A DNA stretch of 64,000 nt from Candidatus Babelota bacterium (GTDB lineage Bacteria; Babelota; Babeliae; Babelales; JACPOV01), in contig JACPOV010000008.1 in NCBI GenBank assembly GCA_016191325.1, forward strand, positions 578,900 through 642,899, in the 5' to 3' direction. Within the stretch, counting starts at the first letter, position 1. Every line of letters starts with the position of its first letter. Below the pieces are notes generated by a model. That model did no database searches and was not told the origin of the DNA. It worked only from the letters and a program-made list of their open reading frames with translations. This document shows, in pieces, positions 1 through 64,000 of the stretch. Both the position numbers and the translations under genes were made by a program.

Positions 1-8967: not shown

Positions 8968-10695
8968 TTGCAAAAAGGTAACGGTATGTCTTCAAACAAA
9001 AATCTTTCAGTTCTTCGTCATTCAGCAGCCCATCTTCTTGCTCAAGCTGTTACCGAACTTTATCCAGAAACGCTGCTTACGATCGGCCCGGCAACGGCTG
9101 AAGGTTTTTTCTACGATTTTTTGCCAACGCGAAATTTTAAAGAAGAAGATTTGCCGCTTCTTGAAGCGCGCATGCACGAACTATCAAAGCGCAATCTTAC
9201 CATTACCCATAAAGAAATCAGTAAAGATGAAGCGCGAAAAATTTTTAAAAATAATAAGTTTAAACTTCAATTAATTGATGAAATCCCAGCTCAAACGGTC
9301 GGGCTTTCGCAACAAGGCGATTTTTACGATCTGTGCCGCGGCGGCCACGTTGCATCAACTGGCGATATTAAGCATTTTAAACTGCTCAACATTTCTGGTG
9401 CTTATTGGAAAGCGGATAAAAATAATCAAGCGCTTCAGCGCATTACGGGCACCGCTTTTTATACACAAGAAGAGCTCGATGCTTTTTTACGTAAAAAGGA
9501 AGAGCTCGCTCAGTTTGATCATCGCAAACTCGGCAAACAAATGAATCTCTTTTCATTTCACGATGAGGGAGTTGGATTCCCCTTCTTTCATCCCGATGGC
9601 AAATTAATAATCAATTTGCTCATTGATTATTTGCGTGATTTGCAAACCAAGCACGGCTATAAAGAGATCGCGACGCCCATTATGCTCAGCGATGAATTGT
9701 GGAAACGTTCGGGCCACTATGCACATTACAAAGATAATATGTATTTCTGCACCATAGACGATAAAGAATATGCAATTCGGCCTATGAATTGCCCAGGCTC
9801 CTATTTGGTGTATAAAGAACGCCCGCATTCCTATAGAGAACTGCCCCTTAAGCTAGCAGAATTCGGACTTGTGCATCGCCATGAACTTTCAGGCGTGCTT
9901 CATGGATTAATGCGCGTGCGTGCATTCACGCAAGATGATACGCATGCTTATTGCACTATAGAGCAACTAGAAGAACAGCTGCTTGAGATGATTAATCTGA
10001 CCAAAACGGTTTATAATCGTTTCAATTTCAAAAATATCAAAGTTGCGCTTTCCACGCGCCCTAAAGATGCGATGGGTTCTCCAGAAGTATGGGATAAAGC
10101 TATCAATGCACTTAAGAACGCGCTCAACAAAGCGCAGATGAAGTTTGTGATCCAAGAAGGCGAAGGCGCATTCTACGGCCCGAAAATTGAGTTCAAGATT
10201 CAGGATTCAATGGAGCGAGAATGGCAATGCGGCACTATTCAAGTAGATTTCTTTGCAGCTGAAAATTTTGATTTAAGCTATGTAACTCCGGCTGGCACTA
10301 AAGAACGGCCGGTTGTTATTCATAGAGCTATTTATGGCTCCCTGGAGCGGTTTTTTGCCATTCTTCTTGAGCATTTTAAGGGACATTTGCCTTTCTGGCT
10401 TGCGCCGGTACAGGTTAAAATCCTTACAATTACCGATGATCAGAAAGAATATGCACAAAAACTCTTGCAATTTTTGAATAATGCTGGGATTCGAAGCGAA
10501 CTAGATCACACCTCAGATCCGATTTCTGGAAAAATTAAAACTGCCCAAATAGAAAAAATTCCTTGGATGCTCGTAATTGGTAAAAAAGAAGTTGAAATGC
10601 AAACCGTTACGCTTCGGCATGCAAACGGCACGCAAGAACCAAATCTCCAATTTGACGAGCTGGTAGCCAAAACGAAAGAATTGGCGGCATCCTAA
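8968..10695 (+). CDS. thrS: threonyl-tRNA synthetase (short form, no N-terminal TGS domain)
   Basis: Starts directly at the editing-domain motif LRHSAAHLLAQAV. Class II motifs HRHELSGVLHGLMRVRAFTQDDTH and GEGAFYGPKIEF are present, followed by an anticodon-binding C-terminus. The start could be ATG 8986. Confidence 0.95.
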   Translation: MQKGNGMSSNKNLSVLRHSAAHLLAQAVTELYPETLLTIGPATAEGFFYDFLPTRNFKEEDLPLLEARMHELSKRNLTITHKEISKDEARKIFKNNKFKLQLIDEIPAQTVGLSQQGDFYDLCRGGHVASTGDIKHFKLLNISGAYWKADKNNQALQRITGTAFYTQEELDAFLRKKEELAQFDHRKLGKQMNLFSFHDEGVGFPFFHPDGKLIINLLIDYLRDLQTKHGYKEIATPIMLSDELWKRSGHYAHYKDNMYFCTIDDKEYAIRPMNCPGSYLVYKERPHSYRELPLKLAEFGLVHRHELSGVLHGLMRVRAFTQDDTHAYCTIEQLEEQLLEMINLTKTVYNRFNFKNIKVALSTRPKDAMGSPEVWDKAINALKNALNKAQMKFVIQEGEGAFYGPKIEFKIQDSMEREWQCGTIQVDFFAAENFDLSYVTPAGTKERPVVIHRAIYGSLERFFAILLEHFKGHLPFWLAPVQVKILTITDDQKEYAQKLLQFLNNAGIRSELDHTSDPISGKIKTAQIEKIPWMLVIGKKEVEMQTVTLRHANGTQEPNLQFDELVAKTKELAAS

Positions 10696-10775
10696 AAAGA
10701 ACAATTATTTAATATATTATCGAACAATTTGATGTGCATTTATTTAAAATAATCAATTTTAATAGGCGCAAACTG

Positions 10776-10805
10776 TTGACTTTAATTTATCTCAAATTGT
10801 AACAT
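10776..10805 (+). promoter_or_regulatory. candidate promoter of the small basic protein gene
   Basis: TTGACT (10776-10781), an 18-nt spacer, then TAACAT (10800-10805), about 55 nt upstream of ATG 10862. Confidence 0.3.
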
Positions 10806-10861
10806 CAAAAGTGAAGATGATAAGTATTATTTAATCGTTCTTCTAAAAAAAGGAGTTGCCC

Positions 10862-10972
10862 ATGGCAATGAAGAAAAAAAGAACTGTGAAGAAAACGACA
10901 GCTCGTCGTAAAGTAGCTAAAAAAGCTACCACGAAAAGAAAAGCAGCTAAAAAGGCCGCTAAAAGAAAATAA
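10862..10972 (+). CDS. 36-aa Lys/Ala-rich basic protein (histone H1-like tail composition)
   Basis: Not in the ORF track. An AAGGAG-like RBS (aaaaaggagttgccc) precedes the ATG. Translation is MAMKKKRTVKKTTARRKVAKKATTKRKAAKKAAKRK, followed by a strong intrinsic terminator. Confidence 0.6.
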   Translation: MAMKKKRTVKKTTARRKVAKKATTKRKAAKKAAKRK

Positions 10973-10992
10973 GCTTCGCTTATTTGATAAAT

Positions 10993-11038
10993 AAAAGCGC
11001 TAAAAACCTTCTGGTTTGCAGCGCTTTTATTTTTTTTT
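10993..11038 (+). terminator. intrinsic terminator
   Basis: Long hairpin aaaagcgct...aaacc ttct ggttt...agcgctttt followed by a T-run (11025-11038). Confidence 0.7.
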
Positions 11039-11039
11039 G

Positions 11040-11079
11040 CCCCAAAACGGCACTTCGGCCTTGGTTTGGGGTCCCGGAC
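11040..11079. repeat. family B GC-rich hairpin repeat (copy B1)
   Basis: ccccaaaacggcacttcggccttggtttggggtcccgg shares the ccccaN(20-27)tgggg(a/t)ccc frame with 23553-23590, 36221-36260 and 48504-48535. Confidence 0.55.
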
Positions 11080-11113
11080 AAAAAATATATATAATCAATT
11101 AAACGACTTATTA

Positions 11114-11282
11114 GCCCGCACCCTTCGATACAATTTCTCGCTTTGCTCTAAATCACTCAGGGCGAGCGGAGGGTTAATTTTGGGTAAAGTGACTTTTTTC
11201 AATCCGCTCGTGGTGAGTGTTTTGCGTAACTCAATTGAGCAAAATGTATCGAACCATGGCGGACAAGTCGAGGGATGCGCGG
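11114..11282. repeat. long palindromic MITE-like element (family C, copy 1)
   Basis: The left arm gcccgcacccttcgatacaattt...aaatcactcagggcgagcgg and right arm ccgctcgtggtgagtgtttt...aaaatgtatcgaa..cgagggatgcgcgg are inverted repeats. Both arms match the arms of the element at 23301-23537. Confidence 0.65.
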
Positions 11283-11290
11283 TAAAAAGA

Positions 11291-11881
11291 TTAGCGGCTT
11301 TTTGTAACGCCAACACGCTTACAAACTGGCCGTAAAGGACATTTTGAACAAAATGGGGAAATTGGCACGCAAATTTGCTGGCCCCAAACGACGAGCCATT
11401 GATTAAGGCGGATCCAGTAATCCTTGGGAATAATCTTTTTGAGTTCAGTTTCGGTTTGTTCCGGAGTTTGTGTTTCCACTAAACCAAGCCGATTAGCGAC
11501 GCGATGAACGTGGGTATCCACGCATATTGCAGGAATCCCAAATCCTTCGCCTAAGACAAGATTTGCTGTCTTACGGCCGACGCCCTTAATACTTAAAAGA
11601 TCTTCCTCTATACCAGGGACTTTGCCACCAAAACGATCAAGCAGATCTTTGCTGACGCTGTGCATTAAAAGTGCTTTGCGATGATAAAAGCCAACAGGAT
11701 AGATAAGTTTTTCTATTGTTAAGATAGGAAGTTTAAGAAGTTGCTCGGGGGTGCGAGCGTATTCAAAGAGGCGCATTGAAGCGGGAAACGTCACCGTATC
11801 CTTGGTCCGTAAACTAAGTAAGCAACTGATAAGTACTAGAAACGGATCCCGCCCTAATTGCTCGCTGATGGAAAATACCAT
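11291..11881 (-). CDS. nth: endonuclease III
   Basis: HhH-GPD motif LLSIKGVGRKTANLVL, catalytic region CVDTHVHRVANRLG and an Fe-S cluster C-x6-C-x2-C-x5-C (CVPISPFCSKCPLRPVC). N-terminal homology appears to continue upstream of the first ATG (see findings). Confidence 0.9.
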   Translation of the reverse strand: MVFSISEQLGRDPFLVLISCLLSLRTKDTVTFPASMRLFEYARTPEQLLKLPILTIEKLIYPVGFYHRKALLMHSVSKDLLDRFGGKVPGIEEDLLSIKGVGRKTANLVLGEGFGIPAICVDTHVHRVANRLGLVETQTPEQTETELKKIIPKDYWIRLNQWLVVWGQQICVPISPFCSKCPLRPVCKRVGVTKSR

Positions 11882-12210
11882 CGGATTGCCAAGATGCTCA
11901 GCATTTTTTTCGAGAATCGAAATAATCTGCTTAACGAACTCTTTTTTTGAAACCGATAGCGAAGAAATGGCTTTACCCCTAAAAACTAAGCATGGTTGCG
12001 CAATCTGCGCTTCCTGCTAGAATGAAAGAATATAAATCCACTATTAGCTTACTGGCGGAATTTCAGATAACAAAATCACGACTGCAAAAAGAATTCCGGT
12101 TAATTTATAGAATGAAGATAGCATACAAAAAGCCCCTTAATATAAATGATTAAAACACATTTTTTTAGACGAAATCATTATAGCTACTGCACTTCCTAAT
12201 AGCAAGAAAC

Positions 12211-14922
12211 ATGATGAATATTGTTTTATTTTTATACCAAATTATTAGCAGTAATCCATTTTTATTAGCTGTTGCAATTACTGCATTAATTTGTAAAACA
12301 TTTCTGTTCGCGATGACCATCACGCATGGCATTAGGGCCTCCAAAATTCAGCGTCCTTGGTTCTTTTTAGTTCCAGTATTAATTGGAGCAATGTTCTCTG
12401 ATATAGCATGGATAACTTCGACGTCATATCGACTTTTTTTCTCTAATCTTGATTATCGCCCTTTTTTATTCATTATTAGACTCGCATGGGCTTTAACAAT
12501 TATTCAATACCAATCTTTATGTTTTTTTCTTGAAAGCTTAACAGAGAAAGATCGTCGCCTTCGTTTGCATCAAAAAATATTCATGGCAGTCAGTACGATT
12601 TTTGCACTCTCATTTGTGTATCTTGCAATCTTTGAATTCAATAACCCTACAAATCGTCCTCCAATTGAATTTCAATTATTAACCATCAATTCCGTTTATA
12701 TTTTCTTCCTAATTATTCCAAGCATCTTGGTTGTCCTGAGACACCTAAGAAATCCTCACATGCCAAAAATTTTAAAAAAGCAGATTAAGATTCTAATTCA
12801 GATGATAATTGCACCGCAATTATTATTTGATTTTATTCAGATATTTCCATTTTCTTTTTCGCAGACCTATATTGCAAGTAATTATGCAGTGGTAAGCATT
12901 TCTACAATTTTATTAACGATGGCTTTTTACTTTTCGGCCAAAAAAATTATTGGTTTACGATTTTTAAACTTCCAGGAACATGTACAAACTGCGCCGCATT
13001 TTAACTTTATTGATGATTTCAAAAACGTGCTTGAGCAGCTCAGTTTTGCAACAACAAAACAAGAACTCGCGCATATCACGGTGAATTTCTTTAAAGGTGC
13101 TTTTTATTTGCCTGCAAATAGAATATCGCTTCATTTACGCCGTCTACCCAATGCAGAAATGACCAAAGATGAATATGGCACGCTCGAATGGCGTGAATCG
13201 ATTGTAGAGAACTTTGTCTGCAATCACGATGAAGCGACGTGCGACATTGCACTTTATTTACAGAAAGCAAAAATATTAATCGCTGACGAGATTGCATTTA
13301 GCAATTTTTATGAAGATAGCTCTGTTGGCAGTTCCGTGTCTCGATTCATGGATGAAATAGACGCAGATATTTTCCTGCCGATTTATCAAAAAGATCTTAT
13401 TATCGCCTATATTCTCGTTGAGCGAAACGCGCGCACGAGTGAATTTTATAATCGGATCGAACGCGATGAGATGGTGGTCTTTGCAAGCTACTTAAGCAAT
13501 ATTATTCACTTATTGCAAAACCGAAACCTTGATGCGCTTATGGAACGTGAAAAAGAAATACAAGAAGAACTTTATAGAAAACACCAGGAAATTAATCAGT
13601 ACAAAGAAAGTATTCAATCATTTCTGCGTTCAGCTCAGCAACGCAAAATTGGTATTATCTTTTATAAAAATAGACGGTTTATATTCGGCAATCAGGCCGC
13701 AAAAGAACTTGTGAGCATTAACCCAAATTCTCTAGAAGGCCATCCGCTCAGCAAGGCGCTTAAAACTATTGCACATCAAGTGCAAGATTATCGCAGTGGT
13801 CAAACCGCATTTGCAAACGATACCAATGGTAATAAAATCGTGCTTTCCGGCATTCCTCATTTGGAAGAGAATGCGGTTATTATCACCGTTTATTATCCAG
13901 AGATTGGGGATCTGCTCAAACCGCAACTTGAGCAAATTAAGGATCCAAGCGAGTGGGACTATTTACTGTATCTTGAAACAACGCAATCTGGAAAATTAAT
14001 TAATCAGCTCATTCCGAGTAACAGCCCTCGATTATTACAATATAAAATAGAACTTTTAAAAGTGGCGCTTAGCAAAAAAGCGCTCTTACTGGACATGGCT
14101 GAGCAAGATGCGATCGCAACTGGAGAAATTATTCATCATATTAGTTTGCGCGAAACGCTTCATATTTTAAAATTGCACTCCCCTGAGAAAAATAGTGAAA
14201 CTGCCCACAAGATTTTTGGATTAAACCCACTTTTTGGCGGCTCGAATGAACCGGCACTCCTTGAAAAGTTAAACGAAACCGGAACCCTTATTATTCAAAA
14301 TGTCCATCTGCTGGAACTCGAAACGCAAAACCATTTAGCAGAGTTTATGAAATATGGTTTTTATCGCCGCTTCAAAAGTGAGCAAAAATTATCAAGCACC
14401 GCGCGCATTATTTGCACAACGCAACTTGATATGATGCCGCTGGTACAATCAGGCAAATTCAGCGCCGAACTCTATAGCGAATTAAAGCAAGCAACACTCA
14501 CCCTTCCTTCATTGCTCACCCTATCTGAGCATGAGCTTGCAGAACTCGCGCACGGATTTAGTGAACAGGCAATTAAAACACAGCCATTTAAAAATTTACT
14601 TGAACTGACCGATCAAGAAACGAACCGCATTATTTATAATCGCCCGGTCAGTTTGCATGAGTTTAAGGCCAAGATTGAGCAGTTCTTAGTAAACAAATCT
14701 AAAAAATCGCACATTTATCACGAAACGCAATTCGATCCTGCGTATAATGTTACCGATCCAGAATTGATCCAAGCGGCTCGCCTTGGTAAAAAAGCGCTCA
14801 AAGATCCGCGCATGATGTCTCTTCTATGGAACAAATTTGGTAATCAAAACCAAATTGCAACGTTCCTTGGCGTCAACCGCTCATCGGTGAACAGACGCTG
14901 TAAAGAATACAACTTAGAGTAA
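12211..14922 (+). CDS. membrane-anchored NtrC/bEBP-like regulator with degenerate AAA+ domain and Fis-type HTH
   Basis: About 250 aa of multi-TM N-terminus are followed by a central sensor-like region. The sigma54-activator-like block is GTLIIQNVHLLELETQNHLAEFM...ARIICTTQLDM...GKFSAELYSELK..TLTLPSL, and the C-terminal HTH is NQIATFLGVNRSSVNRRCKEYNL. Confidence 0.6.
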   Translation: MMNIVLFLYQIISSNPFLLAVAITALICKTFLFAMTITHGIRASKIQRPWFFLVPVLIGAMFSDIAWITSTSYRLFFSNLDYRPFLFIIRLAWALTIIQYQSLCFFLESLTEKDRRLRLHQKIFMAVSTIFALSFVYLAIFEFNNPTNRPPIEFQLLTINSVYIFFLIIPSILVVLRHLRNPHMPKILKKQIKILIQMIIAPQLLFDFIQIFPFSFSQTYIASNYAVVSISTILLTMAFYFSAKKIIGLRFLNFQEHVQTAPHFNFIDDFKNVLEQLSFATTKQELAHITVNFFKGAFYLPANRISLHLRRLPNAEMTKDEYGTLEWRESIVENFVCNHDEATCDIALYLQKAKILIADEIAFSNFYEDSSVGSSVSRFMDEIDADIFLPIYQKDLIIAYILVERNARTSEFYNRIERDEMVVFASYLSNIIHLLQNRNLDALMEREKEIQEELYRKHQEINQYKESIQSFLRSAQQRKIGIIFYKNRRFIFGNQAAKELVSINPNSLEGHPLSKALKTIAHQVQDYRSGQTAFANDTNGNKIVLSGIPHLEENAVIITVYYPEIGDLLKPQLEQIKDPSEWDYLLYLETTQSGKLINQLIPSNSPRLLQYKIELLKVALSKKALLLDMAEQDAIATGEIIHHISLRETLHILKLHSPEKNSETAHKIFGLNPLFGGSNEPALLEKLNETGTLIIQNVHLLELETQNHLAEFMKYGFYRRFKSEQKLSSTARIICTTQLDMMPLVQSGKFSAELYSELKQATLTLPSLLTLSEHELAELAHGFSEQAIKTQPFKNLLELTDQETNRIIYNRPVSLHEFKAKIEQFLVNKSKKSHIYHETQFDPAYNVTDPELIQAARLGKKALKDPRMMSLLWNKFGNQNQIATFLGVNRSSVNRRCKEYNLE

Positions 14923-14936
14923 ATCCAATTTAAAAA

Positions 14937-14985
14937 GGCTTGCCCGGCATAGCATAAGCAAAGCGAATGCGACGACGGGTGTAAA
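14937..14985. repeat. partial family A-like GC-rich repeat
   Basis: ggcttgcccggcatagcataagcaaagcgaatgcgacgacggg resembles gtgcccggcatagcttgccaagccggacg at 53-85. It lies between convergent genes. Confidence 0.35.
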
Positions 14986-15037
14986 GATATAATTTAGAGT
15001 AACTTTGACGATTATTGTTCACCCTTGGTTTTGGTCT

Positions 15038-16702
15038 CTACAGTCCAATAAGCGAAACTACCTTTTTGATCAATTCCTGTATCCCTGGATCAAAGCTAAG
15101 GAAAACATCAATTGCCTCTTTACTCTTTGTTATATTAACCTGTTCCCCTTTGTGTTGCGCAATAAACGCCAAAAATGCTGCTTGAGGCAAAGTAATTTTT
15201 AGTGCAAGATCCTGTAATAAAAATAATGGTTTAAGATCGTAGAAATAAACTACTTTGCTATCCGGTAGATCGATTGATGCAAGAACAAGAGTCTCCCCTT
15301 TTGCATCAATGGCACCTACTTGAACACGATCCTTGAGTGGAAGTGAAGTAACAAGCTTACCTGTTGTTAAATCGTTTAACGAGATGCTGCCCGAAATTCT
15401 ACGAAAACCACCCTCTTGCGATAAAGCAACGACGAATTTATTTAACGGATCGAAGACGATTTGAGAAACTTCTCCAGATATGAAAAATGGGGCTTTATAG
15501 CTTTTATCAGCTTCCATGTCATAAATCGTAATGCTATTTTGATCTTTTTTTGTATCGATAATGGTAGCAAACTGTCCGTTATTACTTAATCTAACATTGC
15601 CTATTTCTTTTTTGGCAAGAAGCATTTTTTCAATTTTTTCGCCGGTTTTAAGATTAACTTGAATAATTTCCCCGACCGCATTAGCAATGCTTAAATATTT
15701 ATCATCATCAGAAAATGCCAGCGTTGAAAGAACACTGCCATTCGTTTTTAGCGAAACAGATATTGTTTCAGTTTTGGCAGTTGCGATCTCAAAAAGTATA
15801 ATCTCGTATCCCTTTTCATCATCAATGTTGCCGCCTACAGCAATTTTTTTATTATCATGAGAAAAACAAAGTCCCGTTGGATTAAATGACAAAGATTTTT
15901 CTGCGGTGAGCCCCGTCGGCTTCTTTAGTGACCATAATTCCAGTTTTTTATTTATTGTTCCCACAGCAAACCATAATCCGTCAGTGCTCAAAGCATATGA
16001 TATAATCCGGTTTCCTATTTTAATATCGACCCCATTTTTTGGGTCTTGAATAGTTTGAAAGCGGACTTTACCTAATGCTGACCCTTTATTAATCAAAACG
16101 ACACTTTTTCCTGACGCGCTGAAAGCAATCGTGTCAAAATCAGCTTGAACTTGTTGAGACGATATTCGCCCGCCAGACAACGAACTCTGTATAGCCTCTT
16201 GCTTAATAAGCGCCGCTGCTATTCGTTCTTGTACTGTTTGTGGCAACACAAAAGATTTAACTGCCAGCGGATCAGTTTTTGCACGCTCCGTGATTCGTTT
16301 AAGCGCTTCCTGAATCAACGCTTCATCAAGTTTATCTATCCCCAGAAAATCTACCACTGCAATGAGTTGCTCTATTTCTGCCGTTGACTGCGTCGAAAGA
16401 AACTTCCTTAGCGCTGCCGAATTAGTTAAATATGGCAGAGCTTTAACCAATAAAGCAATTTGATATTTCGGTAATTTAGCCATGTTAAAAGAAGAAATAG
16501 TGTCAAGATTAAGCTTTTCAAATTCGACGATCTTATTCAATGCCTCTGAGTTGCGCATAATACTTTTAAAACTATCGCGAGCAATAGCAATCGGCCCATT
16601 TGCAGTGTTGATGGTAACTTTATCGCTTGATGATGGCGGTAATTCCATAGAAACCGCTTGTATAACTATCATGAGCGCACAAATAATACTTAATCTTTTC
16701 AT
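15038..16702 (-). CDS. exported Skp1/BTB(POZ)-fold plus beta-propeller repeat protein
   Basis: Signal-like MKRLSIICALMIVIQAVS. The N-terminal domain ends IEQLIAVVDFLGIDKLDEALIQEALKRI (BTB/Skp1 helix pattern), and WD40/PD40-like repeats follow (e.g. LAFSDDDKYLSIANAVGEIIQVNL). It is a paralog of 27286-29013. Confidence 0.6.
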   Translation of the reverse strand: MKRLSIICALMIVIQAVSMELPPSSSDKVTINTANGPIAIARDSFKSIMRNSEALNKIVEFEKLNLDTISSFNMAKLPKYQIALLVKALPYLTNSAALRKFLSTQSTAEIEQLIAVVDFLGIDKLDEALIQEALKRITERAKTDPLAVKSFVLPQTVQERIAAALIKQEAIQSSLSGGRISSQQVQADFDTIAFSASGKSVVLINKGSALGKVRFQTIQDPKNGVDIKIGNRIISYALSTDGLWFAVGTINKKLELWSLKKPTGLTAEKSLSFNPTGLCFSHDNKKIAVGGNIDDEKGYEIILFEIATAKTETISVSLKTNGSVLSTLAFSDDDKYLSIANAVGEIIQVNLKTGEKIEKMLLAKKEIGNVRLSNNGQFATIIDTKKDQNSITIYDMEADKSYKAPFFISGEVSQIVFDPLNKFVVALSQEGGFRRISGSISLNDLTTGKLVTSLPLKDRVQVGAIDAKGETLVLASIDLPDSKVVYFYDLKPLFLLQDLALKITLPQAAFLAFIAQHKGEQVNITKSKEAIDVFLSFDPGIQELIKKVVSLIGL

Positions 16703-16764
16703 AATATCCCTCGTTTATTTTTTTATTAATAATAGCAATCAGGGTCAAAGAAAAACAAGTTATA

Positions 16765-17028
16765 TCAACACCATGAAAGAGGAATGAGCATACTCGCAAA
16801 AACGAGATTTATAATGAGTGCATAAAGAAAAGAAAGCGATTCTGGAACCTGCCGCCACACACGCCGCAAAGCAAATCCCAAAAGAACAAAAAAAGCTCCA
16901 AGATGCGCATTATAATAGGTTAATGAATCTGTTTGAGGGTTAAAGAAAAGAGTAAACACCAAGAAATTAATCGCCAGAAAGAGGGAACAGTCCCTTAAAA
17001 GATGCCACAAACGCCATCCACTTGCCAT
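16765..17028 (-). CDS. hypothetical small membrane protein
   Basis: 87-aa ORF with three hydrophobic stretches. No family recognised, and coding status is uncertain. Confidence 0.3.
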   Translation of the reverse strand: MASGWRLWHLLRDCSLFLAINFLVFTLFFNPQTDSLTYYNAHLGAFFVLLGFALRRVWRQVPESLSFLYALIINLVFASMLIPLSWC

Positions 17029-17042
17029 TGTTATCCTTGTCG

Positions 17043-17660
17043 TTATTTTTTACGATATTTCCAAAAGAGGATACAAAACAATACATACATCATCAAACCA
17101 CGAATATCATTTGCAATAATATTGAATGGCAAATCAAGAATAAGCGCACCAAACAGTTCAAAAAGATTAGCGAGCGTGAGCAATGTAATAAATGCAAAAC
17201 TGAAACCCTCGACCGATTTGGTTTGAATAATTTTAATAAGTTGTGGAAATAGATACAAAAATTGAGCCCAGAAACCGAACCACCCAAGAATTGAACCATA
17301 ATAATAGGAATTATACATTACAAACGGAATTGAACTCGCAAAGAGAGAACCCAGAGTTACGATTGCAATAAGAAAGCGTTTTGAGCGTGGCCAATCGTAA
17401 AAAACTCTCTGCGCTAGAACAACAAGAAACAATAAAAAACCAATCGACCCCAATAACTGATACACAAATGGCAAATGACAGCAAAAAATAAAAAAAATGC
17501 CGCAGAGATTCATAATCAGATTACCGATAAGCATCAAATCGCTCAGGCCCTCTGCATTGGCTACGCGATAATTTAATACAATCTGTGGAATCATCGAATA
17601 GAGCATCAAAATCCATGAGATTGTTAGAAATACGGTACCGATCAATGGATAATTAATCAT
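17043..17660 (-). CDS. 7-TM PQ-loop repeat family membrane protein
   Basis: Two PQ-loop motifs, MIPQIVLNYRVANAEGLS and LFPQLIKIIQTKSVEGFS, each at the start of a 3-helix unit. About seven hydrophobic helices in total. Confidence 0.7.
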   Translation of the reverse strand: MINYPLIGTVFLTISWILMLYSMIPQIVLNYRVANAEGLSDLMLIGNLIMNLCGIFFIFCCHLPFVYQLLGSIGFLLFLVVLAQRVFYDWPRSKRFLIAIVTLGSLFASSIPFVMYNSYYYGSILGWFGFWAQFLYLFPQLIKIIQTKSVEGFSFAFITLLTLANLFELFGALILDLPFNIIANDIRGLMMYVLFCILFWKYRKK

Positions 17661-17792
17661 TTTTTTTGCACCCCTTGTCTCTAGATTTATTTACTTGTCC
17701 ACCGTAGGTTACCAGAATAATTAATTTTTTTTATTGATCAATGGAGTCACCTGTTTTATGTTGTATGCAACAAACACACTACAAGGTTAAAA

Positions 17793-18719
17793 ATGTCTCC
17801 AGAACAATTTAGAGAAAAAATAAAAGATTTTATTAGCTATCTAGAAGTTGAACGCAATCTTTCACTGCATACCGTACGCGCGTATCAAACCGATTTGGAA
17901 CGTTTTCTTACCTTTTGGAAAACTATTGAAAAGAATAGTGAGCAAGATATTCCGCTCAACCGAGCATTCGAGCGCTATTGCGTTGCCCTTTATCATGAAC
18001 AAATTGAAAAAAGTTCTATTGCACGAAAAATGTCGTGCATGAAATCGTTTATCGCTTTTTTAAAAACCATCGGAATCACGGTTCATCTTTCTATTACACG
18101 GCCACGACTCGATAAAAAACTGCCGCTCTTTTTGAGCGTTGATGAAATATTTCATGTACTTGATACGATCAAAATTGATGATCTGCCAACGCGCAAACCG
18201 TATCGCGATAAAGCGGTGTTTGAACTTCTTTATGCGACCGGCATTCGATGCTCAGAACTAGTGCATATTAAAATTTCAGACATCGATATTGAACAAAAAA
18301 CGATCAGAATTTACGGAAAAGGAAGAAAAGAGCGCATTGCGCTTTTTGGTCAAAAAGCAAAAGATATAATGCTTTCGTATCTTGCCAATGAACGGCCACA
18401 AGCGACAAGCCAAAGTGATCGTCTTTTTTTAAATAACCGAAACGAACCGCTCACCACTCGCTCGGTGCAGCGCATTATTGAAATGTTTCGTGCATTTTTG
18501 AAAATAAAAAAAGAGATAACGCCGCACAAGCTCCGCCATTCATTTGCGACGCATTTGCTCAATCAAGGCGTTGATTTACGAACGCTGCAAGAACTTCTTG
18601 GGCATAAAACACTCGCGAGCACCGAAAAATATACGCACGTGAGCACTGAGCAGCTGAGTGAAATGTGCGATACGATGCATCCTCTCAACACCATGATCAA
18701 ATCTGATGATAATGATTGA
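17793..18719 (+). CDS. tyrosine recombinase, XerC/XerD family
   Basis: N-terminal core-binding pattern FISYLEVERNLSLHTVRAYQTDLERF. Catalytic residues are present in ATGIRCSEL, HKLRHSFATHLL and LGHKTLASTEKYTH. Confidence 0.9.
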   Translation: MSPEQFREKIKDFISYLEVERNLSLHTVRAYQTDLERFLTFWKTIEKNSEQDIPLNRAFERYCVALYHEQIEKSSIARKMSCMKSFIAFLKTIGITVHLSITRPRLDKKLPLFLSVDEIFHVLDTIKIDDLPTRKPYRDKAVFELLYATGIRCSELVHIKISDIDIEQKTIRIYGKGRKERIALFGQKAKDIMLSYLANERPQATSQSDRLFLNNRNEPLTTRSVQRIIEMFRAFLKIKKEITPHKLRHSFATHLLNQGVDLRTLQELLGHKTLASTEKYTHVSTEQLSEMCDTMHPLNTMIKSDDND

Positions 18720-18732
18720 GGGGAGCTAATCT

Positions 18733-20463
18733 ATGGAATCAATCATCTCATACACCAAAAAAATAAAATATATTGCGATTTTTTATGTAATTGCATGCAT
18801 GATTATTATGCTGCGATTGGTTTATCTACAGGTTTATCTTAATAAAGATCTTCACGATCGAGCACGGCACAATTTTTTGCGCGTCGAAAAAGTATACTCG
18901 CGCCGCGGCAATATTCTTGATTGCAATGGCAAATTATTAGCAACCAATCGGCCCATTACCAATATTTATTGGCACGGATCGGGCAATAGACAATTGACTG
19001 CCGAGCAACAAGCAACGCTGCAAACCGTTGCTGAACTTTTAGGAATTACTATTGAGCAGGTGCAATTGAGTGCGATTAAATATGCGGAACGAACATCAAA
19101 AGATGCAATTCTTTTTTCCAATGCGACTTTTGAGCAATTAGGCAAGATTACGGAACTTTTTCCAACGGACAAAAATATAAACATTACAACAGAATTAAAA
19201 CGCTGTTATCCCTATGGCAGTAAAGCAAGCCACGTTATCGGCTATATTAGCAGCATGAACTCAGAAAGCGCGGGAAAAATGGGAATCGAAAAAATGTTTG
19301 AGCCGATGCTGCGCGGCCAAGAAGGCACCGTATTGAAAATGATCAACTCGGTTGGCACCAATTTATATGCTGAAGAACTTTCAAAAGCGCTCGCGGGCCA
19401 AGATATTGCGACAACGCTCGATTTAACGTTGCAAGATATTGCCGAAGAATCGTTCCCGATGGAAAATGCCGGATGCCTTTTGATTATGGATCCGGAGGAT
19501 GGAGCGTTAAAAGCGATTGTTTCTCGCCCTGCATTTGATCCTGCCCTTTTTCTTGATCCAATTCCGCTGAGTGAATGGCAGCTCTTGCAAGAGAAAAAGC
19601 CATTTCTAAATCGAACCGTCTGCTGCTATCCGCCAGCATCCCCCTTCAAACTTGTTACGCTGAGTGCCGCACTGGAAAATAAACTTATTAATCCTGAAAT
19701 GGTTACCTATTGCAAAGGATTTACCCGATTTCGCGGGCGCAAATATCACTGCGCAAATAGAGATGGCCACGGCGCACTTTCGGTTCATGAAGCGGTAGCT
19801 AAATCATGCAATATTCTTTTTTTTGAAATCGCAAAAAAAATATCGATCGATACGCTCGCCGATTATGCACATCGTTTTGGTTTAGGCGAAAAAACAAATA
19901 TTTTGCTTCCAGAAAATACAGGCCTCGTGCCCACAAGCGAATGGAAACGGCGTGTTAAGCGCGAACCGTGGTGGCCCGGAGAAAATTTATCCGCTGTTAT
20001 CGGGCAAAGTTATTATTTGGTAACGCCTCTGCAAACAGCGCGCATGATCGCAAGTATTTTCACCGGTTATTTGGTGAATCCCCGCATTATTGAAACTGAG
20101 CCGATAATAAAAAAACCACTTGCAATTAAAGCTGAAACGCGTCAATTTTTAAAAAAGACGATGGAGGCAGTAGTAACTATAGGAACAGCGCAGCGCACTA
20201 ATAAGATCAATAACGTGAAAGTGTATGCAAAAACAGGAACGGCGCAAATCTTCTCTATGGAAACGCAAGAAAGTGGCGAACTTGAACCGCTTTATCATGC
20301 ATGGTTTGCCGGCCGCTTTAGATATAAAAAAGAAAAACCGCTCGTAATGGTACTGCTTGTTGAAAATGTAAGTTCTTCAAAAGAAGCGCCAAAAGTAGCT
20401 AAAAAATTCTTTGTAAATTATCGCAATATGATGGCAGAAAAAGAATGCGCTGCAACTGCTTAA
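18733..20463 (+). CDS. penicillin-binding protein 2 family transpeptidase
   Basis: N-terminal TM anchor and PBP dimerisation pattern RGNILDCNGKLLATN. Active-site motifs are SPFK (SxxK), an SxN-type motif and KTGTA. Confidence 0.85.
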   Translation: MESIISYTKKIKYIAIFYVIACMIIMLRLVYLQVYLNKDLHDRARHNFLRVEKVYSRRGNILDCNGKLLATNRPITNIYWHGSGNRQLTAEQQATLQTVAELLGITIEQVQLSAIKYAERTSKDAILFSNATFEQLGKITELFPTDKNINITTELKRCYPYGSKASHVIGYISSMNSESAGKMGIEKMFEPMLRGQEGTVLKMINSVGTNLYAEELSKALAGQDIATTLDLTLQDIAEESFPMENAGCLLIMDPEDGALKAIVSRPAFDPALFLDPIPLSEWQLLQEKKPFLNRTVCCYPPASPFKLVTLSAALENKLINPEMVTYCKGFTRFRGRKYHCANRDGHGALSVHEAVAKSCNILFFEIAKKISIDTLADYAHRFGLGEKTNILLPENTGLVPTSEWKRRVKREPWWPGENLSAVIGQSYYLVTPLQTARMIASIFTGYLVNPRIIETEPIIKKPLAIKAETRQFLKKTMEAVVTIGTAQRTNKINNVKVYAKTGTAQIFSMETQESGELEPLYHAWFAGRFRYKKEKPLVMVLLVENVSSSKEAPKVAKKFFVNYRNMMAEKECAATA

Positions 20464-20502
20464 ACTCTATAAGATATCGCAAAGCTAACTGTATAACATC
20501 TC

Positions 20503-20805
20503 CTACTTTCCAAAAACTTTTTTATACCAATAGGCTCTTTTATTATCAAAAAACCACCGCTTATTATCTTCGGTCAAAAATCTCTTTAATTGCGCCATAT
20601 CAACTTTATATCTTCGAAATAAAGCTATAATGTCCCGCAATTCTAAATCTTCTAATCTATCAGAAATTAAATCGAGATAGAGTTCATCTCGCGCTCCCTC
20701 AAAACTTTGGATGCATTTAATTTTTTTGATCCATTCAAAAAAAGCATCTTCATCATGCATAGAACCAAACTTAACGCCTTTGCAAACCAAATAATTATTG
20801 TCCAT
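20503..20805 (-). CDS. small hypothetical protein, tandem paralog 1
   Basis: 100 aa. The shared motif DEDAFFEWIKKIKCIQSFEG...LELRDIIALFRRYKVDMAQLKRF aligns with the neighbour 20893-21153. Confidence 0.5.
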   Translation of the reverse strand: MDNNYLVCKGVKFGSMHDEDAFFEWIKKIKCIQSFEGARDELYLDLISDRLEDLELRDIIALFRRYKVDMAQLKRFLTEDNKRWFFDNKRAYWYKKVFGK

Positions 20806-20892
20806 TTTCTAATTTCCGATCACTTTTAGCTTCTGACAAGTAAATGGCAAAAAATCAAATGCTGATTTAATTACGTACGCAGAATCTTACTA

Positions 20893-21153
20893 TTAGAACC
20901 AATCTTTGTTGTTCTCGTTTTTAAATACTACTAATTGCTTTTCATCAAATTTATAGCGGTTAAAAATGCCGAATAACTCTATTAATTCACTATCTTCGAT
21001 TTTGTTAGATATAATATGAACGTGGAGAGCATTTCCCACCCCTTTATAATCTTCTATGCAATTTATTTTTTTTAACCAATTAAAAAACAAATCTTCATCA
21101 TTAGTTGTATAAAAACGTAATGGTGAACAAACTAAAGTGATTTTTTTTGTCAT
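20893..21153 (-). CDS. small hypothetical protein, tandem paralog 2
   Basis: 86 aa. DEDLFFNWLKKINCIEDYKG...SELIELFGIFNRYKFDEKQLVVF aligns with 20503-20805. Confidence 0.5.
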   Translation of the reverse strand: MTKKITLVCSPLRFYTTNDEDLFFNWLKKINCIEDYKGVGNALHVHIISNKIEDSELIELFGIFNRYKFDEKQLVVFKNENNKDWF

Positions 21154-21330
21154 AATAATTCCTCGCTATTTTCCAACCCTTATTTTTTCCACCAGGATAA
21201 ACACTATCGTATCCTTTCCCATCAGGAAATTGAACGTCCCAATGTGGGCCTCCATGAGCCTCTAACCCAGGGCAAGGTGGAACTGTAATGGCAAAAAAAG
21301 AAATGCCGCATCATCTGCGGGATAATTCAT
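21154..21330 (-). pseudogene. frameshifted/startless coding fragment (HGGPHWDVQFPDG motif)
   Basis: ATG at 21330 opens MNYPADDAAFLFL and stops after 22 codons. After the A7/T7 run (21293-21299) an adjacent frame reads AITVPPCPGLEAHGGPHWDVQFPDGKGYDSVYPGGKNKGWK without its own start codon. Confidence 0.3.
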
Positions 21331-21368
21331 TTTCAGATTTAGTTGACCACCATTTTTTTGAGATGTTA

Positions 21369-21626
21369 TCAACGCCCTTCTTGTTCTTTTTCATATCGCT
21401 TTTTTAATTCCTGAAAAATACCTATCGCATTTGGCAATTCGATCATGTTGCCGTTTATATAAATTGCTGCATAGGTTTTTTTGGTCGCTTTAGCTTGAAT
21501 TGCAACATTACCATCGTAGCTATAGAATTCACACTTTTCATTTCCCCCCTTAGAAACTTTGCGCTCCATTGCTTCAAGGTTGGGCAAAAAATCAAAACAG
21601 CTCATTACAATTAACAATTTATACAT
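21369..21626 (-). CDS. small hypothetical protein
   Basis: 85-aa ORF heading the small-gene cluster. No recognisable family. Confidence 0.4.
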   Translation of the reverse strand: MYKLLIVMSCFDFLPNLEAMERKVSKGGNEKCEFYSYDGNVAIQAKATKKTYAAIYINGNMIELPNAIGIFQELKKRYEKEQEGR

Positions 21627-21687
21627 AGGAACTCCAGTGTTTCGATCGAAAACATGAAACCGCTCTTAGCATAATTATTTCATAGAA

Positions 21688-21726
21688 CAAAAAAAAGAGC
21701 AGCGGAATTTAATCCACTGCTCTTAA
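21688..21726 (-). terminator. intrinsic terminator after rpsT
   Basis: The minus strand reads aagagcagtgg-attaaatt-ccgctgctctt followed by tttttttt, directly downstream of the S20 stop. Confidence 0.6.
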
Positions 21727-21750
21727 AAATTTTTAGCAATCAGCGCAAAT

Positions 21751-22020
21751 TTATTTACTTGCTGCTGCTACTCGTTTTGCCAAACGGCCGATTTTGCGAG
21801 ATGCCGCTTTCTTATGAAGCGTACCTTTGCCTTTTGCGCGAGCTAATTTTGCTTCGATATCACGCATAAGTTCTTGCGTTACTTTGATATCTTCGCCTTG
21901 CTCGATTGCAAGAAGAACTTTTTTTGCAGCACTCTTAATTGCTGTTTTGCGAGCGAGATTTACATCACGACGCTTAATATTTTGACGCGATTGTTTTTTA
22001 GCAGATTTCGTATTGGCCAT
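21751..22020 (-). CDS. rpsT: 30S ribosomal protein S20
   Basis: MANTKSAKKQSRQNIKRRDVNLARKTAIKSAAKK is the classic S20 N-terminus. 89 aa. Confidence 0.9.
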   Translation of the reverse strand: MANTKSAKKQSRQNIKRRDVNLARKTAIKSAAKKVLLAIEQGEDIKVTQELMRDIEAKLARAKGKGTLHKKAASRKIGRLAKRVAAASK

Positions 22021-22121
22021 CGTTAAACCTTATGTTTTTCCTACAATCTTGCCTGTATGCAAAGATTGTTCTTTCTTTTGGGGCCCCAAGACCCGCCGCG
22101 AAGCGGTGTGAATTGGGGATT

Positions 22122-22325
22122 TTATACAACTTTCTCGACTTTACCAGCCTTGATACACTTAGTGCACACAGCTCCACGCATTACTTTCTTTTGCGCTTGG
22201 CCAACAATACTGAAACGCATTTTGTGTACGTTTGGGTACACCCAGCGCTTTGTACGGTTATTTGCGTGACTCACTAAGTTTCCACTTTGAGGACGTTTAT
22301 CACAGAGGCAACAGATTCTTGACAT
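22122..22325 (-). CDS. rpmB: 50S ribosomal protein L28
   Basis: MSRICCLCDKRPQSGNLVSHANNRTKRWVYPNVH matches the L28 signature. The start is taken at the internal ATG 22325 rather than the track's 22337. Confidence 0.9.
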   Translation of the reverse strand: MSRICCLCDKRPQSGNLVSHANNRTKRWVYPNVHKMRFSIVGQAQKKVMRGAVCTKCIKAGKVEKVV

Positions 22326-22398
22326 AATACCAAACATCCTTTCACGAACGTCATTAAATCGTATTCTTCTTTACAATGTACTATAAAATCGTTTTTTT

Positions 22399-23280
22399 TC
22401 AATCTTCCTGAGCAAGATAAAGCATCAATTGCCGATAAATTTCAGTATTGCCGGCAAGATAGGATCGATAATCGGCCGTAGGAACCGTCCCGTGGTAGGT
22501 TGTTACCGTGCCGCCCGCTTCCTGAATAAGGAGCATGCCGGCCGCAATATCCCACCAGCCAAGCTCCTGAAAGAATAATCCATCAGCACGGCCGCAAGCC
22601 ACGTACGCTTGTTCAAGCGCAATAGCTCCCAAGTGCCGGTATGCAAAAATTTTGGGTGCCAGTGCGTCTGCGGTTTTCAAGGTATCGGAATGTGCCTTGC
22701 CTTTGGTATAAGGAAGCCCGAAAAAAACCATCGCTTTATCGAGCGTTTGTACCCTGCTAACCGCCACCGGCTTTCCATTGAGGGTGGTTGGCTTGCCCTG
22801 CTGCGCCACAAAAAGCTCATCGCGCAACGGATCATAAACAATCCCAAGGATTGGATGCCCTTGAGAAGTCAAAGCAACTGAGACACAAAAATAAGGAATT
22901 TGGCGTGCAAAATTGGTAGTCCCATCAAGTGGATCGATCACCCAACAAAGTTCATTATTACCACTTTTTCCCCCAGGGCTAAAGCCCTCTTCTTTATCCC
23001 CAAAAAACGCCGGGCTTGAATCATTCACAGAATGAGAGAATTGTTTTTCGGGGGCCCCAGGGCTAAAGCCCTCTTCTTCTGCAAGCCATGATGCTCGCGG
23101 AAGAATCTTTTCCAAAGCAGCAATAAGAAACTTTTCAGATGCCATATCGGCATTCGTTGCAAATCCGGCTTGATCTTTATCATGAATTTCAAGTTTTTTG
23201 CCGTAAAACGTGAGCAATAGTTGCCCCGCTTGCTTTACTGCGGCTCTAGTTTCATCTATTACTCTTTGAGCAATCTCCAT
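22399..23280 (-). CDS. suhB: inositol monophosphatase family protein (SuhB-like) with in-frame insertion
   Basis: Metal-binding EEEG and WVIDPLDGTTNF motifs, plus the C-terminal WDIAAG motif. It carries an extra 28 codons between the EE and DPxDGT motifs. Confidence 0.85.
   Translation of the reverse strand: MEIAQRVIDETRAAVKQAGQLLLTFYGKKLEIHDKDQAGFATNADMASEKFLIAALEKILPRASWLAEEEGFSPGAPEKQFSHSVNDSSPAFFGDKEEGFSPGGKSGNNELCWVIDPLDGTTNFARQIPYFCVSVALTSQGHPILGIVYDPLRDELFVAQQGKPTTLNGKPVAVSRVQTLDKAMVFFGLPYTKGKAHSDTLKTADALAPKIFAYRHLGAIALEQAYVACGRADGLFFQELGWWDIAAGMLLIQEAGGTVTTYHGTVPTADYRSYLAGNTEIYRQLMLYLAQED
22971..23078. repeat. 24-nt direct repeat pair (84-nt period) inside the IMPase CDS
   Basis: ccccagggctaaagccctcttctt occurs identically at 22971-22994 and 23055-23078. 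Each copy contains the palindrome agggct-aa-agccct and encodes EEGFSPG on the minus strand. Confidence 0.85.
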
Positions 23281-23300
23281 CTACTCTCTCACTTTTTCTT

Positions 23301-23537
23301 GTGCGCCATCCCTCGATACAATTTTTAACTCCGTTAAAAATCACTCGGGACGAGCGCGAGATTAGTTTTTTATATTTCTTGGATTTAAAATAAAATTTCT
23401 CAAATAGCCCTCGCGATTCCTTTTATACGATGCCAGCACTCGCAAAAATCATTACAAAAAAATTGCAATCCAGCGCTCGTCCCGAGTGTTTTGCGAAACT
23501 ATAAAAATAGTGAGCAAAATGTATCGAGGGATAGCGG
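23301..23537. repeat. long palindromic MITE-like element (family C, copy 2)
   Basis: The left arm gtgcgccatccctcgatacaattt...aaaatcactcgggacgagcgc (23301-23360) is inverted relative to the right arm gcgctcgtcccgagtgtttt...aaaatgtatcgagggatagcgg (23471-23537), around an AT-rich core of about 110 bp. Confidence 0.7.
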
Positions 23538-23552
23538 ACATAGTTACAATTT

Positions 23553-23590
23553 CGGGGTCCCCGCACAGTGGCCAAAGGCCAGGTATGGGG
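23553..23590. repeat. family B GC-rich hairpin repeat (copy B2, inverted)
   Basis: The reverse complement ccccatacctggcctttggccactgtgcggggaccccg aligns with 36221-36260. It abuts the ftsH stop codon. Confidence 0.55.
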
Positions 23591-23592
23591 CC

Positions 23593-26247
23593 TCAGCTTT
23601 CCTGGCCCGTTAAGCGGAAATTGCTGCGCGGATCGATCCCAAGAAGCTCATACACTTCATCAGCATAAAGAACCTCTTTTTCAAGAAGCGCAATCGCCAA
23701 TTTATCAAGTTTTTCTCGGTGATTTTGCAGCAGTTCTTTAACCGCTACCATCGAAGTGCTCAGAATTTTTTCAACAAGCTCATCAATGCGCTCTGCAGTT
23801 TTTTCAGAATAACGATATTCGCGATTTTGATCGTAGACCACTGGGCCCATTTCGTCGGTCATACCGCCGCATACCATTCTGCGAACGAGAGAAGTTGCCT
23901 TTCTGAAATCATCCCCAGCGCCGGGAGTCATCACACCACACGCAAGCAATTCGGCAGCGCGCCCACCAAGCGCAACATACACGAACGCCATAAATCTATC
24001 TTTTGTCTCAAGCATTACATCCCGCTCAGGCAAGAAGTGAGTCACACCCAATGCGCCGCCGCGTGGAACGATCGTTACTTTATCAAGTGGATCGCCATGC
24101 TCCGGCATCAGAATGCGTACCAATGCATGCCCCGCTTCATGAAATGCGGTAATTTTTTTCTCTTGATCGCTCATTACGCGAGATTCCATTTTTTGGCCAA
24201 GCGTTACATGATCACGCGCTGCTTCAAAGTCGTGCATTGTTACAACGCTTTCATCCGCTCGTTTTGCCGCCATTAATGCAGCTTCATTGACTAAATTTGC
24301 CAGATCGGCGCCAGAAAATCCTGTAGTGCTTCGCGCAATACGAGATGCATCAATGGTGCCGTCAGTTTTAACGCGCGCAAGATGAACTTTAAGAATCTCT
24401 TCACGGCTTTTGAGCGTCGGATACGGAACGTGAATTTGTTTATCGAATCTTCCTGGGCGAACGAGAGCTGGATCGAGAACATCGGAACGGTTTGTTGCCG
24501 CAATAAGAATAACCGAAGAATCGATCGTATTGAATCCATCAAGTTCTGTAAGCAATTGATTTAACGTTTGATTTCGTTCTTCGCTACCGCCGCTGCCATT
24601 ATCGCTTCGGCGTGAACCGATCGAATCAAGCTCATCAATAAAAATGATGCTTGGCATATGTTTTCGAGCCTGCGTAAAAAGATCACGCACACGAGATGCA
24701 CCAACGCCAACATACATTTCTACAAAATCAGAAGCGCTGACGCTAAAGAATGGACAATTTGCTTCCCCTGCTACCGCTTTAGCAAGCAACGTTTTGCCAT
24801 TACCTGGATCGCCTACTAAAAGCACACCTCGCGGAATGCGGGCGCCAAGGCGACGATATTTTTCACCATTGCGCAGAAAATCTACAACGTCTTTCAATTC
24901 TTGTTTTGCTTCTGGCATACCTGCAACATCTGCAAAAGTAACCTTGATCTGCGAAGGAACAAACATTTTTACGTTGCCGCTTCCCTTGCTCATCGGATTA
25001 ACTGATGCGTTGCCGCCAGTTTTTTTCTCATGGACTATTTTTTTGTGAGCAGCTTTTAAATCGGCCATACCCACTTCAACTTTGCCCTCTTTTGAAGCTT
25101 GCAATGCTGCTTTATTGATGAGATCTCCCAAATCTGCGCCAGAAAACCCGGCCGTTTCGCGTGCAAGATCTTTTAAATCAACATCGGAACCCATTTTTAC
25201 TTTTTGTGAGTGAATCGCTAAAATTTGTTCGCGTGCCGTTTCATCTGGATAATCGACTGTTACCATGCGGTCAAAACGACCAGGTCGCAAGAGCGCTTTA
25301 TCCAAAACCTCAGGCATATTCGTAGCCGCGACAACGATAACGGCAGAATTATATGATTCAAAGCCATCCATCTCAATCAGAAGTTGATTAAGCGTTTGTT
25401 CACGTTCATCATGCCCACCACCAAATCCGCTTCCGCGTTGGCGCCCAATTGCGTCGATTTCATCAATAAAAACAATCGCTGGCGAATGACGGCGTACACG
25501 CTCAAAAAGATCGCGAACGCGCGCAGCGCCTACGCCCACAAATACTTCAATAAAATCGGAACCGGAAACGCTAAAGAATGGGCAATGCGCTTCGCCTGCC
25601 ATCGCTTTTGCAAGAAGTGTTTTACCATTACCTGGGTCGCCCACTAAAAGTACGCCACGAGGAATGCGTGCCCCAAGACGGCGATATTTTTCTGGGTTTT
25701 TAAGAAAATCTACAACGTCTTTCAGCGCCTCTTTGGCATCGGTAGCGCCCGCAACTGCGGAAAAGTTTTCATTGATCATAGAAGGGGTAAACATTTTTGC
25801 TTTACTTTTACCCATAGAAAAAATGCCGCCGCTACTATTATTTGAGCCGCGTGCTTGGCGCATGAAATACCATGCTGCAAGCGGTACTATCAATAACATG
25901 GCGATCCACATCATGTACCACATATTGTACGGATTGGAGTTTGCAGCTACGGAAAATTCTACATTGTGGTTTTTGAGCACATCCCAATTATTAGTATTTT
26001 CAGGAACGGTTACTTCAAAACGAGAGCCATCGTTCATGACGCCAAAAACATCTTGGCCAGAAACATGAACCGCTTTAACGTTTCCTTCTTCCACTGCTTT
26101 TAAATAGTTTGAATAACTAATTCCTTTAACCTGACGCGTATAATCGGTCAGCTTTGTCAGCAATCCCAAACAGGCAACAAATAATATAACAATAAAGACA
26201 AGATTTCGAGGCCCTTTGGATAATTGATTGAATCGCATTTTTTTCAT
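23593..26247 (-). CDS. ftsH: FtsH-family membrane protease with two tandem AAA+ modules and one M41 peptidase domain
   Basis: TM / FtsH-ext / TM N-terminus. There are two Walker A sites (GDPGNGKT x2), two Walker B sites ([16 protein letters not shown]), two ATN...RPGRFD SRH regions, then a single HEAGHAL. The track ORF extends to 26391, but ATG 26247 (MKKMRFNQ) is the likelier start. Confidence 0.9.
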
Positions 26248-26617
26248 AAGCGCTATCCTATCGGTCTTATATTTTTTAACGTGTCGCGTTACCGGCTCTT
26301 TCGCTTCCAACCCCAGAGCCATTTTTCCTGACTGAATTAATTTACGGCCTAAGGGCCGTTCTATTATGTCCAAAGTATACAATATAATCAAAAAACTGTC
26401 GATAGATTGCCCTAAAATCCGCGTTTTAGGGCGTGAACAAACATGAGTTGTTGTTCTTCAGTAATTTTTAAAGAATAATCGCACCCAATACGCAATCGTT
26501 ATCCCAAGGGCTAACAGAGAGGATAGTTTTTGTGCCGTACAACGATTGTCTATTTTCATTGTCTGCCCTGTATACATTGTGTTAAAATTTCTATTATGAA
26601 TATTTTATTTACAAGCC

Positions 26618-27277
26618 GTGCGAAGGGCAAGCATGATGAAATTATCACGAATTTCGGTATTATTTATCATTTTTGTTTTCAGTAAAACGTTTGGAGCCGC
26701 CGCTGCAATTACTCAACCCGATGTTAGAAAAACAATCCCAATGGCTGAACATCAATTACGGGTGGCCATGGACCAAGCGTGGACCGATAGAGGATCATTA
26801 CTGCATGATTATGTGGTGGAAAGCCTCAATAATAGTGGACAAACTAAGGCGCTTAACGATCAATTACTTAAAAACAATAAAGCTATTGCCGATGCGTTTG
26901 GCTCTTATTATCCTGCTGCCTCAATTGATAAAATAAACGGCCTTTTAAAAGATATGCTTACCATTTCATTAAATCTGATTGATGCGGCAAGAAAGAACGA
27001 TGCGGCCGCGATAAACGCCAAAACAAACCTCTGGCGTTCAAAAGCTGACGATTTTTCACGCTATCTTTATGCATTAAATCCTAATTTGGTCTTTACTAAA
27101 ACGCAGAAATTGCTGGATGATTACCTACAGCTCACTATCGATGCCATAAATGCGCGCGTTAAAAAAAATTGGGCTACCGACGTAGATGTACAAGAAAAAT
27201 TAACGCATCAATTACAAACCATTGCTGAGCAATTTTCTAATGCGATCATAAAGCAATTTCCAGCAAAATTTAAATAA
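26618..27277 (+). CDS. hypothetical exported helical protein
   Basis: 219-aa ORF with signal-like LSRISVLFIIFVFSKTFGAAAA. The remainder is predicted helical and no family was recognised. Confidence 0.5.
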   Translation: MRRASMMKLSRISVLFIIFVFSKTFGAAAAITQPDVRKTIPMAEHQLRVAMDQAWTDRGSLLHDYVVESLNNSGQTKALNDQLLKNNKAIADAFGSYYPAASIDKINGLLKDMLTISLNLIDAARKNDAAAINAKTNLWRSKADDFSRYLYALNPNLVFTKTQKLLDDYLQLTIDAINARVKKNWATDVDVQEKLTHQLQTIAEQFSNAIIKQFPAKFK

Positions 27278-27285
27278 GGAAAGAA

Positions 27286-29013
27286 ATGAGCAAAAAGCTG
27301 TTTATTATTTTACTGGCATGTGCCACCACGCTTCATACCAATTATGCGATGGAACTCATTGGTATGGATATCAAACCGCACATAAGTTTGGATGTAATCG
27401 ATGGTACATTCGAAATCAATGAATCAGATTATGGTCTATTGGAAAATTATTCGATCACCATGAAAGACTATCAAGAAGATACCAAAGAAGAGTTGAAAAA
27501 GTTCAAGTTAACGAAAAACTCATTAACTACTCTCATTAATTATTTAAGTATGCTCGATTCAAACAAAGAAAAACTCCTCAATCAGCTTAAGACAGAAAAA
27601 AATGAAGATTTAAATATAGGACTTCAAGCAGCCGATTATCTTAATATTCCTGATTTGGTTACTGCGATTACTGATGAATTAGCGACTCGCTTCAATTCAG
27701 CGCAATTTATTTCGCAATTCAAAAAAAATCCTGCGATTCTCAAAAACTTAAAACTTTATCCTCAAATCAACAATGCTATAGCAAAAAAAATTCTCGAAAA
27801 AAATTCTCCTGTAGTGAGCTTTCTGAAATCACAATTGAAGTTTCCAATTATTAATAATGCTTCGATAACGGACACTGTAAATAAAGTTTTTGCAATTAAC
27901 CCTAAAAATACCATTATTGCTTTTGGTGCGCCAAAAGTTACTGAATCAAAAACAATAAAAGCAATTGTTAACCTGTATGACATCGTCAGCGGCACATTAA
28001 TTCATACTATTGATGATGATTCATTTGGCAATTCGATTTATGGACTTTCATTCAGCCCCGATGGAACTATGCTTGGCATAGCTGATCGAGCTTCTTTTTA
28101 TCTCTATAATGCAACTACCTATAAGCCTATTAAACAATTCGATTCTGATGCATTTACTGTCGCGTTCACAAGCGATAGTAAAAATGTTGCATTTAGTGAT
28201 GGGGCGACGGTAAATATTTGGGACTTTGAGCAGCAAAATATTATTTTTACAGATGCTCCCGTTCAAGAAGGTATACTTACAAACCTTATATTTAGCCCAA
28301 ACAATGAATTCCTTGCCGGATCCTTCGGCCATACATTTATTAACTGGAATCTTGGAATCATAAATCCTTTAATCTTTCCTAGCTCAGCCCTTGGACACAA
28401 TATTGCTTATACTAATGCGTCCGAATCTAACCTTAACTCCGATAGAGGCCCTTTCATCTTTACACCAGATAGCTCAGAGATCCTTGTCGGGTTGAAAAAT
28501 GGAGCAATAAATATCCACAGTTTATTCATAGGTTTCAAATCAAAAACATCATTAACTGGTCGCGAAGGCATTAATTCTCTCTGTTTTAGTTCAGATCAAT
28601 CGTTACTAGCAAGTGCAAATGATTTTGGCGTTGATATATTCGATTGGCAAACAAAAAAACAACTTTTTTCTCTCTCTTCAGATCCCGTTTGGTTTGCAAC
28701 GTTTAATAAAATAAATACAAAACTTATTACTGTCGGGGCGGGACAAAAAATCCAAATAACTATATACGATTTATCACCAATTTCTGGGCTACTAAACTAT
28801 CTTAATAACCTTCAAACAGAGCAAATTATTCTTTTACTTTTAATATATAAATATGGATCCGCAATTATTAACGAAAACCAGCAGCTAAAAACGCTGTTTG
28901 AAAGCTTGCCACAAAGTATGAAAACGCTGTTTACTATGCCAACAGCACCCCAAGGTGAATCATTTATGAAAGCTTGGTGGGGTTATGCAAGAAACTATTT
29001 CATGAAAAAATAA
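27286..29013 (+). CDS. exported Skp1/BTB(POZ)-fold plus beta-propeller repeat protein
   Basis: Signal-like [41 protein letters not shown]...[28 protein letters not shown] parallels the Skp1 segments [13 protein letters not shown]... and [25 protein letters not shown]. WD40/PD40-like repeats follow ([36 protein letters not shown]). Confidence 0.6.
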   Translation: [575 protein letters not shown]

Positions 29014-29026
29014 GTTTTTGCAAAAA

Positions 29027-30376
29027 TTATACAACTATTGGTTGTTCATAAAGCGGCGACCAGCTTGGATAGCAGCAACGATCTTGTGCGCTCGTTACAT
29101 AAATGCGCTCATTACTAAAAACATGATGCACCGCAACTCTACTTGTTTTTCCATTAGTTACGGTAAATGCCAAATAGTTTCCGCAGGGAGACCAACACGA
29201 TTCTTCTTTATTACTGTTATCAAACGTCATTTGTGTATGCGTTTTGGTGATCAAATCGTAGGAGAAAAGCTGCGCAACGCCATTGCACATACGCGAATAA
29301 GCTATTTTGCTTGTCGCTTGGCAAAAACTTGGGCTTGAACAATATCCGTCGTTGGTCACTCTTTCAAATTCCTTTGTATCAGCATGATAATAGCAAATAT
29401 ACGGCTGCTTGCTTCCTGCATCTGAACAAAAAACAATATCTCCATTATCGCAGAGTGTTGGCGAAATATTTTGGCCGCTATTATGAGTAATTTGCGAAAG
29501 TGAAGGCCGGCCTGTTTGCGCATCTATCTGATATAAATAAATGGTGCTCTTGCTTCCAATAGAACCATCGCACGAACAATAGACGACTTTTTTCCCATCG
29601 TTTGAAAATGAAGGACGCATCACAAACCCATCAAGATTTGCGACCATTTTTCTCTTTTTATCCATAGCGACCGACATTAAACGCACATTTGAATTCGTAA
29701 TTTCTGAATATAAAACCATTGGCGCAAGAGAATCGTTATTCCAACGCGGTGCAAATGCATTTGCATGCTGCACAAGAAGCGAAGATTGTTCCGCACATTT
29801 TTCGCAATCAATATAGGGCGCAGTTACATAAATATGTTTTTCGATTTTCTTTCCCTTGATCCTTTTTTCTTTGCAGTACGCAATGCGCGTTGAGAAAAAA
29901 CCACCCTGGCCGGTGAGTAATGGCCATACTTGATCAGCAATGTGTTCCGCTACAATCGCTGGCGGATATTCTTTGGTAACAAACCGTTTACCTTTAAGCA
30001 TTTGATGCGCATCAAGATCATATAAGCGCCAATCGATGGTAGTGCCGCGCCACGAATGCGCTAAAAATAAACCGAGGCCAAAACCATCTTTCGTTAATTC
30101 TTTCATTGCAGCTTTTGATGGCTGTTTTTCAAATGGCATAACCGTAACTGAAAAACCACTCAGCATTACCTTTGAACGTTCAAGCATTTCTTTAAGTAAT
30201 GGAGAACTTGCATCCATTATTTCATTTGCATCAATAACGCCAATTAACAATTTCATTTTTTCGACCGATGATCCTTTAATCGAAACATTCATCGGCGCAT
30301 TTTCTAAAGCTGTGATACGCAAAAATAAAAAAATGGGTATCAGAAACAATAAAATTTTATTTTTAATACTATTCAT
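29027..30376 (-). CDS. tolB: Tol-Pal system beta-propeller protein TolB
   Basis: Signal peptide, TolB N-domain, FFSTRIAYC pattern and repeated PD40-type blades (PSFSNDGKKVVY, WSPCGNYLAFT). It is located downstream of tolQ-tolR-tolA. Confidence 0.8.
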   Translation of the reverse strand: MNSIKNKILLFLIPIFLFLRITALENAPMNVSIKGSSVEKMKLLIGVIDANEIMDASSPLLKEMLERSKVMLSGFSVTVMPFEKQPSKAAMKELTKDGFGLGLFLAHSWRGTTIDWRLYDLDAHQMLKGKRFVTKEYPPAIVAEHIADQVWPLLTGQGGFFSTRIAYCKEKRIKGKKIEKHIYVTAPYIDCEKCAEQSSLLVQHANAFAPRWNNDSLAPMVLYSEITNSNVRLMSVAMDKKRKMVANLDGFVMRPSFSNDGKKVVYCSCDGSIGSKSTIYLYQIDAQTGRPSLSQITHNSGQNISPTLCDNGDIVFCSDAGSKQPYICYYHADTKEFERVTNDGYCSSPSFCQATSKIAYSRMCNGVAQLFSYDLITKTHTQMTFDNSNKEESCWSPCGNYLAFTVTNGKTSRVAVHHVFSNERIYVTSAQDRCCYPSWSPLYEQPIVV

Positions 30377-30405
30377 ATCGACTCCAAATAGTTATGTGTA
30401 ACTTA

Positions 30406-31323
30406 TTATAGTTGAAAAGCTATAATAAGTTCTTTTCCTGCAAGATCGCGTGGCAAATAAGTTTGCAGCAACGCCATGCGCGCAGCGATATCGTACGTAA
30501 TAAGTGTGGACGATTCTTGAATCACCGCATGTGAAACTTTTCCATCATTATCAACAGACACTTTCACAACGCAGCCTCGTGGTGGCCGAATGCCCGCAGG
30601 AGGATGCCACGCCCGCTCAATTTCTTCCTGGATTACTGCATATAAACAAAGCGCATCATATTCTTGATGGCCAATCGCAATTATTTCATTATCAACCGGC
30701 ATCGATTGAACATCGTTTTGAGAAAGTAGTGGTTGCTGCTGAATTTCTTGATGTTCAGTAACCATTTTTTTTATTTCGTTCGGTTGCTTTTCTTGTTCTT
30801 CTTTTTTTTCCGGCAATTTTTTGATTGGCTCTGGCTTCAGTTCTTGTTTTTTATCAATTATTTTTTCTGGCAATTTTTTTGCCGCAGCGATCATTTTTTC
30901 TTTTTTAGATTCTACTTTTTTTTCTTTACTTGCGGTCTTGAGTGATTGCTTTTGCTGTTTCTTTTGAGCGATCTGCTTTTTTTCCGGCTTCATTTTATTA
31001 ATCGTCGTGCATGGTTCAGGAGCTGCAGCAACAGGCAATTTTTTTTCAGAAACATTTTTTTGCGCTTGATTTTGCAATTGCGCTACACGCTTCATCGCAC
31101 CCGGAATGTGATGAGCAGTGGAAACAAATTGAATTGGCAAATCCGAAATGCGGCGGGAACCAAGCACCAATTGCATCGTATTTGTATTCTTTGGCGGCAC
31201 AAATAAAAGAATTACCATCGCAATATGTAATGCAATGGAAGCGGTGCATGAAATAATAATTAAACGCGATACATTAAACCGTAACGCTTGCCAGCGCAAT
31301 CTTAACATCTTGAACACCCCCAA
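30406..31323 (-). CDS. tolA: TolA/TonB-like protein
   Basis: N-terminal TM anchor, a long K/E/P/Q-rich spacer and a C-terminal TonB_C/TolA-like domain (WHPPAGIRPPRGCVVKVSVDNDGKV). It overlaps the tolR 3' end; the start may be ATG 31308. Confidence 0.6.
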   Translation of the reverse strand: MGVFKMLRLRWQALRFNVSRLIIISCTASIALHIAMVILLFVPPKNTNTMQLVLGSRRISDLPIQFVSTAHHIPGAMKRVAQLQNQAQKNVSEKKLPVAAAPEPCTTINKMKPEKKQIAQKKQQKQSLKTASKEKKVESKKEKMIAAAKKLPEKIIDKKQELKPEPIKKLPEKKEEQEKQPNEIKKMVTEHQEIQQQPLLSQNDVQSMPVDNEIIAIGHQEYDALCLYAVIQEEIERAWHPPAGIRPPRGCVVKVSVDNDGKVSHAVIQESSTLITYDIAARMALLQTYLPRDLAGKELIIAFQL

Positions 31324-31705
31324 CAGCCTTGATGCGATCTATAACCCCTACCAGCGTGCCGCATGATTTCCCTTCATCAATACGCACCCAAACGCTGACC
31401 GGTTTTTTTAGTGAACGGCTTGCATGCACTTTAATTTCAGTTCCGAGCTGTTCTAATGCTATCGGTTTACTATTTAAAAATAAACCGCCCTTAGCATCGA
31501 TCGTTACTACGATCTCTTGCCCTTCCTTACCGCCCTCTTTTGATTGACCTTGCGGTAGATTTACTTTAATTGCGTTGTGAATCATCGGCGTTGTAACCAT
31601 GAAAATAATCAATAAGGTGAGCGCCGTATCGATCATTGGCGTTAAGCTAAGCTCCGGAATCGATGCTTGCGCGCGACGGCGCCTGCGTAATTTCATCATG
31701 CGCAT
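31274..31705 (-). CDS. tolR: TolR/ExbD family protein
   Basis: PELSLTPMIDTALTLLIIFMV is the ExbD/TolR N-terminal TM signature. 143 aa. Confidence 0.85.
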   Translation of the reverse strand: MRMMKLRRRRRAQASIPELSLTPMIDTALTLLIIFMVTTPMIHNAIKVNLPQGQSKEGGKEGQEIVVTIDAKGGLFLNSKPIALEQLGTEIKVHASRSLKKPVSVWVRIDEGKSCGTLVGVIDRIKAVGGVQDVKIALASVTV

Positions 31706-31713
31706 CCTTTTCG

Positions 31714-32397
31714 CTATTTAAGGAACAACGTATTTACCGAGAACACTAAACGATCGGTTAAATTATAAAGATAGTATTCAAGCATGCGCGCGCGCGTCGA
31801 TAAATAGTGGAACATCATTAATGCGGGAATAGCCACCATCAATCCCGCAAGCGTTGTTATAAGCGCTTCCGCAATACCTGGGGCAATCGTTGGAATATCT
31901 GCCGTTTGTTTTTCGCTAATGCGCACAAACGAGTGAATTAATCCCCACACCGTGCCAAATAATCCAAGCAAAGGAGAAACTGCCGCAGTTGCTGCAAAGA
32001 AAGGTAAATAGGATTCTTCTGTATGCAAAACATCTGCCACGCTTTGTTCCAAATCCCCCTCAACGATCTCAAGTTCTCGATCTGAAAGTGGCGTAAAGCT
32101 TTGCCGCGTTTCCAATAACGTTTTTAAAATAGTTAAATTTTTTGTGATGACAAATCCGGGCATGGTATGCGCATGTTCACTTGCAACTGCGCGTAAATCA
32201 TCAAAAGTGGAAGCCCGTTTAACATCGCTGAGCGCTTGCATTAACTGCCGGCGGCGCGAGGCACCAAGAATTAATTTATAAATAAAAAGCGCCCATGAAA
32301 TAACAGAAAGAGCGAGCAATATAAGCAAAATAATTTTTGTCATTGCATCTGATTGAGTAATCAGTTGAATAACCGGATTCGAGTAAACCCCAACCAT
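31714..32397 (-). CDS. tolQ: TolQ/ExbB/MotA family proton channel
   Basis: Three TM helices and the conserved APLLGLFGTVWGLIHSF and IAPGIAEALITTLAGL motifs. Confidence 0.85.
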   Translation of the reverse strand: MVGVYSNPVIQLITQSDAMTKIILLILLALSVISWALFIYKLILGASRRRQLMQALSDVKRASTFDDLRAVASEHAHTMPGFVITKNLTILKTLLETRQSFTPLSDRELEIVEGDLEQSVADVLHTEESYLPFFAATAAVSPLLGLFGTVWGLIHSFVRISEKQTADIPTIAPGIAEALITTLAGLMVAIPALMMFHYLSTRARMLEYYLYNLTDRLVFSVNTLFLK

Positions 32398-32566
32398 GAA
32401 ATTCCCTTCAGTTATACTTTTTTTATACCTCCAACGTCACTGAGTGTACTGCTTTTCACTCTTTTTGGGCAAGATTTATATGAAACCATACATAGCGCCC
32501 CCGCGCCAGTTGACTATCTGAAATTTTTTGGCATTATTAAAGTATCACTATAAATGGAGCGATACT

Positions 32567-33769
32567 ATGATTAACAGACGATTTGTTTTATTTCTATCTT
32601 TATTGGCGTACTCCGCTTGCTCCGCACTTGAAGCAAATATATTCTCTCAAGGTTTTGAATATTTTAAGAATAGAATCGCTACCCTTAATGATTCAACTAA
32701 AGAAACCCTCAGGGCCGCTGGTGTCTGTACCTTAGTTGCGGGAGCGGTCGGTTCTTGGGTCTATTTTAAAAAGTTAACATCTAGATCAAGTGAACTTACA
32801 AATAAAATAAAAAATATAGATGTACCAACCCAACCAAGCTTTGAAGACACCTGCGGTTACAGAGCGCTACATACAGCTTCAAAAGCATATGAGTTACATC
32901 AACAGGGTTATCCTTCTAAAGATGATGCGCCGAAAGAATTGGCTCCGGTTTTTATGGATGAGCAGATCTTATCCGATCATCTAAAGAATTGGAAAAAAGT
33001 CATCTTAATAAAACGATCGACAGAAGTATTGAAAGAATACGTTAAAAACCACATGTTAGAGGCAATAGCGCCACTCAAAGAAAGTGCGCCTGCTACCTAT
33101 GAACCTCTTCGTAACGCGCTTAATAACCAAATAATTCAGCAATTCAATTTCGATTCTATATCAAAATTGACCCCACTCGATATACATCAAGAGGAACTAA
33201 AAAAGCTATTTCATAATTCACTAGAACATGAAATAGCACAAAACGAACATGTTCAAAGCTGCCTGAAGAATTTACCATCATTTCATTTGAATCAACAACT
33301 AGCGCAAGAGCTCATAATTGACAAATGCGGCAACCTAAATGAATCTCTAAGCGGTGATGAAATCTTAGCAATTGCTAAACAAAAGTATGGAAATTCGATA
33401 GCTGAAAATCATTTTATCGTTTTAGAAAATATGCAATTTCTTTCTAGCTATATGCCACAAATAATTGACTGGAAAAAATCTACTGATGGATTTCTTGCAT
33501 TTATTATTGGGACAATGAAAGTTCAGCGTGGAAATTATGGACACTGGTTCACGCTTATAGCTGAGAAAAAAGATCGAGCAAAATCGTACTACGTTGCCGA
33601 TTCGATAGGAACCAATAGAGCAAATAATAATAACGTTTTATCAATCGTAGAAGAGCTCGAGAAGCCTATAGCATCTTCACAACTCAATCCCAGAAAAGAA
33701 ATGGCCAATGCTGTTAAATTAGCAACTAGAATGCAAAAATTCCGAGGCGCTGTCGGAAAAATCGCGTAA
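32567..33769 (+). CDS. exported papain-fold cysteine peptidase resembling OTU/Josephin deubiquitinases
   Basis: GGAG RBS 7 nt before ATG 32567 and signal-like MINRRFVLFLSLLAYSACSALEA. The Cys motif EDTCGYRALHTA compares with OTU DGNCLFRAL. The His motif GHWFTLIAEKKDRAKSYYVADS compares with Josephin EHWFTVRKLGKQWFNLNS. Confidence 0.5.
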   Translation: MINRRFVLFLSLLAYSACSALEANIFSQGFEYFKNRIATLNDSTKETLRAAGVCTLVAGAVGSWVYFKKLTSRSSELTNKIKNIDVPTQPSFEDTCGYRALHTASKAYELHQQGYPSKDDAPKELAPVFMDEQILSDHLKNWKKVILIKRSTEVLKEYVKNHMLEAIAPLKESAPATYEPLRNALNNQIIQQFNFDSISKLTPLDIHQEELKKLFHNSLEHEIAQNEHVQSCLKNLPSFHLNQQLAQELIIDKCGNLNESLSGDEILAIAKQKYGNSIAENHFIVLENMQFLSSYMPQIIDWKKSTDGFLAFIIGTMKVQRGNYGHWFTLIAEKKDRAKSYYVADSIGTNRANNNNVLSIVEELEKPIASSQLNPRKEMANAVKLATRMQKFRGAVGKIA

Positions 33770-33770
33770 C

Positions 33771-35183
33771 TTAATTGTTGTTCTGAAATACCCGTTTTTT
33801 TAATTCTTCTTTATCCCAAATTCCTTCATCGATCTGAATTTTATAAGCACGCTTAAGTAACTTACCAAGTTCAGGCCCAGGTTTGATTACATCAAGCAAA
33901 TCTCTCCCTTGTAAAATCGGCTTTTCGGGCTCATGAAGTACACGCGCCTCTTTTGCTCTCTCAAGAAATGCTGAAACATCAGAAAACTGCTCTGTAAGAG
34001 GCGTCCCTTTCTTAGGATTTCTTCCGCGCCTATCGGCGAGCGTAAGCATCCCGAGCATCTGCATCGTAATCTCGGGCGCCAATTTGCGCGCAAGTCGTTT
34101 ATAGGCTGGAAGCTTTGCATTGTTTTTAACCAGTTGCCCCGGCTGCATATGATAACGAGCTAGTTTTGCAATGCATGAAATAAGATCTTTATTGCGCATA
34201 ATGCGCTTAAGCATTCTTTTTGCGAGTGTTTCACTCTTTTTTTCGTGCCCGTAACTAATAATTTTCCCATCAAAAATTTGAGTCGTACTTACTTTTCCCA
34301 GATCGTGGCACAATGCTGCATACACGATTTTTAATTTTTCTTCTTGTGATGGATATTCAAGAGCCGCCGCCGCGTCAAATGCTTGCTTAGTGTGTTCGTA
34401 AACATCGCCCTCGGGATGCCAGTCCGGTTCTTGTACAATTCCTTTAGTAGCTGCAAGCTCTGGCAAAATATCTTTGAGTCTGCCAATCTCATCCAGCCAA
34501 GAAATACCAAGCGATGGTTGTTTAGATTTGAGCAAAAGTTTTGCAAATTCCGCTTCAATGCGCTCTCGCGAAACCGATTTGAGATTCATTTCGGCGCATA
34601 ATTTATTTAAAATCGCGTCTGGCTTCATTTCAAAACGCCCAACAAACTGCATTACACGATAAAAGCGCAGCGGATCTTCAATAAAAAATGTAGGATCTGG
34701 CGCACGCAAAATCTTCTTTTTTAAATCGAGAAGGCCATTAAACGGGTCAACTAATTCAAACGTAATTAAATTAATTCCCATCGCATTAATCGTTAAATCT
34801 CGCCGAGAAAAAGCACGTTCATAAGAAAGATGCGGATCGAGTACAACTTCTGGTTTACGGCCAGATGCATCGCTGCGCGGAACTGCCCAATCAGCCTCGA
34901 GCCCATGTAAACGTAAAACGCCAAATGCTTTACCAACCAAACTTACTTGGCCAAACTCACCGAGCACCGTTTGAAGTTCTTCAAGCGAACAATTATAAAC
35001 TTCAATATCCACATCTTTGAGCGGCAATCCTAAAAACAGATCCCGCACCGCTCCGCCAACAAGCAATGCTTGGCAACCGCGCTCAGAAAGTTTTTGCGCG
35101 ATCGTCTGCACTAATGGATACTGCTCATTAATAATTTGAGTGAGGCGCTTTTGAATAGTTGCATCAACTTTTGTATACTGCAT
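33771..35183 (-). CDS. cca: CCA-adding tRNA nucleotidyltransferase with HD domain
   Basis: GGAVRDLFLGLPLKDVDIEV nucleotidyltransferase motif, RRDLTINAM, and a C-terminal HD domain (LCHDLGK). Confidence 0.85.
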   Translation of the reverse strand: MQYTKVDATIQKRLTQIINEQYPLVQTIAQKLSERGCQALLVGGAVRDLFLGLPLKDVDIEVYNCSLEELQTVLGEFGQVSLVGKAFGVLRLHGLEADWAVPRSDASGRKPEVVLDPHLSYERAFSRRDLTINAMGINLITFELVDPFNGLLDLKKKILRAPDPTFFIEDPLRFYRVMQFVGRFEMKPDAILNKLCAEMNLKSVSRERIEAEFAKLLLKSKQPSLGISWLDEIGRLKDILPELAATKGIVQEPDWHPEGDVYEHTKQAFDAAAALEYPSQEEKLKIVYAALCHDLGKVSTTQIFDGKIISYGHEKKSETLAKRMLKRIMRNKDLISCIAKLARYHMQPGQLVKNNAKLPAYKRLARKLAPEITMQMLGMLTLADRRGRNPKKGTPLTEQFSDVSAFLERAKEARVLHEPEKPILQGRDLLDVIKPGPELGKLLKRAYKIQIDEGIWDKEELKKRVFQNNN

Positions 35184-35205
35184 GGTGACATCCTGATAAT
35201 TTACC

Positions 35206-36054
35206 GTGCGTAAAAAGGTATTTTTTATGAATCAGCTTTTCAGTGTATGCATTATCAGCTGCCTCTTGCAACTAATATCATCGAGTGCGAATGGAATTTC
35301 GCTCCAATCAATGAATAGTTGGATCTCTGGAGGGCAACAAGAATCTGGCTACGAAGAACATCACTTTAAACCACTCGGCACATTGAATGTGCACAATGAA
35401 ACGGTCGGCTCAATTGTAATCAAAACATGGGCGCGCCCAATGCTCGTCATAAAATCGGTAAAACACATAAAAGAAAAAAAACCTAAACCGGCGCTTCATA
35501 TTTCTGTCGATGAAAAACAGGCATCGATCACCATCGATAAACCAACTGACGACGGAATTTCTATTGATCTTGAACTTATGATCCCTGAGCAAACAACCGT
35601 TTCTATTACCGCACGCGGCCCTGTAAAAATAAAATCGATCGACGGCAGTATTTATGTAAAAACGCAAGACACAATCGACGTTCGGCATATTGGCAATTCA
35701 ATAACCGCAATTTCAGAAAGTTCATGCTCGATCAGTTTTCATACAATCCCGCTTAAAAGTAATATTTCAATTACCGCAAAAGATCAGATTGAGCTCGCGC
35801 TCCCGCCAGAAACGAATGCAATATTAAATGCAAAAGCGGAACACGGCTCGATTAACTGCCAACTTTTTTTTACTTTCAAACCGTTCTGCACGAAATTAAA
35901 TAAAAACACCTGGAACCAAATGCGTAAAGAAATTAATGGCTATTTAGGAAATGCGCAAAATCTATCTGAAGAAAAGTATACTGAAAGCGCATTAGCAAAA
36001 ATTGACGTGTGTTCCAAAAATAAATCGATCAATATAGTTAATAGCCGCGATTAG
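35206..36054 (+). CDS. hypothetical exported beta-rich protein (DUF4097-like pattern)
   Basis: Signal-like segment followed by repetitive short beta-strand units (VSITARGPVKIKSIDGSIYVKT, ISITAKDQIELALP). The start may be ATG 35227. Confidence 0.4.
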   Translation: MRKKVFFMNQLFSVCIISCLLQLISSSANGISLQSMNSWISGGQQESGYEEHHFKPLGTLNVHNETVGSIVIKTWARPMLVIKSVKHIKEKKPKPALHISVDEKQASITIDKPTDDGISIDLELMIPEQTTVSITARGPVKIKSIDGSIYVKTQDTIDVRHIGNSITAISESSCSISFHTIPLKSNISITAKDQIELALPPETNAILNAKAEHGSINCQLFFTFKPFCTKLNKNTWNQMRKEINGYLGNAQNLSEEKYTESALAKIDVCSKNKSINIVNSRD

Positions 36055-36081
36055 CGAGAAACTTTATAATCCGTAAAAAAA

Positions 36082-36134
36082 CTGGCCGCGCCAGGCGTAG
36101 CTTGCCGAGGCGGAAGCCCCGGATAAGCGAAGAC
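36082..36134 (-). repeat. family A conserved tRNA 3'-trailer element (copy A2)
   Basis: Immediately 3' of tRNA-Ala on its strand. It aligns over about 50 nt with 45817-45868 and contains the stem-loop CCGGGGC-UUCC-GCCUCGG, a short hairpin and a U7 run. Confidence 0.6.
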
Positions 36135-36210
36135 TGGTGGAGCTGACCGGGGTCGAACCGGTGGCCTCATGAATGCCATCCATGCGCTCTACCAACTGAG
36201 CTACAGCCCC
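36135..36210 (-). tRNA. tRNA-Ala (anticodon GGC), CCA encoded
   Basis: 76-nt cloverleaf folded by hand: acceptor GGGGCTG/CAGCTCC with the G3:U70 Ala identity pair, anticodon loop AT-GGC-AT, T-loop GGTTCGACC and a terminal ACCA. Confidence 0.9.
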
Positions 36211-36220
36211 AAAATAATTA

Positions 36221-36260
36221 CCCCACACATGGCCTAAAGTCCATGGTTATGGGGACCCCG
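36221..36260. repeat. family B GC-rich hairpin repeat (copy B3)
   Basis: ccccacacatggcctaaagtccatggttatggggaccccg, followed by aaaatattgta. The homologous copy 23553-23590 is followed by aaattgta in the equivalent orientation. Confidence 0.55.
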
Positions 36261-36400
36261 AAAATATTGTATGCAATCAATCGAAAAAATCTTTAATTTC
36301 TTAAGATTAAAAAAATATTGCATGAACACCGATTACATGTTACTTAAATTGTATTAATATAGAAAAAAATATCAATGTCATCTGTTTTAAAAGGCATCCC

Positions 36401-38152
36401 ATGCACCTTCTCCGTTCTTTGATCATCCCTTTTTTGATTGCCACCTCGATTTTTGGCGAAAGCACACCGCACATACAAACAATCAAAAAATCGGAAAATG
36501 AATTAGAGGTTTCTCTAATTTTTAATTTAGAGCCGAATCAATTACTTTATAAAGATTCGTTGCACGTATCGGTTGATCATCCCGATATTCATGTTTCCGC
36601 TCTTGAATCGCTGCAAGAACCGGTAAAGCGTTATGATCCAGCAACCAAAGAAACTCAATTGGTATATCTTGATCATGCAGAATTTAAAATAAATGCTCAG
36701 CAAAAAAATGATACTCCACCCACCGATGCTTTCTTGCATCTTATGTATCACGTTAATACCGATCGCGGCCCCGCGCATAGTACAAAAGCGCTTACATTTC
36801 ACGATCAGGAACAGAATGCTCAAGATGAACGCGTACTAGTACAAGATCAAGAAAATCGGAATGTGATACCTATAAATACCGAGCAAGCTCCTGCAAAAAA
36901 ATGGTCCATTTCAGAAAATATTTCGCAATTAATTGAAACTACTAATTCGTTGCCAATGCGTTTAGTTCTGGTATTTTTGCTTGGCTTGCTTTTGAGTTTA
37001 ACGCCGTGCATTTACCCAATGATTCCGATCACGGTCGGCATTTTGCATGCACAAAAAAGCTCTTCGCTGCTTGGAAATTTTGCACGCGCTGGCGCTTATA
37101 CCCTCGGCCTTGCGACGACGTTTGCACTTTTAGGGCTTGGCGCAAGCTATACCGGCCCCATTTATGGAAAATTACTCACGCATCCGATTTCCATATTGGT
37201 TCTTGTCAGCTTTCTTGCTTATTTGGCGTTTTCAATGTTTGGGTTCTATGAAATGTATGTGCCCCGCTTTATGCAGCCATCCGGCTCGCATCGTTCTCGC
37301 TCCGGTTCGCTCGTTTCCGCGTTTCTTTTTGGTACAGCAAGCGGCACGTTTGCATCACCCTGCGTTTCTCCAGGACTCATTCTGCTTTTGAGCATTGTGG
37401 CAACGATGGGCAGCATGTTCATGGGCTTTTTATTGTTGTTTATATTCGGCATAGGATTAAGCACGCCGCTTTTAATTATCGGCACGTTTTCGACATCTCT
37501 TTCTTTGCTTCCGCAAGCTGGCATGTGGATGCTTGAAGTAAAAAAACTATTTGGGCTTCTTCTTTTTGGCGTATGCTTTTATTACCTTTCAGTATTAATG
37601 CCGTGGCACCTTTTGATGATATTCGTTGCGCTCTTTTTAATTACGGTGGGCATTGTTTATTTATCTGCAGATCAAACGCATACCTCGCCCCGCTGGCGAA
37701 AGATTAATAACGCGCTTGGCAGTTTATTCATCATTGGAGCGCTTCTTGCGCTTTCAGAAGGATATAAAGCGTACGTTGCAAATCCGCACGATGATTTCTG
37801 GCAAACCAATTATCAAGAAGCACGCACTCTCGCGCTAAAAGAAAATAAAAAACTTTTTATCGATGTATGGGCCCGCTACTGCTCAATTTGCAAACTTATT
37901 AATAATACGACGCTTAAGGATTGTGCAGTAAGAGATGCGCTCAGCAATTATATACCGCTCAAAATTGATGGCACCGATGAGAATGAAGAATCATATAAAT
38001 ACGTAAAAGAGAAATTTAAGATCGTCGGCTTTCCCGCATTCTTAATTGTGGATCCGACTACCGAAACGATCGAAAAGCGATGGTCGAGCGAGCTTTATCA
38101 AATGCCGCGTGAAGAATTTATTTATGAGCTTAATGCTCACTATAAAAGATAA
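36401..38152 (+). CDS. dsbD: thiol:disulfide interchange protein DsbD
   Basis: N-terminal periplasmic domain. The TM core carries LTPCIYPMIPIT and ASPCVSPGL cysteine motifs. The C-terminal thioredoxin-like domain has CSIC (WARYCSICK). Confidence 0.85.
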   Translation: MHLLRSLIIPFLIATSIFGESTPHIQTIKKSENELEVSLIFNLEPNQLLYKDSLHVSVDHPDIHVSALESLQEPVKRYDPATKETQLVYLDHAEFKINAQQKNDTPPTDAFLHLMYHVNTDRGPAHSTKALTFHDQEQNAQDERVLVQDQENRNVIPINTEQAPAKKWSISENISQLIETTNSLPMRLVLVFLLGLLLSLTPCIYPMIPITVGILHAQKSSSLLGNFARAGAYTLGLATTFALLGLGASYTGPIYGKLLTHPISILVLVSFLAYLAFSMFGFYEMYVPRFMQPSGSHRSRSGSLVSAFLFGTASGTFASPCVSPGLILLLSIVATMGSMFMGFLLLFIFGIGLSTPLLIIGTFSTSLSLLPQAGMWMLEVKKLFGLLLFGVCFYYLSVLMPWHLLMIFVALFLITVGIVYLSADQTHTSPRWRKINNALGSLFIIGALLALSEGYKAYVANPHDDFWQTNYQEARTLALKENKKLFIDVWARYCSICKLINNTTLKDCAVRDALSNYIPLKIDGTDENEESYKYVKEKFKIVGFPAFLIVDPTTETIEKRWSSELYQMPREEFIYELNAHYKR

Positions 38153-38175
38153 TTAAGATTAACCTGCTGAAATGA

Positions 38176-38204
38176 AAAAGGGCGCTTATTAAAGCGCCCT
38201 TTAA
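38176..38204. terminator. bidirectional intrinsic terminator (dsbD / hpf)
   Basis: Hairpin agggcgctt-att-aagcgccct flanked by A-rich and T-rich runs, between convergent genes. Confidence 0.6.
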
Positions 38205-38225
38205 TGTTAACTTCAAATGTGAAAA

Positions 38226-38564
38226 CTAGGCACCTTTAAAATAATCGTTATTGCCGTTTTTCTTGTCGGCAGTCATTCTTCGCTTATGTTCATGCAACTG
38301 ATCATAAACGCTATCAATAACCATATCGATCAATTGATATGCGTGCGGCCCTTCTTTAAGCGCCATAACTTCATGATGCGGAGTTTTTACACGCAATTCT
38401 GCCTGGCTGTGCGCATGCGGAATTCCGGGGCGCACAGTGAAATCAATGTATACAGGCCCTGCATTATCTTTCAGAAATTCTTCAATTTTTGGCAATCGAT
38501 CGTTGATATAGTTTTCAATAGCAACAGACGAATCCATGCCTTGAAAGTGAATCTTCTTATTCAT
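38226..38564 (-). CDS. hpf: ribosome hibernation promoting factor (short HPF/RaiA family)
   Basis: MNKKIHFQGMDSSVAIENYINDRLPKIEEF fits the Ribosomal_S30AE N-terminus. 112 aa. Confidence 0.85.
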   Translation of the reverse strand: MNKKIHFQGMDSSVAIENYINDRLPKIEEFLKDNAGPVYIDFTVRPGIPHAHSQAELRVKTPHHEVMALKEGPHAYQLIDMVIDSVYDQLHEHKRRMTADKKNGNNDYFKGA

Positions 38565-38586
38565 GCTCTTTTCCTCTCAAAAAAAA

Positions 38587-39900
38587 TTACTTTCTTTTTC
38601 TCAGAATAAAAAGAACTGGCACACCTACCAGATCAAAATGTTCGCGCATTACATTTTCAAAGAAACTTACCTGGCTCTGGCCAAACCATTTGGGCTCGTT
38701 CACGTACAGCAAAATAGTAATTGGGGCATGCCGCACCTGTTCAGCGCGATAGAGCATCAATAATTTCGATTGATGATAAAGAGGCGTTCGCTCAAGGGCC
38801 GCTTTAAATACTCTCGTAAGCTCAAGATCGTTAAGCTGCTGCGTATTGCGCTCCCAAACTTTTTTCACGAGTGGCAAAATTTTACCGATATTTTTTCCGG
38901 TTTTGCACGAAATCGTGAGTGAAGGAATTTTTTTAATAAAATAATCGTACCGCTCAAGATCAAATGCTAAATCTTTTCGATTGAAATCGGTCATTAAATC
39001 ATCTTTGTTAAAAAGCAGAATGATCGCTTTTCCTTCTTGAAAGCAATAAAACGCGAGTTTCAATTCTTGATCGCTCATGTGCCCTTGCGGGGAATCGATC
39101 AATAATAAAATAATCGATGCATTTTTTACTGCACGAAATGATGATTTCACCATCATTTCTTCTAGCGATTCATCAATCGATCTTTTTTTGCGAATACCGG
39201 GAGTATCGGTCATCGCAATTGTTTCTTGATAGAATTTAATCGGCTCGGTAATCGCCTCGCGCGTAGTGCCCGGCTGATCAAAAACGATAGATCGTTCCTG
39301 CTCTAAGAGCAAATTCATAAGAGACGATTTTCCAACGTTCGGTTTACCAAGAAGAGCCACAGAATACCGCGGTTCTTCTTCTTTAGTTTTTGCATGTTTT
39401 GGCAAAGCTGCAAGAATAGCATCAAGTAGTTCTGCAATGCCTGTTCCATGCTGTGCCGAAATCGGAAAGTTTTCTTCAAAACCAAGCTGCACGAATTCAT
39501 AAAGCATTTCTTGCGCTTGATTGCTATCCATTTTATTAATAGCTAAAAGTACTTTATTTCCTTTGCGGCGCACCACCTGAATAAGCTGGCGATCATCTTC
39601 CGTTAATCCCGCTTTTCCATCAACGACAAAAAGAAGCAAATCCGCCTTATCAATAAGATCAAATCCTAATTGGCGCACTTTTTCGCCAAGCGGATCGTGA
39701 ACTTTGTGGATACTAATACCGCCGCTATCAATTAACTCAAAACACGTATCTTTCCAACACACCGTATCACGCACAAAATCGCGTGTAACTCCCTCATAAT
39801 CGAGCGTCATGCTTTTCACATCGGTCGATAAACGGTTAAAGAGTGTTGATTTGCCTACGTTGGTCCTGCCAACTATTACTACTTGGGGTAATGAACTCAT
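38587..39900 (-). CDS. der: GTPase Der (EngA)
   Basis: Two tandem GTPase domains (GRTNVGKSTLFN and GKPNVGKSSLMN P-loops, DTPG/DSGG, NKxD) plus a KH-like C-terminus. Confidence 0.95.
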   Translation of the reverse strand: MSSLPQVVIVGRTNVGKSTLFNRLSTDVKSMTLDYEGVTRDFVRDTVCWKDTCFELIDSGGISIHKVHDPLGEKVRQLGFDLIDKADLLLFVVDGKAGLTEDDRQLIQVVRRKGNKVLLAINKMDSNQAQEMLYEFVQLGFEENFPISAQHGTGIAELLDAILAALPKHAKTKEEEPRYSVALLGKPNVGKSSLMNLLLEQERSIVFDQPGTTREAITEPIKFYQETIAMTDTPGIRKKRSIDESLEEMMVKSSFRAVKNASIILLLIDSPQGHMSDQELKLAFYCFQEGKAIILLFNKDDLMTDFNRKDLAFDLERYDYFIKKIPSLTISCKTGKNIGKILPLVKKVWERNTQQLNDLELTRVFKAALERTPLYHQSKLLMLYRAEQVRHAPITILLYVNEPKWFGQSQVSFFENVMREHFDLVGVPVLFILRKRK

Positions 39901-41657
39901 TGCTGTACCTCGCTGATAATACCGGGAAATGTTTCAAGGATGCGATGCGCTTTTTTCCATTGCTCGCGATCAGAAACATCGAACGGCTTGACCCGTTCAG
40001 TTGGTTTAACTGTTTTTTTTTCGTACGAATTGCGGCGCTGTTGCCATTGATTTTGATGAGCGGGCGCCGATTGTGATGCTTGCGGACGCTGCGCTGGTTG
40101 CTGCGCAGTTGGCATTGGCTGTTTTGGCGCAACTGGTTTTGGAGCAGCAATCTCAACGGAATGATCAATAAACGATGGGCAAAACTGCACGTTGGTGCCA
40201 AAGCTTAATTCTATGATCGGTTTCCAAACTGCTTTTGTATTTTCTATTCGTTCTTGAAAGAAAATAAAATCTTTGCCAAATGCTACTTCCAGTTTACCCG
40301 ATTCCTGCTCAAATGAAATAAACCGTGCTTGTTTAAATAAAGATACTAATAACGGATCGTCTAATTTTTCTATGGCGATAACTACGGTGTGCCACCGGTT
40401 ATCATTTTTTGGTGTTTCTTGAACCGATTGCACTGATGAATTTTCAACGGAAGGCGCTGCATTTTCTTTTGCCGCACTGTGCGCTGAAACGGCTACTGGT
40501 TTTGCTACAGGTGATTTTACGAGTGGTTTGTTTGCTAAGCCGGAGTGCGCTGGTTGTTTTTCATGCATGCGCAAACAAAGCGCCATAATAAGCGATTCAA
40601 ATAATCTATGCTGCGAAGTTGTTTTCAAAAACAACAGTTCATGATCGTAAAAAAGTTCAAGCGCCTGGCTGATAAACGAAAGTGAACATTGCTTGCTGAG
40701 CGCAGTTATTTCTTGCGCAAGAGGCAGATACCGCTCAATAATTTTACCGTTATGAGCCCATAAAAGAGCACGTATCAACTCAATAAACGAATCCCAAAGC
40801 GCTGGCGCTGATCTATCTTGTACCTTGTGCAATTCAAACCAAGAAATTACCTCTTCACTCGATTCGCTTAAAACCGCCTTCATCAATTCAATAAGCTGCG
40901 TATCATCAATATAGCCAAGCAGATCAAGAACTGCCTGTTTGCCCACGCTTGCATGCGAAAACCGAACACGCTCGAGCAAGTTAATCGCATCACGCACCGA
41001 TCCTTCTGTGTGAGTTCCGATTAAAACGAGCGCCTCATCTTCGTAGGCAATAGTTTCTTTTGCGCAAAGGTCTTTCAAGTGATCGACCACTTCAGGCGTC
41101 GCTACCGGGCCAAAAAAGACTTGAAAACACCTTGAACGAACCGTCTCAATAATTTTATGCGGATCGGTCGTCGCCAGAATAAAGAGAACGGAGCGTGGCG
41201 GCTCTTCTAAAATTTTTAAAAATGCGTTAAAAGCGGCCTTACTAAGCATATGAGCTTCATCGATCAGATATATTTTTTTTCTGCCAAGGAGCGGAAGTAA
41301 CGAAGCTGCCTCAATGATTTGGCGAACATTATCGACTCCCGTATGCGATGCAGCATCAATTTCTATAAAATCGGGATGGCGACTCTCAAATAATGCAGTA
41401 CATGATGAACAAACGAGGCAAGGAATCGAGATATTTCTCGGATCTTTTTGAAAATTTGGCAACTGCTCACAGTTTACGGCAGCGCTAAAAATACGGGCGG
41501 TGGTTGTTTTTCCACATCCACGCTGGCCAGAGAACAGGTAAACAGGAAAATATCGATCGAGATATAAGCTATTTTTGAGCATGCGAACTACGAGCGATTG
41601 GCCAACAATGCCATCAAATGTGCGTGAACGCCATTTTCGAGTAAGATTCAAATCCAT
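39897..41657 (-). CDS. dnaX: DNA polymerase III subunit gamma/tau
   Basis: GQRGCGKTTTARIF P-loop, zinc module CxxCxxC (CLVCSSC), IDEAHML Walker B and SRC motif (VRSRCF). Confidence 0.9.
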   Translation of the reverse strand: MDLNLTRKWRSRTFDGIVGQSLVVRMLKNSLYLDRYFPVYLFSGQRGCGKTTTARIFSAAVNCEQLPNFQKDPRNISIPCLVCSSCTALFESRHPDFIEIDAASHTGVDNVRQIIEAASLLPLLGRKKIYLIDEAHMLSKAAFNAFLKILEEPPRSVLFILATTDPHKIIETVRSRCFQVFFGPVATPEVVDHLKDLCAKETIAYEDEALVLIGTHTEGSVRDAINLLERVRFSHASVGKQAVLDLLGYIDDTQLIELMKAVLSESSEEVISWFELHKVQDRSAPALWDSFIELIRALLWAHNGKIIERYLPLAQEITALSKQCSLSFISQALELFYDHELLFLKTTSQHRLFESLIMALCLRMHEKQPAHSGLANKPLVKSPVAKPVAVSAHSAAKENAAPSVENSSVQSVQETPKNDNRWHTVVIAIEKLDDPLLVSLFKQARFISFEQESGKLEVAFGKDFIFFQERIENTKAVWKPIIELSFGTNVQFCPSFIDHSVEIAAPKPVAPKQPMPTAQQPAQRPQASQSAPAHQNQWQQRRNSYEKKTVKPTERVKPFDVSDREQWKKAHRILETFPGIISEVQQ

Positions 41658-41751
41658 GAGATATGCTCATTATGTAATAATTAGATCGTTTTTGCTTTCG
41701 CCAGTGCTCAGCATGGGCCGGGAGAGGCCGACTTTTCAAGAATACTATAAA

Positions 41752-41837
41752 GGGGAAGTTCATACAAGAATCGACGTGCCCTTGCTGCTTCCTTTCGGAC
41801 CTGACAAATTAAGCATTCTATCTTTATAAACTTCCCC
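41752..41837 (-). ncRNA. ffs: signal recognition particle RNA (small 4.5S type)
   Basis: The minus strand reads ggggaagtt...ttgtcaggtccgaaaggaagcagcaagggcacg...aacttcccc. The conserved domain IV core GUCAGGUCCG-AAAG-GAAGCAGC is present, closed by a 9-bp terminal helix, and the RNA lies just upstream of dnaX. Confidence 0.7.
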
Positions 41838-41945
41838 AACTTTTAATTGCGCGATTTGCATCAAAAAATTAAGAATTTCAGCAAACAGGTAAAGTATACC
41901 TAATTACTCCAAAATCAACAAGTCCAGGTGACTTTAAACCAAATC

Positions 41946-43202
41946 TTAATCCAGTTTAACAACATCCTCTTTTTCAATTTTCTTCAAAAAGCCTTTATTC
42001 CACAAATTTGAAATTGAAGCAGAAATAATTTCAGCACTTCGGGGCGAATAACCACCTGAAAGAGTCATGCATATGGGAACTTTATGCTTTAGTGCTTGCG
42101 CAAATACGAATTCATCCCGATCTATAATACCTTGCTTAGTTAATTTCATTCTACCAAGCCTGTCTTCTTCAAATGGATCAGTTCCGGCGTTATAAAAAAT
42201 AAGATCTGGTTTGGTGTTATGTATTTCTTGAAATTCATCTAACGCTTGAGGTAGAGCATTCTTTACACTGTTAATATATTTATCACTGCAATCCTGGCAG
42301 TTTCCAGAATGGTTCCCTTTCTTGCAATAAATATCTTTCGAGATCAATTTCTTATGTATCTTTTCTCGAAGTTCGCGACTATCAGTCGCATAGGGGAAAT
42401 TTTTTTCATTATAACAATCAAAAAAATATATATTTTTATCATTTTCTAAACACGACTCAACGCCATCGCCTTGATGCGCATCAAGATCAATATAGAGAAC
42501 TTTCAAATCTTTTTTTTCTTTTTCCCGCAGCTTTTGAAGCGCAAGAGGAATATCTGCATACACACAAAAACCGCTTCCATTATCAGCTTTTGCATGATGA
42601 TATCCACCAGAAAGATTTATTGCAGCTCCGTGCTTAAATGCTAATTGAGTAGCGAGGATTGTTCCTTGTGTTGCATACCGCATTGGTGAAAGTAGATAAC
42701 GTTGTAAAAGAAAATTAGGAATCTTGGCAACTGGAACTTCTACGATTTTTTGAATGGCTTTTGACGAACGTAAGGAATCTAAATATTCCTTTGAGTGAAC
42801 TTTAAGAAGACTATCTTTGGAAACTTCTGATGCTGGCTCATAAAAATGTAAACCTGAAATGTTCCATTCTTTTTTTAATTCATCCGCAACATGTCCATAT
42901 TTTTTTGAATCAAATGGATGAAGTTTTTCTACGCCAAAAAAACCAATATTATAGTTTTCATGATATACGAGAGGAACTTTACTGCCATCGTAACACCAAC
43001 GATCTTTTAATTTCCGTGCAGCATCCCATCCCTTTTTTGCTACGACCGCTGTACCAACAGCAACGGCACACTTCGTTTTTAAATCCCAGCCAAGCGGGTT
43101 TAGCCAATCCATAGCTTTTGTTTGGCTCGAAGAAAAACCGAATGCTATTTGCAATGCAATAAGCAAAAATTTTCGGCAAAAAGGAGAAAATCCTTTGATC
43201 AT
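41946..43202 (-). CDS. class IV (HDAC11-like) histone deacetylase-family deacylase with N-terminal signal/anchor
   Basis: VPLVYHENYNIGFFGVEKLHPFDSKKYG, LSGGYHHAKADNGSGFCVYADI, IDLDAHQGDG and FYNAGTDPFEEDRLG track human HDAC11 motifs almost position by position. The N-terminal segment FLLIALQIAFGFSSS is hydrophobic. Confidence 0.85.
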   Translation of the reverse strand: MIKGFSPFCRKFLLIALQIAFGFSSSQTKAMDWLNPLGWDLKTKCAVAVGTAVVAKKGWDAARKLKDRWCYDGSKVPLVYHENYNIGFFGVEKLHPFDSKKYGHVADELKKEWNISGLHFYEPASEVSKDSLLKVHSKEYLDSLRSSKAIQKIVEVPVAKIPNFLLQRYLLSPMRYATQGTILATQLAFKHGAAINLSGGYHHAKADNGSGFCVYADIPLALQKLREKEKKDLKVLYIDLDAHQGDGVESCLENDKNIYFFDCYNEKNFPYATDSRELREKIHKKLISKDIYCKKGNHSGNCQDCSDKYINSVKNALPQALDEFQEIHNTKPDLIFYNAGTDPFEEDRLGRMKLTKQGIIDRDEFVFAQALKHKVPICMTLSGGYSPRSAEIISASISNLWNKGFLKKIEKEDVVKLD

Positions 43203-43275
43203 ATTATTCCTCTAAATCAATTTTTGAACTTAACCTGAATCTATAGCTTAGCTCTTAAAAGGGTAATTGTTTGTC

Positions 43276-44232
43276 TTACTGTGGTTTGAAGTATTTATAT
43301 ATTCTATAAGCGCCATAGCATAACGATGCATAAAAAGCAGTTTTTACCCCCAAATCCACATACGGCATTCTATTTTCTTTGATTACTAACTTTGCATATG
43401 CTTCTTTGTCCACAGGCGGCTGATATTTTTTTAAACCTTCATCAGCAATTTTTTGCTTTTTAATGTGCCTTGCTAAAATCATATGAAACGCAGTAATTTG
43501 TTCTGCATGTTGTTCTTTCCATAGTAAAGAACCGTGATTTCCATCATTCGTTTCAATAAAATACACATTCTCTTGCCCAGCATTCTTTAAACCTGTGTAT
43601 AACGCTTTTGCATCATCATAAGGAATCTCTGGGTCGTTTTTATCATGCATAATAATAATCGGCAAATCTTTTTGTAGCATTGCGGTCTGAAGAATTGGTT
43701 GCCTACCGGCAGGTGCGTAACGAGGCATAACTAATTTAGCTATATAAGGGGCCCAATAATAACTCAATGGCAAACCAGCAACAAGCTTGGGGACTTTTTG
43801 CAAGATGGCACTATTTCCAGAAGCTACTGCTGCTTCCAGAACAAGTACATCAATTTTTTGCGGATTATCAACTTGATGATCTACCGCACCATTATAGGCA
43901 GTAGCCCCGCCTTGCGAACAGCCATGAATAATGATGCTTTTAATTTTATTATCTTTCGAGACGGTTTTCATCGTATCGTTTAAATGATTTAAGCAATTAT
44001 TTTGGCCTAAATCCGACTGCCATATACCATTTGGGCACGATGCCACTATTCTATTTTTCAGATGTGGATAAATAACATCGAGGTTTTGGCCCCCGCCGCC
44101 ATTGAGACCGGGCACAACAACGACTGCTATGTTATCTTCTTGCGTATCTTGAGCTTCCATAGCAGCAATGCCATTACTTACCATTCCAAATGCAAATATA
44201 ATTGAACCGATTTTATTATAATTATTCACCAC
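43276..44232 (-). CDS. exported alpha/beta hydrolase with C-terminal hydrophobic tail
   Basis: Nucleophile elbow HGCSQGG, candidate Asp (HDKNDPEIP) and His (GNHGSL), and an N-terminal signal-like segment. Confidence 0.55.
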   Translation of the reverse strand: MVNNYNKIGSIIFAFGMVSNGIAAMEAQDTQEDNIAVVVVPGLNGGGGQNLDVIYPHLKNRIVASCPNGIWQSDLGQNNCLNHLNDTMKTVSKDNKIKSIIIHGCSQGGATAYNGAVDHQVDNPQKIDVLVLEAAVASGNSAILQKVPKLVAGLPLSYYWAPYIAKLVMPRYAPAGRQPILQTAMLQKDLPIIIMHDKNDPEIPYDDAKALYTGLKNAGQENVYFIETNDGNHGSLLWKEQHAEQITAFHMILARHIKKQKIADEGLKKYQPPVDKEAYAKLVIKENRMPYVDLGVKTAFYASLCYGAYRIYKYFKPQ

Positions 44233-44253
44233 GTTCCCCCTATGATTTAATAA

Positions 44254-44781
44254 CTAAGCAAGTTCTGCCCGCTCCGCGGCAAGCAAAGATTTTTTGCACT
44301 GAATTCCCCAGCGATAATTATTTATTTTTCCAGATTTGCGAATGACGCGATGGCAAGGAATCAGATAGGAAATATTATTTTTTGCAATTGCACTTGCAAC
44401 GGCGCGAGTTGCGGTTGGTTTTCCTAGTGCTTGAGCAATTTCTTGATATGAAACAGTGCTACCCGCAGGAATTTTAATAAGCTGTTGCCACACTTCGATT
44501 TGGAACGGAGTGCCTTTGAGTGCTACAGAAAATTTATCGCCATTATTTTTAAAAATTGCTTTAATGTTTTTTGCAATTTTATCTTGTTCAGGAATTAATT
44601 GCGCTTGTGGCCATTCTTTTTGAAGTTCAAGCAATCCTTGATTTTCATTATCGTGAAATGAAAGATGGCAAATATCCTGATCGATTAAACCAATCAGGCA
44701 CAAGCCAAATTCTGTTTTATGAAATCCGTAGTGAATTTCTAAATTTGTTTTATTTGCAAGAAGATGAATTTTCAGATTCAT
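44254..44781 (-). CDS. ogt: methylated-DNA--protein-cysteine methyltransferase
   Basis: Active-site IPCHRVI, the upstream GSTVSYQEIAQALGKP HTH region and the NNYRWG motif. Confidence 0.9.
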   Translation of the reverse strand: MNLKIHLLANKTNLEIHYGFHKTEFGLCLIGLIDQDICHLSFHDNENQGLLELQKEWPQAQLIPEQDKIAKNIKAIFKNNGDKFSVALKGTPFQIEVWQQLIKIPAGSTVSYQEIAQALGKPTATRAVASAIAKNNISYLIPCHRVIRKSGKINNYRWGIQCKKSLLAAERAELA

Positions 44782-45214
44782 TAATAATCCCCAGAAGATC
44801 TTTTTTTGCTTGATTCACATTGTCTCGCGCAGCTTGAATTTGGAGGAGAAAATTCTCAAATTCATATGCATTCTGATTAGCTACTTCTGCAACTTCTGCT
44901 TTTATTTCATCACTCAAACTGCCCTCATGCACTTTATATACATCATCAACATAATCCAGCATGCGAGCTGTTTTTTTATTGACTACATCTAAAAAGGGAT
45001 TTATCGCGCCATCAGAAAGCCCCTGACCGATATTACGTATATTATTGGAGTGAACTATATAGTTATCATTATTCTTTATTCGCTCATTTACCATCGTCAA
45101 CAGTTTGTTTTTATTATCCGGAATTTCTGAAGCAGAAATAGTAAATCGTTCAGCATTTGCAAAAATGGAAATAGAACTTGATAAAAAAACAACTGATAAC
45201 ATGAAATTTTTCAT
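44750..45214 (-). CDS. hypothetical exported protein (paralog pair member)
   Basis: Signal-like MKNFMLSVVFLSSSISIFANA. The C-terminal helix EVAEVANQNAYEFENFLLQIQA resembles EIAEVSNQYLTEYQSIIKA of the neighbour. Confidence 0.4.
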   Translation of the reverse strand: MKNFMLSVVFLSSSISIFANAERFTISASEIPDNKNKLLTMVNERIKNNDNYIVHSNNIRNIGQGLSDGAINPFLDVVNKKTARMLDYVDDVYKVHEGSLSDEIKAEVAEVANQNAYEFENFLLQIQAARDNVNQAKKDLLGIINESENSSSCK

Positions 45215-45243
45215 AATTTCCTTATTTTCTGAAAAAATATAAT

Positions 45244-45669
45244 TTATATTCCCTCAACAGACAATCTGCACGCTTTAATTATTGATTGGTATTCAGTTAA
45301 ATATTGATTAGAGACTTCAGCTATTTCTTCACGAGCTTCTTGCAGGTCTAAATTAGATATCGTCTTAATCTGATTGAATTTCTCTGTCAGATAATTAAAA
45401 AGAATACTGTTTTCAACGCTAACTTCTTCTTTTAAATAATCTTTCACTTGATCATCAGCGAGATATACCAAACCCAGTGTATTATTTGCCGCATCAATAA
45501 TAATCCGCTTTTTGTAAATCAACTGAACCAATTGATCCTTCGATAAAGAAACATCACTTGGTTTAATTAAAATGACCTCTGCAAGTACATCTGCGCGCAA
45601 TTGAATGCTCAATAATAACAGTGGAATCAAAAAAATATTATTTTTCATAAGCACCCCTAACTGGAACAC
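45244..45669 (-). CDS. hypothetical exported protein (paralog pair member)
   Basis: Signal-like NNIFLIPLLLLSIQLRA with a similar size and C-terminal helix to 44750-45214. The start may be ATG 45648. Confidence 0.4.
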   Translation of the reverse strand: MFQLGVLMKNNIFLIPLLLLSIQLRADVLAEVILIKPSDVSLSKDQLVQLIYKKRIIIDAANNTLGLVYLADDQVKDYLKEEVSVENSILFNYLTEKFNQIKTISNLDLQEAREEIAEVSNQYLTEYQSIIKACRLSVEGI

Positions 45670-45816
45670 AAATACGCTCAGGATTATCAGAAATTTTCAA
45701 TCTAATGGAAAGATAAAAGAATCTTATAAAAGCACTACTCCGCTCGCCTGCGAGCTACGAAGGGCATACTTCGCCTCTACTGGCTTTTGATTATTTATTA
45801 CAATCCATTAAAAAAA

Positions 45817-45868
45817 TGGCCGTGCCAGGCGTAGTTTGCCGAGCCGGAAGGCCCGGATAAACGTAGAC
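45817..45868 (-). repeat. family A conserved tRNA 3'-trailer element (copy A3)
   Basis: Immediately 3' of tRNA-Ser. It aligns with 36082-36134, has the stem-loop CCGGGCC-UUCC-GGCUCGG with a compensatory G:C to C:G swap, and ends in a U7 run. Confidence 0.6.
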
Positions 45869-45960
45869 TGGCGGAGAGAGAGGGATTCGAACCCTCGATA
45901 CCCTTTTCAGAGTATACATGATTTCCAATCATGCTCTTTCGACCACTCAGACATCTCTCC
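45869..45960 (-). tRNA. tRNA-Ser (anticodon GGA), CCA encoded
   Basis: 92-nt class II tRNA: acceptor GGAGAGA/TCTCTCC, anticodon stem CATGA/TCATG with loop TT-GGA-AA, long variable arm ATACTC-TGAAAA-GGGTAT, T-arm GAGGG-TTCGAAT-CCCTC and GCCA end. Confidence 0.9.
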
Positions 45961-46014
45961 GTACAAAAAGAACTGCCCCAGTATTTTGATACCAGGGCAG
46001 TTTTGATTACTTGA

Positions 46015-46893
46015 TTATTCGTCTTTTTTTGGACGAGGTTTGAACGCCGGTGCGCGGCGAGGTTTTGCTTCAGGAGCCTTTGGAAGATCTCCAGCTTTTT
46101 TACGTGTGCGAGCACGCTTTTCTTCTTCTTCGCTACCTTCAGCAGGCAACATTTGCGCATCTTCTTCGATTCTTGCTGCAGCAGCTGCGGCCGCTTGCTC
46201 TTCTTTAAGTTGAGCAGCTTTTTCTTGGCCACGAGCGACAGCGTCAGCTAAGTAATCCAACATAATGCGGATAGAACTTACTGCATCATCGTTTCCTGGA
46301 ATTGGATAATTTACCATTGATGGATCGCTATTAGTATCAACTAGAGCTACCACAGGAATTCCCATTGCGTTAGCTTCACGCAAAGCCGTTTGTTCTTTTT
46401 TCACGTCAACAAGAACAACCGCTCCAACTGGCATTGTGAAATTACGGATGCTGCCAACGTTTTTCATCAAACGGTCAACCATTTTTTGGTAAACGCCGTA
46501 TTCTTTTTTTGTGTACAGATGTTGATCAGACTTTGAAACAATATCTTCAAAATGAAGCAACTTGGTAATCGACTTTTTAACTTGAGAGTTATTGGTCAAC
46601 GTGCCACCAATCCAGCGATGGATTACATAAGGCAATTTTAGGCGTTGGCCAACTGTTGCTACCGGTTCTTGTGCTACCTTTTTGGTACCAACGAACAAAA
46701 TTGATTTTTTAGTTGAAGCTATCGATTCCAAAAATTGAGCGGCTTTTTCTAAGCGATCGCCTGTAGCTTTTACGTTAATCAAATGGATATTGTTGCGGTG
46801 CCCCCAAATGAACGGTTCCATTTTTGGGTTCCAGCGCGAGGTCTTGTGACCAAAATGCACGCCCGCTTCAATAAGTTTTTTTAAATCTATCAT
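46015..46893 (-). CDS. rpsB: 30S ribosomal protein S2 with Lys/Glu/Ala/Pro-rich C-terminal extension
   Basis: LIEAGVHFGHKTSRWNPKM, IHLINV and VDTNSDP are S2 signatures. The roughly 70-aa tail is low-complexity. Confidence 0.95.
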   Translation of the reverse strand: MIDLKKLIEAGVHFGHKTSRWNPKMEPFIWGHRNNIHLINVKATGDRLEKAAQFLESIASTKKSILFVGTKKVAQEPVATVGQRLKLPYVIHRWIGGTLTNNSQVKKSITKLLHFEDIVSKSDQHLYTKKEYGVYQKMVDRLMKNVGSIRNFTMPVGAVVLVDVKKEQTALREANAMGIPVVALVDTNSDPSMVNYPIPGNDDAVSSIRIMLDYLADAVARGQEKAAQLKEEQAAAAAAARIEEDAQMLPAEGSEEEEKRARTRKKAGDLPKAPEAKPRRAPAFKPRPKKDE

Positions 46894-47047
46894 GAGGAAA
46901 ATACCTTTCTGGGTTATTGCAATTGTTCCTTGGGTTATAAGCAGTTTCTGCCTATTGAACCACCCATTTTAAGAAACAAGGGATTAATAATAGTTTTATT
47001 CTAACAAACTAAACAAAAAATTCAATGCATACGGCCAACTATTGAGG

Positions 47048-48430
47048 CTATTCTTCTTGCCCTATAACTTCGTTAGCGGCAATAGCCTTGGTATAGCGAC
47101 GACCTAGCAACGCTGCAGTGATAACCCAGAGCAAAATGATCGAGCCGAATAACCCACTTGCAAAACCTGCGCCCGCACCCATGAAAACGGTCAGCATATT
47201 AACGCCAGAGCCGCTGCCCCGAGCCAATTTTGCTCCAAATGCATCAATCCAAGACTTCGATTTGAATTTAATCTCTTTTACCGTTGGGATGTATAAACTT
47301 TCCCTCACTGGCTGAGCAAACGCATAGTTAAACGATTTAACAAGCACGTATACCAATATGTTTGAGCTGAGAATGAAGTACCAAAGCAATCCACCAGTAA
47401 CTATAGGAATTAAAATAAGGCATCGTTCCTCGCCAAGCCAACGCAATAATGCGCGCGTACCGATAACTGAAATCAAAAATCCTATAAAATGAAGCATGAA
47501 CGCTTGCTCAAAAAGCTTAAAGCTAAAATCGGAAACGTTTGTGGCTGATGATTCAATAACGCCTAAGCGATGATATCCCAAAATGGTATTTACCATTTCA
47601 TAGAAGAAAAGCATCCCGAAAATACCAAAAACATACGGTTGCTTGATGAGCATAGAAAGACCAGTAAGTAATCCCACCTTACCACTCTCTTCCTCTTTTT
47701 TCTCATGGTCTTTTTCAAATTGGTAAACAGCTTCGTAACCATGTAAATAGCGACCAGGAACTTTTTTCATGAGAAAATAAATAACAACTGGCACAAGAAT
47801 TACCATACATGAAAAGAAACAGAGTAACAGTTGGTGATTAACCACATCGGTGAACATACGTTTGCCATCAGCAAAATGCCAACCTAAAAGCCACCACGCA
47901 AATCCTGCACTCAACATACCACCAATTTTTGACCCCGAAACCATCCAAGCATAATTATTTTTAGCAGTTTCCGGACTGTTTACAGAGTTAGCAAATGCCC
48001 AGAAAAGACTGACGACAAACGGCGCATAGCCTTCAACAAAAAAGTAGAAAAACCAGCCAAACAGCCTATTTGGACTTGCATCTGTATTTTGCAAACCAAT
48101 AAGTGAATCCCCTAAAACAGATGCACAAATAAACCCAACGATTCCATAGAAAGCTGCGTAAACATAGAGCAATTGATAGCGGCGCAAGCGATCTACCAGG
48201 TAGGCATAGAAAAAAATTGCAGGAATAAGTAAGAACGTTTCGAGAATTCGGGCAACAGGAACATATTCGCGCCCTACAATTGCCACAAAAATCGAATCGC
48301 GAAGCTCTTTAATAAGTGTATAAGAACCAATAACTAAGAAAAATGACAAGCTCAACAGCAGAAATTTTAATCGCTCGTGCTTATCTTGCCCTACCGCAGC
48401 CATAAAGCTCTGCGCATATCGCATAATCAT
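47048..48430 (-). CDS. ATP/ADP translocase (TLC/NTT nucleotide transporter family), paralog 2
   Basis: 12-TM profile. The N-terminal ERLKFLLLSLSFFLVIGSYTLIKELRDSIFVAIVG follows the TLC pattern (E.KKF......F....NY..LR..KD..VV). Confidence 0.8.
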   Translation of the reverse strand: MIMRYAQSFMAAVGQDKHERLKFLLLSLSFFLVIGSYTLIKELRDSIFVAIVGREYVPVARILETFLLIPAIFFYAYLVDRLRRYQLLYVYAAFYGIVGFICASVLGDSLIGLQNTDASPNRLFGWFFYFFVEGYAPFVVSLFWAFANSVNSPETAKNNYAWMVSGSKIGGMLSAGFAWWLLGWHFADGKRMFTDVVNHQLLLCFFSCMVILVPVVIYFLMKKVPGRYLHGYEAVYQFEKDHEKKEEESGKVGLLTGLSMLIKQPYVFGIFGMLFFYEMVNTILGYHRLGVIESSATNVSDFSFKLFEQAFMLHFIGFLISVIGTRALLRWLGEERCLILIPIVTGGLLWYFILSSNILVYVLVKSFNYAFAQPVRESLYIPTVKEIKFKSKSWIDAFGAKLARGSGSGVNMLTVFMGAGAGFASGLFGSIILLWVITAALLGRRYTKAIAANEVIGQEE

Positions 48431-48503
48431 TCAACGCCCCTATGAATTTTATAAAAGAACACTTTTCTCATTTCACCCAGATGCTGCTTCAAGCGGTATT
48501 TCT

Positions 48504-48535
48504 TGGGGGTCCCAGGAACTCTTGTTTACTGGGGG
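48504..48535. repeat. family B GC-rich hairpin repeat (copy B4, inverted, shorter)
   Basis: The reverse complement ccccagtaaacaagagttcctgggaccccc fits the ccccaN..ggg(a)cccc frame. It lies between the two transporter genes. Confidence 0.4.
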
Positions 48536-48537
48536 TA

Positions 48538-48582
48538 AAAAAAGGCCTTCTAAACTCTGGTGAACTTAGAAGGCCTTTTTCA
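48538..48582 (-). terminator. intrinsic terminator between the two NTT genes
   Basis: 12-bp stem aaggccttctaa / ttagaaggcctt. On the minus strand it is followed by ttttttt. Confidence 0.65.
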
Positions 48583-48608
48583 AATTACATACACACCATC
48601 AACTGCAC

Positions 48609-50018
48609 TTAGACAACAACACTCTTTGCATCAACCGCTTTTTTGAAGGTACGGCCGAGGTAAATAGTAATTGGAATCCAGAAGGCAATAATACCTAGTG
48701 ACGCAAAAGTACACATCATAATGAATTGATCAAGGCCAGCTATAGCGCCATATTTTTCAATGAACGTTTTACGCCACAAGTTAACACTTGAGCCAAGTGC
48801 CTTAGATCCACGAGAACCATACATTTCAATGAACGCCTGCGATTTATATTTCGCATCTTTGGTCGTTGGAATGTAAAGTTGCTTCATAGATGGTTGGTTC
48901 AACGCATAGTTGACCGCTTTTGAGAATACCATGATCCAGAAGAGCACACTTACGATTGGATACGCTTTAAACGTAAGAACCGCGACTGCAACCAAAATAG
49001 GAAGCAATGCCAATGACGCACCAAGGCCAAGTACACGTTGGATCTTATTAATGCCAAGCGCAATGCTCAACATAGAAACTACACCAACCCATGAACCATA
49101 AGCAGCCAAATACTTTGTCAGCTCATGTTGAACAGGAAACTGAGCAGTTGCCAATGTCTTAAAGTTGAAATCTAATACGGTAACAATTACTTCGTAGAAC
49201 GAGATAATTGCAAAGATTGCAAGCAAGTAACCTGAAGAGAAGATAAGGCGCAATCCTTCAAAGAACCCAGGTTCTGAATCGTGCTTCTTATCGCCTTTTC
49301 CATGGTAACCAACAAGTTGTTCTTTAGGAATTGAGGCCATGAAAATCTTTACAAGTAGCATAATCAATCCCATAACAATTGCAGCACCTGCAACTGCGCC
49401 AGAGTGGATCAATGCGCTATGAGCTGCAGCGCCAGCTGGCAATTCGCCTTCAGCTGTCAACTCAAAATTAGCGAATTTATGCATAATGAAATAAAGGGCA
49501 AGCGGACCGAAAATATTTCCAAGTTGTCCGCCGAAAGCTACGACCGGATAACCACGTTCAGCAGAATCGGGCTGCGTGGTGTCCGCTGTGAATGCCCAGA
49601 AAAGAGCAACAATCAACGAACCAAAGCTCTCAACATACACGTACCATGCCCATCCCCACAGATTATCAGGACGTGCACCAGCACTTAATCCGACAGTCGA
49701 ATGGTTCATAAGAAGTGCAAATACGATCGCAAGAACACCGTAAATGGTGCACAGAGCATAGAACATTTGCTGACGAGGGAACATATCAACTAATTTTGAA
49801 TAGATCAAAACAAGTGGAAATACTACGACCAATGAAAGCATTTTTGCTCGTGGAATGTAGTCAACGCCTACTACCGCTTGAAAAATAGAGTCTTTGAGCG
49901 GACGCAAGAACCAGTACACACCGATCACCAACCCAAAGATCAAGGATAGAAGGCCAAATTTTTTCAGCTCCCCTTCTTGAAAATCTCCCCACCACCACCG
50001 AGCAATTTTGGTAAGCAT
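48609..50018 (-). CDS. ATP/ADP translocase (TLC/NTT nucleotide transporter family), paralog 1
   Basis: GELKKFGLLSLIFGLVIGVYWFLRPLKDSIFQAVVG N-terminus, a 12-TM profile and conserved blocks shared with 47048-48430 (e.g. FWAFxA, LYIPT.K..K(Y/F)KS(Q/K)..I(E/D)..G). Confidence 0.85.
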   Translation of the reverse strand: MLTKIARWWWGDFQEGELKKFGLLSLIFGLVIGVYWFLRPLKDSIFQAVVGVDYIPRAKMLSLVVVFPLVLIYSKLVDMFPRQQMFYALCTIYGVLAIVFALLMNHSTVGLSAGARPDNLWGWAWYVYVESFGSLIVALFWAFTADTTQPDSAERGYPVVAFGGQLGNIFGPLALYFIMHKFANFELTAEGELPAGAAAHSALIHSGAVAGAAIVMGLIMLLVKIFMASIPKEQLVGYHGKGDKKHDSEPGFFEGLRLIFSSGYLLAIFAIISFYEVIVTVLDFNFKTLATAQFPVQHELTKYLAAYGSWVGVVSMLSIALGINKIQRVLGLGASLALLPILVAVAVLTFKAYPIVSVLFWIMVFSKAVNYALNQPSMKQLYIPTTKDAKYKSQAFIEMYGSRGSKALGSSVNLWRKTFIEKYGAIAGLDQFIMMCTFASLGIIAFWIPITIYLGRTFKKAVDAKSVVV

Positions 50019-50390
50019 ATATTCCTCTCTTTACCCAAATTGTTAAAAAGATGTAAAAAAGAACAGTATTAACGTGTTGTTACTTTAGCAAAAGATTCAG
50101 CATTTGTAAAAATAATATGCATAATCTCACTTCAATTGACCACTTTCTCTATATTGAGTGCGCTCCTTTTCTATTTGTATAAGAATAGCCGGTCTCCTTA
50201 TTTTTTTAAGCTCATTTTCAAAGTTTACTCATTACACTTATTTTGATAAAATTATAAGCAGAATAGATTACTTGTTCTACAAGACAATGCAATATAGCTT
50301 AAGCAAATTTTATACATTTTAAATGCTGTGCGCTATGCGCACCCCAAAATTGCCCAGTTTGAAATAAATCCTCAATAGAGTGAGAGACCA

Positions 50391-52829
50391 ATGACACTAG
50401 AAGAAACAAGCTTAATGGAGACCTCTTCAGAACAACCTGTAGGTTCTGTACTCCCTTTGCTGCCGCTTAAAAATATCATCATTTTACCCAGAAGCTTACA
50501 CCCCATCATAGTAGGCCGGCCTCAATCTATAAAAGCAGTTGAATATGCCCTACAACACGGGAAAGCGCTTTTTATTTCTACCCAGAAAGACCCGAATGTT
50601 GAAAACCCGACAGCGGATGACGTTTTTATTTATGGTACCCGTGCTACTATCTTGCAAATTGCCCGCGTAGCAAATGGTTCATTAAAAATAGTTGTGGAAG
50701 GAATTTGCCGTGCCCGCATGGCTGGTACTGAGCAGCTTGATGGGTTTTTGGGTGTGCACTATGAAGATTTACCAACAACTTCTCTTGAAAAAACGGTAGA
50801 AATTGAAGCTCTCTGGCGCCATCTAAAAAAGCTTTATGAGGTATATACTAAATTAAATGATAAAGCGCCCACTGAACTCGTCAGCATGGCAAAAAACATC
50901 GATGATATGGATGCGATAGCCGATACGATGGCAGTGCATTTAAATTTATCGTTCTCAGATCGCCAAGATCTTCTTGAAACAAATGATCTTAAGGACCGGT
51001 TGGTAAAAATCTGCACCTTCCTTGCAAAAGAGATCGAAATTTTAGAAACAGAACAGCGCATCGGGGGCCGTATTCAAACGCAGGTTGAAAAAAGCCAGCG
51101 CGAATACTACCTGACTGAAAAAATGAAAGCGATCCAGAAAGAGCTTGGGCGCGATGATCATTCTACCGAGATCAATGCAATTCGCTCAAAAATAAAAACG
51201 CTCGGCCTTTCAAAAGAAGCCCAAGAAAAAGTTGAGAAAGAACTGAAACGCTTAGAGCAAATGCCGCCACTTTCTTCTGAAGCGGTTGTTTCGCGCAGTT
51301 ACGTAGATTGGATCATTTCACTCCCATGGAAGAAGTTCAGCAAAGATACGATTAGCCTTGCAAATGCTGAAAAAATATTAAATGAACAGCACGCAGGCCT
51401 TAATAAAGTAAAAGAGCGCATTATCGAATTTTTGGCAGCTAAAAAATTCTCTAAAAACATGGAGCGTTCTCCTATTATTTGCCTTGTGGGGCCTCCTGGC
51501 GTTGGCAAAACATCGCTCGCGCAGTCGCTTGCTCAAAGTTTAGAGCGTGAATTTGTTCGCATTTCACTCGGCGGTATTCGAGACGAAGCGGAAATCAGGG
51601 GACATCGCCGTACTTACGTTGGCGCGTTACCTGGCAAAATTATTCACGCAATGCGTAAAGCAAAAACGATTAATCCGGTAATATTACTTGATGAAATCGA
51701 TAAAATTACACGGGATTTGCATGGCGATCCTGCTGCTGCATTGCTTGAAGTACTCGATCCGGAACAAAACAAATCGTTCTCTGATCACTTTCTTGAAATC
51801 GAATATGATCTTTCAAAAGTTATGTTCATCGCGACAGCCAATATGATTGAAGGAATTCCTTATCCACTTTTCGATCGTATGGAAATTATAACCCTTCCTG
51901 GATACACGGAAGATGAAAAAGCGGAAATCGCGTATCACTTTTTGGTTCCTAAAAACCTCAAAGAATACAGCCTCACTTCTGAACAATTTGTATTGAGCAA
52001 TGAGCTTATGCATTATATTATTGCGCATTACACAAAAGAAGCGGGAGTCCGCCAACTTGAACGTGTCATCGCTAAACTGATGAGAAAAGTTATTCAGCAA
52101 CTTCTGCATGATAAAAAACTCAAATCGGTAACGATAAATCATCAGCTGATTAAAGAATGGCTCGGTTCGCAAAAATTCAAAAAAACGGTTCTTGATCAGG
52201 CACGCCACCGCATTGGATTGGCAACCGGTCTTGCCTGGACAGAATTTGGCGGCGATATTCTTGAAATTGAAACAACCGTTATCAGTGGCAAGGGCGGGCT
52301 AACACTTACTGGGCAATTAGGCGAAGTGATGCAAGAATCTGCGCATGCAGCATTAAGCTATATTCGTTCCCGAGCATCTGAACTCGGATTGCCACCAGCA
52401 TTTTATTCATCGAAAGATGTACACGTTCATATTCCAGAAGGATCGACTCCTAAAGATGGCCCTTCTGCTGGTATTACTATGTGCGTTGCACTCATTTCTG
52501 CACTCACCAAAAATCCAACGCGCCCTGAAGTGGCAATGACGGGAGAAGTTACTCTACGCGGACGCGTGCTTGCAATTGGTGGTCTTAAGGAAAAGCTCAT
52601 CGCGGCGCAGCAACACGGCATGAAGAAAGTACTCGTTCCAAAGGAAAACCAAGATGAAATGGAAGAGATTCTTAAAGAAGTAAAATTAAATCTTGAAATC
52701 ATTTTTGTAGAAACGATGGATGATGTTCTCGTTCAAGCGCTCGTTAATAATCCGTTCAAAAAAGTAAGTACGGCAAAAAATAATGAGATAGAGCGCAAAA
52801 CGATTAAAAGATTGAGAAGAAAAAAATAA
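50391..52829 (+). CDS. lon: ATP-dependent Lon protease
   Basis: LON N-domain (LPLLPLKNIIILP), AAA+ GPPGVGKTS / LLDEIDK, and a protease domain with PKDGPSAG serine and the catalytic Lys region. Confidence 0.95.
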   Translation: MTLEETSLMETSSEQPVGSVLPLLPLKNIIILPRSLHPIIVGRPQSIKAVEYALQHGKALFISTQKDPNVENPTADDVFIYGTRATILQIARVANGSLKIVVEGICRARMAGTEQLDGFLGVHYEDLPTTSLEKTVEIEALWRHLKKLYEVYTKLNDKAPTELVSMAKNIDDMDAIADTMAVHLNLSFSDRQDLLETNDLKDRLVKICTFLAKEIEILETEQRIGGRIQTQVEKSQREYYLTEKMKAIQKELGRDDHSTEINAIRSKIKTLGLSKEAQEKVEKELKRLEQMPPLSSEAVVSRSYVDWIISLPWKKFSKDTISLANAEKILNEQHAGLNKVKERIIEFLAAKKFSKNMERSPIICLVGPPGVGKTSLAQSLAQSLEREFVRISLGGIRDEAEIRGHRRTYVGALPGKIIHAMRKAKTINPVILLDEIDKITRDLHGDPAAALLEVLDPEQNKSFSDHFLEIEYDLSKVMFIATANMIEGIPYPLFDRMEIITLPGYTEDEKAEIAYHFLVPKNLKEYSLTSEQFVLSNELMHYIIAHYTKEAGVRQLERVIAKLMRKVIQQLLHDKKLKSVTINHQLIKEWLGSQKFKKTVLDQARHRIGLATGLAWTEFGGDILEIETTVISGKGGLTLTGQLGEVMQESAHAALSYIRSRASELGLPPAFYSSKDVHVHIPEGSTPKDGPSAGITMCVALISALTKNPTRPEVAMTGEVTLRGRVLAIGGLKEKLIAAQQHGMKKVLVPKENQDEMEEILKEVKLNLEIIFVETMDDVLVQALVNNPFKKVSTAKNNEIERKTIKRLRRKK

Positions 52830-52847
52830 AACTATTAAAAGATACAA

Positions 52848-52885
52848 AAAGGCGGCTATAGAAATTTCTATAGCCGCCTTTTTAT
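52848..52885. terminator. bidirectional intrinsic terminator (lon / P-type ATPase)
   Basis: Perfect hairpin ggcggctatagaaatttctatagccgcc (52851-52878) flanked by an A-run and a T-run. Confidence 0.7.
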
Positions 52886-55434
52886 TTGGCTACTACGTTG
52901 CCATTTGAGCGTTTCCAATAATACGCGCATTTGACAATATCGGTCGTTATAAAATAAATAATAGATAAAATAATAATTATGAAAAAATGGTACGGCTCAA
53001 GCTTTGTAAACAATAAGAGACGTCGCGTTAACGGTATAAATGGAAGTGCTAAAGTTATCGTGCCGGAAAACAACACAAGCGCAACGAGTATAGAAGATGG
53101 GCGATGCGCTCGATAGAAAGGCCCTTCAGTTCTTATCGAAAAAATAAATAATAATTCTGTTAAAATGCTTAAACAAAACCAACCCGTTTGCAATACACTC
53201 TGTTCATATCTTTTAAAAATTGAAAAATAAATTAAATCAAAAACGGTACTAACCATACTTAAAATAACAATAGGCGCAAGAATATCACCCGTCTGATAAC
53301 TAACCGGTTTTTGTATTTGTTTTGGATCGACAGCGTCGGTAGAAATCGCAATCATTGGCAAATCGCTCATCACGTTGAGAATCAATAGCTGCATTGGCAA
53401 CATTGGTAAATAATCGATCAGGAGAGTCGCAATCGCAAGTGAATAAAAATTTCCAAAATTAGTAGATAACGCTGTTTTAATATATTTGAAGGTGTTTGCA
53501 AAAATAATACGGCCTTCTTCAACACCATTCACAATAACAAGCAAGCTTTTCTTTAACAATATCACATCTGCTGCATCGCGCGCACTGTCAACTGCATCTT
53601 GCACCGCAACTGACACATCCGCAATTTTTAAAGCGGGCCCATCATTGATACCATCGCCCATATAACCAACTTCATAGCGTGTCTGTAAAATTTTAATTAT
53701 CTCTAATTTTTGCTCCGGAAGCACTCGCGCAAACGCATTATATTTAAAGCACAGCGCGTGTTTCTCTTCAGGAGATTTATTTATCAATTCTGGCCCAGTT
53801 ATTACTTCTGTCGCATCGCTGATAAGCCCAATTTGTTGGCATACTGCACCAACAACTTCCTTTATGTCGCCGCTCAGCACTTTTATTTGAATTCCTAATT
53901 TCTGTGCCTTATCAACCGCCTCATGGGCAGTATTTTTTATGGGATCAGCAAAGGAGATCCCTCCCAAAAATTCAAAATTATTTTCAGGAATATCCCTTAA
54001 AGATGTAATATTTTTTTCTGCCGTTTTCCTTGCAACTGCAAGTACTCTTCTTCCTAATAAACCTTCATGGCCAGACCATTCAAGAAATGATTTAAGCCAT
54101 TCCTTATCAGGAATGGCACAGTGCGAAATAATTTCGTCAACCATGCCACGCTCGATAATTTCTGTGTCCGTTCCGTGTTGAACAACAACCATATTTCTTT
54201 TGGTTTGCGGATCAAATGGTATTTCTCCGATTTTTTTATACTCTGTAAGTTTTTTTGTTTCTGGGCCGACAGCATTCCACAATACATGATCAAATCCTTT
54301 AGTTGCATAGGCAATTGCATCATACGTATTTTCCGCCGCAAGCAATGCGCTCCAAAGAAGCTGTTTTTCATCGCGCGCGTATACGCCTACCATTGTTAAT
54401 GAATTTTCTGTAAGAGTTCCCGTTTTATCGGTGCAAATCAATTGAACACTTCCTAGATCTTCAATTGCAGAAAGTCGTTTCACAACCACTTTCTTTTTTG
54501 CAAGACGAGAAACACCTTGAGATAGTGAAAACGTAACGACGACAGGCAATGCTTCAGGTATTACGGTAATAGCAAGCGCTAATGAAAATATAAAAAGATC
54601 AAAAATATTTACACGGCCCGCTTTTAATAAGACATTAACTGCAAAAACACAAATGAGAGTGGTAAGCACAAGAATAATAATAATATTGCCAAGGCGCCCC
54701 ACTTTTTTTGCAAAACTACTTTCTCGCATGGTAGCGATTGTTAAATAAACAAGTTCTCCCATTTGCGTCGAACTTCCGGTCGCAAATACAACGCCTACCG
54801 CTTTTCCACTCGTAATTAATGTGCCGGTAAAAAGAATATTTTCTGCTTGCGTTGGTTGATTAATGGGGCCTTTAAGAATTTCTGCTCGCTTACTGACCGG
54901 AAGCGATTCACCTGTTAATACTGATTCATCAACTTGAACATTTTCTGCCATGATCAAACGAATATCGGCCGGCACTCGGTCACCAGGAAATAAAAGAACT
55001 ATATCGCCCGGCACCATTTGGTCACTTGATACTTCAAACTCTTTGCCGTCGCGAATCACTCGCTCACGATGCACTAAATATTTCTTGAGTAAACTGAGTT
55101 GATGTTCCGCATGATATTCTTGGTAAAAACCAACTACTACATTAATAGTAATAAACAGTAAGATGACAATCCCGTCGTACCATTCCTGAACAGCCAATGC
55201 GATAAGGGCAACAATCGCAAGCAAATAAAAAAACGGAGATTTGAGTTGCCCAAGAATAATATGCAGCGCATTTCGATCATGTTCTTGAATATAATTTTGG
55301 CCGTATTGCTGTTGCCGTTGCTTAATTTGGGATGTTCTTAAACCAGTGTCGATCGATGTTTCTAGTTTTTTTAATATTTGATCAAGAGGAGTTGTAGCAT
55401 AAAAAGTAAATAAGGAAGAAGGGGCTTCATTCAT
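52882..55434 (-). CDS. cation-transporting P-type ATPase (type II/III, MgtA/PMA-like)
   Basis: TGES (LTGESLPVSK), phosphorylation site CTDKTGTLTEN, hinge MGDGINDGPALK and about 10 TM helices. Confidence 0.9.
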   Translation of the reverse strand: MNEAPSSLFTFYATTPLDQILKKLETSIDTGLRTSQIKQRQQQYGQNYIQEHDRNALHIILGQLKSPFFYLLAIVALIALAVQEWYDGIVILLFITINVVVGFYQEYHAEHQLSLLKKYLVHRERVIRDGKEFEVSSDQMVPGDIVLLFPGDRVPADIRLIMAENVQVDESVLTGESLPVSKRAEILKGPINQPTQAENILFTGTLITSGKAVGVVFATGSSTQMGELVYLTIATMRESSFAKKVGRLGNIIIILVLTTLICVFAVNVLLKAGRVNIFDLFIFSLALAITVIPEALPVVVTFSLSQGVSRLAKKKVVVKRLSAIEDLGSVQLICTDKTGTLTENSLTMVGVYARDEKQLLWSALLAAENTYDAIAYATKGFDHVLWNAVGPETKKLTEYKKIGEIPFDPQTKRNMVVVQHGTDTEIIERGMVDEIISHCAIPDKEWLKSFLEWSGHEGLLGRRVLAVARKTAEKNITSLRDIPENNFEFLGGISFADPIKNTAHEAVDKAQKLGIQIKVLSGDIKEVVGAVCQQIGLISDATEVITGPELINKSPEEKHALCFKYNAFARVLPEQKLEIIKILQTRYEVGYMGDGINDGPALKIADVSVAVQDAVDSARDAADVILLKKSLLVIVNGVEEGRIIFANTFKYIKTALSTNFGNFYSLAIATLLIDYLPMLPMQLLILNVMSDLPMIAISTDAVDPKQIQKPVSYQTGDILAPIVILSMVSTVFDLIYFSIFKRYEQSVLQTGWFCLSILTELLFIFSIRTEGPFYRAHRPSSILVALVLFSGTITLALPFIPLTRRLLLFTKLEPYHFFIIIILSIIYFITTDIVKCAYYWKRSNGNVVAK

Positions 55435-55461
55435 AAAAATCCTTTTTATTAAGTGCTTCTT

Positions 55462-56163
55462 TTAGTATTCGTTTTTATGCGGCGCCTTCTTTAATACATC
55501 TTGCACAACATCGTTCATTTGAGAAACAATTTCATTTGGAGTGCTTTGCGATGAATCAATAATATATGCGCCATCTGGCACTACGAGTGGCGCTATTTGT
55601 CTACTTGTATCTCTCTTATCTCGTTCTTCGATCATTTTCTTTACGTGTTCAATCTCAACCGGATTTCCACGCGCGAGTTGTTCTTTGCTCCAACGATGTG
55701 CCCGTACTTCTGCTTGCGCTGTTAAAAAAAATTTAACCAGCGCTTGAGGAAAAACTACAGAACCGCAATCGCGTCCCTCAACCACAACATTTTCATTGCG
55801 CACTAATAATCGTTGCAATTGTGAAACCGCTATACGCACATCTTCATTTTTTGCTATGATTGATGCCAATTGATCCAATTGCGCGTCTTTTAGAAATTGC
55901 GTAATTTCTTTACCATCAAAAACCGCAACACCACCAGAATTATTCAATGTATAAGAAAAGCGGTTACCAAAAGCTTCTTGTATATCTGCTAGCTGAATGT
56001 CTTCAATCTGTTGCGGGGAATAGCCCAACGAATGGGTGAGGATATAAGCCAGCGCACGAAATAAAAATCCACTGCTCAAGCAGTTCCATCCAAGCCGCTC
56101 AGCTAATCCTTTTGCAATAGTCGATTTTCCACTTGCTGTTGGACCATCAATCGTAATAATCAT
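55462..56163 (-). CDS. cmk: cytidylate kinase
   Basis: ITIDGPTASGKSTIAKGLA P-loop. VVEGRDCGSVVFP is typical of Cmk. Confidence 0.9.
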   Translation of the reverse strand: MIITIDGPTASGKSTIAKGLAERLGWNCLSSGFLFRALAYILTHSLGYSPQQIEDIQLADIQEAFGNRFSYTLNNSGGVAVFDGKEITQFLKDAQLDQLASIIAKNEDVRIAVSQLQRLLVRNENVVVEGRDCGSVVFPQALVKFFLTAQAEVRAHRWSKEQLARGNPVEIEHVKKMIEERDKRDTSRQIAPLVVPDGAYIIDSSQSTPNEIVSQMNDVVQDVLKKAPHKNEY

Positions 56164-57897
56164 TCATTCTCCTTGTGATCGCTTGCAATCAATACCCTGA
56201 AGTTCTATAGAAACTTTACCGTTCCAATTATTTTCTGAAATATGGGCTATCATATCAAATTGTTCATCTTGATAGTTATTAAATAAATCAAAAAGATCTG
56301 GGCGATTAAAAAAGATAATCGGTTTAGTGACCCCATCTGCAAAGATTAAACATTTAACATGCACATCTTTTAAAAGTGTTGGTGGCTGCAAAAGCGTAAT
56401 ACGCTCAATATAAAATACCGGCTCAGGATTTTCATTACCAAACGGCTCAAAATAAGAAAGATCGTTCGTTATTTTTTTTGTTAAATCTCCCAAACGAAGC
56501 GTAGCATCAACGCTCTTTTGAGGAATAAGATCTTCAGGCGTTAATTGCACAGCGATTAATTTCTCGAGTCGCTCTTTGAGCTCTGGTACTTTTTCGACTT
56601 TAAGAGAAAGGCCTGCGGCAACCGCGTGCCCACCAAACGTAATAAGTAAATCTTTACATTCGGATAACGCATTAAACATATTGAACGCTGCTACTGATCG
56701 GCATGATCCTTTTGCAATACCATCTTTGGTTACATGGAGTAGAATTGCTGGCCGATTATAGGCTCCCACTAATCGTGAAGCAACCAAACCAATAATCCCT
56801 GCGGGCCATTGATCACTGGCAGCAATAATAACCGATTCTTTTTCTAGATCGATACGCTTTTGCTCAATCTCATGAACAACATCTGAAAGAACCGCTCGCT
56901 CGATTTGCCTGCGCGCCTGGTTCAACTCTGCAAGAATGGCGCCCACGTGTTCAGTTTCCCGTTCATCTGAACCGATGAGAAACTTAACTCCCTGACGCGG
57001 ATCTTCAAGGCGGCCTAACGCATTAATTTGCGGCGCAAGCGCATATCCAATATCGGATGCACCAATAGTTTCTTTAGTTATTTTGCCATTTGTTTTGAGC
57101 ACCGTAAGCGCATAGCTATGCGATTTATTTACACGATTCAAACAATGGCGAACCCAGAAACGGTTTTCTCCTGTTAGAGGAACGACGTCCGCTACGGTGC
57201 CTAACAATAAAAGTTCATATACCTTATCGGGTAATTCTTTATTCAATTGTTCATACAACAAGCTCATTAATTTAAATGAAACACCAACCCCTGCAAATAA
57301 TTTGAATGGATAATCGCACGCTTGCTGATGCGGATTTACTAATGCATACGATTCTGGCAATTGATCATGAGGACGGTGATGATCAGTAATAATTAAATCG
57401 ATGCCAAGTTCTTTTGCTTTGAGTGCAGGCTCAAACGCCGTTACACCATTATCCACGGTAATTATCAGCGAATAACCATTTTGTGCAGCTCGCTCAACTA
57501 CTCGAGTTGAAAGGCCATATCCATCTCGCGCTCGATTTGGGAGGAAAAAATTAATATCTGCGTTGAGAGGAACCATGCAAAGCATTATTAATGCGCTCGA
57601 GGTTATACCATCAACATCGTAATCACCAAAGATGAGTATTTTTTCGTTTCGCTCAATAGCAAGCCGTATTCTTTCTATCGCTTTTTGCGCATCTTTTAAG
57701 CGAGAAGGATGAGCAACATCTCGTTCTTGCACACTAAAAAGATACCGGTCTATTTCTTCTTTGGTAAGAAGCCCGCGCGCAAGCAATGTAGCCGCTAAGG
57801 GCAACGAAATATTATATGAACTGGCAATATGCAGTGCCTCGCTTGGTTGAACCGACGGCATAACCCACCGATATTTCAAGCCCTGAAGAATAGTCAT
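56164..57897 (-). CDS. recJ: single-stranded-DNA-specific exonuclease RecJ
   Basis: DHH motifs IFGDYDVDGITS, ITVDNG and ITDHH, plus the DHHA1 region (GGHAVAAG). ATG 57897 (MTILQGLKYRW) is preferred over the track start 57957. Confidence 0.9.
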   Translation of the reverse strand: MTILQGLKYRWVMPSVQPSEALHIASSYNISLPLAATLLARGLLTKEEIDRYLFSVQERDVAHPSRLKDAQKAIERIRLAIERNEKILIFGDYDVDGITSSALIMLCMVPLNADINFFLPNRARDGYGLSTRVVERAAQNGYSLIITVDNGVTAFEPALKAKELGIDLIITDHHRPHDQLPESYALVNPHQQACDYPFKLFAGVGVSFKLMSLLYEQLNKELPDKVYELLLLGTVADVVPLTGENRFWVRHCLNRVNKSHSYALTVLKTNGKITKETIGASDIGYALAPQINALGRLEDPRQGVKFLIGSDERETEHVGAILAELNQARRQIERAVLSDVVHEIEQKRIDLEKESVIIAASDQWPAGIIGLVASRLVGAYNRPAILLHVTKDGIAKGSCRSVAAFNMFNALSECKDLLITFGGHAVAAGLSLKVEKVPELKERLEKLIAVQLTPEDLIPQKSVDATLRLGDLTKKITNDLSYFEPFGNENPEPVFYIERITLLQPPTLLKDVHVKCLIFADGVTKPIIFFNRPDLFDLFNNYQDEQFDMIAHISENNWNGKVSIELQGIDCKRSQGE

Positions 57898-58043
57898 CGT
57901 CGATCCTGCAAAAAACACTTTACGAGCTGAATTCAGATCCAGTGAACTGATGCACACTGAACGCGGGCGGCTATCGGTAAACAGAAGGCGTACCGGCCAC
58001 TATTTTTGAAGTATGCTTCTTTTTAGAATAAATGAAAAGAAGT

Positions 58044-58080
58044 GATATCAAGTGCAATCAAATTGACCGCACTTGATATC
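58044..58080 (-). terminator. candidate terminator after the phospholipase gene
   Basis: 12-bp stem gatatcaagtgc / gcacttgatatc directly downstream of stop 58089 on the minus strand, with a T-rich tail. Confidence 0.5.
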
Positions 58081-58088
58081 TGAATCTT

Positions 58089-60014
58089 TCAACCACCAAT
58101 TTCAAGTTCTTGCTTGAACACAATATCGTTTACTATCTGTTTGATCTCGTGCTTGTACGCTTTGACAATAAGTTCCGATACGCCGGTAAGCTGATTAAAT
58201 TGCTCAATGTTGTACGCGAAATTGAACGTGCCGCAAAAATCACTCTCAACACATTTTTCCATAGAAAAATTTGAAAGCTGATGTTTCTCAATCAATTCAC
58301 GTAGCTCAGGAATTGTGGACGCTTTTTTAATAAATTCTGGATTGGGGAAAAAGTGGAAATAAACAATAAGCGGGGAAATGTCGTCTTCCGGCGCTGTGCG
58401 ATAAACTTGAAACAGATCGCCACTGATGAGAGGAACTTTTTCATATTTTACTTTATAAACACGTTCAATATCGCTCAACATTTTAGTAAGTTCGCCTCCA
58501 GCTATCGCATCGCTTGAGGCATCTCCAATAAATATAAGTTTAACATTTCGATCTTGCCTCAATAGTGGCCGGATTGGAATGTTATAATCAATACCTGCAT
58601 CAACAAACGTAATTTGCTCACGAGCTTGGAGCCACGAACTTCCTTTATCGTATCCTTTGAACGGATTGCGCACTTGGCCCGGTGCAATTCTTCTTGTGCC
58701 TATGCGCGAATCGCTCAATCCATTAATAACTATTTTAGTAATACCAACGGCAATCGCATCGAAGCTGATGGTTTTGAAAGGATTTTCTATCCCTCCAAAA
58801 ATAATATTACTCGCTTCTATTTCTTCCGCTTGCGTTACAGGCCCGGCGCTCGTGTTAATAATACTGCGCATATCTTGCAAGTTAATCGTATAAGCTGAAC
58901 CGAAAATCCCCATCTGAAAACCAAAACTTTGCTCCGGAGCAAAATCGACCGATTTACCATTTTCAAATCGGCGACCGAACGCAAAAGAAGGAATCGCTAA
59001 TCCAGTTTCTAAATTTCGCACTTCTTCTGGTGTAAATTCATACCAGTTATATTGATATAATCCTTCATTATCTTTTGCCATAGAAACGGCAGTATAAAGC
59101 GGCCAAGGATTATTTCCTTGTTGCACACTAAACCATTGGTTTGAAAGATGCTGGCGCTGCTGCATATCGCCAAAGTCAGAAAGCAATGCATGCGCAAGAA
59201 GTGCGCCATATAAATCAACAGAGCTCACCACTTGCCCAAATACAACCTTGGGAAAAATAACATCATTTGCAAGGCGCAAGAAACTCAACGAATTTCTATT
59301 TCCGCTTCCTTTTAAATCGAAGGTATCCGCCTTAATTTTATCACGCAGCTTTTGGTTAAATTCATCGATCGAAACAAACTTATTATTATTTGGCTGTTGC
59401 ATTAAAGTCCATGGGCCGATATACCACGTTGATCCTGAAAGTGCAGAAACATAGGTGAGTGCATCAAGCAACCCCAAGTCTTGCAACCCTTTCATAAAAC
59501 CTGCGGTGATCACCATCGATCGATAACCGCCACCGCTAAAAGCGCACGCTATTTTAGGCACGGCGTCGATCGGAATTGAATAAGAACCAAGAAAATTCTG
59601 AAGAGCCGTTTGAACTTTTCTTGTACGTTTTACTAAAAATTCGCCTTCTAGTGATTGCCCCGGCTTGAGAATTTTATTTTCATTGGCGACTTGTGCAACA
59701 CTATTTTTATAAGGGCTTTTTGATGACAGTAATTGAATAACGTAATCTTTTACAGCAGGCAATCCATATTTTGTGCCCAACTCATAAAAACTAATCTCTT
59801 GGATTTTCTTTTTTGCAAAGTTAACCGATACGGTTAACATATCTTCGAGCCGCGCATCTCTTAATTCTTTCTCAATCTCTTGAGAAAGTTCCTTAACGGT
59901 TTCGTTTAAACCTTGTTGGATCGATTTGCGTTCTGTTATTTCCGACATGCCAGCAAGAATAACAAGCCCAATTAAAATAGCAGTGCGCGCTCCATACCCT
60001 ATGTTCTTACTCAT
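58089..60014 (-). CDS. membrane-anchored cPLA2-type (PLA2_B family) phospholipase/lysophospholipase
   Basis: CAFSGGGYRSMVITAGFMKGL and TYVSALSGSTWY match the eukaryotic cPLA2 motifs SGGGFRAM and TYVAGLSGSTWY. The Asp motif FVDAGIDYNIPIRPLL compares with LVDSGLTFNLPYP. An N-terminal hydrophobic anchor is present. Confidence 0.8.
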   Translation of the reverse strand: MSKNIGYGARTAILIGLVILAGMSEITERKSIQQGLNETVKELSQEIEKELRDARLEDMLTVSVNFAKKKIQEISFYELGTKYGLPAVKDYVIQLLSSKSPYKNSVAQVANENKILKPGQSLEGEFLVKRTRKVQTALQNFLGSYSIPIDAVPKIACAFSGGGYRSMVITAGFMKGLQDLGLLDALTYVSALSGSTWYIGPWTLMQQPNNNKFVSIDEFNQKLRDKIKADTFDLKGSGNRNSLSFLRLANDVIFPKVVFGQVVSSVDLYGALLAHALLSDFGDMQQRQHLSNQWFSVQQGNNPWPLYTAVSMAKDNEGLYQYNWYEFTPEEVRNLETGLAIPSFAFGRRFENGKSVDFAPEQSFGFQMGIFGSAYTINLQDMRSIINTSAGPVTQAEEIEASNIIFGGIENPFKTISFDAIAVGITKIVINGLSDSRIGTRRIAPGQVRNPFKGYDKGSSWLQAREQITFVDAGIDYNIPIRPLLRQDRNVKLIFIGDASSDAIAGGELTKMLSDIERVYKVKYEKVPLISGDLFQVYRTAPEDDISPLIVYFHFFPNPEFIKKASTIPELRELIEKHQLSNFSMEKCVESDFCGTFNFAYNIEQFNQLTGVSELIVKAYKHEIKQIVNDIVFKQELEIGG

Positions 60015-60149
60015 AAGCTCTCCCCCGATCTCTTTTTCTAAAACCTACCAGCCTTTATTTATAATAGTCAATAAATCAAGCATGCTCTTATTAGTGAGCA
60101 GAAATCTGTATAATGGGAAAAACTCGCTAGGAAAAAAGGATTATTTATC

Positions 60150-60599
60150 TTGAGCAAAAATCTATTGCCGTTTACACTCGCCTTTCTTTCTGTACATACT
60201 GCAGTTAATAGTTTTGATACTCTCAAGAACGTGTCGCCTAAAGAGATGCAAACAAGTTCAATCGCACCAAAGTATGGAACCGCAGAATCAATCGTGCGCG
60301 CCCAGCTTGATCAACTGGCTGCACAACAAGAATCATTAAAGCAAAGAGCTATTGAATCGCATGAAAAAAGTGAGAAATTCCAAAGGGTACTCGATACGAT
60401 TGATGCAGAACTTCAAGCGGCGATCAAAAAGAAGGTGCTAGAAGAAAAAGAAACGATAGCTAAAATGAACAATCGCATTCCCATTCATCACGAAAGAACA
60501 TCATGCAATTTTTATTCTTTTCTCTACTTTTTTGCACGTTCGGGCAGGTTGTTTATGCCACTTTTCAATTTGAATCGCTATTACCCGTCAAAACGTTAG
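60150..60599 (+). CDS. hypothetical exported coiled-coil protein (TTG start, 3' end uncertain)
   Basis: 149-aa ORF with a signal-like N-terminus. Its last ~30 codons overlap the next ORF's signal peptide in another frame. Confidence 0.3.
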   Translation: MSKNLLPFTLAFLSVHTAVNSFDTLKNVSPKEMQTSSIAPKYGTAESIVRAQLDQLAAQQESLKQRAIESHEKSEKFQRVLDTIDAELQAAIKKKVLEEKETIAKMNNRIPIHHERTSCNFYSFLYFFARSGRLFMPLFNLNRYYPSKR

Positions 60600-60787
60600 A
60601 AAAGAGATCGCAGCTTCTGCCTGCAAAGAAAGAATCAACCAACGATAGAAACTCGATGAATAAAGTAGGTGTTATAACGCTGGCAACCGTTATGTACATA
60701 GATTCATTAAATAAAAAAATAGTAATAACAAGGCAAACGCTGAAAGAGCATTGGTTGATTGCCCAAAAACTAAAATCTAAGCTTTGA
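60503..60787 (+). CDS. hypothetical small exported protein
   Basis: 94-aa ORF with signal-like MQFLFFSLLFCTFGQVVYA. Confidence 0.3.
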   Translation: MQFLFFSLLFCTFGQVVYATFQFESLLPVKTLEKRSQLLPAKKESTNDRNSMNKVGVITLATVMYIDSLNKKIVITRQTLKEHWLIAQKLKSKL

Positions 60788-60934
60788 TATACGAACGAGC
60801 TTTTGAAAAATGCTTCATGTAATATTTCTAAATCTGCACAAGAACCTTTAGAAAGGTAGACAATTTCCCATTTGACAATATGCAATAAGTTGTTATTATG
60901 ACTATGTAATATATATTTAGTCATTAAATGGTTC

Positions 60935-61561
60935 TTGCATATGAATAAAAAAATGGCCTTGCTCCTTTTTTGCATCCTATTGCTTGATTTTTCGATTCAT
61001 ACAAGCGTAATGAAGCTAATTGATCAAATGAAGATGCAAACAAATAGCAATACCGGTTATCAAGGTTATTACAGTCCATTTGAAAAAGACAATCAATTTT
61101 TATTCAAAAATACAGCAACATCAAAAACGTCCGGAAATTTTGCAGAATGTGTAAAAAAAACTGAGCATATAAGCGATCCTAAGTTTGTTAAAATCATAGA
61201 AGATATTCATCACGTCGTAGATCCCCGATTTGAGCTGTATATTCTCGCGTCCAATCTGGATAATACTCGTCGAGCACGTATTATTCCTAAGAATCTTAAT
61301 CAGTTAGATAATGGCCAACTTAGTGAACACCTTGCACGGCAACGTCGAACGTTAATAGTAGATAGTCTGAATATCTTAGAAGGATTGGCATTGGCATCAC
61401 ATGATAGTGAGGTTAATCGGTATCTTTTAGCATGTGAGCACATCGAATTATCAACATCTTATCCAAATATTGCTGCTCGACTTCATTTTCCTCAAAAGAT
61501 TGATCAGTTAAATGATTTCTTAAAACAACTCCGTGCATTAAAAACAGAATTAAATCAATGA
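60935..61561 (+). CDS. hypothetical exported protein
   Basis: 208-aa ORF with signal-like [20 protein letters not shown]. No family recognised. Confidence 0.4.
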
Positions 61562-62161
61562 TTTATAGGTATCTTCAACAAAATCCCAATTAACTACATT
61601 CCACCATGCAGTAATATAATCGGGCCGTTTGTTTTGGTATTTTAAATAGTACGCATGTTCCCAAACATCAAGCCCAAGTACCGGCACCATATCTTTCATA
61701 ACAGGAGAATCTTGGTTAGGTGTAGAAGTAACTTCTAACTCCCCTTTGTGATTTATCATAAGCCAGGCCCAGCCACTGCCAAATCGTTTTTTTGCAGCAG
61801 TATTAAATTCCTCTTGGAACGCTGCAAAGCTTCCGAATTTTTTTGTAATCGCTTCGCCTGTTTTACCGCGGGGTGTACCACCACCATTTTTTTTCATGAG
61901 ATCCCAAAAAAATGAATGATTTAAATGCCCACCCGCATTATTTCTCACATCTTCTCTAATTGGCGCAGGAATTTCATCTACCTCGAGAATGAGTTCGGCC
62001 AAACTTTTTTTATAAAGTTCCGGATATTGATCGAGCGCTTTATTTAAATTATCCACATACGCCTGATGATGTTTGGTATAATGGATCTCCATCGTTCGCG
62101 CATCAATATAAGGCTCAAGTGCATCGTAGGAATATGGTAACGGGGGCAATGTATATTTCAT
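61550..62161 (-). CDS. Fe/Mn superoxide dismutase
   Basis: [32 protein letters not shown] and [18 protein letters not shown] are canonical Fe/Mn-SOD motifs. Confidence 0.95.
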
Positions 62162-62169
62162 TTTTTTCC

Positions 62170-62460
62170 TCAGTTTAGATAAATAACAAGTTCATCGGGG
62201 CGCGCCATGTGCAATTGCTCGCGGGCAATTTTCTCGCGATTAAAATCGGATGTTTTCCATTCGTTAATCTCTTTGTGCAATACATTAATTTCGCCAAGGC
62301 AGCTATCAACCTGCTGCTGCATCTGTTGTTTTTCTTTTCCTAATCGCTTCAAGGCAGAAATCCCATGCGAGCCGAAAAAATAGAACCCAAGCATTATAAC
62401 AATTTCGCAAGCAAAAAATACACGAAACAACGATTTTCTCATCTGCAAAGACGTTATCAT
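62170..62460 (-). CDS. ftsB: cell division protein FtsB/DivIC family
   Basis: A single N-terminal TM, a coiled coil and the C-terminal [19 protein letters not shown] (septum-formation-initiator pattern). Confidence 0.65.
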
Positions 62461-63393
62461 TTATTGCTCCCCTTTTTCTTGAACCATCGGTTCCCGATTA
62501 ATATCACGATGTTTTACCACAAACATTACATTTTCCAACGTCCGTTGAGAAAGTTCATGAATAAAAGCAACTGAACGATGGCGACCGCCGGTACAGCCGA
62601 TCGCAATAGTAATAAAAAAACGGCCTTCTTTATAAGCACGCGCAATTGAATAATCAATAAAATCTATCATGCGCTTCCAATATTCTTGCACTTCCTGCTG
62701 CTCAAGAAAATATGCGCGCAATTCCGCACTTGTTCCATCAAGCGGCCTTAAATGTTCAATAAAATAAGGATTTGGCAATGAGCGAACGTCATATACAAAA
62801 TTGCACTGCGCCGGCACACCGTATTTAAAGCCAAATGATATCGCGTGAACGACAAGAACTGGCGCATCAGCGCGAACAAAATAGGAACGCACAATTGAGC
62901 GCAATTGATGAGGAGTACATTGGTCCGTCTCGACCACAACGTCCGCAATTGCGTTGAGCGGTTTCAATAATTTTTTTTCCTGATCAATTAATTCGCTCAT
63001 CGGAGCATTCGCGCCCAATGGATGTTTCCTGCGCGTTGTTTGATAACGCTTGAGAAGAACAGAAGAACTCGTTGATAAAAAAAATACGGTTAATGGTAAT
63101 CCGTTTTGTTTTGCTTTAAGCAAATTCTCAACAAGCAGTTCAATATTGGTGCCGCCGCGCACATCAACGCCGAGCGCAACGCGCTGGCCATTCACCTGAA
63201 AACGATCAAGCAGTTGAAAGAAATGAGGCAAAAGCTCTATTGGCAAATTGTCTACGCAAAAATAACCAATGTCTTCAAGCGATCGCAATACGGTACTTTT
63301 CCCTGCACCGGAATAACCGGTGACAATAACCATTTCGGTTGATCGTTGATTAACCACAAGTGGCGTTGTTGGAGACTGTGGAGCCACTTCCAT
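62461..63393 (-). CDS. rapZ: RNase adapter / nucleotide-binding protein RapZ (YvcJ family)
   Basis: VIVTGYSGAGKST P-loop, CVDNLP, and C-terminal IGCTGGRHRSV. The start is possibly ATG 63333. Confidence 0.9.
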   Translation of the reverse strand: MEVAPQSPTTPLVVNQRSTEMVIVTGYSGAGKSTVLRSLEDIGYFCVDNLPIELLPHFFQLLDRFQVNGQRVALGVDVRGGTNIELLVENLLKAKQNGLPLTVFFLSTSSSVLLKRYQTTRRKHPLGANAPMSELIDQEKKLLKPLNAIADVVVETDQCTPHQLRSIVRSYFVRADAPVLVVHAISFGFKYGVPAQCNFVYDVRSLPNPYFIEHLRPLDGTSAELRAYFLEQQEVQEYWKRMIDFIDYSIARAYKEGRFFITIAIGCTGGRHRSVAFIHELSQRTLENVMFVVKHRDINREPMVQEKGEQ

Positions 63394-63608
63394 TTTAAGT
63401 TCCTTTGTAAACGATTAAAAATCCTCTTATATTCCAAATGATACCATGTAAGTAAAATTATTAGAAAATAGTTTTTAATTTTTTGCAATAAATGCTCTCC
63501 GTGCAGCCGGTTTTGCAACATGAAAATAAAGAGAATTAGCTCCCTTTCTTTTGGAATATAAAATAGCTATGATTCTTAATAGAAGAGTATTTCACAAAAG
63601 GAGAATTC

Positions 63609-64000
63609 ATGCGTCGTTCCATATGGCCGCTCATTCTATTTTCATTTATTCTCGTTATACACGTTCAACAAATCGCCAATACGGTAGAAAATAACGATTT
63701 TGATAAATCAATTTATAAATATTCGCAAACACTCGGCGATGCTCTGCATAATATAAAAACAAAACATTTCAACGTACTTCAAGCCCCTGCCGACAAAGAT
63801 GCTGGATCGCCGGTTGATAAAGCAATGACGCAAGGAATTAATTCAATCGTTCGAACATTGGATCCGCATTCTGCGTTTATGGATCCTAAAGAATATAAAA
63901 GTATTATGGAGGCAACGCAGGGAGAATTTGGCGGCGTTGGGATCATCATCGATAATACCAAAGAAACGGACGATGAATTTCTGCGCGTCATCGATACCCT
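63609..64000 (+). CDS. ctp: carboxy-terminal processing (S41, tail-specific) protease, 5' partial at window edge
   Basis: Not in the ORF track because no stop falls inside the window. AAGGAG RBS before ATG 63609 and signal-like MRRSIWPLILFSFILVI. LDPHSAFMDPKEYKSIMEATQGEFGGVGIII is the S41 N-terminal pattern. Confidence 0.8.
   Translation, partial: MRRSIWPLILFSFILVIHVQQIANTVENNDFDKSIYKYSQTLGDALHNIKTKHFNVLQAPADKDAGSPVDKAMTQGINSIVRTLDPHSAFMDPKEYKSIMEATQGEFGGVGIIIDNTKETDDEFLRVIDT

Follow-up and report, generated by a model that had tools for sequence, protein, structure and literature searches.

A single-copy in-frame segment between 24-nt direct repeats, probably a young insertion, in an IMPase/SuhB-family gene of a Dependentiae bacterium

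Introduction

What placed two identical copies of a 24-mer, 84 nt apart, inside a gene of the IMPase/SuhB family, and what is the sequence that lies between them? We addressed this question in a 64,000-nt stretch of DNA, here called the window, for which an earlier note had likened the arrangement to the in-frame insertion of Rickettsia palindromic elements (RPEs). We describe the layout of the locus, compare the gene with its homologs and with solved structures, and weigh the explanations for the added sequence.

Results

The 24-mer CCCCAGGGCTAAAGCCCTCTTCTT occurs at 22971-22994 and again at 23055-23078 within the coding sequence, exactly 84 nt apart and with 0 mismatches, as had been reported. 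We found no third copy in the 64-kb window at up to 3 mismatches, and 0 of 100 shuffles of the window gave a match. No other exact direct repeat of at least 16 nt with copies up to 600 nt apart exists in the whole window. Both copies hold the palindrome AGGGCT-AA-AGCCCT that the earlier note had pointed out, although it is small. The features of the locus are as follows.

22399 to 23280, minus strand: host gene of the IMPase/SuhB family, an intact ORF of 293 aa that has the EE, WVIDPLDGT and WWDIAAG motifs
23055 to 23078, minus strand: repeat copy 1 (5' on the coding strand), AAGAAGAGGGCTTTAGCCCTGGGG, encoding E69-E70-G71-F-S-P-G75
22995 to 23054, minus strand: spacer of 60 nt, an orphan sequence, encoding APEKQFSHSVNDSSPAFFGDK
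22971 to 22994, minus strand: repeat copy 2 (3' on the coding strand), the identical 24-mer, encoding E97-E98-G99-F-S-P-G103
22972 to 23070, minus strand: 33 codons without counterpart in homologs (G71 to G103 or F72 to G104), from alignments, the split phmmer match and pLDDT
22975 to 22988, no strand: palindrome AGGGCT-AA-AGCCCT of repeat copy 2, with its twin at 23059-23072 and a stem of only 5 to 6 bp

Translation of the coding strand gave the protein order ...WLAE-EEGFSPG-APEKQFSHSVNDSSPAFFGDK-EEGFSPG-GKSGNNELCWVIDPLDGT, with the duplicated EEGFSPG and the layout described before. The corresponding DNA reads GCA GAA GAA GAG GGC TTT AGC CCT GGG, then the 60 nt, then GAA GAG GGC TTT AGC CCT GGG GGA AAA. 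Repeat copy 1 keeps the native left-hand context of the gene (WLAE-EE) and repeat copy 2 the native right-hand context (-GKSGNNELCWVIDP), which is the signature of a target duplication and not of element termini. The EE-G codons of the gene itself account for 10 of the 24 repeated bases (AAGAAGAGGG), so the repeat is better read as a duplicated target than as the end of an element. The spacer has a modest internal hairpin (CCCCGAAAAA...TTTTTTGGGG and TCATTC-TGT-GAATGA), and its ends form a 10-bp imperfect inverted repeat. It starts CCCCC-GAAAAA, and the gene after repeat copy 2 starts GAAAAA (GGGG/CCCCC-GAAAAA versus GGGG/GAAAAA). This junction hints at extra complexity.

Judged from its sequence and a structural model, the host gene looks functional. 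The protein matched Pfam Inositol_P (PF00459) over residues 7 to 282 with an E value of 9.5e-55 (186 bits; cut-off, 27), and its best PDB matches by both phmmer and Foldseek were IMPase/SuhB structures. The residues E68/E69, D116-P-L-D119-G-T121 and W243-D244-I-A-A-G248 are present, and in 76 aligned sequences they vary little or not at all. An identical protein is on record at NCBI as MBI2775025.1, 'inositol monophosphatase [Candidatus Dependentiae bacterium]', encoded on a 1,236,520-bp contig. Its closest relatives have the same FtsH-IMPase-(L28)-S20 gene order, and because this order is common to both, we regard them as true orthologs. The nearest sequenced relatives show 57 to 66% protein identity.

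The segment is a lineage-specific insertion, as the earlier note had proposed, and lies between the EE motif and WVIDPLDGT, where that note had placed it; it is missing from 75 of 75 homologs, including syntenic ones, and from the solved SuhB/IMPase structures. The other sequences in the best 120 of 7744 homologs have lengths of 204 to 277 aa, versus 293 aa for the host protein. In an alignment of 76 sequences, LAEE..WVIDPLDG spans 55 aa here and 22 to 25 aa in each of the 75 nearest homologs, a surplus of 33 aa (99 nt). The proposal of 28 added residues was therefore too low when set against these 75 sequences. At the corresponding empty site, one syntenic relative reads GCA GAA GAA TCA GGC AAA AAT GGG.

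We compared two shortened forms, one without 84 nt (protein, EEGFSPGGKSGN; DNA junction, ...GCAG-24mer-GAAAAAGT) and one without 99 nt (protein, EEEGKSGN). The phmmer match of the full protein to PDB chains breaks at the insert (query residues 6 to 71 and 104 to 286 against 5zhh residues 6 to 73 and 73 to 257), and deleting either 84 or 99 nt gave one uninterrupted alignment to SuhB/IMPase structures. Removal of 84 nt leaves 27 aa in LAEE..WVIDPLDG, 2 above any of the 75 homologs, and removal of 99 nt leaves 22 aa, the modal length. The 84-nt-deleted form is nevertheless within the length range of the wider IMPase/SuhB family and aligned to Pseudomonas aeruginosa SuhB with a single 1-residue gap. 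Escherichia coli SuhB has 10 residues between EESG and W, the number given in the earlier note. The 99-nt-deleted form aligned slightly better than the 84-nt-deleted form to Nostoc IMPase and E. coli SuhB. The earlier claim that taking out one repeat and the spacer restores a canonical spacing thus holds for the wider family but not for the nearest homologs (27 versus 22 to 25 aa). By the same comparisons, the allele before the insertion may or may not have already carried GFSPG.

An AlphaFold2 model built with the 76-sequence alignment had a mean pLDDT of 89.5 and a pTM of 0.87, with a core above 95, and Foldseek superimposed it on SuhB/IMPase structures with a target-normalized TM score of about 0.9. 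Residues 74 to 101 and 103 to 105 had pLDDT values below 50 and no secondary structure, and they are flanked by strands at residues 64 to 67 and 111 to 119. The insert is of low complexity and rich in S, G, F and P. Across the family, the loop between EE and DPxDGT is variable in length, with 8 to 13 residues. The model predicts that the insert forms a disordered surface loop of 33 residues adjoining the metal site and that the catalytic core is intact, in line with the surface loop that the earlier note had proposed to check for (AlphaFold2 residues 74 to 105).

We searched for further copies as DNA in the 64-kb window, about 5% of the genome, and covered the other ~1.17 Mb via annotated proteins. 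Neither a mismatch search nor blastn-short gave a further copy of the 24-mer, the 14-nt palindrome or the 60-nt spacer in the window, and a six-frame chimeric peptide query of the segment against 5.8 billion proteins, including the NCBI proteome of the metagenome-assembled genome (MAG), returned the gene itself only. The additional copies that the earlier note had proposed to look for were thus found neither in the window nor among these proteins. An HMMER search of the insert peptide against 1.84 billion representatives gave no match beyond an FG-GAP-like 7x repeat protein, which we rejected as spurious (a summed score, with 44% identity over 17 aa).

The source of the 60 nt was sought in several collections. 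Phage and plasmid collections gave no blastn match to the insert, and three 20-mers tiling the spacer had 0 matches in viral contigs. A metagenome scan with one spacer 20-mer found two identities of 20 to 22 nt with unrelated flanks, a count expected by chance. The hairpin array of viral contig L004 was tried as a wider relative and rejected; Smith-Waterman comparison against shuffles showed nothing beyond the preselected 20-mer. Scores of the spacer against the flanks of the gene on both strands, and against the 24-mer as a degenerate third copy, were within those of shuffles. Rfam gave nothing over the window at the gathering threshold or over 22850-23200 at E values up to 5, and Tandem Repeats Finder made no report at the repeat locus. 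A foreign composition of the insert was also rejected; its GC content (0.49 to 0.52 versus 0.47 for the host gene) and its codon usage (mean ln RSCU of 0.07 versus 0.09) resemble those of the host gene. A scan for the 18-mer core in a genome collection that lacks the source genome, and so has no bearing on copy number in the source, returned 95 stretches, 0 of them from Dependentiae. The same 18-mer hairpin lies within multicopy REP-like elements of other phyla. The literature that we searched held no paper that mentions run SRR12113392 or palindromic insertions in Dependentiae.

The genome has a palindromic family of its own, with two copies in the window, which serves as an internal positive control.

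23300 to 23540: palindromic family copy 1, about 240 nt, with nested 25- to 26-nt inverted repeats (fold z = -9.05)
about 11115 to 11265: palindromic family copy 2 (fold z = -3.6)

Copy 1 lies 20 nt upstream of the IMPase gene, and the IMPase-FtsH intergenic region measures 313 nt here versus 0 to 61 nt in relatives. The insert has no sequence similarity to this family. The fold energy of the 108-nt segment of repeats and spacer gave z scores of -1.38 as DNA and -1.46 as RNA, and 17 to 19 of 200 shuffles folded equally well. A terminator role of the palindromes in the repeats was considered and rejected, because the minimal consensus is present only on the plus strand (antisense), the stems have 5 bp, and there is no gene to terminate. 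Among 40 ORFs of the window we found no gene for a transposase, RAYT or Cas protein, and the only recombinase is of the Xer type (17793-18719).

Discussion

We favor, with rather more confidence than doubt, the view that this gene of an uncultivated bacterium bears a real in-frame insertion, young in evolutionary terms and present in one copy, which is made up of 60 nt of orphan sequence and a 24-nt duplication of the gene itself, and that it arose as a neutral accident in one event. That event would have been an accident of replication or repair, most likely a template switch. The nascent strand would have departed from the gene after ...CCCTGGGG, used another site as template for about 60 nt, and then reannealed 24 nt upstream of its exit point, giving repeat, filler and repeat. 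We infer a template switch with repriming 24 nt upstream as the most economical reading of this layout; our searches gave no donor for the 60 nt, which keeps the switch itself at that level. The insert would have no function of its own and would be tolerated as an in-frame surface loop, and its perfect 24-nt repeats would make it prone to precise loss by slippage.

Several features sit less easily with this reading. The surplus over close relatives is 99 nt and not 84 nt, so a single simple event does not explain everything; the extra GFSPG (15 nt, which hold the palindrome) may have been in the preinsertion allele already, or the event may have been a compound one. The 24-nt flanking duplication is also unusually long, which counts against a spontaneous event. 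The inverted repeat formed by the spacer ends and the junction described above are further points against it. Ordinary loop indels resemble the insertion in affecting a length-variable loop, in frame, with predicted disorder and an untouched core. However, most of them are tandem duplications of adjacent sequence, whereas here the duplication covers just 24 of 84 nt, the other 60 nt being orphan, and both the length and the perfection of the flanking repeat are unusual.

The two repeat copies show 0 differences over 24 positions, which bounds their divergence at K ≤ 0.125 per site if all positions are neutral and at K ≤ 0.37 if about 8 are. Set against the 57 to 66% identity of the nearest sequenced relatives, this bound makes the event young relative to the split from them. 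The insertion is probably recent and neutral, as drawn from one genome and one sequencing run. If this reading is true, the locus is a natural example of one-step loop growth by duplication-plus-filler insertion in the reduced genome of an intracellular symbiont, where drift lets such events persist. It would serve as an anecdote for indel mechanisms and for the loop tolerance of IMPase/SuhB proteins, not as a new biological system. It would gain greater weight only if the full genome held more copies or an associated integrase, given the length of the 24-bp duplication.

It is unlikely that the segment is instead a mobile palindromic element of the RPE or MITE type, with its hairpins as structural signature and its direct repeat as a target-site duplication. 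Palindromes do lie inside the repeats, and the spacer carries a 6-bp hairpin between termini that form an imperfect inverted pair, but the fold z score of about -1.4 compares poorly with those of the real palindromic family (-9.05 and -3.6). That the genome hosts such a family, with a copy 20 nt upstream of the IMPase gene, would suit a mobile element; the insert does not resemble the family, and neither a transposase nor a RAYT gene was seen in the window. The insert keeps the reading frame, and just one of its six frames is free of stops, which would also suit an element; no related peptide appeared in any frame among 5.8e9 proteins, the MAG's annotated proteome included, and the 64 kb contain no further copy. 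The occurrence of the 18-mer hairpin in REP-like elements of other phyla also speaks for mobility, and the 10 of 24 repeated nucleotides that are host codons speak against it. Finally, 24 nt is far above the 2 to 14 bp of MITE and IS target duplications (PMC10969869).

Comparison with the known systems leads the same way. In the account of Ogata et al. 2000 given in PMC10969869, RPEs number 44 copies in Rickettsia conorii, fall into ten families, are about 150 bp long and encode a conserved peptide. The segment resembles them as a short in-frame insertion of palindromic sequence in a housekeeping gene that adds a peptide and keeps the fold. Unlike the multicopy RPEs with their conserved peptide, it is present once, measures 84 to 99 nt, has no related peptide, and combines an unexceptional fold energy with a 24-nt duplication of host codons. 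The likeness to RPEs drawn in the earlier note is therefore not supported, given a single copy in the window, no six-frame peptide kin and the weak fold. With MITEs and REP/REPIN sequences the segment shares a small size, short inverted spacer termini and flanking direct repeats, and its 18-mer hairpin core is part of the GTAG-CCCAGGGCTTTAGCCCTGGG hairpins of Hymenobacter, Chitinophaga and Acidobacteria. It differs from them in being single copy and inside a gene, with a palindrome that is a truncated, 14-nt version. As a MITE it would have only the imperfect 10-bp inverted repeat formed by the spacer termini and a flanking repeat of 24 nt, against transposase target duplications of 2 to 14 bp, and it shows no sequence relationship to the MITE-like family that the genome does have (23300-23540 and 11115-11265).

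Two older or more purposeful origins, a remnant of a period-84 tandem duplication (1.3 copies) and a functional loop kept by selection as an interaction surface near the active site or SuhB partner interface, are together quite doubtful. The arrangement formally amounts to 1.29 copies of an 84-nt period, but the spacer is dissimilar to the flanking gene on both strands, the duplication covers no more than 24 of the 84 nt, and Tandem Repeats Finder is silent at the locus. Retention of the insert in frame in a reduced 1.24-Mb genome, and the action of SuhB-type proteins in complexes, such as that for rrn antitermination (6tqn and 6ib8 are among the best matches), would fit a selected loop. Against this, the loop is predicted to be disordered, is of low complexity and rich in S, G, F and P, and is missing from 75 of 75 relatives, and the perfect identity of the repeats favors youth over long-term maintenance.

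To our knowledge, a 24-bp target duplication lies outside the range of known bacterial transposases (2 to 14 bp). There is a slim chance that an uncharacterized integration machinery of Dependentiae makes 24-bp staggered cuts at a small palindrome (Cas1/casposase-like, another integrase, or insertion primed by reverse transcription), or that in-frame mini-insertions form a family in this phylum of which the segment is the first one seen, with the remaining copies beyond the 64 kb and too diverged, or too intergenic, to surface in protein searches.

The idea that an integrase with widely staggered cuts acted at a palindromic target (off-target Cas1-Cas2 'neo-CRISPR' or casposase-like), with the 24-mer as pseudorepeat and the 60 nt as captured fragment, strikes us as highly improbable. 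The repeat-insert-repeat order, the exact 24-nt duplication of CRISPR-repeat-like length with its short palindrome, and an insert that is orphan, as many spacers are, all recall such a unit. Usual CRISPR spacers measure about 30 to 40 nt, and 60 nt is well outside this range; casposon target duplications are 14 to 15 bp. The 64 kb hold no CRISPR array or cas gene, the segment is a single unit inside a gene, and no foreign protospacer was found in the phage, plasmid, viral and metagenome collections. Off-target integration by Cas1-Cas2 does yield repeat-spacer-repeat units (Nivala et al. 2018, as cited in bioRxiv 10.1101/148544), but the complete genome of the cultivated Dependentiae member C. 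destructans was reported without CRISPR loci (PMC6561590).

The preferred reading, a genuine young insertion, presupposes that the sequence itself is real. In the independent Logan assembly (k=31) of run SRR12113392, a contig of 31.6 kb agrees with the window at every base over 6882 nt, both 24-mers included. The Logan graph consists of 31-mers seen at least 2 times, and all 31-mers within a contig file are distinct (PMC12424806). Since 31 exceeds 24, k-mers spanning flank, repeat and spacer exist in the reads, which excludes a misjoin or loop through the 24-mer. It is accordingly very unlikely indeed that the locus is an artefact of assembly, chimerism or sequencing, whether by looping through the short repeat or by the fusion of foreign reads at the 24-mer. 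The source is a MAG, and soil and groundwater phyla that co-occur with it commonly have the 18-mer core, so that foreign DNA sharing it could be in the sample, but two different assemblers gave the same sequence, and the insert is in frame and stop-free, with a chance of about 0.22 (stop-free) times 1/3 (length divisible by three). The whole 108-nt structure is also short enough to fit in one read.

A palindromic repeat family in the window

The region between the inositol monophosphatase (IMPase)/SuhB-family gene and the FtsH homolog is filled by the longer of two copies of a palindromic element.

23300-23540: MITE-like palindromic repeat, longer copy, IMPase-FtsH intergenic region; ~240 nt, with nested 25- to 26-nt inverted repeats
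11115-11265: MITE-like palindromic repeat, shorter second copy, ThrRS/HhH-GPD intergenic region; z = -3.6

The longer copy folds strongly as DNA (z = -9.05) and starts at a point 20 nt upstream of the start codon of the IMPase gene. In relatives, the IMPase-FtsH intergenic region measures 0 to 61 nt. Both copies contain the cores CCCTCGATACAATTT and ATCACTCGGGACGAGCGC, and an Rfam search of the family returned nothing beyond sub-threshold matches to generic hairpins.

Palindromes within the IMPase gene

Read on the + strand, opposite to the coding strand of the IMPase gene, both palindromes of its repeated 24-mer (22975-22988 and 23059-23072) match the minimal consensus for an intrinsic terminator, each being followed by CTTCTT(T). 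The stems are 5 bp, and the match is probably meaningless. Any antisense transcription through the gene would nonetheless meet the terminator-like action of both palindromes.

The hairpin core of the 24-mer, the 18-mer AGGGCTTTAGCCCTGGGG, occurs 95 times among the GTDB representatives (L005 to L099, the genome-collection stretches that match it) versus roughly 17 occurrences expected. Its main form is a REP-like CCCAGGGCTTTAGCCCTGGG hairpin behind a GTAG head, present in Hymenobacter, Chitinophaga, and Acidobacteria. Other settings are a ~90-nt composite cruciform repeat on >13 contigs of Phycisphaerales CSMAG_1437, a 158-nt tandem array (L081), and an intergenic hairpin array on a contig of an uncultivated virus (L004, 2810-3080).

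Neighboring genes

23593-26391 (-): FtsH homolog with two AAA+ modules, about 926 to 932 aa
20503-21306: cluster of small ORFs adjoining rpsT

The FtsH homolog contains a 339-nt internal duplication (24632-24970 versus 25460-25798; 72% identity). In the syntenic relative, the FtsH homolog is 886 aa long and likewise has two AAA domains; since the architecture is shared, it is ancestral in this clade. In the small-ORF cluster, we found a 46-nt direct repeat (20711-20756 versus 21056-21101; 80%) and a 20-nt direct repeat (20843 versus 21287), which suggest that the ORFs are tandem paralogous small genes. Pfam gave no matches for them.

Other features of the window

An ~80-nt module is present in two copies (36064-36142 and 45798-45876; 84 to 86% identity), which on the minus strand lie directly 3' of tRNA-Ala(GGC) and tRNA-Ser(GGA). 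The module contains a GC hairpin followed by CTGGC-GCG-GCCAG and a T7 run, a terminator-like arrangement, and is apparently a tRNA-trailer or terminator cassette present as a repeat.

Genes with eukaryote-like or host-interaction content are found at 5154-5810, 15038-16702, 27286-29013, 41946-43202, 47048-50018, and 58089-60014. Their products are a RING-finger protein, two WD40 beta-propeller proteins, a histone-deacetylase-domain protein, two tandem TLC ATP/ADP translocases, and a PLA2_B lysophospholipase, a gene set that is typical for intracellular Dependentiae.

Follow-up and report, generated by a model that had tools for sequence, protein, structure and literature searches.

The window (the whole stretch of DNA that was analysed, 64,000 nucleotides) carries on its minus strand a gene for an FtsH protein in which two AAA+ modules in tandem precede a single M41 protease domain. 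The most likely coding sequence of this tandem FtsH is 23593..26247(-), which gives 884 amino acids plus a stop codon from ATG 26247. The conserved downstream neighbors are a gene of the inositol-monophosphatase family (22399-23280(-)) and rpsT (S20; 21751-22020(-)), and a terminator-like hairpin (21695-21724) lies after rpsT. The locus of the tandem gene is ftsH-(suhB)-rpsT or ftsH-rpmB-rpsT, which is also the locus of the single-AAA relative P0295.

The open reading frame runs without interruption over 23593..26391(-), with 932 codons when counted from a TTG. An earlier note on this DNA took the codon at 26391 for an ATG start. It is this TTG, and the likely start is instead ATG 26247 (M49), the position at which the N-termini of 63 family members line up. 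The NCBI model starts at M24 (ATG 26322) and gives a protein of 909 amino acids. A promoter-like site (TCGACA-17-TATACT, 26374..26402(-), 10/12, a consensus match only) has a -10 element that ends at 26374, and its location downstream of TTG 26391 argues against that codon as the start. Residue numbers are counted here from the ORF start at 26391. Two antisense ORFs that had been pointed out (24644-25048 and 25664-26068) both exist and encode 134 amino acids each; we dismiss them as genes and regard them as shadows of the duplicated, conserved coding strand.

Hydropathy and a Pfam domain scan bore out the proposed order of TM1, FtsH_ext, TM2, two successive modules of AAA plus lid, and a single Peptidase_M41 in one polypeptide, with PF00004 (AAA) and AAA_lid_3 each found in two stretches. 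TM1 (26146..26205(-)) covers approximately residues 63-82, with Kyte-Doolittle hydropathy (19-mer) highest at residue 64 (2.56; helix 13-38 as numbered in the AF2 model), and TM2 (25858..25923(-)) covers approximately residues 157-178, with its hydropathy peak at 157-160 (helix 109-132 of that model). The periplasmic FtsH_ext domain was matched at residues 65-139 (25975..26199(-); PF06480, 30.4 bits vs a cut-off of 25.5). Peptidase_M41, at residues 738-916 (23644..24180(-); PF01434, 175.6 bits), contains HEAGH at residues 751-755 (24127-24141(-)) and a GAGDD motif whose Asp is residue 828 (23908-23910(-)). The M41 H, E and H and the GAGDD Asp are invariant in 63 sequences, and Asp 828 is, by analogy, a candidate third zinc ligand.

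The two modules lie in adjoining repeat units. Repeat unit 1 (24994..25821(-), residues 191-466) is made up of the linker [11 protein letters not shown], D1 and its lid. D1 has Walker A GDPGNGKT at residue 251 (25618-25641(-)), pore-1 FVGVG at 284 (25528-25542(-)), Walker B VFIDEIDA at 307 (25450-25473(-)), sensor-1 ATN at 356 (25318-25326(-)) and RPGRFD at 369 (25270-25287(-)). Repeat unit 2 (24166..24993(-), residues 467-742) has the corresponding linker [11 protein letters not shown], D2 and its lid, with Walker A GDPGNGKT at residue 527 (24790-24813(-)), pore-1 YVGVG at 560 (24700-24714(-)), Walker B IFIDELDS at 583 (24622-24645(-)), sensor-1 ATN at 632 (24490-24498(-)) and RPGRFD at 645 (24442-24459(-)). 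These motif positions are exactly those that the earlier note gave for both modules. Every catalytic motif is present in D1 and in D2, so that neither module is degenerate and both are complete, as had been proposed. Conservation and constraint are both lowest in the D1-D2 linker (24940..25023(-), residues 457-484).

Family models agree with an assignment to FtsH. TIGR01241 (FtsH_fam) matched in two stretches and scored 1123.6 bits (cut-off 600). The E. coli-type equivalog model NF008004 scored 861.5 and did not reach its cut-off of 1008, as expected for a protein from a distant phylum. The tandem protein is thus an FtsH by descent and domain content, but not by architecture, as it has two AAA modules per protomer.

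Origin and conservation of the duplicated modules

The offset between the modules is exactly 276 amino acids, as the earlier note had stated, and a direct-repeat finder independently gave a spacing of 828 nt. The duplicated unit does take in the pre-AAA linker. The description of the two halves as highly similar holds in part: they align without a gap over the whole unit, but they are only 56% identical in amino acids (155/276, residues 191-466 vs 467-742, ungapped) and 57% identical in nucleotides. Compared by codon, the third positions of the two copies are only 36% identical, with synonymous sites saturated (pS 0.74), and the duplication is therefore ancient and not an assembly artefact. 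We conclude that the tandem form arose long ago, when a single 276-amino-acid unit composed of the pre-AAA linker, the AAA large domain and the lid was duplicated in tandem and in frame.

An artefact of assembly or annotation, in which a repeat was collapsed or expanded or two genes were fused, had been named in advance as a possible refutation. The divergence of the copies and the saturation of their synonymous sites speak against it, as do an ORF with neither stop nor frameshift and the occurrence of the identical protein on a 1.24-Mb contig of an NCBI MAG, with proteins of other assemblies in its 90% cluster. Homologous clusters with this architecture number more than 130 and come from assemblies of NCBI, JGI, ENA and Logan. 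Given the divergence of the copies and this many independent homologous clusters, we consider the artefact excluded for practical purposes.

Both D1 and D2 are under purifying selection. Relative to an ortholog that is 81% identical (L083), dN/dS is 0.07 for D1, 0.09 for D2 and 0.24 for the linker between them. Among the best 120 matches to the query, 110 have the arrangement NT-AAA-AAA-M41, with approximately 880 amino acids and 52-91% identity to the query; another search added further clusters beyond these, for more than 130 tandem-form clusters in all. Where a cluster has a named source, the name is Dependentiae, Babeliales or Babeliaceae. The tandem AAA-AAA-M41 protein is the conserved form of FtsH in the sampled Dependentiae (TM6) family and is not peculiar to the present genome.

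Motifs were counted in 114 proteins, that is, 110 of the family and four proteins from Symbiodinium that have the order AAA-M41-AAA-M41. Walker A and sensor-1 are present in both modules of all proteins (114/114 in D1 and in D2 for each). Walker B was found in 112 D1 and all 114 D2 modules, the pore-1 aromatic motif in 110/114 and 109/114, respectively, and R.GR in all 114 D1 and 112 of the D2 modules. The D1 modules have a mean pairwise identity of 68% and the D2 modules one of 65%. In 135 proteins the two Walker A motifs lie 268-279 residues apart, most often 275.

The AAA modules of the tandem FtsH cluster with FtsH and not with Cdc48. A neighbor-joining tree of the AAA modules with one single-AAA relative had poor support; with 13 members of the single-AAA clade the support was moderate, and D1, D2 and the single-AAA relative group together. 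Only eight diagnostic sites were usable for asking whether the single-AAA relatives are D1/D2 chimeras, and at these sites the relatives and D2 have the canonical states in common, which are the ancestral ones. When M41 by itself was used as the query for the nearest single-AAA relatives, the matches were all short gene fragments. A scan of genome contigs with the universal pattern EREQTLNQ found mostly canonical FtsH of other phyla and no Dependentiae genomes.

Possible arrangements of the two modules

We think it probable that the two-module FtsH forms a hexamer in which a single M41 chamber is fed by two AAA rings, stacked and both active. The type II-like stacked double ring that the earlier note proposed is the most plausible arrangement: D1 and D2 are spaced as in p97, and purifying selection acts on both modules. 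Six chains would assemble through the M41 ring and twelve transmembrane helices, as in canonical FtsH, and the twelve AAA modules would form two stacked hexameric rings, with D1 on the membrane side and D2 on the protease. The D1 pore loops (almost invariantly FVGVG) could engage substrate tails; threaded onward past the pore loops of D2 (usually YVGVG), the tails would then reach the M41 chamber. Such an assembly would have twice the gripping pore loops and ATP sites of normal FtsH.

In an AF2 monomer model, both modules have pLDDT values of approximately 80-90, and linker residues 459-472 are disordered (pLDDT <50). D2 and M41 of this model superimpose on FtsH and AFG3L2 with target-normalised TM-scores of 0.80-0.85. 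Foldseek placed the D1-D2 pair of the monomer (pTM 0.51) on p97 chains with an rmsd of approximately 10 Å, a fit that speaks neither for nor against a p97-like stack. A D1-D2 linker of approximately 28 residues could also allow arrangements other than a stack.

One of these would place D1 and D2 side by side in a single ring of three chains and three M41 domains, or in another non-stacked oligomer. Such a ring would resemble covalently linked ClpX pseudo-hexamers and the single-chain rings of dynein and midasin. Engineered single-chain rings of ClpX have linkers of approximately 20 residues, and the linker found here is in principle sufficient; forms with three AAA modules also occur elsewhere, and two such chains would supply six modules. 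However, the M41 domains of FtsH form a closed six-fold ring that drives hexamerisation, as known from crystal and cryo-EM structures such as 2CE7, 3KDS and 7VHP, which were also the top structural hits of the tandem protein, and three of them are insufficient and could not close such a chamber. The forms with four modules cannot be divided into six, and the module spacing is within 3 residues of that of the stacked D1-D2 of p97. We consider a side-by-side arrangement improbable.

Even if the modules are stacked, D1 could be a structural or regulatory ring (a site for assembly ATP, a spacer that keeps the protease farther from the membrane, or a gate), with D2 alone doing mechanical work. A mainly structural role of one of the two rings is known from many type II AAA+ proteins, examples being NSF D2 and the slow D1 ring of p97. 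D1 of the tandem FtsH has ATNMP in place of ATNRP, and the end of its lid is without the canonical ARDKI.LG hinge that D2 retains. On the other hand, D1 retains all catalytic motifs, among them the Glu of Walker B and the two arginines of the SRH, and its pore-1 loop is more invariant than that of D2 (identical VFVGVG in 105/114 proteins). D1 also retains with high frequency the pore-2 sequence typical of canonical FtsH, [21 protein letters not shown], which is variable in D2, and D1 evolves slightly more slowly than D2 by both mean identity and dN/dS. It is thus unlikely, although less so than a side-by-side ring, that D1 is not a second motor.

The tandem protein might also be one subunit of a hetero-oligomer with single-AAA FtsH paralogs, in which a partial extra tier would serve as an adaptor or regulatory appendage. 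Hetero-hexameric FtsH is well established for cyanobacteria, chloroplasts and mitochondria. Babela massiliensis has four HflB genes, so that mixed oligomers with single-AAA paralogs are conceivable there, and an unrelated metagenomic locus (L081) has three adjacent FtsH-type genes, one of them multi-AAA. Against this, JCVI TM6SC1 has a single HflB gene (counted without regard to module number), no second FtsH was found within the 64-kb window, and the tandem gene is highly conserved, at a conserved ftsH-rpsT locus. We give such mixed assemblies as little credence as the side-by-side ring, and prefer the homomeric stack of two active rings.

What an unfoldase gains from a second AAA+ ring is under active study, so far in ClpA, ClpB and p97. 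The tandem FtsH offers a clean system for this question, with the same motor present once or twice in one chain and a single-AAA relative at the same locus, and is suited to tests of grip, processivity and extraction of membrane proteins.

Multi-AAA FtsH in other phyla and the compensation idea

Additional AAA modules are found in FtsH of other lineages. Two modules with one M41 domain occur in some dozen clusters besides those of Acidimicrobiales (L001) and Melainabacteria (RTL41810.1), three in Thermoleophilaceae (MGI9082343.1) and four in Muribaculaceae (Sodaliphilus pleomorphus WP_423828368.1). A gene from Cloacimonadota (L047) looked long but proved not to be tandem. The modules of several of these proteins are mutual best matches, which indicates that the forms with two to four modules outside Dependentiae arose by independent duplications. 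They differ from the Dependentiae form in their Walker A signatures and in their shorter spacing (250-274 residues). The inner modules of the four-module Muribaculaceae form have divergent pore loops, whereas neither module of the Dependentiae form is degenerate.

The multi-AAA forms have been deposited under plain names such as 'FtsH' or 'AAA family ATPase'. We found no description of a tandem, double or multi-AAA FtsH in the literature searched, no description there of the FtsH of Dependentiae, TM6 or Babela beyond the remark of the Babela genome paper quoted below, and no PDB entry or NCBIfam model for the multi-AAA forms. The novelty that the earlier note suggested therefore stands as far as published descriptions go, but the form is family-wide and has analogs with two to four modules in other phyla. 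Somewhat more tentatively than the stacked hexamer itself, we propose that Dependentiae may have a natural 'type II FtsH', in which two stacked, catalytically active rings are fused in cis to M41, and that the FtsH motor may have been multiplied recurrently and independently (to two, three or four modules) in no fewer than four or five bacterial phyla, with the abundant gut Muribaculaceae among the carriers. If the modules stack, the forms with three and four modules would have axial channels of three and four tiers, and we know of no precedent for such AAA+ machines. The recurrence of these architectures across phyla merits a systematic census.

FtsH is widely conserved in bacteria and, according to published work, is a weak unfoldase. 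An extra ring might offset this weakness where ClpXP and HslUV have been lost and only Lon, FtsH and ClpB are kept. In Babela and JCVI TM6SC1, the gene counts are 0 and 0 for each of ClpP, ClpX, HslU and HslV, 2 and 3 for Lon, 4 and 1 for HflB, and 1 and 1 for COG0542 (PMC4378268 Additional file 11); the COG0542 gene of Babela is annotated ClpB (PMC4378268 file 2). On FtsH, the Babela genome paper mentions only an 'expansion of ATP-dependent Zn proteases'. The absence of ClpP, ClpX and HslUV from these two sequenced Dependentiae suggests that a reinforced FtsH could be a compensation. This idea is speculative, and is drawn from the two literature genomes and not from the present genome, of which the analysis covered 64 kb. 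ClpP-bearing Muribaculaceae and Actinomycetota also evolved multi-AAA FtsH, which weakens loss of ClpP as a general explanation. The tandem FtsH may nevertheless show how reduced intracellular bacteria maintain their proteins.

Comparison with known systems

The tandem protein shares with canonical FtsH the two N-terminal transmembrane helices around FtsH_ext, the C-terminal M41 domain with HEAGH and the ftsH locus, as well as classic-clade AAA modules with pore-1 (F/Y)VGVG and SRH RPGRFD. It differs in having two AAA-plus-lid modules per chain rather than one, and in its Walker A, which is G(D/E)PGNGKT as opposed to GPPGTGKT in canonical FtsH. Among the AAA modules of 149 representative proteins, the N or T position of Walker A is N in 17 and T in 125. 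The FtsH chains in the PDB are all ≤644 amino acids; each matches the query in two separate stretches and none has two modules. We take the structures from E. coli (7VHP), T. maritima (2CE7/3KDS) and T. thermophilus (2DHR) to represent canonical FtsH.

Two AAA modules of the same clade in tandem in one chain are also found in p97/VCP/Cdc48, VAT, NVL and NSF, and type II AAA proteins are the best structural matches after FtsH. The inter-module spacing of p97 is practically identical to that of the tandem FtsH and the D1-D2 pairs are collinear: an HMM alignment runs in a single stretch from residues 161 to 669 of the query and 202 to 707 of p97 (509 vs 506 residues). However, the Cdc48-type N domain of p97 has no match in the tandem FtsH, which, unlike p97, is membrane-anchored with its protease fused in cis. 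The substrates of p97 and VAT go on to a separate 20S proteasome, if to any. TIGR01243 (CDC48) scored 449.7 bits on the tandem FtsH and did not reach its cut-off of 802.65. The protein clearly derives from FtsH by a recent-lineage duplication and not from the Cdc48 family.

In concept, the stacked tandem FtsH would resemble ClpAP and ClpCP, in which a two-tier AAA+ unfoldase, with both tiers active as ATPases, feeds a proteolytic chamber. Published work on Clp double rings describes a division of labor between D1 and D2 pore loops and a better grip on stable substrates (PMC8666677, PMC11570520, PMC7568338). The AAA+ clades differ; D1 and D2 of ClpA are of unrelated clades, whereas both modules of the tandem FtsH are FtsH-type paralogs. 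ClpP is a serine peptidase on a chain of its own and has a 6:7 symmetry mismatch, in contrast to the fused six-fold zinc metalloprotease of the tandem FtsH, and ClpAP and ClpCP are soluble, whereas the tandem FtsH is membrane-bound.

An FtsH with two ATPase modules

The tandem ftsH gene, 23593-26391(-), is an uninterrupted ORF of 932 codons counted from a TTG, which the earlier note had taken for an ATG at 26391. The start is most likely ATG 26247, giving an 884-aa protein. We prefer this start because the N-termini of 63 homologs align there (MKKMRF, residue 49 when counting from codon 26391, as we do unless 884-aa numbering is stated), and because the -10 element of a promoter-like site (TCGACA-17-TATACT) ends at 26374, downstream of the TTG. 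In the NCBI model the identical protein is 909 aa long, beginning at residue 24.

The product is an FtsH by descent: its membrane anchor and zinc site are intact, and both of its ATPase modules are complete. Pfam detects all of the domains that had been expected, on the minus strand: FtsH_ext (residues 65-139), two stretches each of AAA (PF00004) and AAA_lid_3, and Peptidase_M41 (residues 738-916). Hydropathy places TM helices at residues ~63-82 and ~157-178. The NCBIfam model for FtsH, TIGR01241, matches in two stretches with 1123.6 bits (cut-off 600). Every motif position in the earlier note is exact, as is the offset of 276 residues between the first and second modules (D1 and D2); a repeat finder independently gives 828 nt. 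The duplicated unit begins in the linker after TM2 (GKSKAKMF vs. GSGNVKMF), so it does include the pre-AAA linker, and it ends after the lid domain.

Two antisense ORFs of 134 aa, 24644-25048(+) and 25664-26068(+), share the sequence [10 protein letters not shown] and, as had been observed, mirror the duplication, lying opposite a stretch common to both AAA modules. They are ruled out as genes, because each is simply the conserved [11 protein letters not shown] stretch of an AAA module read on the opposite strand.

The ftsH region is flanked by genes for two large WD40/beta-propeller proteins and a TolB-like PD40 protein, at 15038-16702(-), 27286-29013(+), and 29027-30376(-). Dependentiae genomes are reported to be marked by expansions of WD40 and ankyrin proteins (PMC4378268). 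A WD40 gene also lies upstream of ftsH in the relative P0002, and a TolB-like PD40 gene does so in both P0002 and a second relative, P0003. Elsewhere in the window, 12211-14922(+) encodes a 903-aa protein whose sole Pfam match, at residues 675-768, covers the C-terminal half of a sigma-54-interaction AAA+ domain. Its gene adjoins XerD-like and PBP2 genes, an arrangement conserved at L083, the locus of an 81%-identical FtsH ortholog.

Age and origin of the duplication

Comparison of the two units indicates that the duplication is real and ancient. Residues 191-466 and 467-742 align without gaps, and in this respect the halves are as similar along their whole length as had been judged by eye, but their identity is only 56% (155/276). 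At the nucleotide level the 828-nt units share 57% of positions (63% of first, 72% of second, and 36% of third codon positions), and synonymous differences are saturated (proportion 0.74). Mis-assembly would leave repeats that are identical or nearly so, and none are present. This divergence argues against an assembly artefact, as does the presence in GenBank of an identical protein (MBI2775026.1, 'Candidatus Dependentiae bacterium', 1.24-Mb contig) whose 90% cluster includes members from other assemblies. We consider an artefact to have virtually no chance of being the explanation. Identity between D1 and D2 averages 60% within the same protein and 59% against the D2 of other proteins. Thus, there has been little or no gene conversion between them, and the duplication is older than the radiation of the sampled family.

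Both modules have an unusual Walker A motif, G(D/E)PGNGKT, in contrast to the GPPGTGKT of canonical FtsH. Among AAA modules of the 149 proteins newly returned by a whole-library search (top 150 representatives at 50% identity), N and T occupy the signature position 17 and 125 times, respectively. The closest single-AAA proteins, all ~620 aa with GxPGNGKT, are a small clade of P0295 and 12 more clusters (P0470-P0476, P0487, P0502, P0505, P0506, P0509). The gene order ftsH-rpmB-rpsT is found both at the P0295 locus (L082:3969-5840) and at L084, where a relative with 56% identity has its tandem gene; the tandem gene thus occupies the ancestral ftsH locus. In the window and close relatives the order is ftsH, an inositol-monophosphatase gene, and rpsT.

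In a neighbor-joining tree of AAA modules including members of this clade (200 bootstraps), D1 (96%) and the single-AAA clade (99%) are each monophyletic. Bootstrap values are 63% for D1, D2, and the single-AAA clade together, 55% for D2 with that clade, 21% for D1 with it, and 2% for D1 with D2. These groupings indicate that the duplication arose in this lineage, probably before the split of the single-AAA clade, which may have lost D1 secondarily (moderate support, 55%). The grouping of D2 with the single-AAA proteins in distance trees may merely reflect shared ancestral states.

Arrangement of the two modules

The earlier note proposed looking for relatives of the same architecture, and 110 of the 120 best database matches share it (NT-AAA-AAA-M41). 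These proteins are ~880 aa long, with 52-91% identity across 95-100% of the length (mostly 99%); relatives with the tandem form that are named by source are all called Dependentiae, Babeliales, or Babeliaceae. D1 and D2 were extracted and then aligned separately, and motifs were counted in 114 two-AAA proteins, a set made up of the 110 family members and 4 proteins from Symbiodinium with the order AAA-M41-AAA-M41. Walker A and sensor-1, (A/G/S)(A/G/S/T)TN, are present in 114/114 of both modules, Walker B (hhhhDE.D) in 112 D1 and 114 D2 modules, the aromatic pore-1 motif in 110 and 109, and the SRH R.GR in 114 and 112. Pore-1 is almost invariably VFVGVG in D1 and usually xYVGVG in D2, and the pore-2 stretch of canonical FtsH, [21 protein letters not shown], is kept in D1 and variable in D2. 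Pairwise identity averages 68% among D1 and 65% among D2 modules. Relative to the L083 ortholog, dN/dS is 0.07 in D1, 0.09 in D2, and 0.24 in the linker joining them, values that are approximate because dS is near saturation. If anything, D1 is the more conserved module. Its invariant pore loops and catalytic residues make it unlikely that D1 is a structural or regulatory ring that does not translocate substrate.

Spacing of the modules is under constraint, although the linker sequence itself is not: the distance between Walker A motifs is 268-279 residues (mode 275) in the 135 tandem proteins measurable after a later search added more. A PDB sequence search found no FtsH chain with two modules; the FtsH chains are all <=644 aa and match the query in two separate stretches. 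Chains of p97/VCP/Cdc48 align collinearly over both modules in a single stretch, with query residues 161-669 (884-aa numbering) matching p97 202-707 (509 vs. 506 residues). An AF2 monomer model from a 63-sequence alignment has a mean pLDDT of 79, with ~80-90 in both modules and M41 and two disordered linkers, in 884-aa numbering one following TM2 (133-148) and one separating D1 from D2 (411-424). In Foldseek comparisons, D2 plus M41 matches FtsH (3KDS) and AFG3L2 (6NYY) with target-normalised TM-scores of 0.80-0.85, and D1-D2 is collinear with p97 at an rmsd of ~10 A, the monomer model (pTM 0.51) being uninformative about domain orientation.

The six-fold M41 ring drives FtsH hexamerisation. 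Because of this, the p97-like spacing, and the resemblance of both modules to working motors, we think it fairly likely that the rings are stacked and act in series. Six chains would form a hexamer with the D1 ring beneath the membrane and the D2 ring on the protease ring, and a substrate polypeptide would be handed from the D1 pore-loop staircase to the D2 staircase and into the M41 chamber. Three chains forming one side-by-side AAA ring would be hard to reconcile with a six-fold M41 ring, with p97-like spacing, and with the existence of proteins with four AAA modules, and we give this arrangement little credence.

FtsH is reportedly a weak unfoldase (Herman et al. 2003). By analogy with ClpA (PMC8666677, PMC11570520, PMC7568338), a second active ring would let the enzyme hold stable substrates more firmly and work on them more processively. 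Babela massiliensis and JCVI TM6SC1 both lack ClpP, ClpX, HslU, HslV, and LpxC, and have, respectively, two and three Lon, four and one HflB/FtsH, and one COG0542 protein each, labelled 'ClpA' in the table (Pagnier et al. 2015, PMC4378268, Additional file 11); the Babela COG0542 gene is ClpB by annotation in file 2. Based on these two published genomes, we speculate that a reinforced FtsH could assume work done elsewhere by ClpXP and ClpAP. Against an explanation by ClpP loss, multi-AAA FtsH also evolved in lineages possessing ClpP. The several HflB genes of Babela would allow tandem FtsH to form mixed oligomers with single-AAA paralogs, but the lone gene of TM6SC1 makes this improbable as a general arrangement.

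Multi-AAA proteases and known systems

Among the top 150 representatives, 14 clusters are AAA-AAA-M41, 9 have three AAA modules and M41, and 1 has four. Two modules occur in Acidimicrobiales (L001:3001-5616) and Melainabacteria (RTL41810.1, P0403), three in Thermoleophilaceae (MGI9082343.1, P0294), and four in the Muribaculaceae (Sodaliphilus pleomorphus WP_423828368.1, P0048/P0043, clusters of 171 and 1047 members). This gut-bacterial form retains the P-loop GKT and Walker B DE in all modules, with divergent pore-1 loops in modules 2 and 3 and a spacing of only 252-258 residues. In several multi-AAA proteins the modules are each other's best match, and signatures vary between lineages; the multiplications in other phyla therefore appear to be independent of that in Dependentiae.

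Other arrangements were also seen. An 8-kb stretch at L081 (Logan SRR12901008 contig 238, 1-7914) holds three FtsH-type genes. Their products are a canonical FtsH of 613 aa, an AAA-M41 protein of 637 aa that has no FtsH_ext match (P0373, Walker A GEPGNGKT), and a protein of 1086 aa that combines M41 with at least two AAA modules. The cluster could encode a hetero-oligomeric FtsH. In the dinoflagellates Symbiodinium and Durusdinium, 'ftsH' products (P0045, P0046, P0053, P0082, P0292) of 1400-1500 aa, with one cluster member, P0160, reaching 2574 aa, have the order AAA-M41-AAA-M41, so that each chain holds two or more whole FtsH units; either the multiplication here is of another type, or the gene model is polycistron-like. 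Two of the top 150 representatives, P0387 (2124 aa) and P0424 (2055 aa), lack M41 and carry six classic-clade AAA modules in tandem.

We found no curated family model for tandem FtsH in NCBIfam and no published description in a full-text literature search covering few subscription journals. The novelty first supposed thus holds in that the protein is apparently undescribed; the form is not unique, being present in other lineages. Tandem FtsH, conserved in its family, is not a new kind of system, and should be of solid interest to specialists on AAA+ proteases. Of the FtsH family features that can be read from sequence, it has every one except a single AAA module per chain. It is no member of the Cdc48/NSF lineages (TIGR01243 449.7 vs. 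a cut-off of 802.65, N domain absent), and its formal architecture is one that it has in common with type II AAA+ proteins.

Follow-up and report, generated by a model that had tools for sequence, protein, structure and literature searches.

An intact gene for a C2-less cPLA2-type phospholipase with a predicted signal peptide in a Candidatus Babeliales bacterium

In the window (the whole stretch of 64,000 nucleotides that was analysed), we found a complete reading frame from ATG to TGA on the minus strand that, in the ORF list, spans exactly 58089..60014 and encodes 641 amino acids (Table 1). The four peptides that an earlier note on this DNA had quoted are all present in its translation: FSGGGYRSM at residues 159-167, TYVSALSGSTWY at residues 187-198, FVDAGIDYNIPIRP at residues 470-483 and RTAILIGLVILAGMSEI at residues 10-26. 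The note had given no strand for the gene. A Shine-Dalgarno-like sequence precedes the start codon, and the terminator-like hairpin beyond the stop codon suggests that the gene would form a monocistronic unit. When we scanned for promoters, no sigma-70-like match lay immediately 5' of the gene, and matches were in total no more numerous than in shuffled sequence. The GC content of the gene is 0.401 as compared to 0.398 for the window, and tblastn found no PLA2_B paralogues elsewhere in the window. Compared with the 93%-identical orthologue L001, the gene has a dN/dS of 0.065; it is under purifying selection at a level like that of its housekeeping neighbours.

Table 1. Positions in the window of the coding sequence, its flanking signals and the parts of the encoded protein
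Feature	Position	Strand	Basis and remarks
Complete CDS, PLA2_B/cPLA2-type phospholipase	58089..60014	-	641 aa + TGA stop; PF01735 match, dN/dS
Shine-Dalgarno-like GGGGGAGAG	60018..60026	-	Read from the sequence; ends 3 nt before ATG; function putative
Predicted Sec signal peptide, residues 1-24	59943..60014	-	Hydropathy, N-termini of homologues, -3/-1 rule
Charged helical linker, residues 25-97	59724..59942	-	pLDDT 43-69, helices only in the AF2 model; no Pfam match
cPLA2-type catalytic domain, residues 98-636	58107..59723	-	pLDDT mostly >90; Foldseek; hhalign
Oxyanion loop and phosphate-binding Arg, S160-G-G-G-Y-R165	59520..59537	-	Alignment to 1CJY; human SGGGFR, Arg200
Nucleophile elbow, A191-L-S193-G-S195	59430..59444	-	Alignments; Ser193 codon 59436-59438, = human Ser228
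Short cap/lid region, residues 375-445	58680..58892	-	pLDDT 52-74; hhalign gaps vs vertebrate cPLA2
V471-D472-A-G-I475 with predicted catalytic Asp472	58590..58604	-	Codon 58599-58601; aligns with human Asp549
Cys pair C588-VESDF-C594, putative disulfide	58233..58253	-	Alignment
C-terminal tail L-E-I-G-G	58092..58106	-	Matches family motif [DE]-hydrophobic-G-[GSF]
Terminator-like hairpin, 17-bp stem, T-rich tail	58044..58080	-	9 nt past the stop codon; consensus scan and re-reading of the sequence

The encoded protein belongs to the cPLA2/phospholipase B family (PF01735) but has no C2 domain, and its match scores lie well outside what chance would give. Residues 155-526 match Pfam PLA2_B (PF01735) with 100.6 bits (E = 9.7e-29), which exceeds the curated gathering threshold of 23 bits, and a phmmer search against the PDB recovered human cPLA2 alpha (1CJY) with E = 5e-29. 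Profile-profile alignment to eukaryotic homologues with hhalign (E = 4e-101, 483 columns) widened the homology to residues ~98-636. The AF2 model of the protein (pLDDT 85.9, pTM 0.85) shows the cPLA2 catalytic fold; Foldseek matched the model to 1CJY with E = 1.2e-20 and TM 0.59-0.62, and to human cPLA2 delta (5IZ5) with E = 1e-19. Among proteins of solved structure, human cPLA2 alpha and delta are the closest relatives both in sequence and in predicted fold. In contrast, the Patatin profile reached 10.6 bits (cut-off 27.7, E = 0.64), and the structures of VipD, ExoU, CapV and patatin gave E >= 1.4e-2 and TM <= 0.28. We therefore rejected a patatin-like lipase, and the assignment in the earlier note to the cPLA2/PLA2_B type holds for both profile and fold. 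The patatin-like proteins ExoU, VipD, Rickettsia Pat1/Pat2 and CapV/CapE are functional analogues, in that they are bacterial phospholipases with a Ser-Asp dyad and several of them hit host membranes; they distantly share a FabD/lysophospholipase-like superfold with the ORF protein but belong to another family (PF01734), and the ORF has neither a T3SS/T4SS context nor a CD-NTase neighbour. An anti-phage defence effector (CBASS CapV/CapE and similar) was also rejected, as there was no PADLOC match and no signalling neighbour.

Alignments show that the predicted nucleophile Ser193, the predicted general base Asp472, Arg165 and the GGG loop lie in register with human Ser228, Asp549, Arg200 and GGG, and the Ser-Asp dyad is intact, as had been claimed. 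In the AF2 model, Ser193 lies between a strand (residues 188-191) and a helix (residues 194-204) in a strand-turn-helix arrangement, and Asp472 stands immediately past the strand formed by residues 467-471. Among 322 relatives, the catalytic residues are kept in all non-fragment sequences: no sequence with a residue at these columns departs from G161, G162, G163 and R165 (316-317 of 322, the remainder being alignment gaps), the Ser193 site is Ser in 317 of the 318 sequences with a residue there, and the Asp472 site is Asp in all 313. The nucleophile had been assigned to a G-x-S-x-S/T-W motif. The Ser was correctly identified, but the pentapeptide is not G-x-S-x-S; it actually reads A-L-S-G-S. 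The first position of this motif is G (189), A (66), S (30) or T (28) across the family, and Ala191 in place of Gly ahead of the nucleophile falls within family variation.

Further features mark the rest of the catalytic domain. The cap contains a hydrophobic helix (residues 418-435), residues 412-434 being the second hydropathy maximum of the protein, and this helix is a candidate interfacial or lid element. The cap falls ~100 residues short of that of vertebrate cPLA2 alpha, and the vertebrate regulatory insert is missing from it. C588 and C594, which may form a disulfide, are invariant in an alignment of 83 sequences and are present in 187 and 221 of the 322 relatives, respectively; C157 is the only further Cys in the protein. 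The C-terminal tail, which is disordered in the AF2 model, has counterparts with the motif [DE]-hydrophobic-G-[GSF] in ~30 of the nearest 45 homologues.

At the other end of the protein, the earlier note had named a membrane anchor in its title. The hydrophobic segment is present (RTAILIGLVILAGMSEI), but a cleavable Sec signal peptide is the more probable reading of this N-terminus. Hydropathy is maximal at residues 5-23, and the N-terminus can be divided into an n-region with K3 and R10, an h-region (T11-A21) of only ~11-14 residues and a c-region (G22-M23-S24), with no lipobox Cys. GM[SG] is conserved among the closest homologues, and G22-M23-S24 fits the -3/-1 rule, with cleavage predicted at S24|E25. 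Signal-peptide-like N-termini, with a basic n-region followed by an h-region of 8-17 aa, are found in 69 of 83 homologues. Because of this shared architecture, the invariant Cys pair and a DsbD homologue encoded within the window, the protein is likely to be exported. The charged linker that follows (residues 25-97) sits in the place of a C2 domain, yet is not a C2 domain; there was no Pfam match to C2 (PF00168) in the protein even at E <= 10, as the earlier note had stated.

The protein can be compared with several groups of known eukaryotic proteins. With human cPLA2 alpha and delta it shares the fold (Foldseek E ~1e-20, TM ~0.6), the SGGGxR, xLSGS and xDxG motifs in register and a cap over the active site, at an overall identity of ~25%. 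In contrast to these cytosolic enzymes, the ORF protein has a predicted Sec signal peptide, the Cys pair and the C-terminal E-x-G-G tail, and it has no C2 domain and hence no Ca2+-driven membrane targeting. Within group IV cPLA2 (alpha to zeta), the C2 domain is absent only in gamma. The protein thus lacks the features of animal group IV cPLA2 sensu stricto, which are a C2 domain, a cytosolic location without a signal and placement in the animal clade. The C2-less cPLA2-like lysophospholipases of early-diverging fungi and ascomycetes (Chytridium P0217, Mucor P0214, 'cPLA2 zeta' P0263, P0269), which to our knowledge are uncharacterised, are like the ORF protein in lacking C2, and they share with it an N-terminal extension of the catalytic domain, the helix with the pattern NP/DPxK...A.V..G..L..E..F...R. 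They resemble Dependentiae proteins to a comparable degree, with 26-30% identity and up to 200 bits to some Dependentiae subfamilies, but they form their own clade (82-95% bootstrap) apart from the subfamily in the window, and the sequences inspected (e.g. Mucor P0214, Chytridium P0217) have no signal-peptide-like start. Secreted fungal phospholipases B of the PLB1 type (P0317, P0318) have both a signal peptide and the PLA2_B architecture, and they act extracellularly, which we liken to the predicted export of the ORF protein; PLB1 is a virulence factor of Cryptococcus and Candida. However, these are the most distant group that we compared (~22% identity), they do not group with the window subfamily in the tree, and, as eukaryotic secretory proteins, they differ from the ORF protein in carrying glycosylation and often a GPI anchor.

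The source organism is a Candidatus Babeliales bacterium (Dependentiae/TM6) and an energy parasite; the window encodes two TLC ATP/ADP translocases, plus RING and WD40 proteins, which bears out the host-associated bacterium that had been proposed. Dependentiae (TM6/Babelota) are widespread obligate intracellular parasites of protists. The neighbours of the gene in the window are sodA, recJ, cmk and ORFans, and the flanking genes are housekeeping genes. A 93%-identical orthologue lies in syntenic context on an independent 1.06-Mb contig of the Babeliales MAG GCA_036260945.1, and the same neighbours are seen in three further SRA assemblies, with 8 carrying contigs altogether. The sodA-PLA2_B-recJ slot is kept in ~20 of 51 GTDB loci, tandem arrays of 2-3 PLA2_B copies are present at 14 loci, and fusions of family members to ankyrin repeats occur. 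PLA2_B identity is 27-52% where RecJ identity is 58-73%, indicating that the family diverges faster than its neighbours. Taken together, the slot conserved across the phylum, the tandem arrays and the faster divergence argue that the gene is old and vertically inherited in the phylum, and not a recent transfer. The family accounts for ~500 of ~1,800 detectable clusters at 50% identity, with 496 such clusters at E <= 1e-30. In a scan of GTDB species representatives, which used one motif pattern and is biased to close relatives, the family was found almost only in Dependentiae; one homologue is on a contig of a MAG labelled Riflebacteria.

Previous work found that Dependentiae are unable to make or degrade fatty acids and stated that the route by which they obtain host lipids is unknown (PMC4776705, PMC6561590). 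Chromulinavorax has no lipid biosynthesis and appears to use host lipids; signal peptides are present on 44% of its CDS, and it sheds putative outer-membrane vesicles (PMC6561590). Neither of these genome analyses mentions a phospholipase (PMC4776705, PMC6561590), and in the open-access literature on Dependentiae/TM6/Babelota lipases, PF01735/PLA2_B in bacteria and cPLA2 eukaryotic-like effectors we found no description of the bacterial family. Among the window ORFs scanned against Pfam, there were no lipid-uptake or acyltransferase genes.

The most likely function of the protein, as far as sequence can indicate, would be that of an exported phospholipase A/B or lysophospholipase that acts on host membrane lipids for scavenging and possibly for lysis. 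Since the catalytic residues are kept in all non-fragments of the 322 relatives and dN/dS is 0.065, the enzyme is likely to be active. The signal peptide would direct passage through the inner membrane; beyond it, C588 and C594 could pair in a disulfide, and release into the host-derived compartment might follow through the type II secretion system of the phylum or through outer-membrane vesicles. There the enzyme would work as a PLA, PLB or lysophospholipase and cut the acyl esters in glycerophospholipids or lysophospholipids of the host; with no Ca2+/C2 targeting, the short hydrophobic cap helix probably serves as the interfacial element. The freed fatty acids and lysolipids could then feed a bacterium that has no fatty-acid synthesis, and the enzyme may in addition weaken membranes of the host or the vacuole. 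We favour this reading, in which an active, Sec-exported, C2-less cPLA2/PLB-family enzyme hydrolyses host (lyso)phospholipids, as probable, though by no means secure. An exported cPLA2-type enzyme with intact catalytic residues would be a concrete candidate for how Dependentiae harvest or break host membranes; its gene keeps a single chromosomal slot throughout the phylum, and the family has expanded through tandem arrays and ankyrin fusions.

The earlier note had preferred a membrane-remodelling or vacuole-lysis effector. In this reading, the protein would chiefly be a cytolytic or egress effector that ruptures the vacuolar or plasma membrane, or remodels organelle membranes, and nutrition would be incidental. 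We consider such a role a real but distinctly less probable alternative. Analogues are the patatin-type ExoU and the secreted PLB1 of Cryptococcus. Predicted export would suit an effector, as would the faster divergence than RecJ, and tandem arrays and ankyrin fusions are expected of host-interaction genes; in addition, the known Dependentiae are lytic pathogens, and host membranes fall into disarray late in infection (PMC6561590). However, purifying selection between close relatives is as strong as in housekeeping genes, and no dedicated effector-translocation signal or system is evident. Lysis and scavenging look alike at the level of sequence and the two roles are not mutually exclusive. 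A lysis or remodelling role is plausible; lipid scavenging is at least as likely.

It is unlikely that the protein is instead an envelope housekeeping enzyme, that is, a periplasmic or membrane-tethered (lyso)phospholipase with an uncleaved signal-anchor that turns over the bacterium's own lipids, like the outer-membrane or periplasmic (lyso)phospholipases of other Gram-negative bacteria. That the gene sits among core genes, in a slot kept throughout the phylum, and is under strong purifying selection agrees with this role, and an uncleaved anchor is possible because in the subclade of the window the cleavage site departs from the textbook AxA and the sequence of the h-region is kept. In contrast, housekeeping lipid enzymes do not usually expand in copy number, fuse to ankyrin repeats (a module of interaction with eukaryotes) or diverge fast over the long term, and the family is nearly confined to a host-dependent phylum in the GTDB scan (biased, one motif pattern), the Riflebacteria-labelled homologue notwithstanding.

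Sequence by itself does not settle which reaction the protein would catalyse, since cPLA2 gamma and epsilon, of the same family, act mainly as transacylases or N-acyltransferases (PMC7603386). The protein might mainly transfer acyl chains of host phospholipids to bacterial lysolipids or other acceptors, which we consider slightly more improbable still than a housekeeping role. The same Ser-Asp machinery transacylates in cPLA2 gamma, cPLA2 epsilon and fungal PLBs (PMC7603386), and moving acyl chains directly would let an organism without fatty-acid activation or synthesis (PMC4776705) build its membranes economically. However, the Dependentiae family clusters neither with gamma nor with epsilon, as the animal sequences sampled form their own clade with 100% bootstrap. 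We know of no sequence signature for transferase as compared to hydrolase preference. Finally, although PF01735 is overwhelmingly eukaryotic in the curated literature and one review calls cPLA2 vertebrate-only (PMC7603386), an origin in contaminating host DNA, in misassembly or in a recent transfer now decaying is wholly improbable, and contamination or recent transfer is ruled out by synteny (the same neighbours in the independent Babeliales contig, the SRA assemblies and ~20 other Dependentiae genomes), by the GC match to the window and by dN/dS, the ORF being intact with its Shine-Dalgarno-like sequence and terminator.

To place the protein among its relatives, we used a distance NJ tree (Kimura-corrected, 200 bootstraps) of the homologues recovered, which included no Amoebozoa or other protist sequences. 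We found that the ORF protein falls within a Dependentiae-only clade with 100% bootstrap, outside the clade of the animal sequences sampled (cPLA2 alpha-like, most with C2; 100% bootstrap). The tree resolves subfamilies but not the backbone, and 3% of bootstraps recover a split between eukaryotes and bacteria; the tree demonstrates no eukaryotic donor and no single clade of the bacterial sequences, and the eukaryotic origin that had been proposed for the gene is not established. If there was a transfer, it was ancient, given the phylum-wide synteny and the GC content. For giant viruses as carriers, IMG/VR gave one weak partial match and BFVD gave weak patatin-like matches only. In age and diversity the bacterial family is roughly on a par with the animal and fungal branches; this, together with a backbone that the tree does not resolve, raises the possibility that the cPLA2 domain did not spread by a simple eukaryote-to-bacterium transfer; a transfer may have been very early or reversed. 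As a tentative and rather doubtful extension, exported cPLA2-type lipases, ancient, vertically inherited and repeatedly amplified, might be the missing system for host-lipid acquisition, and for attack on host membranes, of the whole Dependentiae/Babelota. A compact, Ca2+/C2-independent enzyme of the cPLA2 fold that bears a signal peptide could also serve as a model of the catalytic domain alone. The statement that cPLA2 is vertebrate-only (PMC7603386) is corrected by the presence of cPLA2-type domains in corals, early-diverging fungi and a bacterial phylum.

We found that the PLA2_B gene encodes a bona fide member of the PF01735 (PLA2_B) family. In Pfam, PLA2_B matched the window protein with 100.6 bits (cut-off 23; E=9.7e-29), whereas the Patatin profile (PF01734) reached only 10.6 bits, below its cut-off of 27.7; no C2 domain was found even at E≤10, and an NCBIfam search returned no match. 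The sole significant matches among PDB sequences were human cPLA2 alpha (1CJY, E=5e-29, in two stretches) and cPLA2 delta (E about 6e-21). When aligned to cPLA2 alpha, R165 corresponds to Arg200, which binds phosphate, and S193 and D472 to the dyad residues Ser228 and Asp549. An AlphaFold2 model made from 83 homologues (mean pLDDT 85.9, >90 across most of residues 90-636; pTM 0.85) places S193 on a strand-turn-helix elbow and D472 right behind a strand. By Foldseek against the PDB, cPLA2 alpha and delta were found at E=1e-20 to 4e-16 (TM about 0.5-0.6), whereas VipD, ExoU, CapV/CapE, patatin and PlpD appeared only at E≥1.4e-2 (TM≤0.28). Profile-to-profile alignment with 16 named homologues from eukaryotes gave 100% probability (E=4e-101) over 483 columns covering the entire catalytic domain; the cap region of vertebrate cPLA2 alpha is ~100 residues longer than that of the window protein.

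The four peptides singled out in the earlier note are all present (residues 159-167, 187-198, 470-483 and 10-26), and its reading of a PLA2_B-type rather than patatin-type enzyme, with an intact dyad in register with the human catalytic residues and no C2 domain, holds. The G-x-S-x-S nucleophile motif that it described has to be corrected: the pentapeptide is A-L-S-G-S, and its first position (191) is G, A, S or T across the family. Among 322 gathered PLA2_B sequences, the GGG loop, Arg, Ser and Asp are kept in every non-fragment sequence, with one exception (Ser-to-Cys). The gene is under purifying selection, with a dN/dS of 0.065 against the 93%-identical orthologue, inside the range of neighbouring housekeeping genes (0.037-0.086). 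It matches the window in GC content (0.401 against 0.398), a Shine-Dalgarno-like element (GGGGGAGAG) lies 3 nt 5' of the ATG, and a hairpin with a 17-bp stem and a T-rich tail starts 9 nt 3' of the stop codon. The protein has a Ser-Asp acyl hydrolase domain of cPLA2 fold that lacks none of the catalytic elements, and the conserved residues and purifying selection predict that it is active.

To the N-terminal side of this domain, residues 25-97 form a charged helical linker, modelled at low confidence, in which no known domain was matched. The N-terminus itself has a basic n-region (K3, R10) and an uncharged hydrophobic core that spans only T11-A21 (or to S24); G22-M23-S24 meets the –3/–1 rule for signal peptidase I, and there is no lipobox cysteine. 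In 69 of 83 aligned homologues, an h-region of 8-17 residues (median 13) sits behind a basic n-region, and many have textbook cleavage sites, e.g. VMA↓Q and YGA↓K. Two of the only three cysteines, C588 and C594, are invariant in the 83-sequence alignment, and a DsbD-type protein in the window shows that the organism retains a periplasmic thiol-disulfide redox system that bears on this pair. Because of the n/h/c architecture, its recurrence in the homologues, the cysteine pair and DsbD, the N-terminus is probably a cleaved Sec signal peptide and the protein appears to be extracytoplasmic. The earlier note had offered an anchor or a signal; the short h-region and the predicted cleavage site favour the signal over the anchor, and an uncleaved signal-anchor is a possibility in the window protein's subclade. 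At the other end, the C-terminal tail (...QELEIGG) is disordered, and about 30 of the nearest 45 homologues (P0002-P0046) have a similar [DE]-hydrophobic-G-[GSF] ending (EFEFGG, EFGG, GFGG, EFGS, EFEF) that might be a candidate secretion, sorting or host-interaction signal.

To describe the distribution of the family, we scanned GTDB with one motif pattern and one genome per species, a design that favours close relatives, and found 51 loci, 31 of them titled Dependentiae, Babeliales or TM6 and the others mostly unnamed bacteria or assemblies labelled 'uncultured Pseudomonadota'. Four loci with the latter label (L005, L016, L030 and L044) have the gene order rapZ/divIC/sodA-PLA2_B-recJ-cmk-lon as in Dependentiae and a RecJ 59-73% identical to the window's, so these labels look wrong. 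We searched 1.84 billion cluster representatives exhaustively: 1,823 relatives pass E≤1e-3, and 496 of these also pass E≤1e-30; the latter are essentially Dependentiae-type proteins only, with named eukaryotes (87-120 bits) at or below that boundary. One homologue, P0290, lies beside a TonB-dependent receptor and a Fic protein in a Candidatus Riflebacteria-labelled MAG (GCA_015232575.1, 275-kb contig JADFZL010000009.1; locus L057, 6001-8010), which shows that the family is sporadic outside Dependentiae, unless this MAG is mis-binned.

The closest protein, 93% identical, is in Candidatus Babeliales MAG GCA_036260945.1 (1.06-Mb contig), which shares with the window the neighbours rapZ, divIC, sodA, a small ORFan, PLA2_B, recJ, cmk, a P-type ATPase and lon. 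The same slot (sodA upstream, recJ-cmk downstream) recurs in roughly 20 of the 51 loci, and it persists where PLA2_B is just 27-32% identical to the window protein, with RecJ at 58-73% and SodA at 60-72%. Tandem arrays of two or three PLA2_B copies in the same orientation are present at 14 Dependentiae loci (L006, L016-L019, L028, L030, L032, L034, L036, L037 and L039-L041), e.g. at 6001-7440, 7638-8783 and 9547-11106 of L036; there is no paralogue elsewhere within the window. Ankyrin-repeat fusions occur in P0058, P0092, P0136 and the L052 protein. The conserved slot, the arrays and the identities relative to RecJ and SodA indicate that PLA2_B is an ancient gene of the phylum that has been passed on vertically at one fixed position, has duplicated repeatedly and, in the long term, evolves faster than its neighbours. 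Of the two ORFans divergent from PLA2_B in the window, the nearer is conserved in position in the Babeliales MAG (61-65% identity); the farther is absent there, and its N-terminus weakly resembles that of the nearer. At L006, a second PLA2_B copy fills their position.

Two homology searches returned as named relatives chytrids, Mucoromycota, Paraglomus, ascomycete 'cPLA2 zeta'-like proteins and Hyaloraphidium, and also corals (with a C2 domain), a lizard cPLA2 and classical secreted fungal PLBs. These eukaryotic relatives score 165-200 bits with some Dependentiae subfamilies and 87-120 bits with the window's subfamily, from which they are more distant. In a distance-based NJ tree (98 sequences, 477 trimmed columns, 200 bootstraps; eukaryotic sampling biased to fungi and a few animals), the window's subfamily is Dependentiae-only at 100%, a fungal cPLA2-like clade has 82-95% and an animal clade 100%; backbone support is <35%, and a simple eukaryote/bacteria split is present in 3% of replicates. 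Mean identity between Dependentiae groups is 27-37%, little more than the 24-30% between Dependentiae and eukaryotes, and the 25% between animals and chytrids is no higher than the identity of either group to the bacterial proteins. No cPLA2-type homologue in giant viruses was found in two viral resources. On the eukaryotic origin proposed earlier, the tree supports the subfamily clades and does not show a eukaryotic donor. The parsimonious reading is still a transfer from a eukaryote because of the bacterial distribution in the GTDB scan and because PF01735 is mainly eukaryotic in the literature; the tree demonstrates neither donor nor direction, and any transfer must be older than the radiation of lineages with the sodA-recJ slot. 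A 2020 review confined the cPLA2 family to vertebrates (PMC7603386); the cPLA2-type proteins of corals (P0225, P0309 and P0319, with a C2 domain in P0225 and P0319) and the C2-less ones of early-diverging fungi (P0217, P0228-P0259; chytrids and Mucoromycota) contradict that statement.

As for known systems, the window protein is not an animal group IV cPLA2 (no C2 domain, a predicted export signal, a position outside the animal clade), a classical fungal PLB (about 22% identity), a patatin-like effector (Pfam and Foldseek) or a defence lipase. Secreted fungal PLB1 and bacterial patatin-type effectors are functional parallels. Database pipelines already label these bacterial proteins PF01735 or, e.g., 'cytosolic phospholipase A2', and we found no paper describing or testing the bacterial family in the open-access literature.

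The window encodes eukaryote-like proteins and has the marks of an obligately intracellular energy parasite, in agreement with the host association previously suggested. Its tandem TLC translocases are a classic energy-parasite signature and independently confirm an intracellular lifestyle. Two adjacent RING-finger ORFs are candidate E3-ubiquitin-ligase mimics; zf-RING_2 passes its cut-off in one (E=5.7e-9) and narrowly misses it in the other (E=1e-5). The other eukaryote-flavoured ORFs comprise two WD40 beta-propeller proteins, a PQ-loop (SWEET-like) transporter and a histone-deacetylase-domain protein.

Features of the window and their coordinates
Feature	Position	Strand	Evidence
PLA2_B gene, ATG-to-TGA ORF, 641 aa	58089..60014 (exact)	-	PF01735
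PLA2_B C-terminal tail	58092..58106	-	
Two ORFans	60150..60599; 60935..61561	+	signal-peptide-like N-termini
Tandem TLC ATP/ADP translocases	47048..48430; 48609..50018	-	Pfam TLC, E=1e-19 and 3e-30
Adjacent eukaryotic-type RING-finger ORFs	4343..5014; 5154..5810	-	zf-RING_2
Eukaryote-flavoured ORFs	15038..16702; 27286..29013; 17043..17660; 41946..43202	-; +; -; -	
DsbD-type protein	36401..38152	+	DsbD_TM and thioredoxin-like domain matches
FtsH-like protease, 932 aa	23593..26391	-	
Small paralogous ORFs, 100 and 86 aa	20503..20805; 20893..21153	-	
903-aa ORF	12211..14922	+	

TM6 bacteria have no fatty-acid synthesis or degradation and probably exploit host lipids, by a route unknown in published genome analyses (PMC4776705; PMC6561590); a phospholipase is mentioned neither there nor in the Babela genome paper. 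For these reasons we prefer lipid scavenging as the role of the protein, with membrane lysis or egress as a compatible second role. Sec would export the protein and its disulfide would form in the periplasm; release could then be through the type II secretion system, which is core to the phylum, or outer-membrane vesicles (PMC4776705; PMC6561590). The enzyme would attack glycerophospholipids or lysophospholipids of the host at the interface; it has no C2 domain and may use the hydrophobic cap helix 418-435 of the model as an interfacial element. Sequence does not fix the regiochemistry (A1, A2, B or lyso) or how hydrolysis is balanced against transacylation; cPLA2 gamma is mainly a transacylase and cPLA2 epsilon mainly an N-acyltransferase (PMC7603386). 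The significance of the family lies in its phylum-wide conservation, its amplification and its direct bearing on the open question of lipid acquisition.

Three further observations concern other genes of the window. The FtsH-like protease is unusually long, and two AAA stretches precede its M41 peptidase domain instead of the single one typical of FtsH. Two small ORFs without annotation, adjacent to each other and paralogous, share a DEDxFFxWxKKIxCI motif and lie immediately upstream of rpsT and rpmB. The only recognisable feature of the 903-aa ORF is a partial sigma-54-interaction (AAA+) domain at residues ~675-768.
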